Assembly: GCA_963708025.1 (NCBI GenBank)
Contig: CAVPSB010000016.1
Span: forward strand, 96,001 to 160,000
Length of the DNA stretch: 64,000 bases
Direction of reading: 5' to 3'
Source of the DNA: an uncultured Candidatus Rokubacteria bacterium
GTDB taxonomy: Bacteria; Methylomirabilota; Methylomirabilia; Rokubacteriales; DASRDR01
The translations under genes were made by a program, and so were the position numbers. Under the pieces are notes generated by a model. It saw only the letters and a program-made list of their open reading frames with translations. It searched no databases and was not told the origin of the DNA. Shown here in pieces: positions 1-64,000 of the stretch (position 1 is the first letter of the stretch; every line of letters begins with the position of its first letter).

Positions 1-363
1 GGTGTCGGGCCGGTGGGCCCGCCCGAGGAACTCGATCAGCAGCACGCCCTGCTCGGACCGCGCGATGAGGATGTTGCCGATCGGCGACGGAAAGACCCGG
101 TAGGCGACGAGCCGGCTCCGGAGATCCGCGAGCCTCGACTCCAGCTCGGCCCGCGCCCGCGTGACGTGGGGGGCCGCCAGGAGATGGCTCCGCATGGCCG
201 TCACCTCGCCCTCGATGGCCCGATACCGCGCCAGCTCGTCACGGCAGGGGCCGCACCGCTCGACGTGGGACTGGACCCGGTGCGCGGTCGCGGCCTCCGC
301 CTCGCCGACCGCGGTGGCGACCAGGTCGGGCTCGATGTCCACGCAGACCGCAGACTTGCTCAC
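1..363 (-). CDS. Partial (3' end off-window): zinc-binding anti-sigma (ZAS) domain fused to a probable methylated-DNA--protein-cysteine methyltransferase (Ogt-like) N-terminal region
   Basis: Not in the ORF track. The GTG at 363-361 overlaps the sigma stop (GTGA) and follows AGGAAGGAG. Manual translation: MSKSAVCVDIEPDLVATAVGEAEAATAHRVQSHVERCGPCRDELARY...LRSRLVAYRVFPSPIGNILIARSEQGVLLIEF. HxxxCxxC is the ZAS motif; YxxFxSPIGxxxxxxSxxG resembles the Ogt N-terminus. Confidence 0.75.
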   Translation of the reverse strand, partial: MSKSAVCVDIEPDLVATAVGEAEAATAHRVQSHVERCGPCRDELARYRAIEGEVTAMRSHLLAAPHVTRARAELESRLADLRSRLVAYRVFPSPIGNILIARSEQGVLLIEFLGRAHRPDT

Positions 364-893
364 CGCCGCGACTCCTTCCTCTCCGACAGCCCGCGCCCGT
401 CGAGGGCCCGCCGGATCTTGCGCAGCGCCTGGAAGACGTGGGCCCGCGCGCTCTCGGCCGAGCAGCTCAGGCTCCGGCCGATGGCCTCGTAATCGAGATC
501 GTGGATCTTTCGCTGGAGGAAGGCGACCCGCTGCTTGAACGGCAGGCCCGCGACGACCGCCTCGACGGCGGCCCCCACCTCGCGCGAGATCGCCACCCGA
601 TCCGGTCCCGCACAATCGGCCTCGACCATCACACCCGACACGGCGGCATAGGCCAGCCGGCGACGCTTCATGCCCCGGAAGTAGTTCCGGCAAAGGTTCG
701 TCGCGATGGTGAAGAGCCAGGCCCGCACGTTGGCGTCCTTCGGCAACGCCCGGTATGCCCGGTACGCCCGGAGAAACGTCTCCTGGGACAGGTCGTCGGC
801 GTCGCCCGTCCGCCCGGTCGTGCGTAGGACGTATCGATAGATCTCCGCGTGGTGCGTGGCCACCATTTCCTCGAACTCCGCATCGTCAATCAC
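360..893 (-). CDS. ECF sigma-70 factor (alternative in-frame GTG start at 974)
   Basis: Region 2 motifs DADDLSQETFLRAY and WLFTIATNLCRN; region 4 HTH LDYEAIGRSLSCSAESARAHVFQAL. Confidence 0.93.
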   Translation of the reverse strand: MIDDAEFEEMVATHHAEIYRYVLRTTGRTGDADDLSQETFLRAYRAYRALPKDANVRAWLFTIATNLCRNYFRGMKRRRLAYAAVSGVMVEADCAGPDRVAISREVGAAVEAVVAGLPFKQRVAFLQRKIHDLDYEAIGRSLSCSAESARAHVFQALRKIRRALDGRGLSERKESRR

Positions 894-897
894 CTGA

Positions 898-927
898 TGA
901 GACCCCGTGACCGGCCCCGGTGTGAAA
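898..927 (-). promoter_or_regulatory. Candidate ECF promoter copy 1: TTTCACA-N14-GGGGTCTCA, 4 nt before GTG 893
   Basis: The motif occurs twice upstream of the sigma gene with near-identical geometry. Confidence 0.5.
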
Positions 928-978
928 GCGCCCCTTCGTGCCTCGTCTCGGGCGCCGTGACGCTCCCCGATCACTTAC

Positions 979-1007
979 TGAAACCCCGGCCGGGACGCGA
1001 TGTGAAA
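979..1007 (-). promoter_or_regulatory. Candidate ECF promoter copy 2: TTTCACA-N13-GGGGTTTCA, 4 nt before GTG 974
   Basis: Second copy of the same bipartite motif. Confidence 0.5.
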
Positions 1008-1030
1008 CGGCCCGGCCCCGGCTGGCGGGT

Positions 1031-3853
1031 CTAGGAGGGGGCATCGAGGATCTCGCGCACCCTGCCGGCCAAGGTGGCAGGCGAAAAGGGCTTGTGGAGC
1101 AGGGCCGCGGCCGGCAGGCCATCCCCGGCCTCCGCCACCCGGTCGGCGTAGCCCGAGACGTACAGGAGCCGCACGCCCGGCCGGATGGACGCCAGGCGCC
1201 GGGCGAGCCCGGGACCGTCCATCCCGGGCATGACCACGTCGGTCAGCAGGAGAGCGATCGGTCCCCGGTGCGCCTCGGCGATCTCGAGAGCCTGGTGGCC
1301 GTGACGCGCCTCCAGCACCGTGTACCCCCCCGATTGTAAGACCTCGCGGGCCAGATCCCGCACGGCGTCCTCGTCCTCGACCAGCAGGATCGTCTCGGTC
1401 CCCCCCGGCGCCTCGCCTTCGGCCCGGCCCGGCCGCGCCGGCTCGACCGGCTCCCCGACCTGGGGCAGGAAGATGGCGAAGGTGCTGCCCGAGCCCGGCG
1501 CGCTGCGCACGGCGATGGCGCCACCGCTCTGCTTGACGATCCCGTACACGGTGGCCAGCCCCAGCCCCGTCCCCTTCCCCAGCTCCTTGGTCGTGAAGAA
1601 CGGCTCGAAGAGATGGGCCCGGGTGCCGGCTGACATCCCGACGCCGGTGTCGCTGACCGACAGCCGGACGTAGGTGCCGGCGGGGATGTCGAGCGGTGCC
1701 TCGACCGGCGCCGCCGTCACCTCCACGTTGGCCGTCTCGATGGTCAGCGTGCCGCCGGCGGGCATCGCGTCGCGCGCGTTGACGACCAGGTTCAGGATCA
1801 CCTGCTCGAGCTGGCCGGGGTCCGCCCGGATCGCGCCCAGGTCCGGCGCCAGCGTGGTGCGCAGCTCGATGTCCTCGCCGATCAGCCGGCGGAGCATGTT
1901 CTCGATCCCGTCGACGATGACGTTCAGGTCGAGGACGCGCGGGTCGAGCATCTGCTTGCGGCTGAACGCCAGCAGCTGGCGGGTCAGCGAGGCGGCCCGG
2001 TCGGCCGTCTGCTCGACGAGGGCGATCTGGCGCCGCAGCGGGTCGTCCGGCCCGAGCCGCTGGAGGACGAGCTGGCTTCGCCCCTTGATGACGGTCAGGA
2101 GGTTGTTGAAGTCGTGGGCGATCCCGCCTGCCAGCCGGCCGATCGCTTCCATCTTCTGAGCCTGGGCGAGCTGGTCCTGGGTCCGCGCCAGCTCGTCGTA
2201 GGCGCGGGTGGTCTCATCCACCTTCTGCTGGTGCTCCCCGAGGAGCCGGGCGGTCTCGGCGTAGAGGCGGGCGTTCTCCAGGGCGATCGCGGCCTGGTTG
2301 GCGAAGGCCTGAAGCAGGTGGCCATCCTCGTCGTCGAAGAGCCGGCCGGGCCGGTCGCGGACGGACAGGGCGCCGATCACGCGGCTCCCCACGAGCAGCG
2401 GCGCCGCCAGGACCGCCAGAACCGAGCGATGAGGCGGGTCCTCGCGCCCGGCGCCGGTCGGTGGGGAGGCCGTCAGCCGGGGATCCGCCTGGAAATCCGG
2501 TGTCGCCACCGGCCGCCGCTCACGCACCGCCAGGTGAACCACCTCGGTGTCGGCGCCGGCATCTGCTGTTTCGGAAGCGACGGCCTCGCCCGACACGGCC
2601 AGGACATCGAGCGTGTTCGTCACCGGATGCAGACGGAACAGGGTCGCGCGGGTCGTGCCGAGCATCAGCCGGACGCTGTCCGCGATGCGCTGCCGGACCT
2701 CGTCGGGATCCAGCGATTGCGACACGAGGCGGCCGACATCGGCCAGGCTCTCCGCCGCCCGGCGCCGCCGATCGGCCTCCGCGTAGAGCCGGCCGTTGTG
2801 GATGGCGACCGCCGCCTGATCGGCCACTCGAAAGAGCACCGACTCGTCCAGATCGGTGAACGGCCGCGGGGCGCGGTTGTCGACGTAGAGGAGACCCTCG
2901 ACCTCGTCGCCGATCCGGATCGGCACCACCATCTCGCAGACGACTCCTTCGTCACGGATGACGTCGAGGTAGTCCTTGGTGATCCGGGGATCGCCGGCGT
3001 AGTCGTCGGTCCGGAACGGTTGCCCGGTCACCAGCACCAGCCCGCCCGCGCCCTTCCCGCGCTCGACGATCATCACGGCGTCCTGGGGAGATCGGGCGCC
3101 GACCCGGTAGCGCGGGACCACGTTGGCCGTGAGCCGATCCCGCAGGCCGACCCAGGCCACGTCGGCCTCGCACAATTCACGGGCGGCCTCGGCGACCTGC
3201 TGGAGCACCGTATCGAGGTCGAGCGAGGCGTTGATGGTGCGGGCGATGTCGGCAATCACCTCGGCCTCGCGCCCGCGGCGCTGGGCTTCCTCGTAGAGCC
3301 GGGCGTTGCCGATCGCGATCGCCGCCTGCTGGGCGATCCCGTCCACCAGCCGCAGCTCCTCGGGCGTGAACCGATGCGCCGCGGTCAGCCACACCGCGGC
3401 GAAGCACCCCACGACCTCGCCCTTGAGCAGCATCGGCTGGACCAGGGCGGACCGGTGGGGCACGTTCCGGAGCGGCGGGTACTCGAACCGGCGATCGGCC
3501 TGGCTGTCCTCGGCGTAGATCGGACCCCCGAGCCGCGCCGCCGCCTCCATGAGGGGATGGCGGGCGTCGACGGCGTTCTGCCGGAGCGTATCGAGCACTG
3601 CCGGGGGGACGTGATAGCCGGCGAGCGGGACGAGCTGACGGCGGTCGGCGCTCAGACCCCAGGCGCCACCGGTATCCGCCCCGAGCGCCCGGACCAGGGC
3701 GCGGGTGGCGCGCCGGACCACCTCCCGGAGCTGGAGCGTGGAGCCGACCGCCTGACTGACGGCCAGCAGCGTCTCCGCCTCGGTCGGTCGCGCCTCGAAC
3801 GGCCGGCTGGGCTCCGGAGTGTCACGCGCTCGGGAGCGATCGGCGTCGGCCAC
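1031..3853 (-). CDS. Cytoplasmic hybrid sensor histidine kinase (3xGAF-HisKA-HATPase-REC)
   Basis: Three GAF repeats ending in A(A/V)IA(I/L)xNARLY-like motifs; H-box GGIAHDFNNLL; G-boxes DTGVGM and GTGLGL; REC ILLVEDE...TDVVMP; AAGGAG RBS. Confidence 0.95.
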   Translation of the reverse strand: MADADRSRARDTPEPSRPFEARPTEAETLLAVSQAVGSTLQLREVVRRATRALVRALGADTGGAWGLSADRRQLVPLAGYHVPPAVLDTLRQNAVDARHPLMEAAARLGGPIYAEDSQADRRFEYPPLRNVPHRSALVQPMLLKGEVVGCFAAVWLTAAHRFTPEELRLVDGIAQQAAIAIGNARLYEEAQRRGREAEVIADIARTINASLDLDTVLQQVAEAARELCEADVAWVGLRDRLTANVVPRYRVGARSPQDAVMIVERGKGAGGLVLVTGQPFRTDDYAGDPRITKDYLDVIRDEGVVCEMVVPIRIGDEVEGLLYVDNRAPRPFTDLDESVLFRVADQAAVAIHNGRLYAEADRRRRAAESLADVGRLVSQSLDPDEVRQRIADSVRLMLGTTRATLFRLHPVTNTLDVLAVSGEAVASETADAGADTEVVHLAVRERRPVATPDFQADPRLTASPPTGAGREDPPHRSVLAVLAAPLLVGSRVIGALSVRDRPGRLFDDEDGHLLQAFANQAAIALENARLYAETARLLGEHQQKVDETTRAYDELARTQDQLAQAQKMEAIGRLAGGIAHDFNNLLTVIKGRSQLVLQRLGPDDPLRRQIALVEQTADRAASLTRQLLAFSRKQMLDPRVLDLNVIVDGIENMLRRLIGEDIELRTTLAPDLGAIRADPGQLEQVILNLVVNARDAMPAGGTLTIETANVEVTAAPVEAPLDIPAGTYVRLSVSDTGVGMSAGTRAHLFEPFFTTKELGKGTGLGLATVYGIVKQSGGAIAVRSAPGSGSTFAIFLPQVGEPVEPARPGRAEGEAPGGTETILLVEDEDAVRDLAREVLQSGGYTVLEARHGHQALEIAEAHRGPIALLLTDVVMPGMDGPGLARRLASIRPGVRLLYVSGYADRVAEAGDGLPAAALLHKPFSPATLAGRVREILDAPS

Positions 3854-3987
3854 GGCATCTCCTTCGCGGGCCCGTCGGTGTCCGGGCGCGGAAGGGCCTC
3901 GCCACTGGACGCCGGCGTGGTCTGACCAGGGGCCTCATGATACACCCCCCCCTGGCCGGCGAGGGCCCGGAATGGCCGCCCGAGGAA

Positions 3988-4143
3988 TCAGGCCGCGAAG
4001 GCGCGCGGCGGGGCGGGGTCCGAGACGGGTCGGGCCCCGGCAGCGACCGCGAGAATGTAGTCGGCGAACCGTGCGGTGGGGTCGAACCCCAGGAGCGCCG
4101 GCGCGTCGGTGACGAAGTTGGACGTCGCGTTCACGTCGTAGAA
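3988..4143 (-). pseudogene. Orphan C-terminal fragment resembling a RimK-type ATP-grasp protein tail
   Basis: Manual frame FYDVNATSNFVTDAPALLGFDPTARFADYIL...* with coding-like codon usage and no start of its own. Confidence 0.45.
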
Positions 4144-4198
4144 GGAGACGCAAGGCCGCGGCTTCGGGGGGCCGGGGGCGGGCCGGATCAGGCAGCGG

Positions 4199-6304
4199 TC
4201 AGGACGTCGTGGCCCGGGCCAGGTGCTGCCAGGCGTCGCGCGCCGACGCCTCCGCGCGCTCGACTTCCACCTGCGTCGAGTGGAAGGCTGGCCCGCCGCC
4301 CATGTCCGCCACCTTGTCGGAGGTCAGCACGTTGACCCCCCGGCCGCCCGGCATGAACTTGTGCCACCAGATGCCCTCGACCACCACCTGGCCGGGCGGG
4401 GTGTCGTCGCTCAGGACTGCGGTGAAGAGCGCTCGCCCGCGGTCGTTCCTGACGGCCACCAGGTCGCCCGAGCTGACGGCCCGGGCCGCGGCATCGTCGG
4501 GGTGGACGAAGACCACCGGACCCGCCTGACGCGTTCTCAAGAGCGCCGACTGGCTGAACGACGAGTTCAGGAAGAAGCGGTTCGGCGGCACGTGACAGCG
4601 GAGCGGATACCGCCGGCCGACCTCCGGCTCGTCCGCGCTCTCGGTCAGGGGGACGTACGTCGGGAGCGGGGGCAGTCCCTGGCTCGCCAGCGTCTCCGAG
4701 TACAGCTCGACCTTGCCCGAGGGCGTGGGGGCTCCGTCGGCGAACGGCATGAAGGGCCGCGGCAGGGCCAGGCGGACGGTGTGCTCGGCGCGGAGCCGCT
4801 CGTAGCTGATGCCCTCCGCCGGCGGCCCGCATGCCGCCAGATAGTCACGGATCAGGTCGGCGTCCCCCCGGGCGTAGTGGCCGTCCGCGCCGACGCCGAG
4901 GGCCCGGGCCAGCAGGGCAAAGACCTCCCGGTTCGGCCGGGCCCCGCCGAGCGGCGCGATGACGGGCTCGGCGAGCTGGAAGTAGAGATGGCCGAAGGAG
5001 CGGTAGAGGTCCGCGTGCTCCATGCTGGTCGTGGCCGGGAGCAGGATGTCCGCGTAGTCGGCGGTGTCGGTCTGGACCTGCTCGTGGACCACCGTGAAGA
5101 GGTCGTCCCGGGCCAGCCCCTGGAGGACCAGCTCGGCGTTCGGGCACACGGCGGCCGGGTTCGAGTTGTAGACGTAGAGCGCCATGACCGGCGGGCGAAG
5201 CGCCGGGTCCGTCAGCGCCCGGCCCAGGTGGATCATGTTGATCGTGCGGGGCGGCGGATCGGGCAGGAGGTCGCGGCGCTCGAGGACGGCGTCGCCCGGC
5301 CCGAAGGCGCCCGAACTGGCCAGCAGCGCGCCTCCCCCCGGATGGGCGTAGGCCCCAGTCAGGGCCGGCAGACAGGCGATCGCCCGACAAGTCATCCCGC
5401 CGTTCTCGTGCCGGGAAAGTCCGATGCCGACGCGGATGAACGCCGCCCGCGTGCCTCCGTAGCGCCGGGCGAGGCCGACGATGGCCGCCGCCGGCAGCCC
5501 GGTGATCTCGGCGACGCGCACCGGCGGATAGGCCCGCACGTGGGCGCGGAGCGCCTCGAAGCCGGTCGTCGCCCGGGCGAGGTAGCCGTGGTCGAGGAGG
5601 TCCTCCTCGACGAGGATGTGCATGAGCCCGAGGGCCAGCGCTCCGTCGGTGCCGGAGCGGATCATCAGGTGCTCGTCGGCCTGCCGGGCGGTGCGGGTCC
5701 GATAGGGATCGATGCAGATCACGCGGGCGCCGCGGGCCCGGGCCTGCTTGACGAGTGTCATCAGGTTGATGTGGGTGTAGGCGGCGTTGATGCCCCACAG
5801 GACGATCAGCTCGGCGTCCACCATCTGCTCGGCATCGTTGCCGGCCACGGTCCCGACCGTCGCCCTCCAGCCGGCGTACGCCGTCGAGACGCAGATCGTG
5901 CGGTCGAGCTGGCTGGCACCGAGGGCATGGAAGAGCGGATGGCCCGCGTAGTACTGGAGGCGTCCGAGCGTGCCCGCGTACGAGTAGGGCAGGATCGCCT
6001 CCGGCCCCCACTGGGCCATCACGCGGGTGAAGCGATGCACGATCTCCTCGATCGCGTCGTCCCACGAGATGCACTCGAATTCGCCGGCCCCCTTCGCTCC
6101 CACCCGGCGCATCGGGTGGAGGACGCGGAGCGGCGAGTAGACGCGCTCGGTGTAGTCGTGGACCTTGCCGCAGATCACGCCCTGCGTGAAGGGGTGATCG
6201 GGGTCGCCCACCACGTCGAGGAGCCGGCCGTCCTCGACGGAGACGGACAGGCTGCACGCCGACGGGCAATCGTGGGGACAGACCGAATGGTGGGTCGTTC
6301 TCAC
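4199..6304 (-). CDS. Molybdopterin oxidoreductase (DMSO reductase superfamily, cytoplasmic BisC/YoaE-like)
   Basis: N-terminal CPHDCPSAC...ICGK 4Fe-4S motif; VLWGIN, IDPYRT, NSNPA, DTADYADILLPA; C-terminal molydop-binding domain (HPDDA, VNVLT); no Tat signal. Confidence 0.92.
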   Translation of the reverse strand: MRTTHHSVCPHDCPSACSLSVSVEDGRLLDVVGDPDHPFTQGVICGKVHDYTERVYSPLRVLHPMRRVGAKGAGEFECISWDDAIEEIVHRFTRVMAQWGPEAILPYSYAGTLGRLQYYAGHPLFHALGASQLDRTICVSTAYAGWRATVGTVAGNDAEQMVDAELIVLWGINAAYTHINLMTLVKQARARGARVICIDPYRTRTARQADEHLMIRSGTDGALALGLMHILVEEDLLDHGYLARATTGFEALRAHVRAYPPVRVAEITGLPAAAIVGLARRYGGTRAAFIRVGIGLSRHENGGMTCRAIACLPALTGAYAHPGGGALLASSGAFGPGDAVLERRDLLPDPPPRTINMIHLGRALTDPALRPPVMALYVYNSNPAAVCPNAELVLQGLARDDLFTVVHEQVQTDTADYADILLPATTSMEHADLYRSFGHLYFQLAEPVIAPLGGARPNREVFALLARALGVGADGHYARGDADLIRDYLAACGPPAEGISYERLRAEHTVRLALPRPFMPFADGAPTPSGKVELYSETLASQGLPPLPTYVPLTESADEPEVGRRYPLRCHVPPNRFFLNSSFSQSALLRTRQAGPVVFVHPDDAAARAVSSGDLVAVRNDRGRALFTAVLSDDTPPGQVVVEGIWWHKFMPGGRGVNVLTSDKVADMGGGPAFHSTQVEVERAEASARDAWQHLARATTS

Positions 6305-6308
6305 GCGG

Positions 6309-9300
6309 TCAAGGTACCACGGGGGAGGCGGCCGCCGGGAGCGTGGACCGGGTGGCGCGGATCCGGTCGAGGAGGAGCGAGGGCGACTCCGCGAGGGCCG
6401 CCGCCTGGTCCAGACACTCCCGCGCCGGCCCCCAGCGCCGCCGCGCCAGGAGCAGGAGCGCCTGATCGTGAAGGGCGCGGGCCTGGATGGCGGAGAGTCC
6501 CAGCTCCCGCGCGGCCCGCACGGCCACTTCCAGGTGCCGGCGCGCCCGGCGGGCCGCGCACGGCAGCGCCGCGACGATGAACCCGAGGTTCTTCACGACG
6601 ACCGACCAGGACGGACTTTCGCTCCTCAGCGCGAGGTGGAGGTAGATCTCGCCCAGGACCAGGTGCCCGAGGGCGGGCCCCCGGGCGTAGCCCCACTCCT
6701 CGAACCGTTGCATGGCCGCCTGGATCGCCCGGAGCCCGTCGGCCATCCGCCCGGTGACGATCATGGCCACGCCGAAGGGCAGGTCGAACCACCCGAGGAG
6801 CACGGTGCCCCCGCCCGTCTCCAGCTCGTGCCGGGCCTCGGCGACCATCTCGACGCCGGCGGGATTCCGGCTACCCAGGGCCAGCGCGAGTCCCTTGTTG
6901 GCCCCGGCGCAGAGCCGGTCCAGCGGGTCGGGCGAGATCGCCAGGGATTCCTCCGCATACCGGACGGCGTCGTCGTAGCGCTCATCGTAGATCGCGACCA
7001 TGCCGAGCGCATTCAGCCCCATGCCGATCGTGCGCGGATCGCCGGTCTCCCGGCCGAGCTGGATGATCCGCTCGGCGAACGCCCGGCCAGCCGTGTACCG
7101 GCCGCTGGACACCGCGTGCTGCCAAAACCCGAGCAGGCACTTCGAGGCCAGGTAGACGTCGCCGCCGGCCTCGGCGATGGCGAGCCCGCGCGCGGCGAGC
7201 CGCTCGACGATCTCCGGCGGGCGGTCGCCGATCTTGAGGCCGTACAGGTAGGTGAGCCCCATGCACGCGTAGCCGACGCACTCGCGATCGTCGAGCGCCT
7301 CGCCCAGCGCCAGCGCCCGGTCGAGGAGCGGCCGCGCCGCCTCCGCCCGGGCGCCGAAGATGTGGGCGAAGCCCAGCCAGAAGAGGAGCAGTGAGAGCGC
7401 GCGCGTCTGGCCGGCGGCTTCCACCGCCGGGAGGTAGCGCTCGAGCGCCAGGAGCCCCGTGAAGTCCTTCCGGTAGTAGTGCGCGCGGGCCCACGCCAGG
7501 AGCACGTCGCCCAGGAAGGCGGCGTCGAGGGCGCCGGGGGCCGCGTCCACGAGGGCCAGGACGTCGCGGAAGCGCTGATGGGCCTCCTCGACCGAGTACA
7601 CTCGGAGGCTCTTCTCGCCCGCCAGCGCGGTGTAGCGCGCAGCCTTCTCCGTTTGGGCGGTGTGGCCGTAGTGGTAGGCCAGCACCTCGGCCCACTCGGC
7701 CAGCCGATCGGCGTGGAGTCGCTCGATCGCCTCCGCGACCCGCCGGTGCAGCTCCTCGCGCCGCGGCCGGAGGAGGCTCTCGTAGATCGCGTCCTGCACC
7801 AGCGCGTGCTTGAACCGGTACTCCTCGCCCCCGCCCGCCGCCGGGAAGACCAGCTCCTGCTCCTCCAGCGCCCGGAGCGGCCGGGCGAGCCCCTCGGGGG
7901 CGTCGGCCACCGCGCGCAGGAGCGCCGTCGGAAAGCGCCGACCGATGACCGAGGCCACCTGGAGGATGTGCCGCGGCGTCTCGGCCAGCCGATCGACCCG
8001 CGCCATGATGAGGTCCTGCAGGGTGGCGGGCATCCCGATCCGCGGGCCGTCGAGGCGCAGGGAGACGCCGTGCTCGGTCCGGGCGAGCCGCTCGCTCTCC
8101 AGCAGATAGCGAAGCATCTCCTCGGCGAAGAGGGGGTTCCCCTCGGTGGTGTCGACGATCAGCCGCGCCAGCTCTCCGGGAACGTCGGCCGACCCCAGCC
8201 GGTGGCGGACCAGATCGACGCAGCCCTCCTCCGACAGCGGCTCCAGGCCCAGCTCGAGGACGTTCGCCCGCCCCGTCCAGGGCGGCCGGTAGTCCGGACG
8301 GTAGGCGCACACCATCAGCAGCCGCATGGGCGCCTCGCTCTGGACGAGGCGCATGATGAGCTGCTCCGAGGCACGGTCGATCCAGTGGAGGTCCTCCACG
8401 ATCAGCACCGTCGGGGCCCGGCGGCACTGGGCGTCGATCCAGGCGGCGAGGGCCTCCCGCGTCCGCGCCCCGACGATCTCGCCATCCAGCCCGCGGAGCG
8501 TGTCGCTCGCCACCTCCAGGCCCACCAGCGTCCCCAGGAAGGGCAGCGTCTCCTCGACCTTCAGGCCCAGCTCGCCGAGACCCGCCGCCAGCTTCTGCCG
8601 GGCCTCGGCCGGGTCGTCGCCCTCGGCGAGGGCGAACGCGCCGCGGATCGTCTCGATGAACGGCAGGAACGCCGTGGTGCGCCCGTACGGCGAGCAATGG
8701 CCCTGCAGGACCACCGCGGCGACCGGCAGTCGCCGGCGCAGCTCGTAGACCACGCGGGACTTGCCGATGCCGGCCTCCCCGAGCACGTCGGCCACCCGCG
8801 AGCCGCCCCGCTGGGCGTCCCGGTAGCACGCCTCGAGGATGTCGAGCTCCCGCTCCCGCCCGACCAGCCGCGTCAGGCCCTGCTGGAGCGAGAGCTGGAA
8901 GCGGCTGGCGGTCCGGGTGCCGTCCAGCCGGTAGACCGGCTGCGGCACCGCCTTGCCCCGGACCGCCCACTCGCCGACGAACCGGCCCTCCACCGCCCCC
9001 TCGGTCTGCCGGTGGGTCGCCTCGCTCATCACGATGGTCCCCGGCTCGGCGAGCTGCTGGAGGCGCGCCGCCAGGTTCGTGGTGTCCCCGATCGCCGTGT
9101 AGTCCATCCGGAGGTTGTCGCCGATCTTCCCCACGACGACGCCGCCGGTGTTCAGCCCCATGCGGACCGCCAGCGCGGTCCCGGGGGGGAGGCCCGCCTC
9201 GCCGCGCACCGTGGCCAGCGCCCGGCGGATCCCGACCGCGGCCAGCGCCGCGCGCCGGGCGTGGTCCTCGTGGGCCAGCGGGGCGCCGAACAGCGCCATG

Positions 9301-9728
9301 AAGCCGTCGCCGAGGAACTGGTTGACCGTGCCCTCGTACCGGTGCACCTCGACCAGCACCGCCTCGAAGAACCGGTTCAGGAACGCGTGCATCGCCTCGG
9401 CTCCGAGCCGCTCGGCCAGCGCGGTCGAGTTGGCGATGTCGCAGAAGAGGACCGTCACCTGCTTGCGCTGGCCCTCGAGGGCGGGGCCGTCCGCCACGAT
9501 CCGCTCGGCCAGATGCCGCGGGGTGTAGCTCGCGGGCGCGTCCAGGTGGGCGGGGGCCGGGCCGCCGGTCGGGGTGCGGCCGAGGGGAAGGCCGCAGGCG
9601 TCGCAGAAGTTGCTGCCGGGCGCCACCGGCACCTCGCAGCGAGGGCAGCGTCCCGTGAGCTGGCGCCCGCAGTCACGGCAGAACTGGGCGCCGTCGCGAT
9701 TCTCCGCGTGGCACTCGGGACAGTCCAT
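6309..9728 (-). CDS. Double zinc ribbon - class III nucleotide cyclase - AAA/STAND ATPase - TPR protein
   Basis: Four CxxC pairs; VTVLFCDI, QFLGDG, GDTTNLAARL cyclase motifs; Walker A GEAGIGKS, Walker B LIVEDLHW; helical repeat C-terminus. Confidence 0.93.
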   Translation of the reverse strand: MDCPECHAENRDGAQFCRDCGRQLTGRCPRCEVPVAPGSNFCDACGLPLGRTPTGGPAPAHLDAPASYTPRHLAERIVADGPALEGQRKQVTVLFCDIANSTALAERLGAEAMHAFLNRFFEAVLVEVHRYEGTVNQFLGDGFMALFGAPLAHEDHARRAALAAVGIRRALATVRGEAGLPPGTALAVRMGLNTGGVVVGKIGDNLRMDYTAIGDTTNLAARLQQLAEPGTIVMSEATHRQTEGAVEGRFVGEWAVRGKAVPQPVYRLDGTRTASRFQLSLQQGLTRLVGRERELDILEACYRDAQRGGSRVADVLGEAGIGKSRVVYELRRRLPVAAVVLQGHCSPYGRTTAFLPFIETIRGAFALAEGDDPAEARQKLAAGLGELGLKVEETLPFLGTLVGLEVASDTLRGLDGEIVGARTREALAAWIDAQCRRAPTVLIVEDLHWIDRASEQLIMRLVQSEAPMRLLMVCAYRPDYRPPWTGRANVLELGLEPLSEEGCVDLVRHRLGSADVPGELARLIVDTTEGNPLFAEEMLRYLLESERLARTEHGVSLRLDGPRIGMPATLQDLIMARVDRLAETPRHILQVASVIGRRFPTALLRAVADAPEGLARPLRALEEQELVFPAAGGGEEYRFKHALVQDAIYESLLRPRREELHRRVAEAIERLHADRLAEWAEVLAYHYGHTAQTEKAARYTALAGEKSLRVYSVEEAHQRFRDVLALVDAAPGALDAAFLGDVLLAWARAHYYRKDFTGLLALERYLPAVEAAGQTRALSLLLFWLGFAHIFGARAEAARPLLDRALALGEALDDRECVGYACMGLTYLYGLKIGDRPPEIVERLAARGLAIAEAGGDVYLASKCLLGFWQHAVSSGRYTAGRAFAERIIQLGRETGDPRTIGMGLNALGMVAIYDERYDDAVRYAEESLAISPDPLDRLCAGANKGLALALGSRNPAGVEMVAEARHELETGGGTVLLGWFDLPFGVAMIVTGRMADGLRAIQAAMQRFEEWGYARGPALGHLVLGEIYLHLALRSESPSWSVVVKNLGFIVAALPCAARRARRHLEVAVRAARELGLSAIQARALHDQALLLLARRRWGPARECLDQAAALAESPSLLLDRIRATRSTLPAAASPVVP

Positions 9729-9913
9729 GCCGGCTCCTCCGGGGGCGGGCGCCGCGCCGCCCGCCGCCTATGCTACACCCTCCGAACCCCGCTCCTCGCC
9801 GCCTGGGCGTGCGCCGTGCGGCCCGAATCGTGACACGGTGACACGATCATACACGCGGTGTACCATTTCGGCGCCGGGTGGCCCGGTCGAGCGCCCGAGC
9901 CAGGAGGGCCAGT

Positions 9914-10234
9914 ATGTTCTTCGAGCTCCGGCAGTACCAGGTTCGCCCAGGACAGCGCGACGCCTGGGTCAAGTGCATGGAAGAGGAGATCATCCCGTTC
10001 CAGGTGAAAATGGGCATGGTGATCGTCGGCAGCTTCGCCGGCGAGGAGGACGAGAGCGTCTACGTCTGGATTCGTCGATTCGAGAACGAGCAGGAGCGCA
10101 AGCGCCTCTACGACGCCGTGTACCAGAGCGACTACTGGAAAAACGAGATCGCTCCCAGGGTCCCGCTCTTGATCGACCGCGAGCAGATCAAGGTCACTCG
10201 CCTGGTAGCGACGCCTCGCTCGGTCATCCAGTAA
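9914..10234 (+). CDS. NIPSNAP family protein
   Basis: MFFELRQYQVRPG start after AGGAGG; YVWIRRF and LVATPRS typical of the family. Confidence 0.88.
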   Translation: MFFELRQYQVRPGQRDAWVKCMEEEIIPFQVKMGMVIVGSFAGEEDESVYVWIRRFENEQERKRLYDAVYQSDYWKNEIAPRVPLLIDREQIKVTRLVATPRSVIQ

Positions 10235-10529
10235 GGCGCCGGCCGCTCCCCGACGTCAACAGTCTGGCCATACCTCGACCCGCATCCCCGGGAGCTCCCG
10301 GCTCGTCTTCGGGCGGATGCTGCGCGGCATCGCGGACCGGGTGAGGCGCCGGACGGGATCGCGATGCGCGTCCTGATCGCCGGCTGCGGCGTCCGTCGTG
10401 GTACAACAGGTCGAGGTCGTAGTGCGGCGTCTTCTCGTGGGCGGTCGAGGCGTACAAGGCGAGCGCGAGCAGCATGGAGTCTCCTTCGGGAGGCGGCGCA
10501 CGTTATCCTGGAAACCCCGGAGCACTACC

Positions 10530-11897
10530 ATGTCATCCCCCACCGAAGCCCCGCGCCCCAAGGCCGTGCTCGTCGGCGTGCAACTTCCAGGCGTCACCGA
10601 CGCGGAACAGCGGTCGTCGCTGAAGGAGCTCAAGCGCCTGTGCGAGACGCTCGGCTTCGAGGTCGTCGGCGAGGTGACGCAGAAGCGCAAGGGCCTCGGC
10701 GCTGCCACGCTGCTCGGCGAGGGCAAGCTGGTGGAGCTGGCCGCCTGGACCGGCGGCACGGGCGTCGTCCCCAAGGGACCCCCCGGCAAGAAGAAAGCGA
10801 CCGAAGAAGACGAAGAGGAGGACGAGACCGAACCGCTGCACCTCGACGCGCCGCCCGCGCCCACCGGGGAGCCGCGCGCCACCGTCGTCGTCATCGACCA
10901 CGAGCTGTCGCCTCGCCAGCTCCGCCACATCGAGGGCGCGACCTCGGCCGCGGCGGTCCTGGATCGCACGGGCGTGATCATCGAGATCTTCCACCGGCAC
11001 GCGTCGAGCCGACCGGCGCGGCTGCAGGTCGAGATCGCGCGGCTCACCTATGTGGCCCCCCGGTTGCGCGAGACCGGCGGCGGCGAGCGCCAGCGCGGCG
11101 GCATCGGGCTGAGGGGCGCGGGGGAGTCCTCCGTGGAGCTCGATCGCCGCAAGATCCGCGACCGCATCTCCGAGCTCAAGGCGGAGCTGGCCGCCATCGA
11201 AGACGAGTCGAAGACGCGACGGGCGAGGCGTCAGGAGGCGCTGCGCGTCGCGCTGGTCGGGTACACCAACGCGGGCAAGTCGTCGCTGATGCGCGCGCTC
11301 ACCGGCTCGCACGTGCTCGTCGCCGACAAGCTGTTCGCGACCCTCGACACCACCGTCCGTGCGCTGTGGCCCGAGACTCGGCCGCGCATCTTGGTTTCGG
11401 ACACGGTTGGTTTCATCAAGAAGCTCCCGCACGACCTCGTCGCCAGCTTCCGCTCGACGCTCGACGAGGCGCTCGAAGCGTCACTGCTGCTGCAGATCGT
11501 CGATGCGGCCGACCCGGTCTTCCGCGCCCAGATGCAGGTCACCCGCGAGGTGCTGGACGAGATCGGCGCCGGCGACGTGCCGTGGATCCTCGTCCTCAAC
11601 AAGATCGACAAGGTCGCCCAGACCGATCGGGAGGAGCTGTTGAAGGAGTTCCCGGCCGCGCTGCTCGTCTCGGCCAAGGACCCGGCGGACGTCGGGCGCG
11701 TGCGGGACGCGATCATCGGGGCCTTCGAGGCGGACATGACCGAGGTCGAGCTCGTCGTCCCGTACGACGCGGGCAGCGCGATCGGCGAGATCCACAAGGT
11801 CCACGTGATCTCGGAGTCCTACGAAGGGGACGGCGTGCACTACCGAGTGAGGGCCCCCGAGGCCGCGATCGAGCGGATACGGGCGATGCTGCGCTAG
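10530..11897 (+). CDS. hflX: Ribosome-splitting GTPase HflX
   Basis: DRTGVIIEIFHRHA..ARLQVEIARL, GAGES..ELDRRKIR, G1 GYTNAGKS, G2 LFATLDTT, G3 DTVG, G4 NKID, G5 SAK. Confidence 0.95.
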   Translation: MSSPTEAPRPKAVLVGVQLPGVTDAEQRSSLKELKRLCETLGFEVVGEVTQKRKGLGAATLLGEGKLVELAAWTGGTGVVPKGPPGKKKATEEDEEEDETEPLHLDAPPAPTGEPRATVVVIDHELSPRQLRHIEGATSAAAVLDRTGVIIEIFHRHASSRPARLQVEIARLTYVAPRLRETGGGERQRGGIGLRGAGESSVELDRRKIRDRISELKAELAAIEDESKTRRARRQEALRVALVGYTNAGKSSLMRALTGSHVLVADKLFATLDTTVRALWPETRPRILVSDTVGFIKKLPHDLVASFRSTLDEALEASLLLQIVDAADPVFRAQMQVTREVLDEIGAGDVPWILVLNKIDKVAQTDREELLKEFPAALLVSAKDPADVGRVRDAIIGAFEADMTEVELVVPYDAGSAIGEIHKVHVISESYEGDGVHYRVRAPEAAIERIRAMLR

Positions 11898-11913
11898 AGG
11901 GCGCGGTCGAAGC

Positions 11914-12183
11914 TCATCGGGGTGCTCCAGAGGATCTGCCCGAAGGCTCTTTGGATGCTGGCTCCCGCTCGCTTTCCCGCAGCAGCTGTAACAGCTCGCC
12001 TACGCGGCGAAGCTCTTCGCTGGCACGCGTGAGGGCAGAGGCCGCGGCATCCAGCAGGGTTTTCACCGAATCCTCATGCGCCGCGGCGAGACTCGGCGCC
12101 TGTCCTTCGCCAAACCCCGTCCTGTCCCAATAGTCGGCCGGGGCCTCCTGCCCGATGGGGATTCGAACCTGTGCTTTCCGCAT
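11914..12183 (-). CDS. Small hypothetical protein (89 aa)
   Basis: ATG-started frame with a helical C-terminal half; no recognisable motif. Confidence 0.3.
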   Translation of the reverse strand: MRKAQVRIPIGQEAPADYWDRTGFGEGQAPSLAAAHEDSVKTLLDAAASALTRASEELRRVGELLQLLRESEREPASKEPSGRSSGAPR

Positions 12184-12236
12184 TGACGAGCGCCAGTCGG
12201 CGGCCCTTTCGATCAGTAAGTCCGCTCCCGCTGGCC

Positions 12237-12560
12237 TCAGCGTTCGGGGGCGCGCTGGCGAAGCAGATGCGCGTGGCCCCGGCGCAGCCACTTGAGCGCG
12301 CCCGGCAGGTCCCCGGGCTCGACGATGTCGCACTCGATCCAGCCCCGGCCGGCGAAGCGGCGGTGGGGCCGGACGCCGGCGAAGGCCAGCGCCCGCTCCT
12401 GGTCGGCGCGTGACAGGCGCACCCAGAGGTCGTGGTCCTTGAGGCGCATCGGGTAGCAGCCGAACAGCTCGCCGCCGACGAAGTAGCCCCACCGGCCGAA
12501 CATCGGCGTGATCCGGACCCCCTCCCAGCCCTCCAGCACGTGGTTGAGGACGCCGGCCAT
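12237..12560 (-). CDS. TfoX N-terminal/YjbR-like small protein
   Basis: PMFGRWGYFVGGELFG and GWIE...ALKWLRRGH patterns. Confidence 0.65.
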   Translation of the reverse strand: MAGVLNHVLEGWEGVRITPMFGRWGYFVGGELFGCYPMRLKDHDLWVRLSRADQERALAFAGVRPHRRFAGRGWIECDIVEPGDLPGALKWLRRGHAHLLRQRAPER

Positions 12561-12657
12561 CCCCTCGCCCCCGCGCCGGATGGTCCGGCGATCGCGCCGG
12601 GGCCGCCCCGTTCCCCGCGGCGTCGGCACTCCGCCGCGCGCCGGACGTCTCACCGGG

Positions 12658-12741
12658 TCACCCGGGGACGATCCGGATCGCCGCCCAGAGGACGATGAGG
12701 ACCACGACCACCGGCGGAACGATCCCGACGACGCTCTCCAT
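12658..12741 (-). CDS. 27-aa single-TM peptide or truncated SPFH/stomatin N-terminus
   Basis: Not in the ORF track. MESVVGIVPPVVVVLIVLWAAIRIVPG* follows a strong RBS (GGGAGGGGAG). Confidence 0.45.
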   Translation of the reverse strand: MESVVGIVPPVVVVLIVLWAAIRIVPG

Positions 12742-12773
12742 GCGCTCCCCTCCCTGACTTGCGCCGGCGCGGC

Positions 12774-13139
12774 CTACGGGTAGATCTGCCGGTACGCCAG
12801 GCGGATCCGATCCCCGGCCCCGCCGAAGCGGCGGTCATAGTCCTCGGTCATGGCCCGCAGGGTGTCCGAGGCGACGAACGCGCGGAGAGACGCCTCGGAG
12901 TCGAACTCGTAGCACACCATGTACTGCCAGGGCTCGGCTCCGCCATGCGGGGTGTCGAGCGACAGCGCGACGTAGCGCCGCATGGCCAGGCAGCCGGGCA
13001 CCCGGGCGGCCTGTCGGGCGCGGACGGAATCGTACCACTCGTTGAAGGCCGCCTCGCGCTCCGGTGTGATCGTGGCCTTCACGACGAACAGCGCGGGCCG
13101 CGGGGCGGGCGCCCGGAGCTCAGCCGACACCGACCGCAC
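12774..13139 (-). CDS. Dimeric alpha-beta barrel protein (EthD/DUF4286-like)
   Basis: EAAFNEWY...VPGCLAMRRY...YMVCYEFDS pattern. Confidence 0.75.
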   Translation of the reverse strand: MRSVSAELRAPAPRPALFVVKATITPEREAAFNEWYDSVRARQAARVPGCLAMRRYVALSLDTPHGGAEPWQYMVCYEFDSEASLRAFVASDTLRAMTEDYDRRFGGAGDRIRLAYRQIYP

Positions 13140-14109
13140 TCCCGCGCGCCAGATCCAGCGCTGCGCGCTCGACGCGACCGACGTCGACCCCCTGCCAGGG
13201 ATCGGCCGCCGTCAACCCGCTGCCGCGCACGACCATCACCCGGGGGCCGACCGGAGCCCACACCGCCGGGTCGGTCGGCCCGAACAGGACCAGGCTGGCA
13301 CAGCCAACCCCGGCGGCGAGGTGGCTGAGGCCGGAGTCGTTGCCCACGAAGACGGCCGCTCGCTCGAAGAGCGCGGCGAGCTGACGGAGGGACAAGTCCC
13401 GCGCCACCCGGGCCTCGGGGAGACCGGCCGCCGCCGCCAGCCCCGCCACCCTCCCGGCCTCGGCCGGCCCCGTCACCACCACGACCGGCAACCCCAGGAT
13501 CGCGAGGCGGCGGGCCAGCGTCGGGAAGCCGGGCCACACCTTCGTCGGGCTTCCGGCGCCCGGGTGGAGCACCGCCACCGTCCCCGGCGCGAGGCCGCGC
13601 TCCTCGAGCCAGCCCGCGGCCCAGTCGCGCTCGCCGGCGCCGGCGGTCAGCCGGACGGGCGGCAGGGTCGCGGGAGGCGGACCGAGGGCGGCCAGCGTGT
13701 CGAGCAAGTGCCAGGCGGCGTGGCGGCCCAGCCCGGGGGGCGGCGTCGCGCGGGCGATGACGATCCGGCACCCGGGGCGCTCGCCGATCGCCCCGAGGTG
13801 CTCCCGGTACGCCGCGTCGCCGGCGCCGAGCCACGAGACGACCGCGTCGTAGCCGGCGAGCGGCTGGAGCGCGCTCGGGTCGGCCACGGCGGTGAACAGG
13901 CGGTGGAGCCCGAGCGCCTCCAGGTCGATGGTCTCCTCCACGTACGCCGACCCGTCGAGCAACGCCGCCAGCCGCGGCGCGACCGCCAGCACCCGGCGGG
14001 CGCCCGGGGCCAGCCGGGCAAGGTGGGCCAGCGCCGGGAGCGCCAGCAGAACGTCGCCGAGCGCGCCGGGATGGATGACCAGCGCGCGAGCCGTCCCCGT
14101 CGCCGTCAC
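13120..14109 (-). CDS. Glycosyltransferase family 9 (LPS heptosyltransferase-like)
   Basis: GTG overlaps the PAP2 stop; HPGALGDVLLALPAL, LHPGAGSPTKVW, FVGNDSGLSHLAA, LFGPTDP..WAP. Confidence 0.9.
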   Translation of the reverse strand: MTATGTARALVIHPGALGDVLLALPALAHLARLAPGARRVLAVAPRLAALLDGSAYVEETIDLEALGLHRLFTAVADPSALQPLAGYDAVVSWLGAGDAAYREHLGAIGERPGCRIVIARATPPPGLGRHAAWHLLDTLAALGPPPATLPPVRLTAGAGERDWAAGWLEERGLAPGTVAVLHPGAGSPTKVWPGFPTLARRLAILGLPVVVVTGPAEAGRVAGLAAAAGLPEARVARDLSLRQLAALFERAAVFVGNDSGLSHLAAGVGCASLVLFGPTDPAVWAPVGPRVMVVRGSGLTAADPWQGVDVGRVERAALDLARGSAVGVG

Positions 14110-14849
14110 GAAGACGGCGTCCCGGGCCCTGCCTTCAGGGCCGCCTCGATGGGCCAGGCGGCCAGCCGCCGCGGGAGGAACCGATCGGCGAGCCACTGAC
14201 CCAGGTGGCCTCCCCACCAGCCGATGACGGCGCCTCCCAGGACGTCGGAGAGGAAGTGCGCGTTGAGCAGCACCCGGGAGGCGCCGATGCCGCCGGCGAC
14301 GGCGAGCCAGACACGGCGCCGTCCCGGCGCCGCGCGGGCCAGGGCCGCCGCCACCGCGAAGGCCGTCGTGGCGTGGCCGGAGGGGAAGCTGTGGTACCGC
14401 GAGTCGACGAGACAGGGCCAGTGGAAGAAGCCGGTGCTTCCCGGGTCCGCGACCGCGGAGGCCGGCGGGGACGGGCCGGCGCCGGGCGCCGGCACGGCGT
14501 CCACACCCCACCCGTCCACGAGTCGCGGCCGCGCCCGGCAGGCGACCTGCTTGACCACGTGGGCCGCCGCGTTCGCCACCGCGATGCCGGCGAGACCCCC
14601 GAGGCTGGCCCGCCACAGATCGAGGTCGGCCGTGCGGTACGCCGCGAGCGCGAGGCCACCGAGGAGGCCGGCGCCGGCCCACGCGGTGCCGAGCAGGGTC
14701 ACGCCGTTGGCGAGCAGCCGCACCTCGTGGGAGTCGACGTGCCGTAACGCGAGGCGGTGGAGGATCGGATCGAGCGGCAGGGTGAGGACGAGCGCGATGA
14801 CCCCGGCGATCAGCGTTCGGGCGCCAGCCGCCCTCGGGAGCCGCAGCAT
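14106..14849 (-). CDS. PAP2 family membrane phosphatase (lipid A/undecaprenyl-PP phosphatase-like)
   Basis: Motifs KxxxxRxRP, SFPSGH and SRVLLNAHFLSDV. Confidence 0.9.
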   Translation of the reverse strand: MLRLPRAAGARTLIAGVIALVLTLPLDPILHRLALRHVDSHEVRLLANGVTLLGTAWAGAGLLGGLALAAYRTADLDLWRASLGGLAGIAVANAAAHVVKQVACRARPRLVDGWGVDAVPAPGAGPSPPASAVADPGSTGFFHWPCLVDSRYHSFPSGHATTAFAVAAALARAAPGRRRVWLAVAGGIGASRVLLNAHFLSDVLGGAVIGWWGGHLGQWLADRFLPRRLAAWPIEAALKAGPGTPSS

Positions 14850-14855
14850 GGCCTC

Positions 14856-14885
14856 TGACTAGCACCCGGGCCCGAGCCGTGTCAA
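14856..14885 (-). promoter_or_regulatory. sigma70-type promoter TTGACA-N18-TAGTCA (TG extension), leaderless geometry for PAP2
   Basis: Perfect -35; the -10 lies 6 nt before ATG 14849. Confidence 0.5.
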
Positions 14886-14924
14886 GCGCGGACCCCCGAC
14901 CGGCGAGGAGCTACCGGGCCCGCC

Positions 14925-16590
14925 TCACCAGACCCGCAGCCCCGGCGTCGTGAGCGGCGTGGTCAGCGCCAGGCGAAGCAGCGTCGGCCCGTAGGCGACG
15001 GCGATCAGGAGCGCCGCCAGGGCGAGCCAGGGCCGCCAGCGGTCCAGGATCGGCGGGGCGTGCTCCGGGCCGGAGAGCGCGTCCGCGAACGCCGGCATCG
15101 CCGGCGCCGGCTGGCGCGACGCCCACACGGTCAGCGCCATGTTGAGGAAGTAGAGCAGGGCGCTCACGAACAGGACCGTCCCGCCGATGCCCACCAGGGG
15201 CAGCACCGCCTTCCAGGCCGGCTGCAGGTAGGGGGCGGCGCCGAGCATCGTCCGGCGCGGCGCTCCCATGAGCCCCAGGCGGTGGAGGGCGTTCGAGAAG
15301 ACGAGCATCCCGCCGAACCAGAGCCACACCTGGGCGAGCGCCAGCCGGCGACTCCAGAGCCCGCGGCCGGCCAGGTACGGGACCAGCCAGTACGTGATGC
15401 CCATGAAGCTCAGCGTGACGGCCGTGCCCACCGTGAGGTGGAGGTGGCCGGGGATCCACGCCGTGTTGTGGACGACGAGGTTCAGGTTGTACGAGGCGTT
15501 GATGAGGCCCCCGATCCCGCCGAACGTGAAGAGGAGCATCGCCAGCACCTGCGCCGCGAGCGACGGATCGCCCCACGGCAGCTTCCCGAACCACGCGACC
15601 CAGCCCCTCCCACCCCGCGCGCGGGCGCCGCTCTCGAGGGAGGCCACGACGTTGAAGAAGGTGAGCAGGCTCGGGAAGAAGACGGCGAACGTGAGGAACG
15701 CGTGGACGAGCTTCCAGCCGCGGTCGATGCCCGGGTCCGTGTACTGGTGATGGAAGCCGAGCGGCGTCGACAGCACCAGGAAGAGGATGAACGAGGTGCG
15801 GGCCAGCGGGTCGCTGAACAGCCGCCCGCCGGCCTGGCGCGGGACGAGGGTATACCAGGAGACGTACGCGGGCAGCAGCCAGAAGTAGACGATCGGATGG
15901 CCGGTGAACCAGAAGAGGGCGCGGGCGAGGAGCGCGTCGGTACCGGCCACCAACCCGAGCGACCACGGGATCAGCATGAGCAGCATCTCGGCCGCGAGCC
16001 CCAGCGAGGCGATCGTCCACATCGCGAAGGTCACCAGCGACATGAACGCCGCCAGGGGGGTGCGCGTGCCCGGGTGCTCCCGGCGCCAGGCCCGGCAGGT
16101 GAGCGCGAGATTGAGCGTCACCAGCCAGGTGCCCACCACCACCAGCGTCAGGCCGACGTAGAAGGCCCAGTGCGCCTGGAGCGGCGGGTAGAACGTGAAC
16201 ATGACGGTGGCCGCGTTCCCGACCAGGGGGATCGCCGCGAGGACGAGGCCCCCGGTCATGAGCCAGAAGGTCCCCCAGGCCAGCCGCAGGCTGTGGAGGC
16301 GCATCCCCAGCGCCCGGGCCGTGAGGAACGGAAGGAACCCGCAGATGAAGAAGGTCGTCCAGACGAGCACGTTCAGGACGCCGTGAAGGCTCAGTCCGTG
16401 GTAGTAGGAGCGGATCACCGGGTCGAGCGCCGGGTAGAGGTCCAGCCCGGCATTCTCGAGCGCCTGGAACAGGCCGGTCAGGACGCCGCCGAAGAGCGCG
16501 ACCAGCGCCACCGCCAGGTAGGCGGCGGTCAGGCGTCCGTCGGCGGCTCGAGCGTCGGGTGCGGGGGGTGTCGGGCGCGCCGCGCGCCAT
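14925..16590 (-). CDS. cbaA: ba3-type (B-family) heme-copper oxidase subunit I; probable 1-nt frameshift near 16565
   Basis: His ligands SLHGVLN, FWFTGHPIVYFW, GFHHQY, WIPGHLHLTVG. The RBS-preceded ATG at 16590 is one base out of frame across a 6-G run. Confidence 0.92.
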
Positions 16591-16616
16591 GCCGGGACCC
16601 TCCGGCGCCGGCCGCG

Positions 16617-17105
16617 TCACGAGCGCGGCTCCACGATGACCTTCCCCCACATCGTCTGGTGCGCGATCCCGCAGTACTCGTGGCAGACGAACGGATACTC
16701 GCCGGGCCGCTCGAAGCGCGCCGTCGCCCGGGCGATCTGCCCCGGCAAGAGCATCACGTTGACGTTGGCCCCGTGGATCAGGAGGCCGTGGACCACGTCC
16801 TGGCTCGTGGCGACGAACGTCACGGTCGAGCCGGCCGGCACCCGGATCTCGCCCGGCGCGAAGAACCAGATGCCGGCGACCATCCGCACCTCGTACTGGC
16901 CGGGGCCCACGGCCACGACGCCCGGCTGGTCGAAGGGCGCCGTCTCGGCGACGCGGGTCGGGTCCACCCGGCCTTCCTGGCCGGGCAGATGGATGTGAGC
17001 GCCGAACGCGGTGACCATGAGCGCGGCCAGCATCCCCACCGGGATGGCGACGCTCGGGAGGATCCAGGCCAGCTCGTAGAGATAGACGGTCGTCCCCTGT
17101 CGCAT
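16617..17105 (-). CDS. cbaB: ba3-type oxidase subunit II (CuA)
   Basis: One TM helix; DVVHG and CHEYCGIAHQTM CuA ligands. Confidence 0.93.
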   Translation of the reverse strand: MRQGTTVYLYELAWILPSVAIPVGMLAALMVTAFGAHIHLPGQEGRVDPTRVAETAPFDQPGVVAVGPGQYEVRMVAGIWFFAPGEIRVPAGSTVTFVATSQDVVHGLLIHGANVNVMLLPGQIARATARFERPGEYPFVCHEYCGIAHQTMWGKVIVEPRS

Positions 17106-17109
17106 CGGC

Positions 17110-17217
17110 TCACCCCGTCCACAGCTTCAGATAGGCATTGGTCCACAGGAGGGCCAGCAGCAGCAGGTAGACCAGCATGAACAGCAAGGCGCCCTTCGGA
17201 TGGTCGTGTTCGTCCAC
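17110..17217 (-). CDS. cbaD: ba3-type oxidase subunit IIa (35 aa)
   Basis: Not in the ORF track. MDEHDHPKGALLFMLVYLLLLALLWTNAYLKLWTG* after GAGGAGG; the PKGA...W...Y pattern and position match Thermus CbaD. Confidence 0.85.
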   Translation of the reverse strand: MDEHDHPKGALLFMLVYLLLLALLWTNAYLKLWTG

Positions 17218-17232
17218 GGCCTGGCCCCTCCT

Positions 17233-19332
17233 CTATGCCTGCGGCACTCTCGGATCCAGCCGGGCGCGCGCGTTGACGGCGATCGCGCCGGCCGGACTCG
17301 CCATCAGCGGGTTCAGCTCGATCTCGGCGAGCTCCGGCACGTTGACGCCGAGCCGGGCGAACCGCACGATCACCTCCGCCAGGGCGGCGCGATCGACCGG
17401 CGGCTCGCCCCGCACCCCCCGCAGCACGGGCGCCATGCGCAGCTCGTCGAGCATCGCGAGGGCCTCGGACGGCGTGAGCGGCGCCAGCCGCATGGCGGTG
17501 TCCCTGAGGACCTCGACGTAGATGCCCCCGAACCCGACGACGACCAGCGGTCCGAACTGCGGGTCACGCACCACCCCGAGCAGCAGCTCCCGGCCGGACA
17601 CCATGCGCTGGACCAGGAGGCCCCGGATCGTCGCCATCGGCTGGTCCCGCCGGACACGCGCCAGCATCGCGACCGCTGCCTCCCGCACGGCCTCCGCTGT
17701 GCCGAGCCCCAGCCGGACGCCCCCGACGTCGGTCTTGTGGCTGATGTCCGGCGAGAGAAGCTTGAGCGCGACCGGCGCTCCGAGTCGCGTCGCCGCGGCC
17801 GCCGCCTCGTCGGGGGTCGACGCCACCTCGCTGGACGCGGCCGGGATCCCGTATGCCGCCAGCAAGGGCCCCAGCTCGCACCAGCCGAGTCCCGTCGCGC
17901 CGCCGCGACGGAGCGCGGCGACGTGCGCGGAGGCCTCGGGCGGCGGCGCCGGGGAGGAAACGGCGACGGCCCGCTCGCGCCGGCGCTCGGACACCAGCGC
18001 CATCCCGGCCAGCGTGAGGACCGCGGGCTCGGGAAACGGGTAACAGGGAATCCCGGCGTCCTCCAGAGCCCGGACACCGGGGGCGACGCGCGCGCCTCCC
18101 ACGAGGGCCGCCGCCACCGGGATCGGCCAGTCGCGGACCGCGCCGATCACGGCCCGCGCCACGCCGAGACTGTCGGTCGCGGCCTGGGCGGTCATGAGGA
18201 TCAGCGCCGCGTCGGCGGAGGGGCCGACGGCGCGGAGGGCGTTCCCGTACCGCGCGGCATCGGCATCCCCGACGAGGTCCACCGGGTTGCCGACGCTCGC
18301 CGTGGGCGGCAGCCCCGCCCGCAGCCGGGCCTGCGTCCCCGCGGCGAGCGGGGCGACCTCGAGCCCGGCCTCTCGCGCCGCGTCGGTCGCGACGATGCCG
18401 ACTCCTCCGCCGTTGGTCACCACCAGGAGCCGCCGCCCTCGCGGCAGGGGTTGGCTGGCAAGCCCACGCGCCAGGTCGAACAGCTCCTCGACGGTGCGGG
18501 CCCGCACCGCGCCCGCCTGCCGGACTGCCGCGTCGAAGGCCTGGTCGGAGCCGGCCAGGGCCCCCGTGTGCGAGGCGACGGCCCGGGCGCCCTCGACGGA
18601 CCGGCCCGTCTTGAGGAGGATCACCGGCTTGACCGCGGCGGCCGCACGAAGGGCCTCGAAGAAGCGCCGCCCGTCGGCCACACCCTCGATGTAGCCCACG
18701 ACGACCCGGGTCTCGGCGTCGGCGGCCACGGCGTCGAGCAGATCGGATTCGTTCAGGTCCACCTGGTTGCCGAGGCTCGCGAACAGGGAGAAGCCGAGGT
18801 GCCGGTCACGGGCCCAGTCCAGGATCGCCGTGGCCAGGGCTCCCGAGTGGGAGACGAACGCGATCGTGCCCGTCCGCGGCATCCCGGGCGCGAAGGTGAC
18901 GTTGAGCCGGCGCGACGGTCGGATCCACCCGAGGCAGTTCGGACCGAGGACGCGGAGCGGCTGCGCGCGAAGCCAGGCCGCGAGTTCGGCTTCCCGGGCC
19001 CGACCCTCCGCTCCGCTCTCGCGGAATCCCGCGGTGATGACGACGGCCGCGCCCACCGACTTCGCCGCGCACTCCTTCAGCGTGGGCAAGACGGCGGGGG
19101 CCGGGACGGCGACCACCGCCAGGTCGATCGGGCCGTCGACCGCGAGAAGCGACGGCGCCGCGGCCAGGCCCTGGACGATATCAGCCGCGGCATTGACCGG
19201 GACGACGCGGCCCTCGAACCCGGCCGCCCGGAGGTTCGCCAGGACGCTGCCGCCCACCTTGGAGGGATCGCGGGAGGCTCCGATGACGGCGACGCTGCGA
19301 GGCTCGAAGAGCGCCGTCAGCGAACCCTTCAC
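17233..19332 (-). CDS. ADP-forming acetate/acyl-CoA ligase (fused alpha-beta, no GNAT domain)
   Basis: LFEPRSVAVIGAS, VLGPNCLG, catalytic SHTGALAG, TNGGG, NPVDL, ATP-grasp HKTDVGGV, DPQFGP, ELNPL. Confidence 0.93.
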   Translation of the reverse strand: MKGSLTALFEPRSVAVIGASRDPSKVGGSVLANLRAAGFEGRVVPVNAAADIVQGLAAAPSLLAVDGPIDLAVVAVPAPAVLPTLKECAAKSVGAAVVITAGFRESGAEGRAREAELAAWLRAQPLRVLGPNCLGWIRPSRRLNVTFAPGMPRTGTIAFVSHSGALATAILDWARDRHLGFSLFASLGNQVDLNESDLLDAVAADAETRVVVGYIEGVADGRRFFEALRAAAAVKPVILLKTGRSVEGARAVASHTGALAGSDQAFDAAVRQAGAVRARTVEELFDLARGLASQPLPRGRRLLVVTNGGGVGIVATDAAREAGLEVAPLAAGTQARLRAGLPPTASVGNPVDLVGDADAARYGNALRAVGPSADAALILMTAQAATDSLGVARAVIGAVRDWPIPVAAALVGGARVAPGVRALEDAGIPCYPFPEPAVLTLAGMALVSERRRERAVAVSSPAPPPEASAHVAALRRGGATGLGWCELGPLLAAYGIPAASSEVASTPDEAAAAATRLGAPVALKLLSPDISHKTDVGGVRLGLGTAEAVREAAVAMLARVRRDQPMATIRGLLVQRMVSGRELLLGVVRDPQFGPLVVVGFGGIYVEVLRDTAMRLAPLTPSEALAMLDELRMAPVLRGVRGEPPVDRAALAEVIVRFARLGVNVPELAEIELNPLMASPAGAIAVNARARLDPRVPQA

Positions 19333-19404
19333 CGCCCGGCCATCCGGTGGCGCACGGCGCCGTCGAGGTCGGGGTGCCAGTCCACCATGGCGGACGTCAG
19401 GAGG

Positions 19405-19420
19405 TGCAACGGGGGTGCCA
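19405..19420 (-). promoter_or_regulatory. sigma54 promoter TGGCAC-CCCCG-TTGCA upstream of the ligase-cbaDBA unit
   Basis: Exact -24/-12 consensus and spacing, intergenic, correct orientation. Confidence 0.85.
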
Positions 19421-19591
19421 CGCAGATCCGTGCATGCGGCGCGACGCCACCGCCGGTTGGCCCCGCCGGACGCGGACCCCTCCGAGGCGCCGACGCCCCA
19501 GCGGGACACGGCCGCCCCACCCGAAGTCCAGCCGGGCGGCCACGCACGGGACCGGGGCGACCACCGCCGCCCCTCTCCGGGCGCCTCCCGG

Positions 19592-20071
19592 TCACCGGCC
19601 GCGGACGGTCAGGACCGGGCACGGGGCCGACGCCACCACCCGCGCCGCCACGCTGCCGAGAAAGAACCGGGCCAGCCCGGTGCGCCCGTGGGTGCCGATC
19701 ACCGCCACGTCGGTCCGGCGGGATCGGAGCGCGCGGACGAGCCGCTCGTGGGGCGTGCCCGTGAGCAGCAGGCCGCTCGCGCGGACGCCCGCCGCCCTCG
19801 CCCTGGCGACGAGCCGGTCGAGTTGCTTCCGGGCGGCAGCCCGGGCCGAGGCCTCGATCTGGTCGTAGGTCTGGGCAAGCACGTAGCCCTCGCCCGTGAC
19901 CGGCACCACCGGGGTGAGCACGTGCGCCACCGTCAAGGCCGCGCGGTTGGCGCGGGCGAGGGAGAGCGCGGTCGCGAATGCCCTCGCCGACGCGCGCGAG
20001 AAGTCGGAGGCGTGCAGGATCCGGCGGAAGGCGACGGACCGGCGGCCGCCCCCGGCCCTGGCCCTAGCCAT
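19592..20071 (-). CDS. Universal stress protein
   Basis: RILHASDFS...IGTHGRTG..RFFLGSVAARVV..APCPVLTV. Confidence 0.93.
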   Translation of the reverse strand: MARARAGGGRRSVAFRRILHASDFSRASARAFATALSLARANRAALTVAHVLTPVVPVTGEGYVLAQTYDQIEASARAAARKQLDRLVARARAAGVRASGLLLTGTPHERLVRALRSRRTDVAVIGTHGRTGLARFFLGSVAARVVASAPCPVLTVRGR

Positions 20072-20549
20072 TGCCGCCGCCGGCCACCGCCGCCGCGCGC
20101 CCGATCGGCCGCTCCAGGCTGGCGCCGTCCGGCCGGAGCAGGAAGATCGGCGTTGCCGTCCCCCGAAGCACCGACTCGGCCACGCTGCCGAGGATGAGCC
20201 GGCTGATGCCGGTGCGGCCGTGGGTCGTCATGACGATCAGGCCCACGTGGTGGAACTGCGCTGCCTCGATGATCGCCACCGCCGCCGGCCCGTACCAGAC
20301 GGCGGTCTCGACGTCACCGACGCCACTCGTCGCCAGTCGGGCTGTCACCTGGCCCAGATAGGTCTCGGCTTCGTGGACGACCCTGACCTCGGCTTCGGTG
20401 GGATCCACGCCGGGCAGCGTGTGCGCCTGCGCTGCCCGGAGCAGGAGAATCCGGGCGCCCAGCGTCCCGGCGAGATCGACGGCGGTGGCGAGCGCCGCCT
20501 CCGCCACGGGGGAACCGTCCAGGGGCACCAGGATCTTGTCGATCTTCAT
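20064..20549 (-). CDS. Universal stress protein
   Basis: KILVPLDGS...MTTHGRTG..LILGSVAESVLR; AAGGAGG RBS. Confidence 0.93.
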   Translation of the reverse strand: MKIDKILVPLDGSPVAEAALATAVDLAGTLGARILLLRAAQAHTLPGVDPTEAEVRVVHEAETYLGQVTARLATSGVGDVETAVWYGPAAVAIIEAAQFHHVGLIVMTTHGRTGISRLILGSVAESVLRGTATPIFLLRPDGASLERPIGRAAAVAGGGNG

Positions 20550-20592
20550 CCGTCGCCTCCTTACCTCGCGTGTGTCGGACGTGGGCGATGGG

Positions 20593-20608
20593 TGCAACGT
20601 GGGTGCCA
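20593..20608 (-). promoter_or_regulatory. sigma54 promoter TGGCAC-CCACG-TTGCA
   Basis: Exact consensus directly upstream of the USP pair. Confidence 0.85.
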
Positions 20609-20689
20609 CGCCCCCGGCGAGCAAGTAGCCGGGGGAGCGTGCCTGCGGCTCACCCGGCTGGGGCACGACCGCCCCACCGTGGCGCCACC

Positions 20690-21262
20690 GTCCCACCGCG
20701 AGTCGGCGCGATGCCGGGCAGATCGGAGTCGTCTCCCCGGTCCGCGCCGAAGAGTCGCCGCTTGGCGACTTCGACGAGCCCAGCCGCTTCTCCAGCAGGA
20801 TGATGTCGGCGGCGTCCGAGCCGGCACCTCCCGGACCGCCCCGTCTCGCACGACGGTCGCCGCGTGCGCGACCTGCCGCTGCAGGCGCCGCGCGGCGGAC
20901 TGCGAGCGGTAGGCCTGGGTCACGTTGAGCGCGACGCTTAGGACCAGCATCAGCGCGATGACCACGGAGCTGGGCACCTGCCCGAGGGCCGCCGAGGCGC
21001 CGCTGGCGACGAGCAGGATCAGGACCAGCGGGTTGGCCAGGTAGCGCGCGATCCCGCGGAGCGCCTCGAAGCGCGGCGGCGGCTTCAGCTCGTTGGGGCC
21101 GTGGCGGCGGAGGCGGGCGACGGCCTCGGCGGTGGAGAGCCCGGTCGGACTGCCGCCGACGTCCTCGAGCGCCTCGACGGGGGAGCGGGTCCAGAAGGGT
21201 CTCCGGGGATCGGCCGCCGCCGCGCCCCGCGGCCGGCTCGCCGGGACGATGCGGCTCAGCAT
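20690..21262 (-). pseudogene. Internally deleted Mg2+-transporting P-type ATPase (MgtA-like) remnant
   Basis: About 140 N-terminal codons (GLSTAEAVARLRRHGPNEL, NPLVLILL, VVRDG), then DAADIILLEK in a second frame, then LVEVAKRRLF in a third. Confidence 0.75.
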
Positions 21263-21311
21263 CCGGTCGGCGCCCGGGCGGCGGTCCGGCACCGGTCCCC
21301 GTCCGCGGCGG

Positions 21312-21749
21312 TCAATCCTCGGGCTGTCGGACGCTGACCACCGGACACGGCGCCGTGCGGATCACCCGGTCCGCCACGCTGCCGAGGAATGCCCGCTCCA
21401 GCCCGCCCCGGCCCCGGGTGCCGATCACGATGTAATCGGCGCCTTCGGTCGCCGCCGCCTTCACGATCTCCGCGTGCGGCACGCCGGTCTTCAGGAGGAA
21501 GCGCGCGGTCAGCCCGAGCTCCCGGATCGCCGCGACCCGCTCGTCCAGAGTGCTCGTCGCCCACCTCCGCGCCGCCTCGTAGACTTCACGCACCTCTTTC
21601 CGGTTCATCAGCCCCTCACCGTAGAGCGGCGTGTCCACGGTCACGTGGAGCACGATGATCTCGGCGCCTAGGCCCTGGGCCAGCCGGATCGCCTCCTTCT
21701 GCGCCCGGTCGGCGTGCTCGGAGAAGTCGGTCGGATGCAGGATCTTCAT
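21312..21749 (-). CDS. Universal stress protein
   Basis: MKILHPTDFS...IGTRGRGG..AFLGSVADRVIR.APCPV. Confidence 0.93.
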   Translation of the reverse strand: MKILHPTDFSEHADRAQKEAIRLAQGLGAEIIVLHVTVDTPLYGEGLMNRKEVREVYEAARRWATSTLDERVAAIRELGLTARFLLKTGVPHAEIVKAAATEGADYIVIGTRGRGGLERAFLGSVADRVIRTAPCPVVSVRQPED

Positions 21750-21819
21750 CGCCGGGCCCGCCCGTATCGCTCCGCCATCCACCCGCCGACTCCGGAAAAC
21801 CGACCGGGTCTCATCGCGG

Positions 21820-22293
21820 TCATGGTGCGCTCGCCTCCAGGGGCGCGGCCGCCCGCGCCGTCATCCGGATCATGAGGACGGGGACCGGGGCCGACCGGAG
21901 CACGGTCTCGGCGACGGAGCCGAATGCCACGCGGCCGAGCCCGCCTCGCCCGTGCGTGGCCATGGCGATCAGGTCGGCGTGCTCGGTCCGGGCGACCTCC
22001 AGGATCTCGGCCGCGGGCGCCCCGAGCCCGAGCACGGTCCGGACGCGGACGCCCTTGGCCTCGAGACGGGCCGCGACCTCGGCCAGGTATCTCTTCATTT
22101 CCACCTGGCGGAGAAAGAGGGCGTCGGGCCCGACCACGCCAGCGCTGGCCAGTCCGGTCACGACGGAGATCGGCTCCACCACGGAGAGGAGCACGACCTC
22201 CGTGTTGACCGGGCCGGCGATCCGCTCGGCCACGGGCAGGATGGCTTCGGCCGGCTCGGATCCATCCAGGGGGATCAGCATGCGCCTGTACAT
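21820..22293 (-). CDS. Universal stress protein
   Basis: RMLIPLDGS...MATHGRGG..VAFGSVAETVLR; AAAGGAG RBS. Confidence 0.93.
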   Translation of the reverse strand: MYRRMLIPLDGSEPAEAILPVAERIAGPVNTEVVLLSVVEPISVVTGLASAGVVGPDALFLRQVEMKRYLAEVAARLEAKGVRVRTVLGLGAPAAEILEVARTEHADLIAMATHGRGGLGRVAFGSVAETVLRSAPVPVLMIRMTARAAAPLEASAP

Positions 22294-22348
22294 CGCGACT
22301 CCTTTCGGTGACGCGACCTCGTGTTCACCGGTGGCCGGAGGGGAGGTT

Positions 22349-22364
22349 TGCAACGAGAATGCCG
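22349..22364 (-). promoter_or_regulatory. sigma54 promoter CGGCAT-TCTCG-TTGCA
   Basis: GG-N10-GC with TTGCA, upstream of USP 22293. Confidence 0.7.
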
Positions 22365-22518
22365 CGTGGCGCCGGGGGCCAGACCGCCGCGCGGTCGCGC
22401 GGTTGGCCGGAGCCCATGCCTGACCCCGTCGCTTCCTGGGGCGTCGGTGCCCCGATCGAGGCGCCGCCGCCCCAGCCGCCGCCCCAGCCGGAGGTCGGCC
22501 ACGGTGGCGTGAGCCCCG

Positions 22519-22848
22519 TCACCGCAGGCTGGCTAGGTAGGCGGCGAGGGCGCGGATGTCCGCCTCGGTGAGGTCCAGCTTCGGCATATGGGCGCCTGGC
22601 TTGTGAACCGCCGGGTCGCGGAGGCGTCGGGACAGCTCACCCTCGGTCTGGAAGGAGCCGACGTGGGAGAGATCCGGGGCGATCGGGGTCCCGGTACCGA
22701 GAACCGTGTGGCAGCCGTAGCAGCCGTACTCGGTGTAGAGCCGGCGTCCCTGCGCGGCCGGTTGCTCGGGCGGTTGCGAAGCGACGGAGCAGGCGCTCAC
22801 GCTCAGGACGAAACCGACGAGTGCGATGGCCAGTCGTGAGGTGTTCAT
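22519..22848 (-). CDS. Monoheme class I cytochrome c, probably lipoprotein-anchored
   Basis: CYGCH heme motif, APDLSHVG, distal Met in HMPKL; signal peptide ending LSVSAC. Confidence 0.88.
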   Translation of the reverse strand: MNTSRLAIALVGFVLSVSACSVASQPPEQPAAQGRRLYTEYGCYGCHTVLGTGTPIAPDLSHVGSFQTEGELSRRLRDPAVHKPGAHMPKLDLTEADIRALAAYLASLR

Positions 22849-22861
22849 GCCGCGCTGGTCG

Positions 22862-22877
22862 TGCAACGCCAGTGCCA
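22862..22877 (-). promoter_or_regulatory. sigma54 promoter TGGCAC-TGGCG-TTGCA for cytochrome c
   Basis: Exact consensus 13 nt before ATG 22848. Confidence 0.8.
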
Positions 22878-22893
22878 CCGTCCACGGTCAGCC

Positions 22894-22909
22894 TGGCAGA
22901 GCGCTTGCT
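22894..22909 (+). promoter_or_regulatory. Divergent sigma54-like promoter TGGCAG-AGCGC-TTGCT for the receiver gene
   Basis: GG-N10-GC with TTGCT; back-to-back with the previous site. Confidence 0.6.
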
Positions 22910-22914
22910 TGACG

Positions 22915-23343
22915 ATGATCCCGATGCCTTCGCCCTTCGATGCCCACGGCCACGATCCACCGGGTTTCCCCCGCAAGGTGCTGGTCGTCGACGACGAGCC
23001 GGACATGCTGGAGAACGTGGCGCGCATCCTGCGGCGTGGCGCCTACGAGTGTCTGACCGCCGGGGGAGGCCGGGAGGCGCTGGTCATCCTCGCCCGCGAC
23101 CACCCCGATCTGATCCTCACCGATCTCCGGATGCCGGAGATGGATGGGCTCGCGCTCCTCCGCGCGGCGAAGCAGCTCTCGCCGCCCACCCCGATCGTCG
23201 TGTTCACCGCCTACGCCTCCGAGGCCGCCGCCCGGAATGCCCTCGCGGCCGGCGCCGCGGCCTTCCTGGCGAAGCCCTTCACGGCGCTCCAGCTCCTGGA
23301 GACGGTGCGATCGATGCTGAACGATGGAGGATCCGCCCCGTAA
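22915..23343 (+). CDS. Single-domain response regulator (start could be 22915 or 22924)
   Basis: VLVVDDE, ILTDLRMPEMDG, FTAY, AKPF. Confidence 0.9.
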   Translation: MIPMPSPFDAHGHDPPGFPRKVLVVDDEPDMLENVARILRRGAYECLTAGGGREALVILARDHPDLILTDLRMPEMDGLALLRAAKQLSPPTPIVVFTAYASEAAARNALAAGAAAFLAKPFTALQLLETVRSMLNDGGSAP

Positions 23344-23391
23344 GGCAATCGGCCCCCGACCCCCCGCGGGGTGGGCGGAGGCTCCGGGTCA

Positions 23392-26049
23392 TCAAGCTGG
23401 CCGGCTCGCCGGCGCCGATCGCACCGCCTTTACGGCTTCGAGGAGCGCCACCGGCCACACCACGGCCAGGCTCACGACGAGCCAGTCGGTCGCCTCGAGG
23501 GGCGCGGTGTGGAGCAGCGTCGCCAGCGGGAGCCACGCGACGGTCAGCGCCTGGACGCCGGCCAGGACGGCCAGGGAGACCCAGACGAGGCGGTTGGGCG
23601 GCAGCCGCCACCAGCCGACCGTCTCCGAGCGGCAGGCGAGCGCCTGGAGCGGGTGGATCAGCACGAGCGCGAGGAAGGCGATCGTGTTCGCCCGCGGCCC
23701 CGGCCCGTCCTGCCACACTGCCCACAGGTACGCGGTCGAGACGCCCGCGGCCAGGAGCGCGCCCTCGAGAAGCATGCGCCCGCCGAGCCGCCAGGTGACG
23801 AGCGGCTCGCGTGGGTCGCGGGGGGGACGCCGCATGGCATCCGGCTCGGCGGGGTCACGGATCAGCGCCATCGCCGGCAGGATGTCGGTGACCAGGTTGA
23901 CCCAGAGGATCTGGAGCGGCAGGAGCGGCGCCGGCAGCCCGAACAGGATGGCCCCGAAGATCGTGAGGATCTCGGAGAGGTTGCAGGAGAAGAGGAAGCG
24001 GATCACCTTGCGCAGGTTCGCGTAGATGACGCGGCCCTCCTCGACGGCCCGCACGATGGTCGCGAAGTTGTCGTCGGTGAGCACCAGATGGGCGGCCTCG
24101 CGGGCGACGTCCGTCCCGTGCCGGCCCATCGCCACGCCGATGTCGGCCCGCGCGAGCGCCGGCGCGTCGTTGACGCCGTCCCCGGTCATCGCGACGACCT
24201 CGCCGGCGGCCTGCAGGCCGGTGACCAGCTCGAGCTTGCCTTCCGGCGAGACGCGGCTCCGGATGGCGTCGGGGGGAAGCCCCAGCTCGCGCCCGACCGC
24301 CTCGGCCGTCGAGCGCTGGTCGCCGGTCAGCATGACGGTGCGAATCCCCGCCTCGGCGCAGCGCGCGATCGCCTCGCGGACGCCGGGGCGGATCGGATCC
24401 TCCAGCCCGACGAGGCCGAGAAAAGTCAGACCGTCCACCCGCGCCTCGGCGGGCCCGCCGTCAGGCCGGCAGGCGATGGCCAGCACCCGCAGGCCACGAC
24501 CGGCCAGCGTCCGGTTGGCCTCCAGCAGCGCGGCGCGGTCGCGGTCGTCGAGGGGCGCCACGGTCGCCCCGACCTGCCGGTGGGTGGCGCGCTCCAGCAC
24601 GACCCCGGGCGCGCCCTTCACCGCCAGCAGCCGCCCGCCGTCCGGTGACACGTGGAACGTCGCCATGAAGCGCGTGGCCGAATCGAACGGGATCGCGCGC
24701 TGGCGCGGCCACTGGCGAGCGAGCGCCCGGGCCTCGAGGCCGGCTTTGAGCGCCAGGACGAGGAGCGCCGTCTCGGTCGGGTCGCCATGGAGGGCCAGCC
24801 CATCGGGCTTCGCCTCGATGCTCGCGTCGTTGACGAGCGCCGCGACGGTGAGCAGGCGGGCGAGTCCCGGATCGGCGAGCGGGTCCAGCGGGCGGCCGTC
24901 CTCCAGGAAGGCGCCGGCGGCGGAGCGTCCCCCGCCGGTGACCGTGATCAGCCGGCCACCGAGCTCCACGCGGGTGACCGTCATCTGGTTCTCCGTCATG
25001 GTGCCCGTCTTGTCCGCACAGATCACGGTGGTCGCACCGAGGGTCTCCACCGCCGGGAGCCGGCGGATCAAGCCACCGGCCCGGGCCAGCCGCCACAGCC
25101 CGGCGGCGAGCGCGACCGCCGTGACCGCGGGCAGCCCCTCGGGAATCGCGGCGACCGCGAGGCTGATCGCGGTCTCGAGCATGAGCCCGACCGGCTGGCC
25201 GCGAAGGATGCCGACCAGGCCCACGACCGCGCAGATCGCGACGGCCAGCCCGATCAACCGTCGGCCCAGGCCCTCGACCTGGCGCTCGAGCGGCGTCGTC
25301 CGCTCGCCGGCCTCGCTCACGAGCTGGCCGATGCGGCCCAGCTCGGTGGTGGCGCCGGTCGCCGTGACGACGGCGAGGCCGCTGCCAGCCAGGACCGTCG
25401 TGCCCAGGTACACCATCGTCCGCCGCTCGGCGAGCGGGGTGTCGACTGCGAGTCGGGCCGACTCGTCTTTCTCCACTGCCTCGCTCTCGCCGGTCAGGGA
25501 AGCTTCCGAGACGCGGAGCGCCGAGGCCTGGACGAGCCGGCCGTCGGCCGGCACCTGCGCGCCGGCCTCGAGGACCACCACGTCGCCCGGCACCAGCTCG
25601 GCCGCGACGACGGCCGTGACGGTTCCACCGCGCCGCACGAGCGCCTGGGGGACCGCCAGCGCCCGCAGCTTCGCGAGCGACCGGCGCGCGTGCCACTCCG
25701 TCGCGAAGCCGATCGCGGCATTCAGGAGGAGCGCCGCGAGGATGGCGAGAGCCTCCACACGCTCGCCGAGGACCCAGGCGACGGCGGCGGCGGCCAGGAG
25801 CAGGAGGACAACCAGGCTGCGGAACTGGCGGAGTGCGAGACGCCAGAGGGGCGTGTCGGGCCGGTCGGCGATCCGGTTGGGGCCGACCCGGGCGAGGCGG
25901 CGCTCGACCTCGCCCGGGTCCAGGCCCTCATCGGACCCGACGCCCAGGAGCGCGAGGACGTCGCCCGACGGGAGCGCGTGCCACGCCCGCGGGGCGGCCC
26001 CATCACGCGGCGCCCCGACCGCCGAGAGCGGAGCGTTGGACCGTCGCAC
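23392..26049 (-). CDS. Cation-transporting P-type ATPase (type IIA, Ca2+-like)
   Basis: LTGES, IPEGLP, DKTGT, KGAP, TGDGVNDAPAL, ILWVNLVTD. Confidence 0.95.
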   Translation of the reverse strand: MRRSNAPLSAVGAPRDGAAPRAWHALPSGDVLALLGVGSDEGLDPGEVERRLARVGPNRIADRPDTPLWRLALRQFRSLVVLLLLAAAAVAWVLGERVEALAILAALLLNAAIGFATEWHARRSLAKLRALAVPQALVRRGGTVTAVVAAELVPGDVVVLEAGAQVPADGRLVQASALRVSEASLTGESEAVEKDESARLAVDTPLAERRTMVYLGTTVLAGSGLAVVTATGATTELGRIGQLVSEAGERTTPLERQVEGLGRRLIGLAVAICAVVGLVGILRGQPVGLMLETAISLAVAAIPEGLPAVTAVALAAGLWRLARAGGLIRRLPAVETLGATTVICADKTGTMTENQMTVTRVELGGRLITVTGGGRSAAGAFLEDGRPLDPLADPGLARLLTVAALVNDASIEAKPDGLALHGDPTETALLVLALKAGLEARALARQWPRQRAIPFDSATRFMATFHVSPDGGRLLAVKGAPGVVLERATHRQVGATVAPLDDRDRAALLEANRTLAGRGLRVLAIACRPDGGPAEARVDGLTFLGLVGLEDPIRPGVREAIARCAEAGIRTVMLTGDQRSTAEAVGRELGLPPDAIRSRVSPEGKLELVTGLQAAGEVVAMTGDGVNDAPALARADIGVAMGRHGTDVAREAAHLVLTDDNFATIVRAVEEGRVIYANLRKVIRFLFSCNLSEILTIFGAILFGLPAPLLPLQILWVNLVTDILPAMALIRDPAEPDAMRRPPRDPREPLVTWRLGGRMLLEGALLAAGVSTAYLWAVWQDGPGPRANTIAFLALVLIHPLQALACRSETVGWWRLPPNRLVWVSLAVLAGVQALTVAWLPLATLLHTAPLEATDWLVVSLAVVWPVALLEAVKAVRSAPASRPA

Positions 26050-26058
26050 CCGCCCGGC

Positions 26059-26160
26059 TCAGAGCCCGGCGAGATCGAGCCGGCTCGCGAAGACGTGAAC
26101 CGCGGTCGACGCCCCTGCCCGCGCCTCGAGGCACTGGATGGCGCTGCCGGTGCCATTCAT
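26059..26160 (-). CDS. 33-aa upstream ORF before the P-type ATPase
   Basis: MNGTGSAIQCLEARAGASTAVHVFASRLDLAGL* after AGGAAAAGGAG; ends 9 nt before GTG 26049. Confidence 0.35.
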   Translation of the reverse strand: MNGTGSAIQCLEARAGASTAVHVFASRLDLAGL

Positions 26161-26210
26161 CGCGGCTCGCTCCTTTTCCTGGGGCGTCTCGGCCCCTGCG
26201 TCGTTGGCGG

Positions 26211-26226
26211 TGCAACGAGGGTACCA
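26211..26226 (-). promoter_or_regulatory. sigma54 promoter TGGTAC-CCTCG-TTGCA
   Basis: One mismatch from consensus; upstream of the P-ATPase unit. Confidence 0.78.
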
Positions 26227-26458
26227 CGCGCCTCGGGCGTCGCCTCCGCGGCGGAAGCCAGGCCGCTCCCCGCCACACCGGGGGAATCCTCCCGGAACCC
26301 GGACCCGGCGATCGCCGGACGCTGTCCCCCCGCCTGGGCAGGTTGGGGCGCTTTCGCCTCACACGAGCCGGGTGGCCGCAGAGGGTGGTTGCTTGACCCG
26401 ATTCGTGGCGACGGGCTAAGCTCGGCGCGACCGCGGGCGAGACGCTGGAGAGGGCGCC

Positions 26459-26580
26459 ATGACTGCTGGCCGCAACCCCGAATCCTCGTGGTCGGCCACG
26501 ACCTGGCCACCCCAGCGACGCCGGGATGGATGGGCTGACGGCGCTCCGCCACTTCTGAAGGACCTCCCGAAGCTTCCGGA
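26459..26580 (+). pseudogene. Degenerate receiver-domain remnant
   Basis: RBS+ATG, then RILVVGHD and GMDGLTALRH in different frames. Confidence 0.45.
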
Positions 26581-26669
26581 GCCGCCGCACCGATTCCGTC
26601 GATTGGCGGCTCGCGACGTCGGGGCGGTGAGCCGCGGGTGGCGTGACCGTCCCGAACAGGGGGGAGCCG

Positions 26670-27119
26670 ATGACAGCTGAGCCGCTGACGCTCGAAGCGC
26701 TGACGCGACGTCTCGAAGGCCTGGAGCAGGCCCACCGCCGTCTGAAGCGCGGATTCGGGGTGATGGTGGTCGGGGTGGCCGGGCTCCTGCTGATGGGCCA
26801 GGGGTCCGACCGCGTGACCGCGGCGACGGTGGTCGCCCGGAGCGTCGAGACCCAGAGCCTGATGCTCCGCGATGCGACAGGAAAGATCCGGGCCCTGCTC
26901 GACGCCGACACGGTGGGCCCCGTGTCGCTCACCTTGTCCGACAAGGACGGCCGGGAGCGGGCCGCGATCGGCGTGGGACCGGCCGGCGGCGTCGGCGTGG
27001 TGTTCCGCGACCGGGAAGGCGTGATCCAAGCGGCGCTCGGGGTCAACCCTCAGGGCCGTCCATTCCACCTGCCGAAGCGGGGGCCGGGCGGCGAGGACGC
27101 CCGACCCCGCAAGGAGTGA
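26670..27119 (+). CDS. Hypothetical membrane-anchored protein with repeated LxDxxG beta hairpins
   Basis: Coiled N-terminus, one TM helix, repeats LRDATGKIR / LSDKDGRER / FRDREGVIQ. Confidence 0.7.
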   Translation: MTAEPLTLEALTRRLEGLEQAHRRLKRGFGVMVVGVAGLLLMGQGSDRVTAATVVARSVETQSLMLRDATGKIRALLDADTVGPVSLTLSDKDGRERAAIGVGPAGGVGVVFRDREGVIQAALGVNPQGRPFHLPKRGPGGEDARPRKE

Positions 27120-27195
27120 GCGGCTCCCCCGCTCCTTCCGGTCCCCGGGCCGGCGCGGCGCCCGGCCGCGTCCCATGGCGAGTACAATCGGGCGC

Positions 27196-28857
27196 GTGAT
27201 CGTACGCCGGCAGGCGGCCGTCCTCCTCGGGCTCCTCGTCGTCCTCCTCTTCGCGGGTCTGGGCGCCACCGCCCTCACCGACCGTGACGAGGGCGCCAAC
27301 GCCGAGACCGCCCGCGAGATGCGCGAGCAGGCATCCTGGGTCTCACCGACCCTGAACTACGTGCCGCGGTTCGCGAAGCCCCCCCTGGTCTACTGGCTGA
27401 TGGCCGGCGGCTACGCGACGCTCGGGGTCGGCGAGACGGCCGCGCGCCTGCCCTCGGCGATCGCCATCGCCGCCCTCGTCCTCCTCCAGTACGCCTTCGC
27501 CCGCTGGGCCTTCGACCCGTCCACCGCGTTCCGCGCCGCCCTCATCCTCTTGCTCACCGGCCTCGTGGTGGCGCTGGGACGCCTGGCCCTGACCGACGCC
27601 CTGCTCGTCCTGTGCACCACCGCGGCCGGCTTCGCCTTCTTCCGCGCTCACCACGGGCCCCCGCCGCGCCGGCCCTGGTACGCCGCGATGTACGGGGCCC
27701 TGGCCCTCGGCACCCTGACCAAGGGACCGGTCGGCGTGCTCGTGCCCGCGATTGTCATCGCGTTCTATCTGGCGGTGGCCGGCGGCTGGCGGCGAGTGGG
27801 GCGGGAGGCCGGCCTCCCCTGGGGTCTGGCCCTCTTTCTCCTCGTCGCCGGGCCCTGGTTCGCGGCGATGTGGTGGCTCCACGGCGGGACGTTCCTCGCG
27901 CGGGCGCAGGGCGAGACCCTGGGCCGGGTGTTCCGGACGGTCACCGGGCCGGGCGGCACCGTGCTCTTCTACCTTCCGGTCGTCCTCGTCGGCCTCTTCC
28001 CCTGGAGCGCGCTCCTGCCGGGGACGCTCGTCGAGGCTCTCCGCGGGGCGCGCCGGCGCGCCGCCGAGAATCGCGTGGAGGCGGCGGGCGTCTTCACGGC
28101 GATCTGGGTCGTGGCGGTGCTCGTCCTCTTCTCGCTCTTCCAGAGCCGACTGCCCCACTACGTGGCCCCGCTGTTCCCGGCCGCCGCGCTCCTGCTCGCG
28201 GCCCGGTGGCCCGCGCGCGTGCCGGCCATGGCGCGTGTCCTGCTCGCCGCGCTCGGGCTCCTGTGCGGCGGCACGCTCATCGCCGCCACCGCGCTCGGGC
28301 CGATCATGGCCCGGCTCCTCACCCCGGCCTATCCGGCCGCCCGCGAGGCGGCGCTGCCAGGCAGCCTGGTGGTCCTCGGGCTGCTGGCCCTGGCGACCGG
28401 GGCCGCGGCGCTCTTCCGGGATGGCCGGCGGCTGTTCCCCCTGCTGGCCACCGCCACCGCGCTCCTGTTCGCGGTCGGCGTCCACCTCGCGTGGCCGGCC
28501 TTCGATGCCCGCTTCGTGGCCCCGGCCGGCCAGCTCGCCCGCGCCGCCGGGGCCATGGCCCGGCCGTGCGACGACGTCGTGGTGATCGAGCCCTACCGGC
28601 CGAGCCTCGCCTGGTACGCCCGCCGTCCGGTGCACTTCGTCGGCATCCGCGATGCCTCCCGGCTCGCCGAGATCGCCGCTCGGCCGGGCCGGCTCTTCGT
28701 CCTCACGCCGCGGCTGCGGGTGGGGGATCTCCCGGCGGCCGTCGCCGCGCTGGCGCCGCTCGACACGCGCGGGGGCTACGTGCTGCTGGGCAGCGCTCCG
28801 GTCGGCCCGTGTCCCGGCGCCGCCCCGGAGGCCCGAGCGGGTACAATCACCCCATGA
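27196..28857 (+). CDS. ArnT/PMT-family (GT-C) glycosyltransferase (ORF extends to ATG 27175)
   Basis: DRDEG...AREM, RFAKPPLVYW, AARLPSA, LTKGPVG; many TM helices. Confidence 0.9.
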   Translation: MIVRRQAAVLLGLLVVLLFAGLGATALTDRDEGANAETAREMREQASWVSPTLNYVPRFAKPPLVYWLMAGGYATLGVGETAARLPSAIAIAALVLLQYAFARWAFDPSTAFRAALILLLTGLVVALGRLALTDALLVLCTTAAGFAFFRAHHGPPPRRPWYAAMYGALALGTLTKGPVGVLVPAIVIAFYLAVAGGWRRVGREAGLPWGLALFLLVAGPWFAAMWWLHGGTFLARAQGETLGRVFRTVTGPGGTVLFYLPVVLVGLFPWSALLPGTLVEALRGARRRAAENRVEAAGVFTAIWVVAVLVLFSLFQSRLPHYVAPLFPAAALLLAARWPARVPAMARVLLAALGLLCGGTLIAATALGPIMARLLTPAYPAAREAALPGSLVVLGLLALATGAAALFRDGRRLFPLLATATALLFAVGVHLAWPAFDARFVAPAGQLARAAGAMARPCDDVVVIEPYRPSLAWYARRPVHFVGIRDASRLAEIAARPGRLFVLTPRLRVGDLPAAVAALAPLDTRGGYVLLGSAPVGPCPGAAPEARAGTITP

Positions 28858-30617
28858 CGGGCCGCGTCGCACACCGTGATCCGGGCGGGGCCGAGAAGCG
28901 AGCCGCGCCCATCGGCGAACGACGCGGGGAGGAGCCGACCGCCGGCGCGCCCCGGTTGGCCGGGGCCGGGCTCATCGTCGCCCTGGGCCTCGCGCTCTAT
29001 CTGCCGGGGCTCGGCGCGGAGATCCTCCGCCATCCCCTGGAGGCGCGATACGCGCTGGCCGCGCGCGAGATGCTCCGCGGCGGCCCCCTGCTCGTCGCGC
29101 ATCTCTTCGGCGAGCTGTACCCGGACAAGCCCCCGCTCTACTTCTGGGTCACGGCGCTGTTCGGCTGGCTCGACGGGGGCCGGATCGGGGAGGCCACGGC
29201 GCGACTGCCTGCCGCGCTGGCCGCGCTGGCCGGACTGCTCCTGGTCTACCGGCTCGGCGGCGACCTCTTCGGCCGGCGGAGCGGTCTGCTGGCCGCGCTG
29301 GTGCTCGCGACCAGCAATCTCTTCTTCTGGTACGCGCGCCAGGGCCATCCGGATCAGTTCCTGACGGTATTCGTCACCCTCGCCTGTCTTGGCCTCTGGC
29401 GGGTGCTCGGCTCGCCCGGCGGTGCGGCCCGGAATGCCTGGGTCGCCGTCGCCTACGTGGCCATGGGGCTCGGCGTGCTGAGCAAGGGCCTCCTCGGGCT
29501 CGTCCTCCCGCTCCTCGCCGGGCTCGTGTACGCGGCGGCCACCGGTCCCCTCCGCGCGGTGCCGGCCCGCCTCCGTCTCGGCCCCGGCCTCGGGATCTTC
29601 CTGGCCGTCGTCCTCGCCTGGTACGGGCCGGCCGTCCTCCGCTACGGCACGAGCTATCTCTACGAGACGCTGGTTCACCAGCACGCGGTGCGTTACGCCG
29701 AGACGTGGGCGCACAAGGCGCCCTGGTACTACTACTTCGGCGAGTTCCCCTCGGGGTTCTTCCCCTGGGTACTCTTCCTGCCCGGGGCGTTCGTTCTCGG
29801 CTGGCGGCCCGGCGACGAGGAGGCGGGCGGCCGGGCCGGGTCGGGGTCCCGGCCGTTCCTCTTCCCGCTCGGCTGGTTCGTGGCCGGCTTCATCTTCTTC
29901 AGCTTCTCGTCCGGCAAGCGCGGCGCCTACCTGCTCCCTCTGTACCCGGCGGCGGCGCTCATGGTGGGCTGGGTGTGGGATCGGATGCTCGCGCGCGGAA
30001 CGGGCACCCGCTGGGTGGGGATCCCGCTGGGGGTAATGAGCGGGGCCGCGGCCTTCCTGGCGTTCGGCCTCCTGGCCATCGGCCTCGGCCTCGTGTCCCG
30101 CCGGCTCGTCCCGGGACGCATGGTGCACACGCTCGTGCCCGGCGACCCCCGGCTCCTGGGGGTGGCGGTCCTGCTCCTCCTCGCCGGCGCCGCCGCCGTG
30201 TGGCTCCTGTGGGCGCGCGGACGACCGGCCGGCACCTTCGCGGCGCTGGTGGCGGTGCAGGCGGTCCTGCTGCTCACGGTCGCCACCGTGCGCGCCCCGC
30301 AGTACGAGGCCGAGTATCCCGTCCGGGCGTTCGTCGCCCGTGTCCGGGCCGCGGTGCCGCCCGGCCAGCCGCTCTTCTCGCTGCTCTACGACTACGACAA
30401 CCTCGTCGCCTTCTACCTGGACCGGCCCATCCGGCCGCTGCCCGGCCCGTCGGAGCTGCTCGCCACCCGGGCCGCCGACGGGCCGCGCTACGGCCTCGTC
30501 GATAACGACGACCTCGCGATCCTGGAGCAGCCGGGCGTCTCCGTGCTCGCCGAGACCCGGCTCGGTCCCAAGCGCGTCGTGCTGATCCGCCTCGACCCCC
30601 GCCCGCCCGCCTCCTGA
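28854..30617 (+). CDS. Second ArnT/PMT-family glycosyltransferase
   Basis: EARYALAAREM, YPDKPPLYFW, ARLPAA, LSKG, PWYYY, KRGAYLLP. Confidence 0.9.
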   Translation: MTGRVAHRDPGGAEKRAAPIGERRGEEPTAGAPRLAGAGLIVALGLALYLPGLGAEILRHPLEARYALAAREMLRGGPLLVAHLFGELYPDKPPLYFWVTALFGWLDGGRIGEATARLPAALAALAGLLLVYRLGGDLFGRRSGLLAALVLATSNLFFWYARQGHPDQFLTVFVTLACLGLWRVLGSPGGAARNAWVAVAYVAMGLGVLSKGLLGLVLPLLAGLVYAAATGPLRAVPARLRLGPGLGIFLAVVLAWYGPAVLRYGTSYLYETLVHQHAVRYAETWAHKAPWYYYFGEFPSGFFPWVLFLPGAFVLGWRPGDEEAGGRAGSGSRPFLFPLGWFVAGFIFFSFSSGKRGAYLLPLYPAAALMVGWVWDRMLARGTGTRWVGIPLGVMSGAAAFLAFGLLAIGLGLVSRRLVPGRMVHTLVPGDPRLLGVAVLLLLAGAAAVWLLWARGRPAGTFAALVAVQAVLLLTVATVRAPQYEAEYPVRAFVARVRAAVPPGQPLFSLLYDYDNLVAFYLDRPIRPLPGPSELLATRAADGPRYGLVDNDDLAILEQPGVSVLAETRLGPKRVVLIRLDPRPPAS

Positions 30618-30628
30618 CCGGGCTCGGT

Positions 30629-31879
30629 CTACCGCATCCCGCGGGCCAGGCGCGCGCTCTCCGGGCGGAGCCGGAGCCACACCGTCGAGGCCAGCCCCGC
30701 CAGCCCGCCGACGCCGAGGAGGGCGTAGGCCCAGCCCCACTCGGTGTAGGGTCGCCCGGTGTTGGTCGCGTCCAGCACCAGGCCGAAAGCCGACTGGGCG
30801 ATGGCGCCGGCACCGAAGCCGAGGAGCGAGCGGAGTGCCAGGGCCGAGCCGAGCACGTGGGGCGCCACCACCTCGGTCAGGCCGACCGAGAGCACCGGCG
30901 AGTCGCCCACCGCGCTGAACCCGTAGACGAGCCCGACGACGAGCAGGATCCAGAACGGCGCCGCCACCAGCCAGCCGAAGAGGAACGAGCAGGTCGTGCT
31001 CACCGCCAGCATGCCGATGATCACGGCGGTGCGGCCGAAGCGGTCGGACAGCCAGCCGGCGCTCAGCGAGGCCACGAAGCCCGTCAGGTGGAAGAGCGCG
31101 GTGAGCCGGGCGCCGCCGAAGGTCGCCTGCCCCAGCTCGACGCCATCCCGCATGAGGGAGGCCGAGAGGAAGGCGGGCGTCCAGGCCCACATGCCGAGCA
31201 GCTCCCAGGAGTGGAACGTGTAGGCGGCCATCAGGAGGAGCGCGCCCGGGTTCCTCAGCACCTCGGCGGCGAAGCCCTGGCCGGCGGCCGGCGGGTGGAC
31301 CCGGGTGGGCGTGTCCCACACGGTCCAGGCGGCGACGACGGCGGCGACGACGGGACCCAAGGAGGCGGCGGTCAGCGCGGCCCGCCAGCCCCAGCGGGCC
31401 AGGACGGCGCCGGTCAGGAAGAGGGACCCCGCGTACCCGATGGAGGTGGCGGCGAGGAAGAAGCCCGTGGCGCTCCCACGCGTGGACGCCGGGAAGCGGT
31501 CGGCGATGAGGATGAGCCCGGGCGTGTAGTTGCCGCCGATCATCAGCGCCGTCAGCCCGTAGAGGAGCGCGGCGGAGAGTGGTCCATCGGCGAGGAGGGC
31601 GAAGGCCATGGCGGCGGGAGCGCCGGCGAGGCTCGACCAAAGGAACACCGGCCGGGCGCCGATCCGGTCGGCCAGGAGGTTCCAGCCGACCAGGGAGATC
31701 GCGTAGCCGATCTGGAAGGCCGAGGCGACCGAGCCGGCCGCCGCCGCCGACATGTCCCAGTCCCGCTGGAGCACCGGGAGCACTGCGGCGTAGCTCGTGA
31801 AGACCAGGGCCATCAGGAAGCGCGACAGGCAGACCCCGGCCAGCCACGCCGTGTCACGGCGCGCCGTCGTGCTGGACAT
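30629..31879 (-). CDS. MFS transporter
   Basis: 12-TM pattern; LADRIG and GWLSDRFGRT loops; HSWELLGMWAW. Confidence 0.9.
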   Translation of the reverse strand: MSSTTARRDTAWLAGVCLSRFLMALVFTSYAAVLPVLQRDWDMSAAAAGSVASAFQIGYAISLVGWNLLADRIGARPVFLWSSLAGAPAAMAFALLADGPLSAALLYGLTALMIGGNYTPGLILIADRFPASTRGSATGFFLAATSIGYAGSLFLTGAVLARWGWRAALTAASLGPVVAAVVAAWTVWDTPTRVHPPAAGQGFAAEVLRNPGALLLMAAYTFHSWELLGMWAWTPAFLSASLMRDGVELGQATFGGARLTALFHLTGFVASLSAGWLSDRFGRTAVIIGMLAVSTTCSFLFGWLVAAPFWILLVVGLVYGFSAVGDSPVLSVGLTEVVAPHVLGSALALRSLLGFGAGAIAQSAFGLVLDATNTGRPYTEWGWAYALLGVGGLAGLASTVWLRLRPESARLARGMR

Positions 31880-31896
31880 CGACGCCGGCCGCGGGG

Positions 31897-32682
31897 CTAG
31901 GTGCGGGCCTGGGCGGAGGGTCGGTAGGTCTTGGGCCCGAGCGGGACGATGCCCCCGTCCACGAAGATGGTGGTGCCGGTCGTGGACCGGGCATCGGCGG
32001 CCAGGAAGACTGCGGCCTCGGCGAGGTCCTCGGGGGTCGGCAGCGCACCCGTCGCCGCCGCCTGCCGGCCCTCCTCGAGCACGCCGGGCGGCCAGTCCAC
32101 GAAGCCGGTGTCGACCAGGCCCGGGGCCAGGTTGTTCACCCGCACCGTCGGCCCGAAGGCCCGGGCCAGCGATCGGGTGAGGCTGGTCAGGGCCGCCTTC
32201 GACGCGCAGTACGCCATGGACGAGCCCATCCCGTGGAACGCGGCGACCGAGGTCACGTTGATGATGACGCCGCGGCCCTGCCGCTGCATCTGCGGGATGG
32301 CGTGCCGGATGCAGTACCAGGCGCCGAGGAGATTCACCCCCAGCGTCTTCTGCCAGACCTCGTCGGTGAGCGCGTCCAGGTCCGAGTGGGGCGTCCTCCG
32401 GGTCCACCCCGCGTTGTTCACGAGGATGTCGAGCCGGCCCCACTCCTTGACCACGTCGTCCACCAGCCGGCGGGCGTCGGCCTCCTTCGACACGTCACCC
32501 TGCAGCGGGATGGCCTGTCCCCCGGCGGCCTCGATCTGGCGGACGGTGTCCTCGGCCCGGTCGCGGGACTTCGAGTAGTTCACCGCCACCTGGCCGCCCT
32601 CGCGGGCGAACGCCCGCGAGATGCCCCGTCCGATGCCGGTCCCGCCGCCGGTGACCAGCGCGACCTGTCCCTTCAGTCTCAC
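31897..32682 (-). CDS. Short-chain dehydrogenase/reductase
   Basis: TGGGTGIG, NNAG, YCASK; AGGAG RBS. Confidence 0.93.
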   Translation of the reverse strand: MRLKGQVALVTGGGTGIGRGISRAFAREGGQVAVNYSKSRDRAEDTVRQIEAAGGQAIPLQGDVSKEADARRLVDDVVKEWGRLDILVNNAGWTRRTPHSDLDALTDEVWQKTLGVNLLGAWYCIRHAIPQMQRQGRGVIINVTSVAAFHGMGSSMAYCASKAALTSLTRSLARAFGPTVRVNNLAPGLVDTGFVDWPPGVLEEGRQAAATGALPTPEDLAEAAVFLAADARSTTGTTIFVDGGIVPLGPKTYRPSAQART

Positions 32683-32692
32683 GTCGATTCTC

Positions 32693-33451
32693 CTACGCCT
32701 GCGGCTGGTGAATGACGAGCGGAACACCCCGTGTCGCGGCCGGACCGAGGACGAGTCCCACGGCCTCCTGCCGGAACGCGACCTTCTGGTCCTGGAGGCG
32801 GGTGGCGAGGCCGGTGAGATCCCGGGTCATGAGCCGCAGCATGGAGATGCGCGGCTTCCCCGAGGTCGCGCTGGCTGGGGAGAGCTGGAGCATGACGTCG
32901 CCACTGGCGAGCTGGGCCAGCGTCCAGTCGGGCCGCGACATGCGGATGGTCAGGCTGAACAGGTCGCGGTAGAGGTGGGCGGCGCCCTCCACGCCCTCCA
33001 CGACCAGGTGGACGACGGTCAGCGTCAACGGGGCGTCGGCCGGCGGGGTCTTCTCGATCGGCGTGGCCACCTCGATCAGGATCCCGGCGCACGCCCGGGG
33101 GTGGATGAAGGCGATCATCCCGGCCAGCCCCTTCCGCGGGCGGGCGTCGATCATCTCGACCCCGGTGCCGTCGAAGCGCTTGACGTCACGGGCGACGTCG
33201 TCCGACTCGAAGCACAGGTGATGCAGCCCCTCGCCTTGGCTCTGGAGGTACCGTCCGACGGGCGAGTCGGGCGTCGTCGGCTCCAGCAGCTCGATCTCGA
33301 TCGACCCGCAGGCCAGGAGGGCGGCCCGGACCCCCTGGTCCTTCACCTCGGCTTCGCGGGTCACCGACAGGCCGAGCGTGTCACGCCACAACGCGTAGCC
33401 GCTGGCGAGGTCCTGGACGACGAGGCCGATGTGATGGACGCGCTTGATCAT
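32693..33451 (-). CDS. VOC/glyoxalase protein: methylmalonyl-CoA epimerase-like domain plus a second degenerate VOC domain
   Basis: HHIGLVV, DQGVRAA, IELLEP, EGLHHLCF, AFIHP...GILIE. Confidence 0.85.
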   Translation of the reverse strand: MIKRVHHIGLVVQDLASGYALWRDTLGLSVTREAEVKDQGVRAALLACGSIEIELLEPTTPDSPVGRYLQSQGEGLHHLCFESDDVARDVKRFDGTGVEMIDARPRKGLAGMIAFIHPRACAGILIEVATPIEKTPPADAPLTLTVVHLVVEGVEGAAHLYRDLFSLTIRMSRPDWTLAQLASGDVMLQLSPASATSGKPRISMLRLMTRDLTGLATRLQDQKVAFRQEAVGLVLGPAATRGVPLVIHQPQA

Positions 33452-33513
33452 GGCCGTTCCCGGGCCCTCACCAACGTACCCCAACGGGCAGGGTCATTTC
33501 AAACGGTCTCCGC

Positions 33514-34626
33514 CTACTTGAGCCCGAGCAGGCTGAAGACGGGCACCGGCTTGAGAAACCCCTTGAGCGGCAGCGCGCCGACCGGCTCCGCCGCGATCAG
33601 GGCCTCGACCGCCCCCAGGACCCGCCCGGAGATCAGGATCTGGCCGGGCTTCGCCTCCCCGCAGAGGCGGAAGGCGAGGTTGGTCACGGTGCCGATCGCG
33701 CCGTAGTCCCAGCGCCCTTCGAAGCCGATGGCGCCGATGGTGGCGTAGCCCTGGGCGATGCCGATGCCGATGCCGAGGTCGTCACCGCGCCGGCGCCACT
33801 TCTCGGCCAGGCCCGCCATCGTCTCCCGCATCGCCACCGCCATCCGCACCGCGCGCTCCGCGTGATCGGGGACGGGCACCGGGTCGTTGAAGAAGATCAT
33901 CATCCCGTCGCCGGCGAACCGCTCGAGGGTCCCCTCGTGGGCCAGGACCTCCCGCCCCATCGCCCCGTGGTACTCCCGCAGCACTCCCATGACCTCTTCC
34001 GGCTCGGCCGTCTCGGCGAAGGCCGTGTAGCCCCGGAGATCGAGGAACACCACCGTCAGGTCCCGCCGGTGGGTCTTCAGGGGATCCTCGGCGCCCCCGG
34101 CCAGGATCAGCTCGGCGAGCTGCGGGGAGAAGAACCGCTTGAGCCGGTCCAGCCGCTCGAGCTGGCCCACCTGGTCCTGGACGCGCTGCTCCAGGGTCTG
34201 GTTCCAGTCGGCGAGCTGGCCGGCCTGCGCCTGCACGGTGTCGTAGAGGATCTTGATCCGCAGGAGCGAGCGGACCCGGGCGAGCAGCTCGGGCTGGTTG
34301 ATCGGCTTCGTGAGGAAGTCGTCGGCCCCGGCCTCCAGGCCCCGAACGCGCTCCTGCCCCGGATCGAGCGCGGTGACCATCACGATCGGCAGGATGCCGG
34401 TCGCCGGGTTGGCGCGGATCTTCTGGCACACCTCGTAGCCGCTCATGCCCGGCATCACGACGTCCAGCAGGACGAGATCCGGCCGGTCCGCCTCCACCCG
34501 CGCCAGCGCCTCGGCGCCGGAGGCGGCGGTCAGGACCTCGTAGCCTTTGGCCGTCAGGAGATCGGCGAGGAGCCGGACGTTGAGCGGGGTGTCGTCGACC
34601 ACGAGGATGCGGGCGGCGGCGGTCAC
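33514..34626 (-). CDS. Response regulator - class III adenylate/guanylate cyclase fusion
   Basis: REC (ILVVDD, LDVVMP, TKP), coiled linker, [24 protein letters not shown]. Confidence 0.93.
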
Positions 34627-35018
34627 GCGGCGCCTCCCGGGCTCCGTCCGCGGTCCAGCGTGGCCCGCACGGCCTCCAGGAACTCCCGGATGCTGATCGG
34701 CTTGGACTGGTACCCGTCGAAGCCGGCGGCCATGATCGCCTGACGGTTGTGGGTCATCGCGGAGGCGGTGACCGCGAGCACCGGGATGTCGCGGGTGCGG
34801 GCGTCGCCGCGGAGGATCTTCAGCGCGGCGATCCCATCCATGCCGGGGAGCTGGATGTCCATGAGGATCAGCGCCGGGCCCGATTCCTGGGCCACCCGGA
34901 TCCCCTCCTCGGCCGTCTCGGTCTCCACCGTTCGGTACCCCTTGGCCTGCAGCACGTCCCGGACGAGCTTCCGGTTCTTCTCGTGGTCCTCGACGATCAG
35001 GATCAGCTCGCCGGCCAT
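34623..35018 (-). CDS. Single-domain response regulator (DivK-like)
   Basis: [28 protein letters not shown]. Confidence 0.92.
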
Positions 35019-37938
35019 GGTCGCACCGGGATGGTGAAAGTGAACGTCGAGCCCTTTCCGACCTCGCTCTTCACCCAGATCCTCCCTCCGTGCAGCTCGA
35101 CGAAGCGCCGGGCCAGCGCGAGGCCCAGGCCGGTGCCCTCGCGCTTCCGCGCGTAGTCGCCGCCCGCCTGGCGGAATTCCTCGAAGATGACCTCCTGGTC
35201 CTCGGGCGCGATGCCGATCCCGGTGTCGGTCACCGATACCTCCACGAAGCCGTCGGCCGGCACGGCGGCGACCGCGACCCGCCCGCCTTCCGGGGTGAAC
35301 TTGACGGCGTTGGAGAGGAGGTTGAGGAGGATCTGCTTGATCTTCCGCTCGTCGCCGGCCAGCTCGCCGACCCGGGGATCCACCGTGAGGCCGATCGTGA
35401 GCCCGTGGCGCTCGGCGCGCTCCCGGACCAGCGTGAGCGCGTTCTCCAGGGCGGCCGGGAGGCTGAAGCGGGCCAGCTCCAGCTCCATGCGGCCCGCCTC
35501 GATCTTGGACAGGTCCAGGATGTCGTTGATGAGCGAGAGGAGGTGGCGGCCCGAGGCGTGGATGTCCTGCATGTACTCGGCCTGCTTCGGGTTCAGCTCG
35601 CCGAACATCCGCTCCGACAGGACCTCCGAGAAGCCGATGATCGCGTTCAGCGGCGTCCGCAGCTCGTGCGACATGTTGGCGAGGAACTCGGACTTGTGGC
35701 GGCTGGCCGCCTCCAGCTCCGCGCTCTTCCCCTCCAGCTCGCGGAAGAGCCGGGCGTTCTGGATGGCCAGGGCCGACTGGGCGGCGAAGGTCCGGAGGAG
35801 GTCCATCGTCTCGGGCGGGAAGGCGCCCGGCGACTTGCGGGACAGGACCAGGCCCGCCGAGGATGCGATCCTCGCGAAGCAGCGGCACCGCCAGCACCGC
35901 GCGGAAGCCGGCCCGCGGCAGGATGTCGCGCAGCGGGCCCACGTAGGCGCCCTCCGCCGCGATGTCGGGAATCTGGATCGGCTCGCGGGTCACCGCGGCC
36001 TGCCCCACCGCCCCTTCCCCCGGACGCAGCGGGCGGCTCCGGAGCGCCTCCACCAGCGCCTCGTCGAACCGGTGCGTCGCCCGCAGCTGCATCTGTCCGG
36101 TGGCCTCGTCGTACTCGTAGATGGCACCGCCGTCGGTCCCCGAGAGCTCGTCGGCCCGCGACACGATGGTCGTCAGCACCGTCTCCAGGTCCAGGGTCGA
36201 GCTGACCGCCTGGCCGACCTCGCCGAGCGCCCGCAGCTCCTGGACGGACCGGGCGAGCTCGCCGGTTCGGGCCTGCAGCTCCTGGAAGAGGCGAACGTTC
36301 TCGATGGCGATGACCGCCTGGGCCGCGAAGGTTTCCAGCAGCTTGATCTGCTTCTCGGAGAACGGTCGGACATCGAGTCGCCGGATCAGGATGGCCCCGA
36401 GTGGCGCGCCCTCGCGCAGGAGGGGTGTGGCCAGCGTCGTCCGATGACCGACATCCTTCTGGTAGGCCTTGCCTTCCGGGATACTCGGTGTCCGATTCGG
36501 CGGCGAGATCGTGAACGTGGACCGTCCGCCGGTCCACGACCGCGCGCCCGGTGACCCAGTTCCGCGGCTGACCGGCATCCCGCGCTGGAAGACGTCCGGC
36601 CGAATGCCGAGCGATCCGTCGGGAGGCCACCAGGCGAAGGATCGCCTTGAACGCGAAAGATCAGCGCATCGGTGGCCTCGCAGAGCTTGGCCGCACTGCT
36701 CGGCGACCGCGTCGAGCACCGGCTGGATGTCCGTCGGCGAGCTGGAGATGACCCGCAGGATCTCCGCCGTCGCCGTCTGCTGCTCCAGGGCCTCGGTGAG
36801 GTCGCGCGTCCGCTCCTCGACCTTCCGCTCCAGGCCGGCGTAGGACTCGTGGAGCTCCGCGGCCATGCTGTTGAACTGCCGGGCCAGCGCCTCCAGCTCG
36901 TCGCCGGTCCGGACGTCGATCCGCTGGTCGAGGGCGCCGGCTCCGATCCGGGCGGCGCCGGCCTGGAGCGCGCGGATGGGCGTGACCATCCGCCGGGCGA
37001 GAAGGAGGCTGGCGAGTACCGCAAGACCGATACCGAGCAGGATGAGGATGGCCGTCCGTTTGATGGAGGCCGTCAACGGCTCGAACGCCTCGGCGAGCGG
37101 AAGGTCCACGAACACGAGCCAGCCGAGCGGCGCGATGAGGGCGGAGGCCGTCGAGGACCTGCCGCCCGCTCAGGTCCCGGGCCACGATCGCTTCCTCGCG
37201 CTCCGCGGCCGGGCGGCCGGCGGCGGCCTGGGTCGCCTTCACGTGGGGCAACGAGCACATGTCCGTCTTCTGGAGGACCAGGCTGATGTCCGGGTGGGCG
37301 ATCAGGAGGCAGCGGGCGTCCACGACGTACGCGTGGCCGCCGCGGCCGACCTGACCGACCTTGATCTGGGAGACGACGTCCCAGATGAACTTGAGGTTGA
37401 CCTCGGCCACCGTGACGCCGGCCTCGTCCCCCCGCCCGGCGACCGAGAGGGTCATGTACGGCTCGGATTCCTTCCGGAAGTAGACGGGCCCGAACCAGGT
37501 CGTCCCCGGCCGGGCCTCGCGGAACTTCGGCTCCCGCGCGACGTCGATCCCGCTGCCGACCCGGTCCATCGCCAGCCGGGACACGTTGAGCTGCTCACGG
37601 CCGGCGCCGTCGAGGAGGCTGATCTCGGTGACGGCGGGGACCTGCCGGAGGAGCCGGAGGTAGTCGAACCGGCGCTGCTCGAGCGTCGACCGGACGCCGA
37701 TCTGGGGCTGGCTGGCCCAGCCGACCTGGCGCTCGATCTCCTTGATGAACTGCTCGATCCGGGTCGAGGCCGCCAGCGCCTTCTCACGCTGGAGGGCCCC
37801 CAGCGCCGCCTTGTTCTCCTGGTAGGAGAAATAGATCTCGAGGAGGCCGCTGGTGAGCAGGGCCCCGCTGACCAGGCTGACGAAGAGGACGACGTACTTT
37901 CGGAAGAGCCGCCCGCGCGGCTCACGCACGGACGCCAT
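35003..37938 (-). CDS. Membrane sensor kinase (TM-Cache-TM-HAMP-GAF-GAF-HisKA-HATPase), split by several frameshifts
   Basis: Pieces in ORFs 36661-37938, 34623-37115 and 35003-35806 join at about 37155, 36690-36470 and 35855; [25 protein letters not shown]. Confidence 0.85.
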
Positions 37939-37997
37939 CGCGCCTCCAGGACCGTATCATTCGGCACCCATTGTAGCGCGGTCAGGCAGCCGCCCGG

Positions 37998-39503
37998 TCA
38001 CGCCTTCACGGGAAGCGTGACGGTGAACGTCGAGCCCTTCCCGACCTCGCTCTGGAGCCGGATCGTGCCCCCGTGCAGCTCGGCGAATCGCCGGGCGAGC
38101 GCGAGACCCAGTCCCGTCCCTTCCTGCTTCCGGGCGGTGTCCGAGCCGGCCTGACGGAACTCCTCGAAGATCGCCGCCTGGTCCTCGGAGGCGATCCCGA
38201 CTCCCGAATCGGCGACCGCGATCTCCACGACGCCGTCGCCCGGCGCCGCGGTCACCCCGATCCGGCCCCCGTCCGGGGTGAACTTGACCGCGTTGGAGAG
38301 GAGATTGAGGAGGATCTGCCGGATCTTGCGCTCGTCGCCCACGAAGTCGCCCAGCCGGGGATCGAGGTTGAGCTCCAGGGTGACCCCGTGGCGGACCGCC
38401 CGCTCGCGGACCAGGGTCAGGGCGCTCTCGATCGCCGCCGGCAGGTCGAACGGACCGAGATCCAGATCCATCCGGCCGGCTTCGATCTTCGAGAGGTCGA
38501 GGATGTCGTTGATGAGGGAGAGGAGGTGCCGCCCGGAGGCGTGGATGTCCCCGACGTACTCCATCTGCTTCGGCGTTCAGCTCGCCGAACATCCGCTCCT
38601 GCAGCACCTCGGAAAAGCCGATGACGGCATTCAGCGGGGTGCGCAGCTCGTGCGACATGTTGGCGAGGAACTCGGACTTGTGGCGGCTGGCGGCCTCGAG
38701 CTGCTGGTAGAGCCGGCCCAGCTCCTCGCTCATGCGGTTGAGGTTCGTGGCCAGGGTCCCCAGCTCGTCCCGGTTCGCCACCTCGACCCGGCCGGAGAAG
38801 TCGCCCGGCCGCGATCTCCCGGAGCCGCGCGTCCATCTGCTTGACGGGGCCGATCAGCGACCACGAGATCGCGTAGCCGAGGACCAGGGCCAGGCCGATG
38901 CTCCCGACCGCGAACCCGATGACCACCCGCCGGGAGGTCGACGTACGCGTCGTGGCTCGTCTCGATGCTGGCCACCATGTCGGCCTCGGCCTTGTTCACC
39001 AGCTCGTTGGTGAGCCGCTCGAGGCGGTCGGCCAGCGGGCTGGCCCGGGCGATCTGCAGGTCGCGCCCCTCGGCGGCCTTGCCCGCTCCGGATCAGCTCG
39101 ATCACCTGGGTGACGACCTTGATGAACTCCTCGTAGTCCTCGCGGACGCGGCCGAGCAACTCCACCTCGTCCTTGGCCACGAACTGCAGCCGGTCGAGGT
39201 CGTAGCCGAACTGGTTGAGCTGGCGCAGGGTGGCCTCCAGCGTGCGCTCGTCGGGAACGAGGAGCGCCGACGCGACGCTGTAGAGCTGGCCGGTGGTGTC
39301 GTGCTGGAGCTGGCGGTAGGCGGCGATCTTGCGCTGCAGCTGCACCAGGTCCTCGGCGCGGTGGTTGGCGCCGGCTGAGCACTCGGAGACCGACGGCGCC
39401 GACGATCGATCAGGAGCACGACGATCGCCAGGAAGGCGACCAGCAGCTTGGCGTGGACGGCGACCGGGACCCGGGCGACCAGCCGGGGCAGCCAGTCGGT
39501 CAT
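37998..39503 (-). CDS. Membrane sensor kinase (TM-helical sensor-TM-HAMP-HisKA-HATPase), split by several frameshifts
   Basis: [53 protein letters not shown], spread across several ORFs. Confidence 0.85.
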
Positions 39504-40112
39504 CGCGGTGCCGCCCTCGCGGAGCAGGCGCCTGGAGGTCGCGCAGGAACTCGTCGGGATCGAACCGGACCCCGAGGTACTGGACCCGGAGGATGCCGCT
39601 GCGCGATCGACGAGCGACGTCAGGAACGTGTGGTCCACGTCCCCGCGCTCCTGCTTCCGGTAGACGACGCCGTAGCGCCGGGCGACGTCCTGGATCTCGG
39701 CCGGCGTCCCGGTGAGGAACGCCCACCCCGCCGGGTTGGCCCCGTGGGACCCGGCGTACCGGCGCCAGCACGTCCGGCGTGTCCCGCTCGGGGTCCACCG
39801 TGATCGAGACGAAGAAGACCGGGGCCCGAAGCCGGCCCCAGGCGGGCCTGCACGCCGGCCAGCTTGGCGGTCAGCAGCGGGCAGGTGTCGGTGCAGCTCG
39901 CGTAGATGAAGGTGACGGCGACCACCTTGCCGCGGAGGGCGGCCAGGGTCAACCGATCCCCGGTCTGGGCGGTGAGGCTGAACTCCGGGGCCGGGCCGAT
40001 CTTCGAGAGACGGGCATCCTGGCCCGGCTGGTGGCCGAGGCCCGGCGCCGGCCAGGCGGTGCAGGCGAGGAGGAGGAGAAGCGCGGTAGTCCCGCCGCGT
40101 CAGGCTCGGCAC
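39500..40112 (-). CDS. SCO/SenC copper-binding thioredoxin-fold protein, frameshifted
   Basis: APEFSLT, TFIYASCTDTCP (CxxxC), ITVDPERDTP, VDHT. Confidence 0.85.
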
Positions 40113-40115
40113 CCG

Positions 40116-41116
40116 TTAGCCTTTGAGCTCCTTCTTCAGCTCGGCGAGGAACCGCCAGTCGGTGCCCTGGGCGATGATCCGCTGCGGGCTCGCCTTGATC
40201 ATCCCGATCTCGAGCAGCCGGAGCGCGTAGAACCGGACGGTATCCTCCGGGTTGTAATCGCGCCATCTATCGTACGGGATTTCCTTCATGGTCTGGAGCG
40301 CATACTCGTACTCCTTCGTGTAACCCCGGTTCACCAGGAGCCGGGCGGCCCGCTGCGGCTCGAGGGCGCACAGGGTCGGCGGCTTTGAGGATCGCCCGCA
40401 GCGCCCGCTTGGCGGCCACCGGAGACTTCCGGATGAACTCGCGGTTGGCCGCCAGCACGCAGCAGAAATACTGAGACCAGGGGCGGTCCACGGCGCTGTT
40501 GACCACCACGTGTCCGATCTTCTTCGCCCGCAGCTCCTGGGGAACCGGGGGAAAGCCGATCAGGGCGTCCACCCGCCCCTCGGCCAGGAGCCGGGCGGAC
40601 TCCGCCGGGTGATGGATCAGCCAGTTGATGTCCTTTCGGGGGTCGAGGCCGACATGGGCGGCCATGCTGGACAGGAACACGTGATGGGCCGATCCCATTC
40701 CGGGGATGCCGACCGTCTTCCCCTTCAGGTCGCGGATCGCCCGGACCCGATCGGTCCCGACCACCTCGAAGCAGCCGACGTGCACGCCACCCAAGAGCAC
40801 GACCGGGAGCCCGGCATCCACCTGGATGAGGAAGGGCGCGACGAACGCCATGCTGATGTCGAGGTCGTTGGCGGCGAAGGCCGGGTACGGATTGGCCTCA
40901 GGGAAGCTCACGTACCGGACGTCGGTGAACCCCTCGGCGTGCAGCAGCTCGTCGGCGATGTACTGGGGCGCCACGCAGATGCCGGCGATCTGCGACAGCC
41001 GCAGCCGCGTCGTCTCCGGCGGCGGCTCCGCATCGACCGGCGTCGCCGTCCACGCCGAGCAGTCCCGCGGCGCCAGCCACGGAAAGGCCACTGAGGAAGC
41101 GACGGCGGGTCATCAT
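40116..41116 (-). CDS. Tat-exported NMT1/SsuA-like solute-binding protein (third copy), frameshifted
   Basis: TRRRFL signal; EPPPETTRLRL, ICVAPQY, HVGCFE, DLKGKTV, RPWSQYFCC, DWRFLAELKKELKG. Confidence 0.85.
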
Positions 41117-42117
41117 CCCTTCAGCTCCTTCCTCAGCTCGTTCAGGAACCGCCAGTCCGTGCCCTGGGCGATGATCTTCTGCGGGCTCGACTTGATGAGA
41201 CCGGTCTCGTGCAAGCGGAGCGCGTAGAATCGTAGGGTGTCTTCGGGATCGTACTCGCGCCACCGCGCGTACGGGATCATCGCGTCAGCGCCTGAAGCGC
41301 GTAGTCGTAGCTCGGGGTGAAATCCTGGTCAACGAGGAGCCGGGCGGCTCGCTCGGGTTCGAGGCTGCAGACCTGGTTGGCCTTCAGGATCGCTCGCAAC
41401 GCGCGCTTCGTGGCCATCGGACGGGCGGACGAACTCCCGGTTCGCGACCACGGTACAGCAGAAGTACTGGGACCAGGGCCGGTCGAGCGTCGTGTTGACG
41501 ATCACCCGCCCGACCTTCTTCGCCCGGAGCTCCTGCGGCTCCGGTGGAAAGGCCATGAAGGCGTCGATCTCCCCCGCGGCCAGCCGTCGCATGGACTCAT
41601 CGGGCGGCATCGCGACGAAGTTGACGTCGTGGCGGGGATCGAGACCCACGTGGGCGAGCATGCTGACGAGGAACGCGTGAGGTCCCGACTCCGAGGCTCG
41701 GCACGGCGACTGACGTGCCCTTCAGGTCGCGGATCGCGCGGACCCGGCCGGTCGCGAAGAGCTCGAAGCAGCCGACGTGGAGTCCGGCCACCATCGTGAG
41801 CGGGGCCCCCCTGTCGACCCAGATGACCAGGTTCGGCGCGGTACGACCCCGATGTCGGCCTCTCCGGACGCCAGGGCCTCCCGGATGGCGTCGCCGCCGG
41901 TCGTGGTCCACGTAGTCGATCGCGCTGAATCCCTCGGCCGAGAGCAGCTCCTCGGCCACGTACGGTGGGCGCGAGGCAGAGGGCTGGCGCGCGGACGAGC
42001 CGGACCCGCGGGATCTCGGCGGCGACTCCGCGTGCCGCCGGCGCCGGCCACGCCGCCAGCAGACCTGCCGCGCCGATCCCGGTGAGGCCGCCCCAGGAGC
42101 GCCCGCCGGGTCATCAT
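41113..42117 (-). CDS. Tat-exported NMT1/SsuA-like solute-binding protein (second copy), frameshifted
   Basis: MMTRRALL; LCLAP, LHVGCFELF, RPWSQYFCC, DWRFLNELRKELKG; ATGA overlaps on both sides. Confidence 0.8.
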
Positions 42118-42629
42118 CCCTTCAGCTCCTTCTTCAGCTCGGTCAGGAACCGCCAGTCGGTCCCCTGGGCGATGATCTTCTGGGGGCTCGACCGGATCAT
42201 CCCCGCTTCGTGCAGGCGGAGCGCGTAGAATCGGACCGTATCCTCCGCATCGTAATCGCGCCAGCGCCCGTATGGAACATCCCGCATGGTCTGCAGTGTG
42301 GAGTCGTAATTCTTGGCGAAGCCTCGGTCGGTCATGACCCGAGCGGCTCGTTCGGGCTCCTGTGCACAAAGCATGTCGGCCTTGAGGATGGCTCGGATTG
42401 CGCGTTTCGTGGCGACCGGGTACTTGGCCACAAACTGCCTGTTCCCGGTCACCAGATGAGGAGCCAGACAGAGGCTCGGAAACTTCAGGAGCCTGAGCCG
42501 CGTCGTCTCGGGCGGCGGCTCGGCGGCGGCCGGCCCCCCGTCCAGCCCGAAGAGCCCGGCCGCTCCGCTGACGGCCAGGCCGCCCAGGAACTCTCGCCTG
42601 GTCCACGCTTCGGCGCGTCGGCTGGTCAT
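42114..42629 (-). CDS. Solute-binding protein paralog (first copy) with an in-frame internal deletion of about half the protein
   Basis: TRREFL signal and LCLAPH join directly to GNRQFV...DWRFLTELKKELKG; 171 aa versus about 330 aa for its neighbours. Confidence 0.75.
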   Translation of the reverse strand: MTSRRAEAWTRREFLGGLAVSGAAGLFGLDGGPAAAEPPPETTRLRLLKFPSLCLAPHLVTGNRQFVAKYPVATKRAIRAILKADMLCAQEPERAARVMTDRGFAKNYDSTLQTMRDVPYGRWRDYDAEDTVRFYALRLHEAGMIRSSPQKIIAQGTDWRFLTELKKELKG

Positions 42630-42646
42630 GGCCACTCGTCAGCGGC

Positions 42647-42948
42647 TCAGTGCGCCGTCAGGAACGCCCGGGCGTGGGTCAGCTCCGGCCGGTCGGTGTC
42701 GGCCTGGGCGGCCAGCGAGACGAGCTGCCCGTAGTACTGCTTCGCCGTCGCGGTGTCACCGGCCAGCTCGGCCGCCCGGGCGGCGCCGCGGAGGCCATTG
42801 AAGCGGTTCGGCTCCCGGCGCAGCGAGGCCTCGTACTCGACCAGGGCGGGTCGGGCCTGGCCCAGCTCGAGCAGCAGGTCGCCGAGCATCTCGCGAGCCG
42901 GCAGGACCGGGGCCGGGGTGACCGGATGCTTCTCGGTGGAGTCCTCGA
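42647..42948 (-). pseudogene. C-terminal fragment of a TPR protein
   Basis: [27 protein letters not shown]...[14 protein letters not shown]; no own start, abuts the truncated activator. Confidence 0.7.
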
Positions 42949-43856
42949 CCGATCTCGTCCAGGAAGAGGGTCCCGGGGTGGGCCATCTCGAACTTGCCCC
43001 GCCGGGCCGCCGTCGCCCCCGTGAACGCCCCCTTCTCGTGGCCGAACAGCTCCGCTTCGAGCAGCGTCGCCGGGATGGCGGCGCAATTGATGACGACGAA
43101 CGGGGCGGCGGCCCGGTCACTGGCGTCGTGAATGGCCCGGGCCACCAGCTCCTTGCCCGTCCCGGTCTCGCCCAGGATGGTCACGGTCGCGCGGGTGGGG
43201 GCGGCCTGCATCGCCTGCTCGAGCACCCGCTGGAGGACCGGCCCCCCCACCAGGCCCGGAAAGTGATGGAACGCCGCCCGCCGGAGCGCCGCGTTCTCGC
43301 GCTGGATCGTCTCCTTCTCCTGGCGGAGCGACTGGTAGAGACGCGCGTTCTCCAGCGCGACGGCGATGTTACCGGCGACCGCCTCCAGGAGCGCCAGGTC
43401 CTCCGGGGTGAAGGTCCCCTCCTTCTTGTTGATGACCTGGGTGACGCCGATGATCCCCGACCGGGTCCGGAGCGGCGCGCAGATGAGGCTGCGGCTGGCG
43501 GTGCCGACCTGCCGGTCCACGGCCTGGTAGAAGCGCGGCTCCCGCGAGACGTCGGGTACGAGCATCGAGCGGCCTTCCCGGAGCACCACGCCGCTGATCC
43601 CCTGGCTCGCCGGGAAGCGGATCTCCCGGATCCGCTGGGAGGCGTCGAGCCGCTCGTCGGTGGAGACCGGGAAGTAGAACTCGTCGCGCCCGGGGTCGTA
43701 GAGGATGATGGAGGACGTCTCGGCCCCCAGGAGGCTCTTGAGCCTCTCCATCATGACCGGCAGCAGCGCCTCGACGTCCACCAGCTCGTGGAAGGAGCGG
43801 CTGGTCTCCAGGAGGAGGGCGAGCGTGTCGCGGGTGCGATCGGGAACGGCGTCCAT
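42949..43856 (-). pseudogene. GAF - sigma54 enhancer-binding protein truncated just after Walker B
   Basis: [30 protein letters not shown], then unrelated sequence; no arginine-finger region or HTH. Confidence 0.82.
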
Positions 43857-43997
43857 CGTCGGACCCGGTCGCCCTGCGGGGCGGCCGGCGTGGAGACTGT
43901 ATGCCGCCGCCCGGGCCAGGGTCAAGCGCCGCCGACCGCTCTACCGTCCACCGCTTCGCCGGGGGCCGGCGGGTCGGAGTGGTACACTGAGGCCGGC

Positions 43998-44291
43998 ATG
44001 AGCCACGGCATGGGAAGGTCCGGCCTGCTCCTGGCGCTGGTCCTGCTCTGGGCCCTGTCAACGCTTCCCCAGCCGGGGTGGAATGGCCTGCCTGGTCTTA
44101 CGGGGATCGCCGGTGTCGCCGACGACGCCGGCCGCCGCTCGCTGTCCGCGCTGGATGCCATCTTCGGTGACTTCATCTCGTCGCTCGCCCCCGTCCTGAT
44201 CCTGCTGGCCGCGACCACCCCCCTCCGGGAAGTCGCCACCGCGCCCCACGCGGTCCCGGCGTTCCAGACCAGAGGACCTCCCCGCCGCTAG
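43998..44291 (+). CDS. 97-aa exported/membrane peptide ending RGPP-RR (candidate ribosome-arrest leader)
   Basis: Hydrophobic N-terminus GLLLALVLLWALS; C-terminus PAFQTRGPPRR*; TACACT -10-like element upstream. Confidence 0.6.
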   Translation: MSHGMGRSGLLLALVLLWALSTLPQPGWNGLPGLTGIAGVADDAGRRSLSALDAIFGDFISSLAPVLILLAATTPLREVATAPHAVPAFQTRGPPRR

Positions 44292-44430
44292 CGTTCCGAG
44301 GAGCCCGTACCGCCCCCGGGGCGGCCAGCCGTCCTCCGAAGGTGAACGGCCGTCCCCGAGGGTCGCGTCTCGTCGTCCGCGAGGCGAACGGGTGCTCGAC
44401 GATGTCCGCGGAAGAGGAGGAGGGTGGTCA

Positions 44431-44859
44431 ATGAAGTGGTTTCGGGACACGATCACGGTCCAGACCGGGCAGAGCCAGGAGTTCATCGACGTCACCAAGC
44501 GGGTCCGCGACGTCGTCGCCCGATCCGAGATCCGAAACGGGATGCTGATCGTGAACTCCCTGCACACGACCATGGCGCTGTTCATGAACGAGTTTCAGTC
44601 GGCACTCATCGATGATCTCGGCGAGATCCTCCAGCGCCTGGTCCCCCGACGGGACGGCTACCGGCACGACGATCCCCGGTTCTCGGACTGCGACCGCGCC
44701 AACGGCCACGCGCATCTCCGGGCCACGCTGCTCGGCCGCAGCGTCGCGGTGGCGGTAGCGGACGGGGAGCCGGCGCTCGGGACCTACGAGAGCCTGGTCA
44801 TCGCCGAGCTCGATGGGCCGCGGACCCGCACCCTGGGCGTCCAAGTGATGGGCGAGTAG
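44431..44859 (+). CDS. yjbQ: YjbQ/UPF0047 family protein
   Basis: FIDVT, HTT, NE, NGHAHLRA, ELDGPR; strong RBS. Confidence 0.9.
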   Translation: MKWFRDTITVQTGQSQEFIDVTKRVRDVVARSEIRNGMLIVNSLHTTMALFMNEFQSALIDDLGEILQRLVPRRDGYRHDDPRFSDCDRANGHAHLRATLLGRSVAVAVADGEPALGTYESLVIAELDGPRTRTLGVQVMGE

Positions 44860-44885
44860 ATCGGGGGAGTAACTCGGCGCGACCC

Positions 44886-44920
44886 GGAAGGGGGCCCAAG
44901 GGCCCCCTTTCCTTCTTTCT
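44886..44920 (+). terminator. GC hairpin followed by a pyrimidine/T tract after yjbQ
   Basis: GGAAGGGGGCCC-AA-GGGCCCCCTTTCC then TTCTTTCT. Confidence 0.6.
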
Positions 44921-45476
44921 CGCGGGCCAGCGCCAGCGGGAAGGGCTCGGGCCCGCCCCCCTGCTGCGAGACCGCCATCTGTTTCGCCCGCCAGCGCTCC
45001 ACCGTCCCCTGACGACCCGCCTACACGAGCAGGCGCTCCACGAGATACGGCGTTAGACCAGTGAGCCGGAGGCGGCCGGTTCGTGTGGCTCGCCCCGCGG
45101 CTTAAGCGACACGAAGTGACGATTCACGACATCTCGGCGGGCCAATCCGTCCCTGTCTCAGCACGATCCCAAATGAGTCGGGTAGCCTGCGAGTTCGGTG
45201 AGAGACGGGAGCTGCATAGCAACGCAGGGCGTTTGGCCCCGTTCCCATTTTGAAGTCGCTGCAGAAGCGACTGGCCTCTGACTTGCAGCAGTTCGCCGCT
45301 GCTCGACGCCAGTAGAGGACACTGTGCGGACCCACGGCCGTCGAGGATAGGCAAGACATTCGGAGTGGCGGGAAGTCCTGGAGGCCGCTTCATCCGAGTT
45401 ACGGTCGCAGGGTTGCCGAGCGAACGCGGCCTTCTCAAGGCTGTGTCTTCGCCCGCGGACGTGGGGGAGGGAGCCC

Positions 45477-47784
45477 ATGCTCGTCCGATGGAGGCTGCGC
45501 CGATCGGCTGCGCTCACTTCATTGCTCGTCGTTCTCGGCCTGGCCGGCCTTGCGGATGCCCAAACGGCTCAGCTCACGTTGACGTGGGCCGACAACTCCT
45601 CCAACGAAGATGGCTTCGGCATCCAGCGCAAGATCGGGACGAGCGGGACTTACGTCCAGCGGGCCACCACAGGCTCGAATGCCAACTCGTACGTTGATGT
45701 AGGTCTCACCCCCGGCACGACGTACTGCTATCGGACATTCGCCTTCAACGTCGCCGGAAACTCGGCGTACTCGAACGAGGCGTGCGGGACCACGGCGGCC
45801 CTACCATCCATGACGATTGCCGCCACGACGGCCACCGCGACCGAGGTCGGCCCCGCCGCCGGCGTCTTCACCGTCTCTCGCACCGGCGCCACCACCGCGG
45901 CCCTGACCGTCAACTACACCGTCGGCGGCACCGCCACCGCGGGGAGTGACTACGTCACGCTCTCCGGCAGCCTGACCATCCCCGCCGGCGCCGCCTCTGC
46001 GCCCATTACCGTGACGCCCATCAACGACACCCTCGTCGAGCCCAACGAGACCGTCGTCGTCACCCTGGCCGCCAACGCCGCCTACACCCTCGGCGCTCCG
46101 GCCAGCGCCACCGTCACCCTCGTCAGCGATGACGTCGCCTCGCTGCCGACCGTGACCATCGCCGCCACGACGGCCACCGCGACCGAGGCCGGCCCCACCG
46201 CCGGCGTCTTCACCGTCTCTCGCACCGGCGCCACCACCGCGGCCCTGACCGTCAACTACACCGTCGGCGGCACCGCCACCGCGGGGACCGACTACACGAC
46301 CCTCCCCGGCAGCCTGACGATCCCGATCGGCGCCGCCTCTGCACGCATTACCGTGACGCCCATCAACGACACCCTCGTCGAGCCCAACGAGACCGTCGTC
46401 GTCACCCTGACCGCCAACGCCGCCTACACCGGTGCTCCGGCCAGTGCCACCGTCACCCTCGTCAGCGATGACGTCGCCTCGCTGCCGACCGTGACCATCG
46501 CCGCCACGACGGCCACCGCGACCGAGGCCGGCCCCACCGCCGGCGTCTTCACCGTCTCTCGCACCGGCGCCACCACCGCGGCCCTGACCGTCAACTACAC
46601 CGTCGGCGGCACCGCCACCGCGGGGACCGACTACACGACCCTCCCCGGCAGCCTGACGATCCCGATCGGCGCCGCCTCTGCGCGCATTACCGTGACGCCC
46701 ATCAGCGACACTCTCGTCGAGCCCAACGAGACCGTCGTCGTCACCCTGGCCGCCAACGCCGCCTACACCCGCGGCACGCCTGGCAGCGCCACCGTCACCC
46801 TCGTCGGCGATGACGCGCCGAGCAACAAGCGCCTGATCGTCACCGCCCCGGGAGCGGGCGGCGGCCCGCACGTCCGAACCTTCGACGAGTTCGGAGACGC
46901 GGGCGAAGTGAGCCTGTTGGCCTACAGTGCGACCTTCAGCGGTGGCGTCTTCGTGGCCGCCGGGGATCTCGACGGCGATGGCGACCCCGAGATCATCACG
47001 GGACCGGACAGTGGAGGGCAGCCGCTGGTACGGACGTTCCGCAGCAGCAATGCCCCCTTCGGGGTCGAGTTCATGGCCTACGATCCCGCCTTCACCGGCG
47101 GGGTGCGGGTCGCCGCGTGCGATGTTCAACGGCGACGGCCGGGCCGAGATCATCACCGGCGCCGGCCCGGGGGGTGGGCCGCGCGTTTGGGTGTGGAAGG
47201 TTGACGGCACGACGGTGACGAGGATGGTCGGGTTCTTCGCCTACGACTCGATGTTCACCGGCGGCGTGTTCGTCGCATGCGCCGATCTCGACAATGACGG
47301 CCGGGCCGAGATCATCACCGGCGCCGGCCCCGGCGGTGAGCCGCATGTTCGCGCCTTCCGCGTGATTTCCAACGTCTCGGTGGAGGAGGTCGCCAGCTTC
47401 TTGGCCTATGCGTCAACCTTCGGGGGCGGTGTCTTCGTCGGGGCGGGGGATGTCAACGGCGACGGCCGGGCCGAGATCATCACCGGCGCCGGCCCGGGGG
47501 GTGGGCCGCGCGTTTGGGTGTGGAAGGTTGACGGCACGACGGTGACGAGGATGGTCGGGTTCTTCGCCTACGACTCGATGTTCACCGGCGGGGTGCGGGT
47601 CGCGGCGGCCGACCTCGACGGAGACGGTCGCGCCGAGGTGATCACCGGGGCCGGGCCGGGCGGCGGCCCCCAGGTGGCGAGCTTCAGCGTGGTCGGCGGC
47701 GTGGTGATGACCCAGGAGCTTTCGTTCTTCGCCTACGACCCCAGCTTCACGGGTGGGGTGTTCGTCGCGGGGTTCGGGCGGTGA
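45477..47784 (+). CDS. Secreted surface protein: FN3 + 3x Calx-beta-like + FG-GAP/VCBS repeats; frameshift near 47125
   Basis: Signal peptide; LTWADNSSNEDGF..YCYR..A.N..G.S (FN3); TATAG.DY...NDTLVEPNETVVVTL repeats; GDLDGDG.EIITG.GPGG.P repeats. The extra T is visible by comparing gatgttcaac with the duplicate gatgtcaac. Confidence 0.88.
45819..46813 (+). repeat. Three near-identical tandem units (starts 45819, 46161, 46500; periods 342 and 339 nt)
   Basis: Unit begins gccgccacgacggccaccgcgaccgagg. Confidence 0.92.
47127..47590 (+). repeat. Direct repeat of about 135 nt at 47127-47263 and 47454-47590 (offset 327)
   Basis: Identical caacggcgacggccgggccgagatc...gatgttcaccggcgg. Confidence 0.9.
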
Positions 47785-47802
47785 CGAGCAGCCAGGGCTC
47801 GC

Positions 47803-48780
47803 TCAGCGCCAGTCGTCGAGGAGGAGATCGTCCTCCCGCTCGTAGTCGACGTTCTTGCCCCGCTTCATCCGGATCATCAGCATCTCCATCAGGTACCCGG
47901 AGGCCAGCAGCATCTGGTAGGCGCGCCAGTAGGTCGTGTAGACCGGCGCGATGACGCGCTGGCAGCCGGCCGCCACCCCGAAGTCCTCGACGGCGGCCAG
48001 GAGCTGGGTGAAGTGCTCCGGCCGGCGCCGCCCGGGGTCGATCGCCGCGAACTTGATGTAGAGCGTGCCCTGGGGCGCCTCGGAGGCCCCGGGCGTGTGA
48101 CAGATGGCGAAGCCGACGACCGCGCGGTCCTTCTCGAGGACCAGGGTGTCGCCCAGCCCGAGGCCGTTCACGATCTCGATCTCCTTGGTCAGGTCGAGCC
48201 CGCGGTAGATCTTGCCGGTGATCGCCCGCAGCCGGGCCAGTAGCGCCTTCTTCTTCCCCTCCTCGTAGGCCGAGAAGCGATGCACCTGCGGCCCGCCCCG
48301 GACCGGCTTGGCCGGCGGCGCCAGCTCGCGCCGCTCCAGCGACTTGCCGGTGATGGCGACCAGGGACTTGGGCTTGAACCCGAACTTCTGGTAGAGCACC
48401 AGGTGCTTGGGGCTGTAGGGGTAGGTGACCAGCCCCTCCAGGGTCACGTGGTTCTCGTCGAAGAAGCCCTGGGTGGCCTTCAGGAGCTGCTGGGCGACCT
48501 TCTGGTTCTGGTAGGGCGTCAGGACCGCCACCGGACCGAAGAGCCCCACGCTCCCCCAGCAGACGGCGATCGAGGCGCCCACGATCTTGCTGTCGTTCTC
48601 CTCGGCGACGTAGCACCCCCACGGCTCCATCAGCCAGCGGTGGTGCACGTACTGGGCCCCGCCGAAGACCTGTCGGGGGCGCGAGCCGAGCTGGCGCTCG
48701 TAGAAGTCGGCGAAGGCCGACTCGATGACCTCCCGGATCCGGGCCAGGTCACCCTTGCGAACCCGCCGAACCTTGATCAC
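47803..48780 (-). CDS. Tandem GNAT family acetyltransferase
   Basis: FGPVAVLTPYQNQKVAQQLL, LYQKFGF; second GNAT-like half. Confidence 0.8.
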   Translation of the reverse strand: MIKVRRVRKGDLARIREVIESAFADFYERQLGSRPRQVFGGAQYVHHRWLMEPWGCYVAEENDSKIVGASIAVCWGSVGLFGPVAVLTPYQNQKVAQQLLKATQGFFDENHVTLEGLVTYPYSPKHLVLYQKFGFKPKSLVAITGKSLERRELAPPAKPVRGGPQVHRFSAYEEGKKKALLARLRAITGKIYRGLDLTKEIEIVNGLGLGDTLVLEKDRAVVGFAICHTPGASEAPQGTLYIKFAAIDPGRRRPEHFTQLLAAVEDFGVAAGCQRVIAPVYTTYWRAYQMLLASGYLMEMLMIRMKRGKNVDYEREDDLLLDDWR

Positions 48781-48823
48781 GTCCCCCTCCCGAGGTCGCC
48801 CGGCGCCTGAGCCGCGACCATCC

Positions 48824-49720
48824 TCACGCGCGCTTGCGCACTTCGACGCCGGCCAGGTGCTCGAGGAGCGTGATGACGCCCGAATGGTCGAGCCCGCCGC
48901 CCCCGCGCACGCGGACCGCGCTGAACAGCTCCTGCACGACCGCCGTGGTCGGGACCGGCACGCCGAGCGCCCGGGCCGACTCCATGATGAGGCCGAGGTC
49001 CTTGTAGTGGAGGTCGATCTTGAACCCCGGCTTGAACTCGTGGGCCAGGTAGTTCGGCGTCTTCTGCTCCAGACAGCGGGAGCCGGCCAGCCCGCCCCCG
49101 AGCGCCTTGAGCGTCAGCTCGATGTCGAGCCCGGCCTTGGCGGCCAGCGTCAGCGCCTCGGCCAGCGCCGTCAGGTTGACGGCCACGATGATCTGGTTGG
49201 CCAGCTTCGTGAAGCCGCCGGAGCCCAGCGGCCCGAGGTGCGTGATCGTCTTCCCCATCGCCCGGAAGATCGGCAGCACCTCCTCGAAGACGGCGGGATC
49301 GCCGCCCACCATGATCGAGAGCGTTCCCTCGATCGCCCCCTTCTCACCGCCCGAGACCGGCGCGTCCAGCATCCGGACGCCCTTGGCGGCGAGGGCGGCA
49401 CCGACCTTCTGGGAGACGATCGGGGAGATGGTGGACATGTCGACCACGGTCTGGCCCGACCGGACGCTCCCGAGCAGCCCCTGGGGGCCGAGCGCCACCA
49501 GCTCGACGTCGGGGGAGTTGGGCAGCATCAGGATGATGACCTGCGCCTCGCGGGCGACCGCCTCCGGGGAGGACGCGGCCTTGGCGCCGAGGCCGACCAG
49601 CTCCTGGACGGCGGCCTGGCTCCGGTTGTGCACGATCAGGGAATGGCCGGCCTTCAAGAGGTTCTTGGCCATGGGCCGGCCCATGATCCCGAGGCCGATG
49701 AAACCGACAGGCTCTGACAT
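48824..49720 (-). CDS. 2-hydroxy-3-oxopropionate (tartronate semialdehyde) reductase family, GarR/GlxR-like
   Basis: GFIGLGIMG, DAPVSGG, KLANQIIV, FKPGFKIDLHYKDL. Confidence 0.88.
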   Translation of the reverse strand: MSEPVGFIGLGIMGRPMAKNLLKAGHSLIVHNRSQAAVQELVGLGAKAASSPEAVAREAQVIILMLPNSPDVELVALGPQGLLGSVRSGQTVVDMSTISPIVSQKVGAALAAKGVRMLDAPVSGGEKGAIEGTLSIMVGGDPAVFEEVLPIFRAMGKTITHLGPLGSGGFTKLANQIIVAVNLTALAEALTLAAKAGLDIELTLKALGGGLAGSRCLEQKTPNYLAHEFKPGFKIDLHYKDLGLIMESARALGVPVPTTAVVQELFSAVRVRGGGGLDHSGVITLLEHLAGVEVRKRA

Positions 49721-49790
49721 CGTCGCCTCCTGGCTGGAAAGTTCCGGGGCAGGTCGCGCCCGGCGGGACCGAGGCGTGATTCACCGCTCG

Positions 49791-49818
49791 ATTATAGGAA
49801 CCGCGGCGAACGCGTCAA
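49791..49818 (-). promoter_or_regulatory. sigma70 promoter TTGACG-N16-TATAAT
   Basis: Near-consensus hexamers upstream of ATG 49720. Confidence 0.7.
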
Positions 49819-49923
49819 GGTGGGGGTCGCGGGGCCGGAGGCGACGAGCCCCCGGGGCGAGATGCCCGCGACAGTGCGGCCCGGCTGTGCTATTGTTCGG
49901 GGCGCCCGATCAGGCGCCCCGAG

Positions 49924-50697
49924 ATGCTCCGCATGGCCACGCCCGCACGCGATCCCCGGATTCCGGCTGTCCGCCCGGACAGTCGTTCACCCGGCCTCCC
50001 GCTCCTGCCTGGCGTGGTCGAGCGCTGGCGTCCCCCCCGGGCTCCGATCGACCCCTGGACGGTTCTGCGCCTGTCCCGCTACCGCCGTCGTGATGAGGTG
50101 GCGCCGGCGATCTGGGAGACCGCCCGCGGCATGGCAGGGCGGGCCGAGGCGCTGATCGAGCCGGCGGCGCTGCTCACGGCCGTGCGCGTGGCCGCCCGCC
50201 ATCCCGACGCGGTGCAGCTGGCGGCCGGAGCCCTCTTCTCGGGCCGGGCCGTGGCCACGCTCCTCGCCGGCTGCCCGCTGGCGGTGGCGTTCGTCCTGAC
50301 GCTCGGCCCGCGGCTCGAGGCCGAGGTGACGGCGCTCGGCGGGCGGCGGGAGCTGCTGGAGTCGTTCCTTCTGGACACGGCGGGGTGGGCGGCGATCGAG
50401 GGGGCCGTCCGCGCCCTGCGGCTCGACCTGCGGGGCCGCGTGGAGCCCGCCGGCTGGCGCATCACGCACCGCCTGGCCCCGGGATACCGCGACTGGCCCC
50501 TCGAGGAGCAGCCGGCCCTGCTCGGCCTCCTCGGCCAGACCGGCGGGCTGGTCGCTCTGTCCGAGCACGGCGTCCTGGTCCCCTTCAAGTCGATCACGGG
50601 CCTCTTCGGCCTGGCCCCGGCCGCGAGAGCTGAGACGCGTGATGCAATCGGACTCCGGCCTCCCCCCCGGCAAGGCCGAAGGCCGTCCAGACGGTGA
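49924..50697 (+). CDS. Stand-alone MetH activation-domain-like protein
   Basis: FVLTLGP, LLDTAG, RLAPGYRDWPLEEQ, LVPFKSITGLFG; start uncertain. Confidence 0.75.
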   Translation: MLRMATPARDPRIPAVRPDSRSPGLPLLPGVVERWRPPRAPIDPWTVLRLSRYRRRDEVAPAIWETARGMAGRAEALIEPAALLTAVRVAARHPDAVQLAAGALFSGRAVATLLAGCPLAVAFVLTLGPRLEAEVTALGGRRELLESFLLDTAGWAAIEGAVRALRLDLRGRVEPAGWRITHRLAPGYRDWPLEEQPALLGLLGQTGGLVALSEHGVLVPFKSITGLFGLAPAARAETRDAIGLRPPPRQGRRPSRR

Positions 50698-50758
50698 GGG
50701 AGGCAAAGACCGAAGGCCGTCGAAGGATCGGGTAGGCGGGAGGTCCCGAACCAACACC

Positions 50759-51670
50759 ATGCCCACCGCGATCGTGACCGTGGAGGACTTCCGCCCGGGG
50801 CAGCCGGCGAGCCCCGCGCAGGACCTCGCCCATCGCCGCGCGCTGGAGGAGGGTCAGGTCCTCCTCCTGCCGCGGCTCCCTCCCCAGCTGCCGGAGGCGG
50901 ACCGCGCGTTCCTGCTGGGCCAGCGTCAGGTGGAGGCCGGGTACCACAAGAACATCGCCTACCGGCCCGAGTCGGACCGGGTGACGGGCTTCGTCAAGCA
51001 GCGGCCCGGCGACGACGAGACGCTCCGGCGGGTCCTCCGCGACTACTCCCGGCGGGCGATCGCCCTCACCGCGGAGCTGCTGCCGACGTACGCGCGCACC
51101 TGGCGAATCGACTTCGCCAGCTTCCGCCCGCAGGAGGAGGCGGGGCGCCGGCTGGCGCTCCGCTCCCGGAACGACCTGGTTCACGTCGACGCCTTCCCCA
51201 CCCGGCCGAGCCGCGGGGACCGCATCCTCCGCGTCTTCACCAACATCAACCCCAGTGCCCCCCGCGTGTGGCAGACCGCCGACACCTTCGACGCGCTGGC
51301 CGAGCAGTTCGCCCGCCCCTCGGGGCTGCTCGACCGGGCTCGGCGCGGGGGACTGGCGGGAGGAGCCCGACGACTGCTCCACGCCTTCGGGCTGCCGGTG
51401 CGGACCCGCTCGCCGTACGACGAGTTCATGCTCAGCTTCCACCATTTCCTCAAGGAGAACCACGCGTACCAGGCCGAGGCCGCCAAGGCGACCCACAGCT
51501 TCGCCCCTGGCTCGACGTGGCTCGTCCTCACCGACATGGTCAGCCACGCGGTGCTGCGCGGCCAGTACGCGCTCGAGCAGACCTTCATCGTGGCGCGCGA
51601 GTCGCTCGCGCTCCCCGACAAGGCGCCCATCGCGATCCTGGAGCGGCTGGCGGGCGCCCCGCTCCGTTAA
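50759..51670 (+). CDS. Kdo hydroxylase (KdoO-like Fe/2-oxoglutarate dioxygenase)
   Basis: KNIAY, ASFRP, VHVDAFPTRP..G.RILRVFTNINP, YDEFML.FH, TDMVSHAVLRGQYALEQTF. Confidence 0.85.
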   Translation: MPTAIVTVEDFRPGQPASPAQDLAHRRALEEGQVLLLPRLPPQLPEADRAFLLGQRQVEAGYHKNIAYRPESDRVTGFVKQRPGDDETLRRVLRDYSRRAIALTAELLPTYARTWRIDFASFRPQEEAGRRLALRSRNDLVHVDAFPTRPSRGDRILRVFTNINPSAPRVWQTADTFDALAEQFARPSGLLDRARRGGLAGGARRLLHAFGLPVRTRSPYDEFMLSFHHFLKENHAYQAEAAKATHSFAPGSTWLVLTDMVSHAVLRGQYALEQTFIVARESLALPDKAPIAILERLAGAPLR

Positions 51671-51701
51671 TCGGACGACCCGGAGACAGGGAGAACCACG
51701 A

Positions 51702-52694
51702 ATGGCCAAGGGGATCATGGAGCGGCTGCGAGAGGGCATCGTGCTGGGGGACGGCGGCTACGTCCTCGAGCTGGAGAAGCGCGGCTACGTCCTGGCCGGC
51801 CCGTTCACGCCGGAGGCGACCGTGGAGAACCCGGACGCCGTGCTCGGGCTCTCGCGGGAGTTCGTGGACGCCGGGGCCGAGGTGATCCAGGCGCTGGCCT
51901 TCTACGGCGACCGGGGGAAGCTGGCCACCGTCGGCTACGGCGACCGGGTCGGCGACATCAACCGGGCGTCGGTGCGCCTGGCCCGCCAGGCGGCCGGGGA
52001 CCGGGCCCTGGTGGCGGGCAACCTCAGCATGACCTGGGAGTACGAGCCCGAGAGCCCGAAGGCCAAGGACCGGGTCCGGGCGCTCCTCGACGAGCAGCTC
52101 GGCCACCAGATGGAGGTTGGCATCGACTTCATCATCGCCGAGACGTACCTCTACCTCGGCGAAGCCGTCCTCGCCACCGAGTTCGGCAAGCGCAGCGGAC
52201 TGCCGATCATGGTGACGATGTCGTTCGAGGACAAGCTGGTGACCCGCGACGGGAAGTCGCCGGCCGAGTGCGCGAAGGCGCTCGCCGACGCCGGCGCCGA
52301 CATCGTGGGCACCAACTGCTGGCGCGGACCCAAGCACATGCTGCCCATCGTCGCCGAGATGCGGAAGGCCACCAACGCGTACATCGCCGTCCAGGCGCCC
52401 GCCTACCGCACTACCGACGCCACCCCGTTCTTCACCGGGCTCAAGGGGTTCCCGGACGCCATGGAGCCCTACCAGCTCACGCGCTGGGAGATGGCCGACT
52501 ACGCCCGGGAGGCCAAGGCCATCGGGGCCAACTTCATCGGCGCCTGCTGCGGGGCTGTCGCCACCCACATCCGGGAGATGGCCCGCGCGCTCGGCAAGCC
52601 GACGCGGGAGCCGTCCCGGTGGAAGCCGGACGCCTCGAAGCCGATGTCGGCGACCGAGTACTACCGGGAGCGCCGCAAGCAGTCGAAGGACTGA
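51702..52694 (+). CDS. Zn-dependent homocysteine S-methyltransferase, BHMT-like
   Basis: GDGGYVLELEKRGYVLAGPFTPEA, GTNC, TRWEMADYAREA..G.NFIGACCG. Confidence 0.88.
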   Translation: MAKGIMERLREGIVLGDGGYVLELEKRGYVLAGPFTPEATVENPDAVLGLSREFVDAGAEVIQALAFYGDRGKLATVGYGDRVGDINRASVRLARQAAGDRALVAGNLSMTWEYEPESPKAKDRVRALLDEQLGHQMEVGIDFIIAETYLYLGEAVLATEFGKRSGLPIMVTMSFEDKLVTRDGKSPAECAKALADAGADIVGTNCWRGPKHMLPIVAEMRKATNAYIAVQAPAYRTTDATPFFTGLKGFPDAMEPYQLTRWEMADYAREAKAIGANFIGACCGAVATHIREMARALGKPTREPSRWKPDASKPMSATEYYRERRKQSKD

Positions 52695-52695
52695 C

Positions 52696-52859
52696 GGGCA
52701 GGGCCGATGAGCGTCGCATCGCGTCGTCGTTCGGACGGCCTTCGGCCTTGGGTCGTCGCCGATCCTCGGCGTACTCGGAGTACGCCTGCGGTCGGCGACT
52801 CCCTGCGTCCTTCGGACGGCCTTCGGCCTGTGGGCGCTGCTCGCTCCTCGGCCCTGCCC
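52696..52859 (+). repeat. Structured REP/BIME-like intergenic element
   Basis: Terminal inverted repeat GGGCAGGGCCGA/TCGGCCCTGCCC; two TTCGGACGGCCTTCGGCCT units; central hairpin GTCGCCGA..GGCGTACTC-G-GAGTACGCC..TCGGCGAC. Confidence 0.75.
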
Positions 52860-52915
52860 CCGAGAACTTGACTCATCTGCCATGACTTTGGCGCGTCAAG
52901 GACTCTAGCGGTCCC

Positions 52916-54091
52916 ATGGAACTCGGCCAGATCAAGGTGCAGAGCTACGAGCTGCCGACCGTCATCAAGCACGGCGTCGGCGCCCTGGCCGCGCTCGGCG
53001 AGGAGACCGGCCGGCTCGGCGTCCGGCGCCCGCTCATCGTCACCGACAAGGGCATGGTCGCCACCGGCCACGTGGACCGGGCCGCCGGCCTGCTCGGGGC
53101 CCACGGGCTCGAGCCGGCGGTCTTCGACGGGGTCGGGGGGAACCCGTCGGTCCATCACGTCGCCCGGGGCAGCGAGGCGTACCGGGACCACCGGGCGGAC
53201 GGCATGGTGGCCCTCGGCGGCGGCTCCTCCATGGACGTGGCGAAGGCGATCGGCGTGGAGGTCGCCCACGCCGGGAAGATCCTCGACTACGAGTACGGGC
53301 ACACCCCGCTCAGCCAGCGCATCCCTCCGCTCGTCTGCGTCCCGACGACGTCCGGCACCGGAAGCGAGGTGACGCTGTGGTCGGTGATCACCGACCCCGT
53401 CCGCCAGATCAAGTTCAACGTGGGCGGCCCGCTCATCGGGCCGCACGTGGCCCTCATCGATCCGCTCCTGGTCGTCGGCCTCCCCCCGCACCTGACCGCC
53501 TTCACCGGCATGGACGCCCTCTCCCACGCCGTCGAGTGTTTCACCTGCGCCTACGCCCAGCCGTTCACCGACGCGGTCGCGCTGCTGGCCATGGAGTACA
53601 TCGGGAAGCACCTCCGCGTCGCGTTCGCCAACGGCCAGGACGTGGAGGCCCGTCACCGGATGGCCATGGCCGCCATGCTGGCCGGCCTGGCCTACGGCTC
53701 GGAGTCGGCCGGCGCCGTCCACGCCATGGCCCAGACGTTCGGGGGCGTCTACGACGTCCACCACGGCTACCTGACCGGCATCATGCTGGCGCCGTGCTCG
53801 GAGTACAACCTGCTCGGCCACCCCGAGAAGTACGCCCGCATCGCCGTCGCGCTCGGCGAGAACGTCCGCGGGCTCTCGACGCTGGAGGCGGCGCGGCGGG
53901 GCGTGGGGGCGATCGCGGCCCTGACCCGCGATCTCGAGTTCCCGCCGTTCCGCGAGTTCACCGGGGCCAGCCCGGCCGACATCCCGCGGCTGGCGAAGAT
54001 GGCCGAGGCCGATCCCCAGACCGTCGGGAATCCCCGCCTCATCGACGCCCGCGGGTACGAGAAGATCTACACCCGGCTCATGTCGGGATAG
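52916..54091 (+). CDS. gbsB: Iron-containing alcohol dehydrogenase, choline dehydrogenase GbsB-like
   Basis: GGGSSMD.AKAIGVE, KFNVGGPLI, AQPFTDAVAL, AMLAGLAYGSESAGAVHAM, DPQTVGNPR resemble B. subtilis GbsB as I recall it. Confidence 0.8.
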   Translation: MELGQIKVQSYELPTVIKHGVGALAALGEETGRLGVRRPLIVTDKGMVATGHVDRAAGLLGAHGLEPAVFDGVGGNPSVHHVARGSEAYRDHRADGMVALGGGSSMDVAKAIGVEVAHAGKILDYEYGHTPLSQRIPPLVCVPTTSGTGSEVTLWSVITDPVRQIKFNVGGPLIGPHVALIDPLLVVGLPPHLTAFTGMDALSHAVECFTCAYAQPFTDAVALLAMEYIGKHLRVAFANGQDVEARHRMAMAAMLAGLAYGSESAGAVHAMAQTFGGVYDVHHGYLTGIMLAPCSEYNLLGHPEKYARIAVALGENVRGLSTLEAARRGVGAIAALTRDLEFPPFREFTGASPADIPRLAKMAEADPQTVGNPRLIDARGYEKIYTRLMSG

Positions 54092-54122
54092 GCGCCGGCC
54101 AGGGCCCGAGGGAGGCGGCCGC

Positions 54123-54893
54123 GTGAGGCTCCGCTGCGGCGCCCGCGAGACCGACTGCCGTCTCGTCATCCTCGACAAGGACGGCACCCTCGTCGACTTC
54201 CGGTCGGTCTGGGTGCCGGTCGTGCAGGCCCGCGCGCGCTTCATCGTCGAGGAGGCCGCCGTCGATCCGGGCCTGGAGTCGGCCCTCCTGCGGGCCTTCG
54301 GCTACGATCCCGACGGCGGCCGCGTCGATCCCCGGGGGCCGCTGGCCATTGCGCCCCGGACCGAGACGACGGTCATCGGCGCGACTCTCCTCTATGGGGC
54401 GGGCCTCTCGTGGGAGGACGCGATGGCCGCCGTGCGGCGGGCGTACCGGCGGGCCGACGAGGCCGTCGACCCAGTCCGCGTGGGGCGGGCGGTTCCCGGC
54501 GTCGAGGCAACGCTGCGCCGGCTCCGGGCCGCCGGGGCGCGGCTGGCGGTCGCCACCACCGACACGACCGCCCAGGCCGAGCGTGGGCTCGCCGCCCTCG
54601 GCTGGGCCGACCTGTTCGAGGCCGTCGTCGGCGCCGACGGCGTGACGCTCCCCAAGCCCCACCCCGAGGCCGTCGAGCTCCTGTGCCGGACGGTCGGCGT
54701 GCCGGCGAGCGAGACCGTCGTCGTCGGCGACGCGGTCGCCGACGTGCTGATGGGCAAGGGTGCCGGGGTGGCGCTGACGGTCGGTGTCCTCACCGGCGTG
54801 ACCACGGCGGCCGAGTTCCGGGACCACGCGGACGTCGTCGTCGACTCCCTCGCCGACATCGGGCCGGCCGCCGGCGGCCCGGCCCGTCCGTGA
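54123..54893 (+). CDS. HAD family phosphatase
   Basis: LDKDGTL, VATTD, PKPHP, VVGDAVAD. Confidence 0.88.
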   Translation: MRLRCGARETDCRLVILDKDGTLVDFRSVWVPVVQARARFIVEEAAVDPGLESALLRAFGYDPDGGRVDPRGPLAIAPRTETTVIGATLLYGAGLSWEDAMAAVRRAYRRADEAVDPVRVGRAVPGVEATLRRLRAAGARLAVATTDTTAQAERGLAALGWADLFEAVVGADGVTLPKPHPEAVELLCRTVGVPASETVVVGDAVADVLMGKGAGVALTVGVLTGVTTAAEFRDHADVVVDSLADIGPAAGGPARP

Positions 54894-55022
54894 GTCGCCT
54901 ACTGCCGTCCACTGGCGCCCACTACCAGACGTCCATGAAACTGGCCATCCGCGGGCGATTCCGCTAGAGTAGCGGCAGTGACCTCCGGCCGCCTCACCGG
55001 CCGTGGCAGCGAGAAAGGAGCC

Positions 55023-56153
55023 ATGGGAGGACGACGCGTCCTGGTCATTGACGACGAGGCGTTGATCACCGATTCCTTCCGGCTGGTGCTCGAGGCGGAG
55101 GGCTACACGGTCGAGACCGCCGCCTCGGGGGTTCAGGCGCTGGCCGCCGTCGACGCGAGCGACTGGGATTGCGCCTTCGTCGACCTCGTGCTCCCGGACA
55201 TGGACGGGCTGGAGCTGCTCCGTCAGATCCGGGCTCGCCGGCCCGGGCTGCCCGCCGTCGTGATCACGGGACACGGGTCCGGGCTCCGCGGCTTCGCCGC
55301 CCGGGAGGCCGGCGCCTACGCGTTTCTCGAGAAGCCGGGCGACATGACACCCGAGAAGATCCTGACGGTTCTCGCCACCGCCCTAGCCCGCCGGCGCGCC
55401 GAGCAGGAGCTGGAGGCGGCCCGTCACCAGGTGGCGATGAGCGAGAAGCTCTCGACGCTCGGCACCCTCGTCTCCGGCGTGGCCCACGAGATCCGGACCC
55501 CGCTCACCTACGTCACCAACAACCTGTTCCTGATCCGCCAGCGGCTGGAGCACGCGGCCCGGACCCGGCCCGAGCTGGCCGGCCTGGTGGACGAGGTGGC
55601 GCGGTACGGGAAGGCCGCCCTCGATGGGGTGGCCCGGATCGATCGCCTGGTGGAAGACCTCCGCCGGTTCGCCAGGCGCGACGAGGGCGGCCCGGTGGAG
55701 GCCGACCTCCGCGACGTGGTCGGGGTGGCCGTGGACCTCTTCCGCGCCACGCGCCGAGGCCGCATCGAGGTCCGGGCCGAGCTGCGCTCGGTGCCCTGCC
55801 TGCGGCTGGAGACCGGCCAGGTCCAGCAGGTCGTGCTGAACCTGCTCACCAACGCGGCCGAGTCGATGCCCTCCGGCGGCCTCGTCCGCATAACGACCCG
55901 CGCGGTCCCGGGAGGCGGCGAGATCGAGATCGAGGACCACGGCGACGGCATCGCGCCGGACGTCCAGGACCGGCTCTTCCACCCGTTCTTCACCACCAAG
56001 GCGGAGGGAACCGGGCTCGGGCTCTCGATCAGCCAGCGGATCATCGAGTCGCACGGCGGCCACATCCGGTTCGAGAGCCACGTCGGACGGGGGACCACCT
56101 TCTTCGTCTTCCTCCCGCTCCGGGAGGCGGACCGGAGGGAGCTGTCCGCGTAG
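55023..56153 (+). CDS. REC-HisKA-HATPase hybrid kinase
   Basis: VLVIDDE, DLVLPDMDG, GVAHEIRTPL, NLLTNA, GTGLGL. Confidence 0.92.
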   Translation: MGGRRVLVIDDEALITDSFRLVLEAEGYTVETAASGVQALAAVDASDWDCAFVDLVLPDMDGLELLRQIRARRPGLPAVVITGHGSGLRGFAAREAGAYAFLEKPGDMTPEKILTVLATALARRRAEQELEAARHQVAMSEKLSTLGTLVSGVAHEIRTPLTYVTNNLFLIRQRLEHAARTRPELAGLVDEVARYGKAALDGVARIDRLVEDLRRFARRDEGGPVEADLRDVVGVAVDLFRATRRGRIEVRAELRSVPCLRLETGQVQQVVLNLLTNAAESMPSGGLVRITTRAVPGGGEIEIEDHGDGIAPDVQDRLFHPFFTTKAEGTGLGLSISQRIIESHGGHIRFESHVGRGTTFFVFLPLREADRRELSA

Positions 56154-56197
56154 GGCCCCCCTCGAGGGCCAGGGAGGCGACCGGTCTTCCGGCGGCG

Positions 56198-56223
56198 AAA
56201 TCCGGAAGGGCGCGCGGGCCGTA
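56198..56223 (+). promoter_or_regulatory. Candidate SigK-type promoter AAATCC-N15-CCGTA
   Basis: Resembles the mycobacterial SigK consensus CCATCC-N15-CCGAA in sequence and spacing; upstream of the sigma gene. Confidence 0.45.
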
Positions 56224-56261
56224 GAGCGAGTGCGGAATCAATCTCCCTCGGGACCTCGGGC

Positions 56262-56843
56262 GTGACCGAACAACCCGCCGAGCAGGTGGACGGCCTGACG
56301 CTGGCTCGACGCATGGCCGCCGGCGACGCGGGGGCCTTCACCGCCTTCTACGACCGGTACGCCGACCTCGTCTTCGCGCAGATCCGACGCCTGCTACCCC
56401 AGCCTGCCGAGGGCGAAGAGGTGCTCCAGGAGGTCTTCTGGCAGGCCTGGCGGGAGGCGGCGCGCTACGACCCCAGCCGGGGGACTCCCGAGGCCTGGCT
56501 CCTCAACCGGGCGCGCAGCCGGGCCATCGATCGACTGCGTGCCATCCGTAGGAGAAGCGAGACGTTCGTGCAGCCCAAGGACGACACGATGAGCCAGGCC
56601 CCGGACCGGGCGGCCCCCAACCCCGGGAGCCTGGCCGAGGACCGGACGCTCGTCGAGACCGCGCTGGCGATCCTTCCGGCGGCGCAGCGCCAGGCGATCG
56701 AGCTGGCCTTCTTCGGCGGACTGACGCAGACGGAGATCGCCCAGCGCCTGGGCGAGCCGCTCGGGACCATCAAGACGCGCATCCGCGCCGGTCTGGAGCG
56801 GCTGCGGGGATATTTCCGATCCACCGAGGGCGAGCGCCCATGA
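56262..56843 (+). CDS. ECF sigma factor, SigK-like
   Basis: EEVLQEVFWQAW, ARSRAIDRLR, GLTQTEIA..LGEPLGTIKTRIR. Confidence 0.93.
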   Translation: MTEQPAEQVDGLTLARRMAAGDAGAFTAFYDRYADLVFAQIRRLLPQPAEGEEVLQEVFWQAWREAARYDPSRGTPEAWLLNRARSRAIDRLRAIRRRSETFVQPKDDTMSQAPDRAAPNPGSLAEDRTLVETALAILPAAQRQAIELAFFGGLTQTEIAQRLGEPLGTIKTRIRAGLERLRGYFRSTEGERP

Positions 56844-57608
56844 GCCACGAGGCGTACGCGGAGCTGGCGGCCGGCTACGCCCTCGACGCGCTGGAGTCCG
56901 AGGAGCGGCAGCAGTTCCAGGCCCACGTGGCGACCGGCTGCCCGGAGTGCCAGACGGCGCTCGCCGACTACGCCGAGACGCTGGTCGCGCTGGTCCGCGA
57001 GCTGCCGCGGGCGCCGGCGCCACCGGAGGTCAAGGCCGCGCTGCTCCGACGGATCGCGACGACGTCGCCGGCACACCGGTCCCGAGCGGGCCCGCTCCCG
57101 GCGGTGGTGGCCGGCCCTCGCGGCCACGGCCCTGGCGGCCGCCGCGGCGCTCCTGCTCTACCTCGGCGTGCAGATGGGCGAGCTCCGGCGCGAGCTGGCG
57201 GCGCTGGCCGAGGAAGCGTCCACCCTGCGGGCGGAGACCGCCCGCCAGCGCGACCTCCTGGCCCTGCTCGGCGCCCCCGGCACCCAGGCCGTCGCCCTCG
57301 AAGGCCGGCCCTCGAGTCCGGCCGCTCGCGGGCGCATGTGGTGGAACGGCGAGCGCCGCGCCGGCCTCTTCGTGGCCAGCGGGCTCCCACCCCTCCCCGC
57401 CGGCATGACCTATCAGCTCTGGATCATCAGCGAGGGCAAGCCGATCAGCGCGGGAACCTTCGCCGTGGACCCGCGAGGCGAGGGCGCGTTGCGGGTGGAG
57501 CCCCTGTCGGGGGCGATCCGGGCGGAAGTCTTCGCGGTCACCCTGGAGCCGGCCGGCGGCCGGCCAGTCCCCTCGGGCGAGATGTACCTGGCCGGCAAGG
57601 CCACGTAG
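56840..57608 (+). CDS. RskA-like anti-sigma factor with zinc-finger N-terminus; frameshift near 57070-57090
   Basis: ELAAGYALDAL, HVATGCPEC, TM ALAAAAALLLYLG, YQLWII..G.PISAG, FAVTLEPAGG..PSG. Confidence 0.87.
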
Positions 57609-57710
57609 CGCCCTCGCGGCGGGCCGACGCTCGTCGGCTGAGCCGAGGGGGACGCTCCGGACAATTACGAACCCACCCGGTACCGGCTGGTCGTCTCAAC
57701 GAAACCGGCC

Positions 57711-57727
57711 ACTTAGTTAAACTAAGT
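57711..57727. promoter_or_regulatory. Perfect AT-rich palindrome ACTTAGTT-A-AACTAAGT (operator-like)
   Basis: 8-1-8 inverted repeat 2 nt before ATG 57730. Confidence 0.5.
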
Positions 57728-57729
57728 CA

Positions 57730-58052
57730 ATGCCGCTTTCAAGGCTCACGATAGGACTCGGCTTGATCGTCGTCTTGGCCGGTTGCGCCGGCCGGATGAC
57801 GAGTCAGAAGTTCGACCGCGCCTTTCCACCCGCTTCCACCGTTGGGCCCACGAGGGAGCCCGACGATTCAGTTCAGATGAAGCGCGGCAGGCAGCCGCCC
57901 TGGGCTACCTGGACGCGATTGATCCTGACCACCTCTGGGAGGCCATGCTCCACGAGGCTGGAAAGTCCGTGCCCGAGTCAGAGCGGATGGAGTTCTTCCG
58001 TCTAGTCGATCAAGCAATGCCGCGCGAAGACCTCCAGCCCTTGGGAACCTAA
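57730..58052 (+). CDS. Putative lipoprotein, frameshifted or remnant
   Basis: Lipobox VLAGC; a protein-like continuation (AAALGYLDAIDPDHLWEAML) lies in another frame. Confidence 0.4.
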
Positions 58053-58295
58053 GTGGAAGAATATTGCCGATGATCTGCATATCGGTGGCTTTGACCTGAT
58101 GCGACTAGCGCTGGCCAAGCGCTCAGCTTTCCGACGTCCGGCCCATCCTTCCGGGCTCCCCGCCGGCGTTCAGGTCGCCCTCGTTGGCGAAACGTCCCTA
58201 TTCTGACAATAGCTTAAGGCCAGCCACCTTCTCTACAGGTGGTAGGGATCCTCGCGACTGACGTCACAGCTTTTCTGTCTTCCTGCGACATGTAT

Positions 58296-58311
58296 TGGCA
58301 CCGGAGATGCT
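58296..58311 (+). promoter_or_regulatory. sigma54-like promoter TGGCAC-CGGAG-ATGCT upstream of wzm
   Basis: GG-N10-GC spacing, 21 nt before ATG 58333. Confidence 0.6.
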
Positions 58312-58332
58312 ACAGACTGTGCCGATCTATCG

Positions 58333-59142
58333 ATGCTGAGAGATCGACCTGGTGCGACGTCGCAGGGTGGGAGCGCGGATCGCCCTAGACGGCACGTCCG
58401 CGACCTGCTCTACGTCCTCGTCGGTCGCGACATCAAGCTGCGCTACAGGGACTCCGTTCTGGGCGTGCTTTGGTCGTTGTTGAATCCACTGGCCCACCTG
58501 GTGGTTCTGGTATTCGTCTTCCAGTGGGTCGCGCCGCTGAACATCCCGAACTATCCACTGTTCGTGTTCACCGGGGTGTTGGCGTGGAGCTGGTTCAGTG
58601 CCGCCCTGCCGGCGGCCACCATCTCTATCACGAGCAATCGCCAGCTGATTCGACAGCCCGGGTTTCCCGCGGCTATCTTGCCCGCGGTGCCGGTGCTGTC
58701 GAGTCTCGTGCACTTCGCCATCGCGATGGCCCTCGTCCTCGTGGTCCTGGTGATCAGCGGCGGCTGGCTGACCCCGGCCGTCCTTGCGCTCCCGTTGGTC
58801 GTGGCCCTCCAGTTCCTGGTCACCCTCAGCCTTGGGTACGTCACGGCCACTGTCCAGGTGCGCTTTCGCGATACCGCTTACCTCCTCGCGATGCTGCTGC
58901 TCCTGGGGTTCTTCCTCACCCCGGTGTTCTATCGACCGGGTCTGGTTCCGACGGCCTATCAGGTCGTTTACGTCCTGAACCCGATGGCCCATCTCATCGG
59001 CGCCTACCGCGACATCCTGATCGCGGGACAGTGGCCCGATATCCCGGGCCTCTTGGCCGTCGGGGCGGCCGCGACAGCCCTGCTCTGGCTCGGGCATCGA
59101 ATGTTCCATCGCGCCAGCGTGAGCTTCGCCGAGGAGACGTGA
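58333..59142 (+). CDS. wzm: Polysaccharide ABC exporter permease
   Basis: RDIKLRYRDSVLGVLWSLLNPL, RFRD, TPVFY, LNPM. Confidence 0.9.
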   Translation: MLRDRPGATSQGGSADRPRRHVRDLLYVLVGRDIKLRYRDSVLGVLWSLLNPLAHLVVLVFVFQWVAPLNIPNYPLFVFTGVLAWSWFSAALPAATISITSNRQLIRQPGFPAAILPAVPVLSSLVHFAIAMALVLVVLVISGGWLTPAVLALPLVVALQFLVTLSLGYVTATVQVRFRDTAYLLAMLLLLGFFLTPVFYRPGLVPTAYQVVYVLNPMAHLIGAYRDILIAGQWPDIPGLLAVGAAATALLWLGHRMFHRASVSFAEET

Positions 59143-60450
59143 GTGCAGGACGCCATCGTCGTCGAGGGCGTCGGGAAGCTGTTCCGACGTCATGCGGATC
59201 GCCCCCGCAGCCTGTCCGAGCACGTGCTCCAAGGATTGCGACGGCGGCAGCCACCGGAATGCTTCTGGGCGCTGCGGGATGTCAGCTTTCGCGTAGGGCG
59301 GGGACGGGCCCTCGGGGTCATCGGCAAGAACGGCGCGGGGAAGTCGACGCTGCTCCGGCTCGTGGGCGGAATCGGCCAGGCCACCGAAGGGCGGCTCATG
59401 ACGTATGGGCGCGTCCGCGCCCTGCTCGATCTGGGATCGAGCTTCCACCACGATCTGACTGGCCGGGAGAACGTGATCGTCGCCGGCGTGGTGGCTGGAC
59501 TCACCCGGCGTCAGGTCCTGGAGCGGTTCAACGACATCGTGGACTTCGCCGAGCTCGAGACATTCATCGACCAGCCAACTCGTACGTTCAGCAGCGGGAT
59601 GCTGATGCGTCTGGCATTCGCGGTGGCCGTGCACACGGATCCTGAGATTCTCCTGGTGGACGAGCTGCTCGCGGTGGGCGATGTGGGGTTCCAGTACAAG
59701 TGCCTCGAGCGAATCGCCCGGTTCAAGCAAGACGGCTGCGCGATTCTCCTGGTCTCGCACGACATGGCGACCATGGAGGCTCAGTGCGACGACATGCTGT
59801 GGCTGCGCGACGGACGGACCGAGGCGTACGGTCAGCCGAAGGACGTCATCGGGCGCTACGTCGACGAGTCGATGGCCGAGACACGCCGTCGGATGGCGCC
59901 GGGTCGTCCCGCGGCCCGAGCCTCCAGCGGACGCGAGCTACGCCTCAACGAGAACCGCTTCGGCTCGCTCGAGCTCGAGATCACCGCGGTGAGGATCCTC
60001 GATGATCGGGGCGAGCCGATCGAAGAGATCGAGCCCGGCGCTGCGGTCACGATCGAGATCGAATACCACAGCCCGCGGCCTGTCTCCTGTCCGCATTTCG
60101 GCGTGACCATCTCCCGGCCTGACGAGTTCGTGTGCTTCGAGGTCACCACGGCCGCAGATGGGCACGTCCTGCCGGATCTCGTCGGGCGCGGCCGGGTCGG
60201 ACTCGCCATGGAGAGGCTCGATCTGTCCGCCGGCGAATATTTCATCAACGTCAGCGCCTACGAGCGGGAATGGTCGTATACCTACGATTCGCACTGGCAC
60301 GTGTACTCGCTGCGGGTCCGGGCGAGCAACTCCGGCAAGGGGCTTCTCCGGATGCCGCATCGGTGGCGCTTCGAGGTCAACGGCAAGAGGAGTGACCTTC
60401 CCCAGCGACCGGCGTCGAGCGCACCTGGCCCGGCGATGCGGGAGCAGTAG
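59143..60450 (+). CDS. wzt: Polysaccharide ABC exporter ATPase with C-terminal carbohydrate-binding domain
   Basis: FWALRDVSF, GKNGAGKST, FSSGMLMRLAF, VDELLAVGD, NRFGS..Wzt_C region. Confidence 0.92.
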   Translation: MQDAIVVEGVGKLFRRHADRPRSLSEHVLQGLRRRQPPECFWALRDVSFRVGRGRALGVIGKNGAGKSTLLRLVGGIGQATEGRLMTYGRVRALLDLGSSFHHDLTGRENVIVAGVVAGLTRRQVLERFNDIVDFAELETFIDQPTRTFSSGMLMRLAFAVAVHTDPEILLVDELLAVGDVGFQYKCLERIARFKQDGCAILLVSHDMATMEAQCDDMLWLRDGRTEAYGQPKDVIGRYVDESMAETRRRMAPGRPAARASSGRELRLNENRFGSLELEITAVRILDDRGEPIEEIEPGAAVTIEIEYHSPRPVSCPHFGVTISRPDEFVCFEVTTAADGHVLPDLVGRGRVGLAMERLDLSAGEYFINVSAYEREWSYTYDSHWHVYSLRVRASNSGKGLLRMPHRWRFEVNGKRSDLPQRPASSAPGPAMREQ

Positions 60451-60458
60451 AGGCACGT

Positions 60459-63400
60459 ATGCGAGTGCTCATCGTGTCGGCCTACCCACCCGATCCTGCC
60501 CCCGAGGCCAACCACGCCCTCCACATCAGCGAGCATCTGGCCGAGGCCGGAGTCGATGTCCACGTCCTGTGCAAGAGGGGGAGCATAGCCGTCGGGACGC
60601 GCCGGAACATCGTCGTGCATCCAGTCATCGCCGACTGGACCTGGTCGGATCTTCCGAGAGTGGTAAGGTGCCTGAGACGGTCCCGTCCAGACGTCGTTCT
60701 CCTCCTCTACATCGGCTGGGTCTACGACAACGAGCCGATGATCACGTTCCTGCCGACTATCTGCAAGGCAGCCCTCCCCGGCGTGCCGTGCGTGACACAG
60801 TTCGAGATCGTCGATCTCGGAACCCCCCGTCGATCGTTGTCGACACGCGCGCTGCGCAAGGCAGCGGCGCTCTTGGCGGGCTGGAAGAATGTGCATTACC
60901 TGTTCGGGACGCTGTTGCGCGATAGCGCCCGGGTCATCGCCCTCAGCAGTCCTCACCGGGCCCGACTCTTGGCCCACGACCCCGCGGTCGAGGAGAAGAG
61001 CGCGGTCATGCCGCCACCGCCGCTCATCCGTGTCTGTGGCGATGATCCCGCCACGACCCGGAGGCGAACGCGCGAGGCGATCGGGGCGGCTGAGAACGAT
61101 TTTGTCCTGATGTACTGGGGATATATCTACCCAGGCAAGGGCGTGGAGACTCTCCTGGAGGCGTTTCGGATGGTATGCGATCGGCATCCGGGCATGCGCC
61201 TGCTCATCGTGGGGGGGAGCCTCGATGTCCCGACGGGGCCGATCAGCCGCGACTACTTTCAGACGGTCCGCCAGCTCCCAGAAGAGCTGGGCATTGCCGA
61301 GCGGGTCGTCTGGACGGGGCATTTCACTTGGGACAGCGACGCCGGATCCCGGTATCTGCACGCCGGCGACCTCTGTGTTCTGCCGTTCCACTACGGGGTG
61401 ACGCTGAACAACAGCTCGCTCGCCGCGGCGGCCACGCACGGTCTCCCTGTGATCGCCACGGAATTGTCGAAAGGACGGGACGAGGCACTGGAGCACGGCC
61501 GGAACATCTACCTGTGCCGGGCGCGGGACGCACAAGCCCTTGCCGAGGCAATCGATCTGATCGGACACAGCACCGAGTTGCGTGAGCGCTTGCGAGCGGG
61601 GATTCGTGGCCTCGCAGCCGACTGGCACCGTTGGGACAGGATGACTCAGCGCATGATCGGGATACTGGGATCGGCGATTCCGCGCAGGCGGTCAGGCGAC
61701 CAGCCGGTAGGCCCGGCGAACGCCATACGGCGTTCTTCATCGACGTGGTCGGAGCTCGATGCAGACGTCGGCGGTGGAGCCACTCCGCTGGTGTCGGTGA
61801 TCGTCGCCGCCTACAACGTCGGACAATACCTCAGTCACTGCCTCGACTCCCTGGTCAATCAGACGCTGAAGAATGTCGAGATCATCGTCGTCGACGACGC
61901 GTCACAAGACAACAGCGCGGCGATCCTCAGTGAGTACAAGGCGCGACATCCGCATCTCGTCCGGGTCGTGACCTGCGAGCACAACATGGGCCTGGCGAGC
62001 GTCCGGAACATCGGGATGAGGCTCGCGAGAGGCGAGTACATTGCGTTCACGGATGGGGATGATTGGGCCGATATACGGATGTGCGAAGTCACGTACCAGC
62101 GAGCCCACGACGACGGCTCGGACGTCGTCATCGCGGACGCCACCGTGTTCTACGAGGACTCCAAGACGTTCGGGCCGTTCTTCGATCAGCACATCCGGAG
62201 GGCACTGGACCCCCAACTGAGAGCCACGCCATTCGAGCTGAGCCGGGACCTGCGCGTGATGTTGCTCGAACCGGTCGCATGGACGAAGCTCTACAGACGA
62301 ACATTCCTGCAGAAGCACGCCCTGGAGTTCGAGGATGGAATGAACTCCTATGAGGACATCTGCTTCCACTTCTCCGTCCTGTTGAAGGCCACGAGAATAT
62401 CGCTTCTCGATACGGCGCTGTTCTTTTACCGACAGAACCGGCCGGGTCAGATATCGGCGCGGACGAACCGAAAGGTCTTCGAGGTGTTCGAAGTGTTCGA
62501 CGCGATCCGAAAGAATCTCACGACCTGGGAAGTCTCCCCTGACATCTGGATGCTGCTCGCCCGGGTGCAGCTGCGACAGTTCGACTGGTTACTGAAAGAC
62601 AGGGTTCAATCCCGCCACAAGCGCGAGTTCCTGGCGTCCGCGGCGAAACAGTTGCGGATGATCCCTGAGAGCGCCACTCGACGGTTCCTCCGGCAGGCGA
62701 CACCGGAGGAGCTGTCGAGATTTGTATGCATGCGGCGGAGCTGGCTGTACGCGTACGAACGGGTCGCACGAGGCGAGTGGCCGCTGCTCAGGCTGGTCTG
62801 CCTCGTGCTGAACGGGCGCCGGCCAGGTGTTCATCGACGGCTCGGCTTCGGGCGCCTGCGGCAGCGAGCGAGGTCCGTGGCTCGGTCGTTCGTCGAAACG
62901 TTGCGCGGTTCGGCAACCCTGGCTGCGCGGCCGGAGGCGATCGAGGCTCGGTCGGCGGAACTCCATGAGCTGACCGCGCGGGGTGAGGAACCGCTGGTCG
63001 AGGTCCGTCAGGTCCACGAGCAGGAGCTTGTTCTGGCTCGGCCCGACAAGGCCGGACTGTCCGACGCGCTGCGCCGGATGGAAACCGACTATTACCTCTC
63101 GCGGGCCGCGATCTTCCGCGAGGGAGACATCGTGGTCGACGTCGGCGCACACGTCGGGGTGGTGTCGATCTACCTCGGCAGGAAGTACCCCTTCATACGG
63201 GTCTACGCCGTGGAGCCCGAACCGACGAACTTCGAGTGCCTGAAGCGGAACATCGAGCTGAATGGCGCCTGGAACGTTACCGCGATCAACAAGGCCGTTT
63301 CCGAGGATGGACAGAAGCGAAGGTTGTCCGAAGCCGCAGCCGTCTTCACGACCACTGAAGCAGGTCCTGCCCGGAGTCGCCTTGCCGATCGAATGCGTGG

Positions 63401-63596
63401 CCATGGTTGGAAACACCTCCGAGACGCTGGTCGTCGTCGCCCGGGGCCCCGATGGGCGCACGTCGTTTTCGTGGGCCAAGCGGCTCGACTATGCCCTTCA
63501 TCAGCTGCCTCTCGAGCTCTGGGGCGACCCCGAGCATGTCGTCCGAACCGTGGGCGTCCACAACGAGATCGTACGGGGTCTGGCCGCCCAGCATGA
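60459..63596 (+). CDS. Multidomain GT4 + GT2 glycosyltransferase + FkbM-like methyltransferase, the latter truncated near 63320
   Basis: GT4 GYIYPGKG..GLPVIAT; GT2 VSVIVAAYN, VDDASQD, FTDGDD; FkbM VVDVGAHVG..AVEP..N; low-plausibility tail after about 63320. Confidence 0.85.
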   Translation: MRVLIVSAYPPDPAPEANHALHISEHLAEAGVDVHVLCKRGSIAVGTRRNIVVHPVIADWTWSDLPRVVRCLRRSRPDVVLLLYIGWVYDNEPMITFLPTICKAALPGVPCVTQFEIVDLGTPRRSLSTRALRKAAALLAGWKNVHYLFGTLLRDSARVIALSSPHRARLLAHDPAVEEKSAVMPPPPLIRVCGDDPATTRRRTREAIGAAENDFVLMYWGYIYPGKGVETLLEAFRMVCDRHPGMRLLIVGGSLDVPTGPISRDYFQTVRQLPEELGIAERVVWTGHFTWDSDAGSRYLHAGDLCVLPFHYGVTLNNSSLAAAATHGLPVIATELSKGRDEALEHGRNIYLCRARDAQALAEAIDLIGHSTELRERLRAGIRGLAADWHRWDRMTQRMIGILGSAIPRRRSGDQPVGPANAIRRSSSTWSELDADVGGGATPLVSVIVAAYNVGQYLSHCLDSLVNQTLKNVEIIVVDDASQDNSAAILSEYKARHPHLVRVVTCEHNMGLASVRNIGMRLARGEYIAFTDGDDWADIRMCEVTYQRAHDDGSDVVIADATVFYEDSKTFGPFFDQHIRRALDPQLRATPFELSRDLRVMLLEPVAWTKLYRRTFLQKHALEFEDGMNSYEDICFHFSVLLKATRISLLDTALFFYRQNRPGQISARTNRKVFEVFEVFDAIRKNLTTWEVSPDIWMLLARVQLRQFDWLLKDRVQSRHKREFLASAAKQLRMIPESATRRFLRQATPEELSRFVCMRRSWLYAYERVARGEWPLLRLVCLVLNGRRPGVHRRLGFGRLRQRARSVARSFVETLRGSATLAARPEAIEARSAELHELTARGEEPLVEVRQVHEQELVLARPDKAGLSDALRRMETDYYLSRAAIFREGDIVVDVGAHVGVVSIYLGRKYPFIRVYAVEPEPTNFECLKRNIELNGAWNVTAINKAVSEDGQKRRLSEAAAVFTTTEAGPARSRLADRMRGHGWKHLRDAGRRRPGPRWAHVVFVGQAARLCPSSAASRALGRPRACRPNRGRPQRDRTGSGRPA

Positions 63597-63726
63597 AGGC
63601 GTTCTGTTCGTGGACCAGGCGCGTCTGATGCCCGGGTCCGGCCTCTACTTCAATGACCCCTGCCATTTCACCGTCATCGGGGCCACGAAGTTCGTCGAGA
63701 ATCTGCTCGGGGTTCTGCTCCCGTGA
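63320..63726 (+). pseudogene. C-terminal fragment of an SGNH/GDSL-like hydrolase
   Basis: HNEIVRGLA...VLFVD...FNDPCHFT..G (DxxH block) in a different frame from the FkbM domain. Confidence 0.55.
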
Positions 63727-64000
63727 ACGAGGCCGCGCGCGCAACGGGAGTACGTGAGGGCCGGGCTTTCAGGGCTGCTCGAGGGGGTTATGGCGTGTTG
63801 CACAGGATATCTGCGCGCGCGGCCTGATGCCGGCGATCCCTGCGGAGTATCAGGCGTTACTTCTTCCGTTCTCAGCAGTGCTTCGTCTTTGGTAGCGGAC
63901 TCGCCGGTCCACCCGCGGATGACCGTGTCGGCGACATCGTGTTCCGGCTCGCAACACCGCCCGATCTCGAGCATCTTGACGAGCTCGAGCGCTTTGGCCG

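Follow-up and report, generated by a model that had tools for sequence, protein, structure and literature searches.

Tandem binding proteins of the NMT1/SsuA fold, followed by a SCO1/SenC paralogue and then by a membrane kinase with a four-helix-bundle (4HB) sensor, are encoded by translationally coupled genes in a Candidatus Rokubacteria genome, with no transporter genes alongside. On balance, we read this arrangement as a widespread and undescribed sensory module, a binding-protein-dependent two-component sensor that is probably thiol- or metal-based and whose output in this lineage would be a cyclic nucleotide. No papers on the module were found in the literature searched, subscription journals lying outside its coverage.

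The window, that is, the whole stretch of DNA analysed (64,000 nucleotides of contig CAVPSB010000016.1), carries all eight genes on its minus strand (Table 1), as placed by Pfam, by tblastn with relatives' proteins and by coordinates; genes were called with the GC3>GC1>GC2 rule and homology. A preliminary description had listed binding proteins, SCO, two kinases, a receiver and a receiver-cyclase on one strand in that order, and this is what we see. It had also described three binding proteins joined by ATGA overlaps. The same ATGA overlap is present at the SBP1/SBP2 and SBP2/SBP3 junctions, but only two of the three proteins are full-length, the other being a remnant. Further down, the start of the stand-alone receiver overlaps the end of kinase 2, and a GTGA overlap forms the receiver/cyclase junction.

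Table 1. Features of the locus and of its upstream flank (window coordinates).
Feature	Coordinates	Strand	Description	Evidence
SBP1	42114..42629	-	Tat-signal NMT1-like binding protein remnant, internally deleted	tblastn, translation
SBP2	41113..42117	-	NMT1-like; MMTRR Tat-type start; HVGCFE and YFCC kept; several frame breaks	
SBP3	40116..41116	-	NMT1-like; all five Cys motifs; two frame breaks (~41055, ~40374)	
SCO1/SenC-family thioredoxin-fold protein	~39500..40112	-	CxxxC and DH motif; spread over three frames	
Kinase 1	37998..39503	-	TM/periplasmic four-helix bundle/TM/HAMP/HisKA/HATPase; at least five frame breaks	
Kinase 2	35003..37938	-	dCache/HAMP/GAF/GAF/HisKA/HATPase; two frame breaks (~37150, ~35850)	Pfam
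Stand-alone receiver (REC)	34623..35018	-	Intact	Pfam Response_reg
Receiver plus class III nucleotidyl cyclase domain	33514..34626	-	Intact, 370 aa	Pfam Response_reg and Guanylate_cyc
Upstream scar	42659..43925	-	GAF and sigma-54 AAA+ activator, cut mid-domain at ~42944	Pfam, tblastn

Single-base indels split SBP2, SBP3, SCO and both kinases over at least two frames each (five of the seven genes besides SBP1), SBP2 running through frames -2/-1/-2 with additional out-of-frame stretches; the frames of the receiver and the receiver-cyclase alone are uninterrupted among the seven. The locus could be a decaying pseudogene cluster in which frameshifts, SBP1 deletion and upstream truncations alike are real, given at least a dozen frame breaks in 9 kb when the window has several open frames of 2.6–3.5 kb elsewhere, two deletion scars at ~42452 and ~42944, and a single member of the subfamily genome-wide at E <= 1e-20. 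Short-read contigs from four runs, each from a different soil metagenome study, argue otherwise: they have one base fewer at 38574, 38808, 39087, 39370 and 39408 (kinase 1), at 39512 and 40089 (SCO) and at 40374 (SBP3). The extra base is missing in three to four runs at seven of these sites and in one of four runs at 40374. All eight sites, which come from the 12 of 72 indels listed, coincide with a frame change in tblastn, and the contigs compared differ otherwise by 2–19 letters per 274–432 bases. The breaks at ~37150 and ~35850 are spanned by contigs with one gap; these two and the breaks at ~42098, 41683, 41055 and 39820 lie outside the individually confirmed set. Also against decay, kinase and cyclase paralogues on other contigs of the same assembly are frame-split, and across the breaks the codon-position GC bias is kept and protein identity to relatives stays at 57–78%. 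Since contigs of four independent studies do not have the extra base at eight breaks, the frameshifts look, at the sequence level, like assembly errors and not like decay, and we consider wholesale decay of the locus quite improbable. A homopolymer origin of the breaks was rejected: runs of at least five bases are no more frequent at 33.5–44 kb than in the window at large, and, with some breaks at CC/CCC and others at no run, the error type is not tied to homopolymers. Metagenome depth, joints and loose ends were left unused, as they stem from conserved kinase/AAA+ segments of other organisms. For this genome, polishing of the frame breaks should precede any calling of pseudogenes.

The SBP1 internal deletion may nevertheless be real. 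SBP1 is made of ~60 N-terminal residues fused in frame to ~113 C-terminal residues, with ~170 core residues missing; in tblastn, query residues 4–63 and 232–344 abut at 42455/42450 in a single frame, and both tblastn and translation show the loss of the core that bears HVGCFE and YFCC. Upstream, the Sigma54_activat match of the activator covers only profile positions 7–104 of 168 (Pfam), and the cut activator abuts the C-terminal ~96 aa of a TPR-like protein, whose counterpart in genome G029 is 552 aa long and matches the scar only by residues 454–549 (tblastn). Neither the SBP1 deletion nor the upstream scar was resolved by the soil metagenome contigs. Together, the two suggest some real erosion at the locus.

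The binding proteins belong to the NMT1 group by Pfam: the SBP3 piece scores 63.7 bits with NMT1_2 and 50.3 bits with NMT1 (cut-offs 24.7 and 20.5), the SBP2 piece matches NMT1_2, and all full-length relatives scanned match NMT1_2 / NMT1. SBP3 is 71–77% identical to relatives. Scores with the NCBIfam models stay below their cut-offs (SsuA_fam, 83–85 bits against 163.5; taurine_ABC_bnd, 34–41 bits against 304). An AF2 model (pLDDT 87.7) predicts a two-lobe class II fold, the nearest solved folds being NrtA, CmpA, TauA, SsuA and Thi5 at 14–18% identity (Foldseek E ~1e-15, TM 0.6–0.7). The pattern of a twin-arginine motif plus a hydrophobic stretch was found in 31 of 33 relatives' frames, the two misses being one MIARRRVL outside the position window and one frame without its N-terminus, and the RR pair is retained in 55–56 of 60 diverged representatives. 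In the window, SBP1 reads TRREFLGGLAVSGAAGL, and SBP2 and SBP3 begin with MMTRR. Judging from this N-terminal motif, the binding proteins are predicted Tat substrates.

The family is large: it comprises 8000 or more clusters at 90% identity (E <= 1e-10) and 1056 representatives at 50% identity (E <= 1e-30), and species-representative genomes contain 577 stretches that match it. In a FastTree phylogeny of 58 binding-protein segments, which is midpoint-rooted, drawn without support values and used qualitatively only, members of the same array are spread over separate clades that are shared between genomes. Being old subfamilies with differing cleft loops, the array paralogues probably differ in ligand or affinity.

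Cysteines at CxAP, HVGCFE, YFCC and a later xC (LC in SBP3) had been attributed to the binding proteins at large, which is true of SBP3 but not of SBP1, where the HVGCFE/YFCC core is missing. These motifs do not vary among the 30 full-length relatives compared (nor among 31, when one sequence from the unpublished genome G038 is added). At the level of residues, C57, H122, C125, C228, C229 and C259 are retained in 120/120 close clusters; in 60 diverged representatives, C57, H122 and C125 are each kept in 55, C228 in 57, C229 in 56 and C259 in 41. Profile alignment to TauA pairs E127 with Glu106, C229 with Asp205 and C228 with Leu204, residues for which PMC6906117 gives a hinge role (Glu106) and ligand roles (Asp205, Leu204). 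C125 shares a strand with E127 and precedes it by two residues, and the variable loop 147–153 aligns with TauA Thr132. Three conserved cysteines are thus predicted at or beside TauA-aligned pocket positions and a fourth in a pocket loop, the pocket place of C57 being approximate because this residue falls outside the aligned stretch. The suggestion that the receptors are "possibly metal/thiol-dependent" gains support from this alignment and from a Cys4-His signature kept in 55–57 of the 60 diverged proteins.

The SCO protein of the window matches Pfam SCO1-SenC on three pieces (39.5, 18.9 and 18.0 bits), in pieces because of the frame breaks, while its relatives score 100–123 bits; CTDTCP and DH can be recognised by alignment with intact relatives. 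It is the third SCO paralogue of this genome. With the SCO1/SenC/PrrC copper chaperones and thiol-disulfide oxidoreductases it shares the Pfam family and the CxxxC and His, but it is encoded between the binding-protein array and the kinase instead of with cytochrome oxidase genes.

Array-bearing modules were found in Rokubacteria, Binatia, Burkholderiales and cultured Mesorhizobium and Sinorhizobium, with up to 9–12 copies of the binding protein per locus. Considering the 48 related loci that have at least 3 kb of downstream DNA, SCO is adjacent in 34, a kinase lies within 3.5 kb on the same strand in 36, and both genes follow the array in 33, so that the order SBP-SCO-kinase, whose conservation the preliminary description had proposed to examine, does recur across genomes. 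Twelve of the 48 have no kinase by the distance and strand used, some of them being single genes in unrelated surroundings. G029 shows the intact order SBPs-SCO-kinase-REC-REC-cyclase. On the Sinorhizobium mexicanum plasmid pEmeITTGR7a, RefSeq annotates three times 'ABC transporter substrate-binding protein' and a 'SCO family protein', then a 'GAF domain-containing protein' and two times 'response regulator'; cultured rhizobia carry the module on plasmids and on chromosomes.

The binding proteins could be transport parts for a sulfonate-, nitrate- or pyrimidine-like nutrient, served by a NitT/TauT-type ABC transporter encoded elsewhere, with the kinase regulating uptake or sharing the binding protein as a dual-function receptor. 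Pfam and NCBIfam do group the proteins with NMT1 / SsuA_fam, though below the NCBIfam cut-offs, public records call the family 'NitT/TauT family transport system substrate-binding protein', and dual-function binding proteins are known, according to PMC8050422. At the same time, no array examined has a cognate permease or ATPase adjoining it. No ABC permease or ATPase domain was detected in the region itself or in the 28 flanking frames scanned (17.2–57.6 kb), which bears out the preliminary description on this window. Eight relatives' loci have no cognate transporter and only unrelated Opp-, sugar- or CUT1-type systems, and the further relatives' loci examined, those of Burkholderiales among them, have no cognate permease or ATPase. 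Orthologues sitting consistently with permeases had been named as what would speak against a receptor; even among nine kinase-less loci, none has a cognate permease or ATPase. Moreover, invariant cysteines replace the TauA ligand residues Asp205 and Leu204, and arrays reaching 9–12 copies with a dedicated SCO are unlike a transport operon. We give a transport role very little credence, and the context does not support the current gene names, which are those of ABC transporter components.

The label "HAMP kinase" given earlier to kinase 1 is correct as far as it goes, as HAMP is present, but the protein also has a conserved periplasmic 4HB sensor that matches the one in relatives (Pfam 4HB_MCP_1), whose kinases have the layout TM-4HB-TM-HAMP. 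Across phyla, conservation of this periplasmic domain (mean column identity 71%) roughly equals that of the binding proteins. Kinase 2 is collinear, in three frames, with an intact 968-aa kinase of genome G021. In structure prediction, a binding protein placed on the kinase periplasmic four-helix bundle scored 0.76, the best of three controls 0.07; the calibrated score mark is one that 116 of 157 solved complexes and 2 of 215 mismatched pairs attain. The score is the model's own confidence, obtained with custom alignments and a 2+1 chain set-up unlike that of the calibration. Contacts agreed by at least 96% between runs, with partner pLDDT of at least 89, and the modelled interface bridges both kinase protomers. 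It involves 25 kinase and 23 SBP residues, of which 19 and 11, respectively, are invariant or conserved to at least 90%. Some of the docking likeness may come from model memory, since SBP-kinase complexes have been solved elsewhere (TorT-TorS, XylFII-LytS). The SBP:kinase interface that the preliminary description had suggested predicting is one that, in the model, clears its controls. Its central claim, receptor-type binding proteins feeding a kinase and not a transporter, is favoured by these controls, by SCO and kinase in 33/48 loci and by the finding of a cognate permease in 0/9 kinase-less loci; what did not stand is the array as described, here two full-length proteins and a remnant.

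Downstream of the kinases, the stand-alone receiver and the receiver-cyclase are 63% and 72% (over 408 aa) identical to G029 proteins. The cyclase domain matches Guanylate_cyc with 60.7 bits (cut-off 21.9, Pfam), and TNLAFR and another 12-residue stretch are conserved in 6/6 aligned proteins, the conserved residues being presumably the metal-binding Asp and the transition-state Asn/Arg. As the Lys position reads Arg, we call the enzyme "nucleotidyl" only, without choosing between ATP and GTP. Only 16 of 39 loci have a REC-cyclase in the 7 kb that come next, and the Burkholderiales loci examined have instead a hybrid kinase and a REC-GerE DNA-binding regulator. The expectation of a cyclic nucleotide in place of a DNA-binding regulator thus holds for this lineage and for Mesorhizobium/Sinorhizobium but does not extend to the module as a whole.

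These data can also be read without docking. The proteins might be periplasmic enzymes or cofactor carriers on a binding-protein fold, as are Thi5 and MqnD-type proteins, with SCO maturing a Cys/His metal centre and the two-component genes controlling expression or answering the same stress. Thi5, an enzyme, is among the solved neighbours; Tat export, a histidine conserved along with four to five cysteines, and a dedicated third SCO paralogue would suit a cofactor protein; and some arrays have no kinase, such as L076, with only five SBPs and SCO, and L022, with seven SBPs after a ccm operon. Set against this are the conservation of the kinase periplasmic domain (on a par with that of the binding proteins across phyla), the complex model, which passes its controls with conserved faces in predicted contact, and a lineage output that is a cyclase and not a transcription factor, with which simple autoregulation does not fit. 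We regard the enzyme or carrier reading as rather unlikely.

In the sensory module that we prefer, Tat would export the binding proteins already folded, and the signal would be bound by, or react with, the Cys4-His site in the inter-lobe cleft. The likeliest signals would be a thiophilic metal or metalloid, an oxidant, or a compound that reacts with thiols. SCO may load or reset the cleft site. The loaded protein would then dock across both protomers of the kinase bundle, as TorT does on TorS, and change autophosphorylation; phosphate would pass to the stand-alone receiver and the receiver-cyclase and so lead to a cyclic nucleotide, kinase 2 (dCache-GAF-GAF) perhaps supplying those receivers with another input.

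LuxP/LuxQ is a known pair of this kind. The closest parallels are TorT-TorS (a TMAO sensor; PDB 3O1H) and XylFII-LytS (PDB 5XSJ), where, likewise, a signalling-only binding protein is encoded beside its kinase and docks on a periplasmic helical-bundle sensor; here docking on a dimeric bundle is predicted by the model. They differ in that the present proteins are NMT1/SsuA-type with predicted Tat export and a putative Cys4-His cleft, and in the multi-copy arrays of old paralogues, the dedicated SCO and the cyclase output. In a 2021 review (PMC8050422), thirteen binding-protein families are counted in a signalling role, two TorT bind one TorS sensor dimer, AioX is a sensor of As(III) that stimulates a two-component system with no transporter involved, and the main text has 0 occurrences of the NMT1/SsuA-type family. 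AioX-AioS-AioR (AioX, PDB 6EU7) resembles the module in its periplasmic binding-fold protein, with a thiophilic ligand that is As(III) for AioX and only inferred here. AioX differs in belonging to the Phosphonate-bd family (PF12974), in being a single gene and in having no SCO; the AioS sensor is sCache-like and the Aio output is aioBA transcription, again unlike the module. The key ligand residue of AioX is a cysteine. TauA, SsuA, NrtA and CmpA share fold and Pfam families with the binding proteins, including the hinge glutamate aligned with E127, but identity is low (14–18%), and the module has no ABC partner, has Cys at pocket positions and carries a twin-arginine signal.

More tentatively, the module could be a new class of Tat-exported metalloprotein sensors on the binding-protein fold, in which a Cys4-His centre (Cu-thiolate or Fe-S, with a tandem Cys-Cys pair), matured or reset by SCO, would report copper, redox or a thiophilic toxicant via the 4HB kinase, old paralogues, as many as a dozen to an array, would provide graded or multi-ligand input, and the readout in Rokubacteria and rhizobia would be a cyclic nucleotide; we see this as possible but doubtful. 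Because cultured rhizobia carry the module, the content of the Cys site, the signal and the number of paralogues per kinase are directly testable. A handful of systems are known to sense by way of a separate binding protein. To these the module would add an abundant family, one that is unusual for its kind in its predicted Tat export, its conserved, putative Cys4-His cleft with a SCO partner of its own, and its multi-copy arrays.

The window, with a G+C content of 72%, lies on contig C16 of an 8.17-Mb assembly in 49 contigs, and its relatives bear Rokubacteria or Methylomirabilota labels. Pfam scans of stop-to-stop frames, combined with tblastn searches using the relatives' intact proteins, placed eight genes on the minus strand (33514–42629), as the preliminary description had proposed: three substrate-binding proteins (SBPs), an SCO protein, two sensor kinases, a receiver and a receiver-cyclase. 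The SBPs are of the NMT1/SsuA type. The SBP1/SBP2 and SBP2/SBP3 junctions have the same ATGA overlap, the receiver and receiver-cyclase genes overlap by GTGA, and the receiver begins before kinase 2 ends. The array had also been described as lacking a transporter, and indeed Pfam found no ABC permease or ATPase domain in the module region or in the 28 frames around it that were scanned (17.2–57.6 kb).

Features placed in the window, with strand and basis of placement
Feature	Position	Strand	Basis
Three universal stress protein genes, cytochrome c, stand-alone receiver	19595–26058		
Separate Cation_ATPase_N fragment	20564–21361		
Full P-type cation ATPase	23395–26058		
Two tandem PMT_2-type glycosyltransferase genes	27025–30617	+	
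Glyoxalase/VOC-family gene	32696–33484	-	
Receiver fused to class III cyclase domain	33514–34626	-	
Stand-alone receiver	34623–35018	-	
Kinase 2: dCache, HAMP, GAF, GAF, HisKA, HATPase	35003–37938	-	
Kinase 1: TM, periplasmic four-helix bundle (4HB), TM, HAMP, HisKA, HATPase	37998–39503	-	
SCO1/SenC protein	about 39500–40112	-	Pfam + tblastn
SBP3	40116–41116	-	Pfam + tblastn
SBP2	41113–42117	-	Pfam + tblastn
SBP1	42114–42629	-	Pfam + tblastn
Apparent scar: GAF + sigma-54 AAA+ activator abutting TPR-like protein end	42659–43925	-	Pfam, tblastn
Receiver-histidine kinase, then ECF-type sigma factor and RskA-type anti-sigma factor	54939–57605	+	

Around the module, the PMT_2 region has a strong AT skew (-0.36 at 28–30 kb) and long open shadow frames on both strands. 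Glyoxalase/VOC genes also lie near the module at L092:18472-18831, L042:4007-4465 and L071:16100-16705 (a Sinorhizobium plasmid and two other loci), a proximity that may be coincidence.

The picture of three joined SBPs held for the overlaps at both junctions but not for SBP1, which is not a full gene: residues 4–63 and 232–344 of a relative abut in a single frame at 42455/42450 (tblastn), leaving SBP1 without about 170 core residues, HVGCFE and YFCC among them. Just upstream of the array, the sigma-54 activator is cut in the middle of its AAA+ domain, ending at profile position 104 of 168. It directly adjoins the C-terminal ~96 residues of a TPR-like protein whose counterpart in the related genome G029 has 552 aa. 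This junction looks like a deletion scar; both it and the SBP1 deletion may be real. Three longer copies of the TPR-like protein are found elsewhere in the genome, on C26, C34 and C37 (matches of about 490–520 residues).

The receiver and the receiver-cyclase are the only module genes here that read through, SBP2, SBP3, SCO, kinase 1 and kinase 2 each being split across two or three frames. Part of the module stretch is present in 20 public runs from 15 studies (best share of sampled words, 0.36), and we aligned Logan contigs of four runs (X1, X2, X3 and X20, from four studies) to 33000–44500. These contigs cover parts of the locus with 2–19 other letters per 274–432 bases. Exactly one base is absent from them at 38574, 38808, 39087, 39370, 39408, 39512 and 40089 (three or four of the four runs) and at 40374 (one of four); these eight sites, drawn from 12 of 72 indel rows and confirmed individually, all match frame changes seen by tblastn. 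Both kinase 2 breaks are bridged by contigs with a single gap. Frame-split kinase and cyclase paralogues also occur elsewhere in the assembly, on contigs C12, C13, C22 and C25. We conclude that the frame breaks are most likely assembly insertions.

A search of 41 related genomes showed that close SBP3 relatives occur in tandem runs, and eight of the relatives' loci were fetched and scanned with Pfam. The intact order in G029 is GAF kinase, SBP, 552-aa protein, four SBPs, SCO, 4HB/HAMP kinase, receiver and receiver-cyclase. Variant orders were seen in G001, G020, G021 and G034, where the GAF-GAF module either forms a dCache kinase of its own or is part of a fusion with the 4HB kinase. The 552-aa protein (L013:8331-9986 in G029; also in L029, L057, L085 and L087) lies inside or beside SBP arrays in several genomes; it has a TPR-like C-terminus and no Pfam or NCBIfam match, and may be a further module component.

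When species-representative genomes were scanned, 577 stretches matched, and 73 loci were retained. Labels among the matches include Rokubacteria/Methylomirabilota, Binatia, Burkholderiales/Betaproteobacteria, Alphaproteobacteria, Acidoferrum and Eisenbacteria, although labels may be wrong for MAGs, and cultured Mesorhizobium species are represented. The 73 loci carry one to nine same-strand SBP copies each (12 in L085, counting both strands). Among the 48 loci with at least 3 kb downstream, SCO adjoins the array in 34, a same-strand kinase follows within 3.5 kb in 36, and both follow in 33; a receiver-cyclase lies within 7 kb after the array in 16 of the 39 loci with at least 6 kb downstream. 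By the 3.5-kb same-strand rule 12 loci lack a kinase, but three of these (L040, L056 and L085) do contain SCO together with a kinase, in another orientation. None of nine scanned loci without a nearby kinase (L022, L038, L042, L045, L067, L074, L076, L086 and L089) has a cognate permease or ATPase by Pfam; the SBP_bac_1 system of L067 is unrelated and lies on the opposite strand, and L076 consists of five SBPs and SCO only.

Module outputs vary with lineage. Three Burkholderiales/betaproteobacterial loci have a hybrid kinase, two of these with a divergent REC-GerE regulator, while Mesorhizobium newzealandense has a 4HB-HAMP-GAF-GAF kinase and a receiver-cyclase. The module is also present, under generic RefSeq names, on a Sinorhizobium mexicanum plasmid, and the binding protein on plasmids of S. 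americanum, S. fredii NGR234 and Microvirga.

Some individual loci have unusual surroundings. In L022 (2–7534 and 9842–20742), an array of seven Cys-bearing SBPs comes immediately after a cytochrome c maturation operon (CcmB, CcmC, CcmE, CcmF, a Redoxin, CcmH/CycH), with no kinase within the 20 kb examined. L016 (G020:C79:78000-97999) has SCO and an array of about nine or more SBP genes, several fragmentary, interrupted by IS66 and rve-type transposases. In L017:4137-8802 (G013), genes for GrdA, GrdB and component B of glycine/sarcosine/betaine reductase adjoin a single SBP and an oppositely oriented SCO; GrdA and GrdB of known systems are selenoproteins, so these genes may contain in-frame TGA.

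In an alignment of 30 full-length SBP relatives, mean column identity is 65% and 49 columns are invariant, including C57, H122, C125, E127, D220-R221-P222-W223, Y226-F227-C228-C229 and C259 (numbering of the first sequence). The Cys motifs are kept in 31 of 31 SBPs, counting one from the unpublished genome G038, which enters into no other result here, and a predicted Tat pattern was matched in 31 of 33 frames, one miss being MIARRRVL beyond the position window and the other lacking an N-terminus. We also took wider samples, the 120 closest clusters and 60 diverged 50%-identity representatives of 320–410 aa. All six residues C57, H122, C125, C228, C229 and C259 are present in 120/120 closest clusters, and E127 in 119. 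Among the diverged representatives, C57, H122 and C125 are each kept in 55, C228 in 57, C229 in 56, C259 in 41 and E127 in 40. These counts point to a core signature of four Cys and one His. The family is large: clusters reaching E ≤ 1e-10 number at least 8000, and there are 1056 representatives that reach E ≤ 1e-30. A rough, midpoint-rooted tree of 58 SBP segments, without support values, placed one array's paralogues in different clades common to several genomes, the window's SBP3 clustering with one protein each of G001, G020, G021, G029 and G034.

Among solved structures, TauA, SsuA, CmpA, Thi5 and NrtA are nearest in sequence (E 5e-10 or weaker), and the same proteins were recovered by fold from an AF2 model of pLDDT 87.7 (E about 1e-15, TM 0.6–0.7, 14–18% identity). 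We mapped the SBP onto TauA by profile alignment to 6ssy_A (chain index + 21 gives the paper's numbering, verified on Gly61, Gly79, Glu106, Thr132 and Asp205), taking residue roles from the portion of PMC6906117 that describes them. E127 aligns to Glu106, the hinge residue essential in taurine binding, C228 to the pocket-lining Leu204, and C229 to Asp205. C125 is on the same strand as E127, two residues earlier. C57 falls in the beta1-alpha1 loop, which supplies Gln30/Ser32 in TauA, its placement being approximate as it is beyond the aligned stretch. Residue 152, aligned to Thr132, is part of the most variable SBP loop (147–153). Taken from sequence, the cleft would be an invariant thiol/His site framed by loops that differ among paralogues.

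The module SCO is a third SCO1 homologue in the genome and retains both CxxxC, which reads CTDTCP in the window, and the DH motif. Kinase 1 has a periplasmic domain with 71% mean column identity in 11 sequences from Rokubacteria, Mesorhizobium and Burkholderiales, and such high conservation across phyla would be more in keeping with a protein partner than with a small ligand that varies. We modelled two copies of this domain (alignment residues 36–187) with one mature SBP (alignment residues 40–342). The complex scored 0.76 (runs of 0.76, 0.73 and 0.77) against 0.07 for the best of three controls; of 157 solved complexes 116 reach the score mark, as do 2 of 215 mismatched pairs, a calibration from which our own alignments and 2+1 set-up differ. 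Contact agreement between runs was at least 96%, with partner pLDDT at least 89. In the model, the SBP contacts one protomer at residues 53 and 89–103 and the other at 155–176, through its residues 136–138, 164–166, 219–221 and 225 and its conserved C-terminal helices (296–321). Invariant or at least 90% conserved residues make up 19/25 of the kinase interface and 11/23 of the SBP interface, compared with roughly 51% and 34% of the whole domains. As a prediction, the model supports docking of the SBP on the periplasmic domain of kinase 1, though a passing score does not by itself demonstrate binding.

In the receiver-cyclase, the receiver's acidic pocket, a stretch of 12 protein letters (not shown) and TNLAFR are kept in 6/6 aligned proteins, with Arg at a position that is usually Lys, so that the substrate may be either ATP or GTP; the roles of these motif residues are presumed by analogy with the family.

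Full-text search found no paper on the module. A 2021 review of signalling binding proteins (PMC8050422) lists thirteen families, and its main text has zero occurrences of 'NMT1' or 'SsuA'; the relevant portion of a 2023 survey gives NMT1 with thiamine and pyrimidine ligands only. The best-supported reading of the module is that of a two-component sensor which, like TorT/TorS, depends on a binding protein, although it differs from TorT/TorS in its binding-protein family, thiol/His site, Tat export, dedicated SCO and multi-copy arrays. Gene content, order and coupling, the conservation of the module and its motifs, and the lack of transporter genes near the scanned arrays are direct observations, and docking has the support of a model. 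With this reading go a presumed content of the Cys site, role for SCO, signal, phosphotransfer and nucleotide product, and in the window's lineage the sensor would feed a cyclic-nucleotide output.
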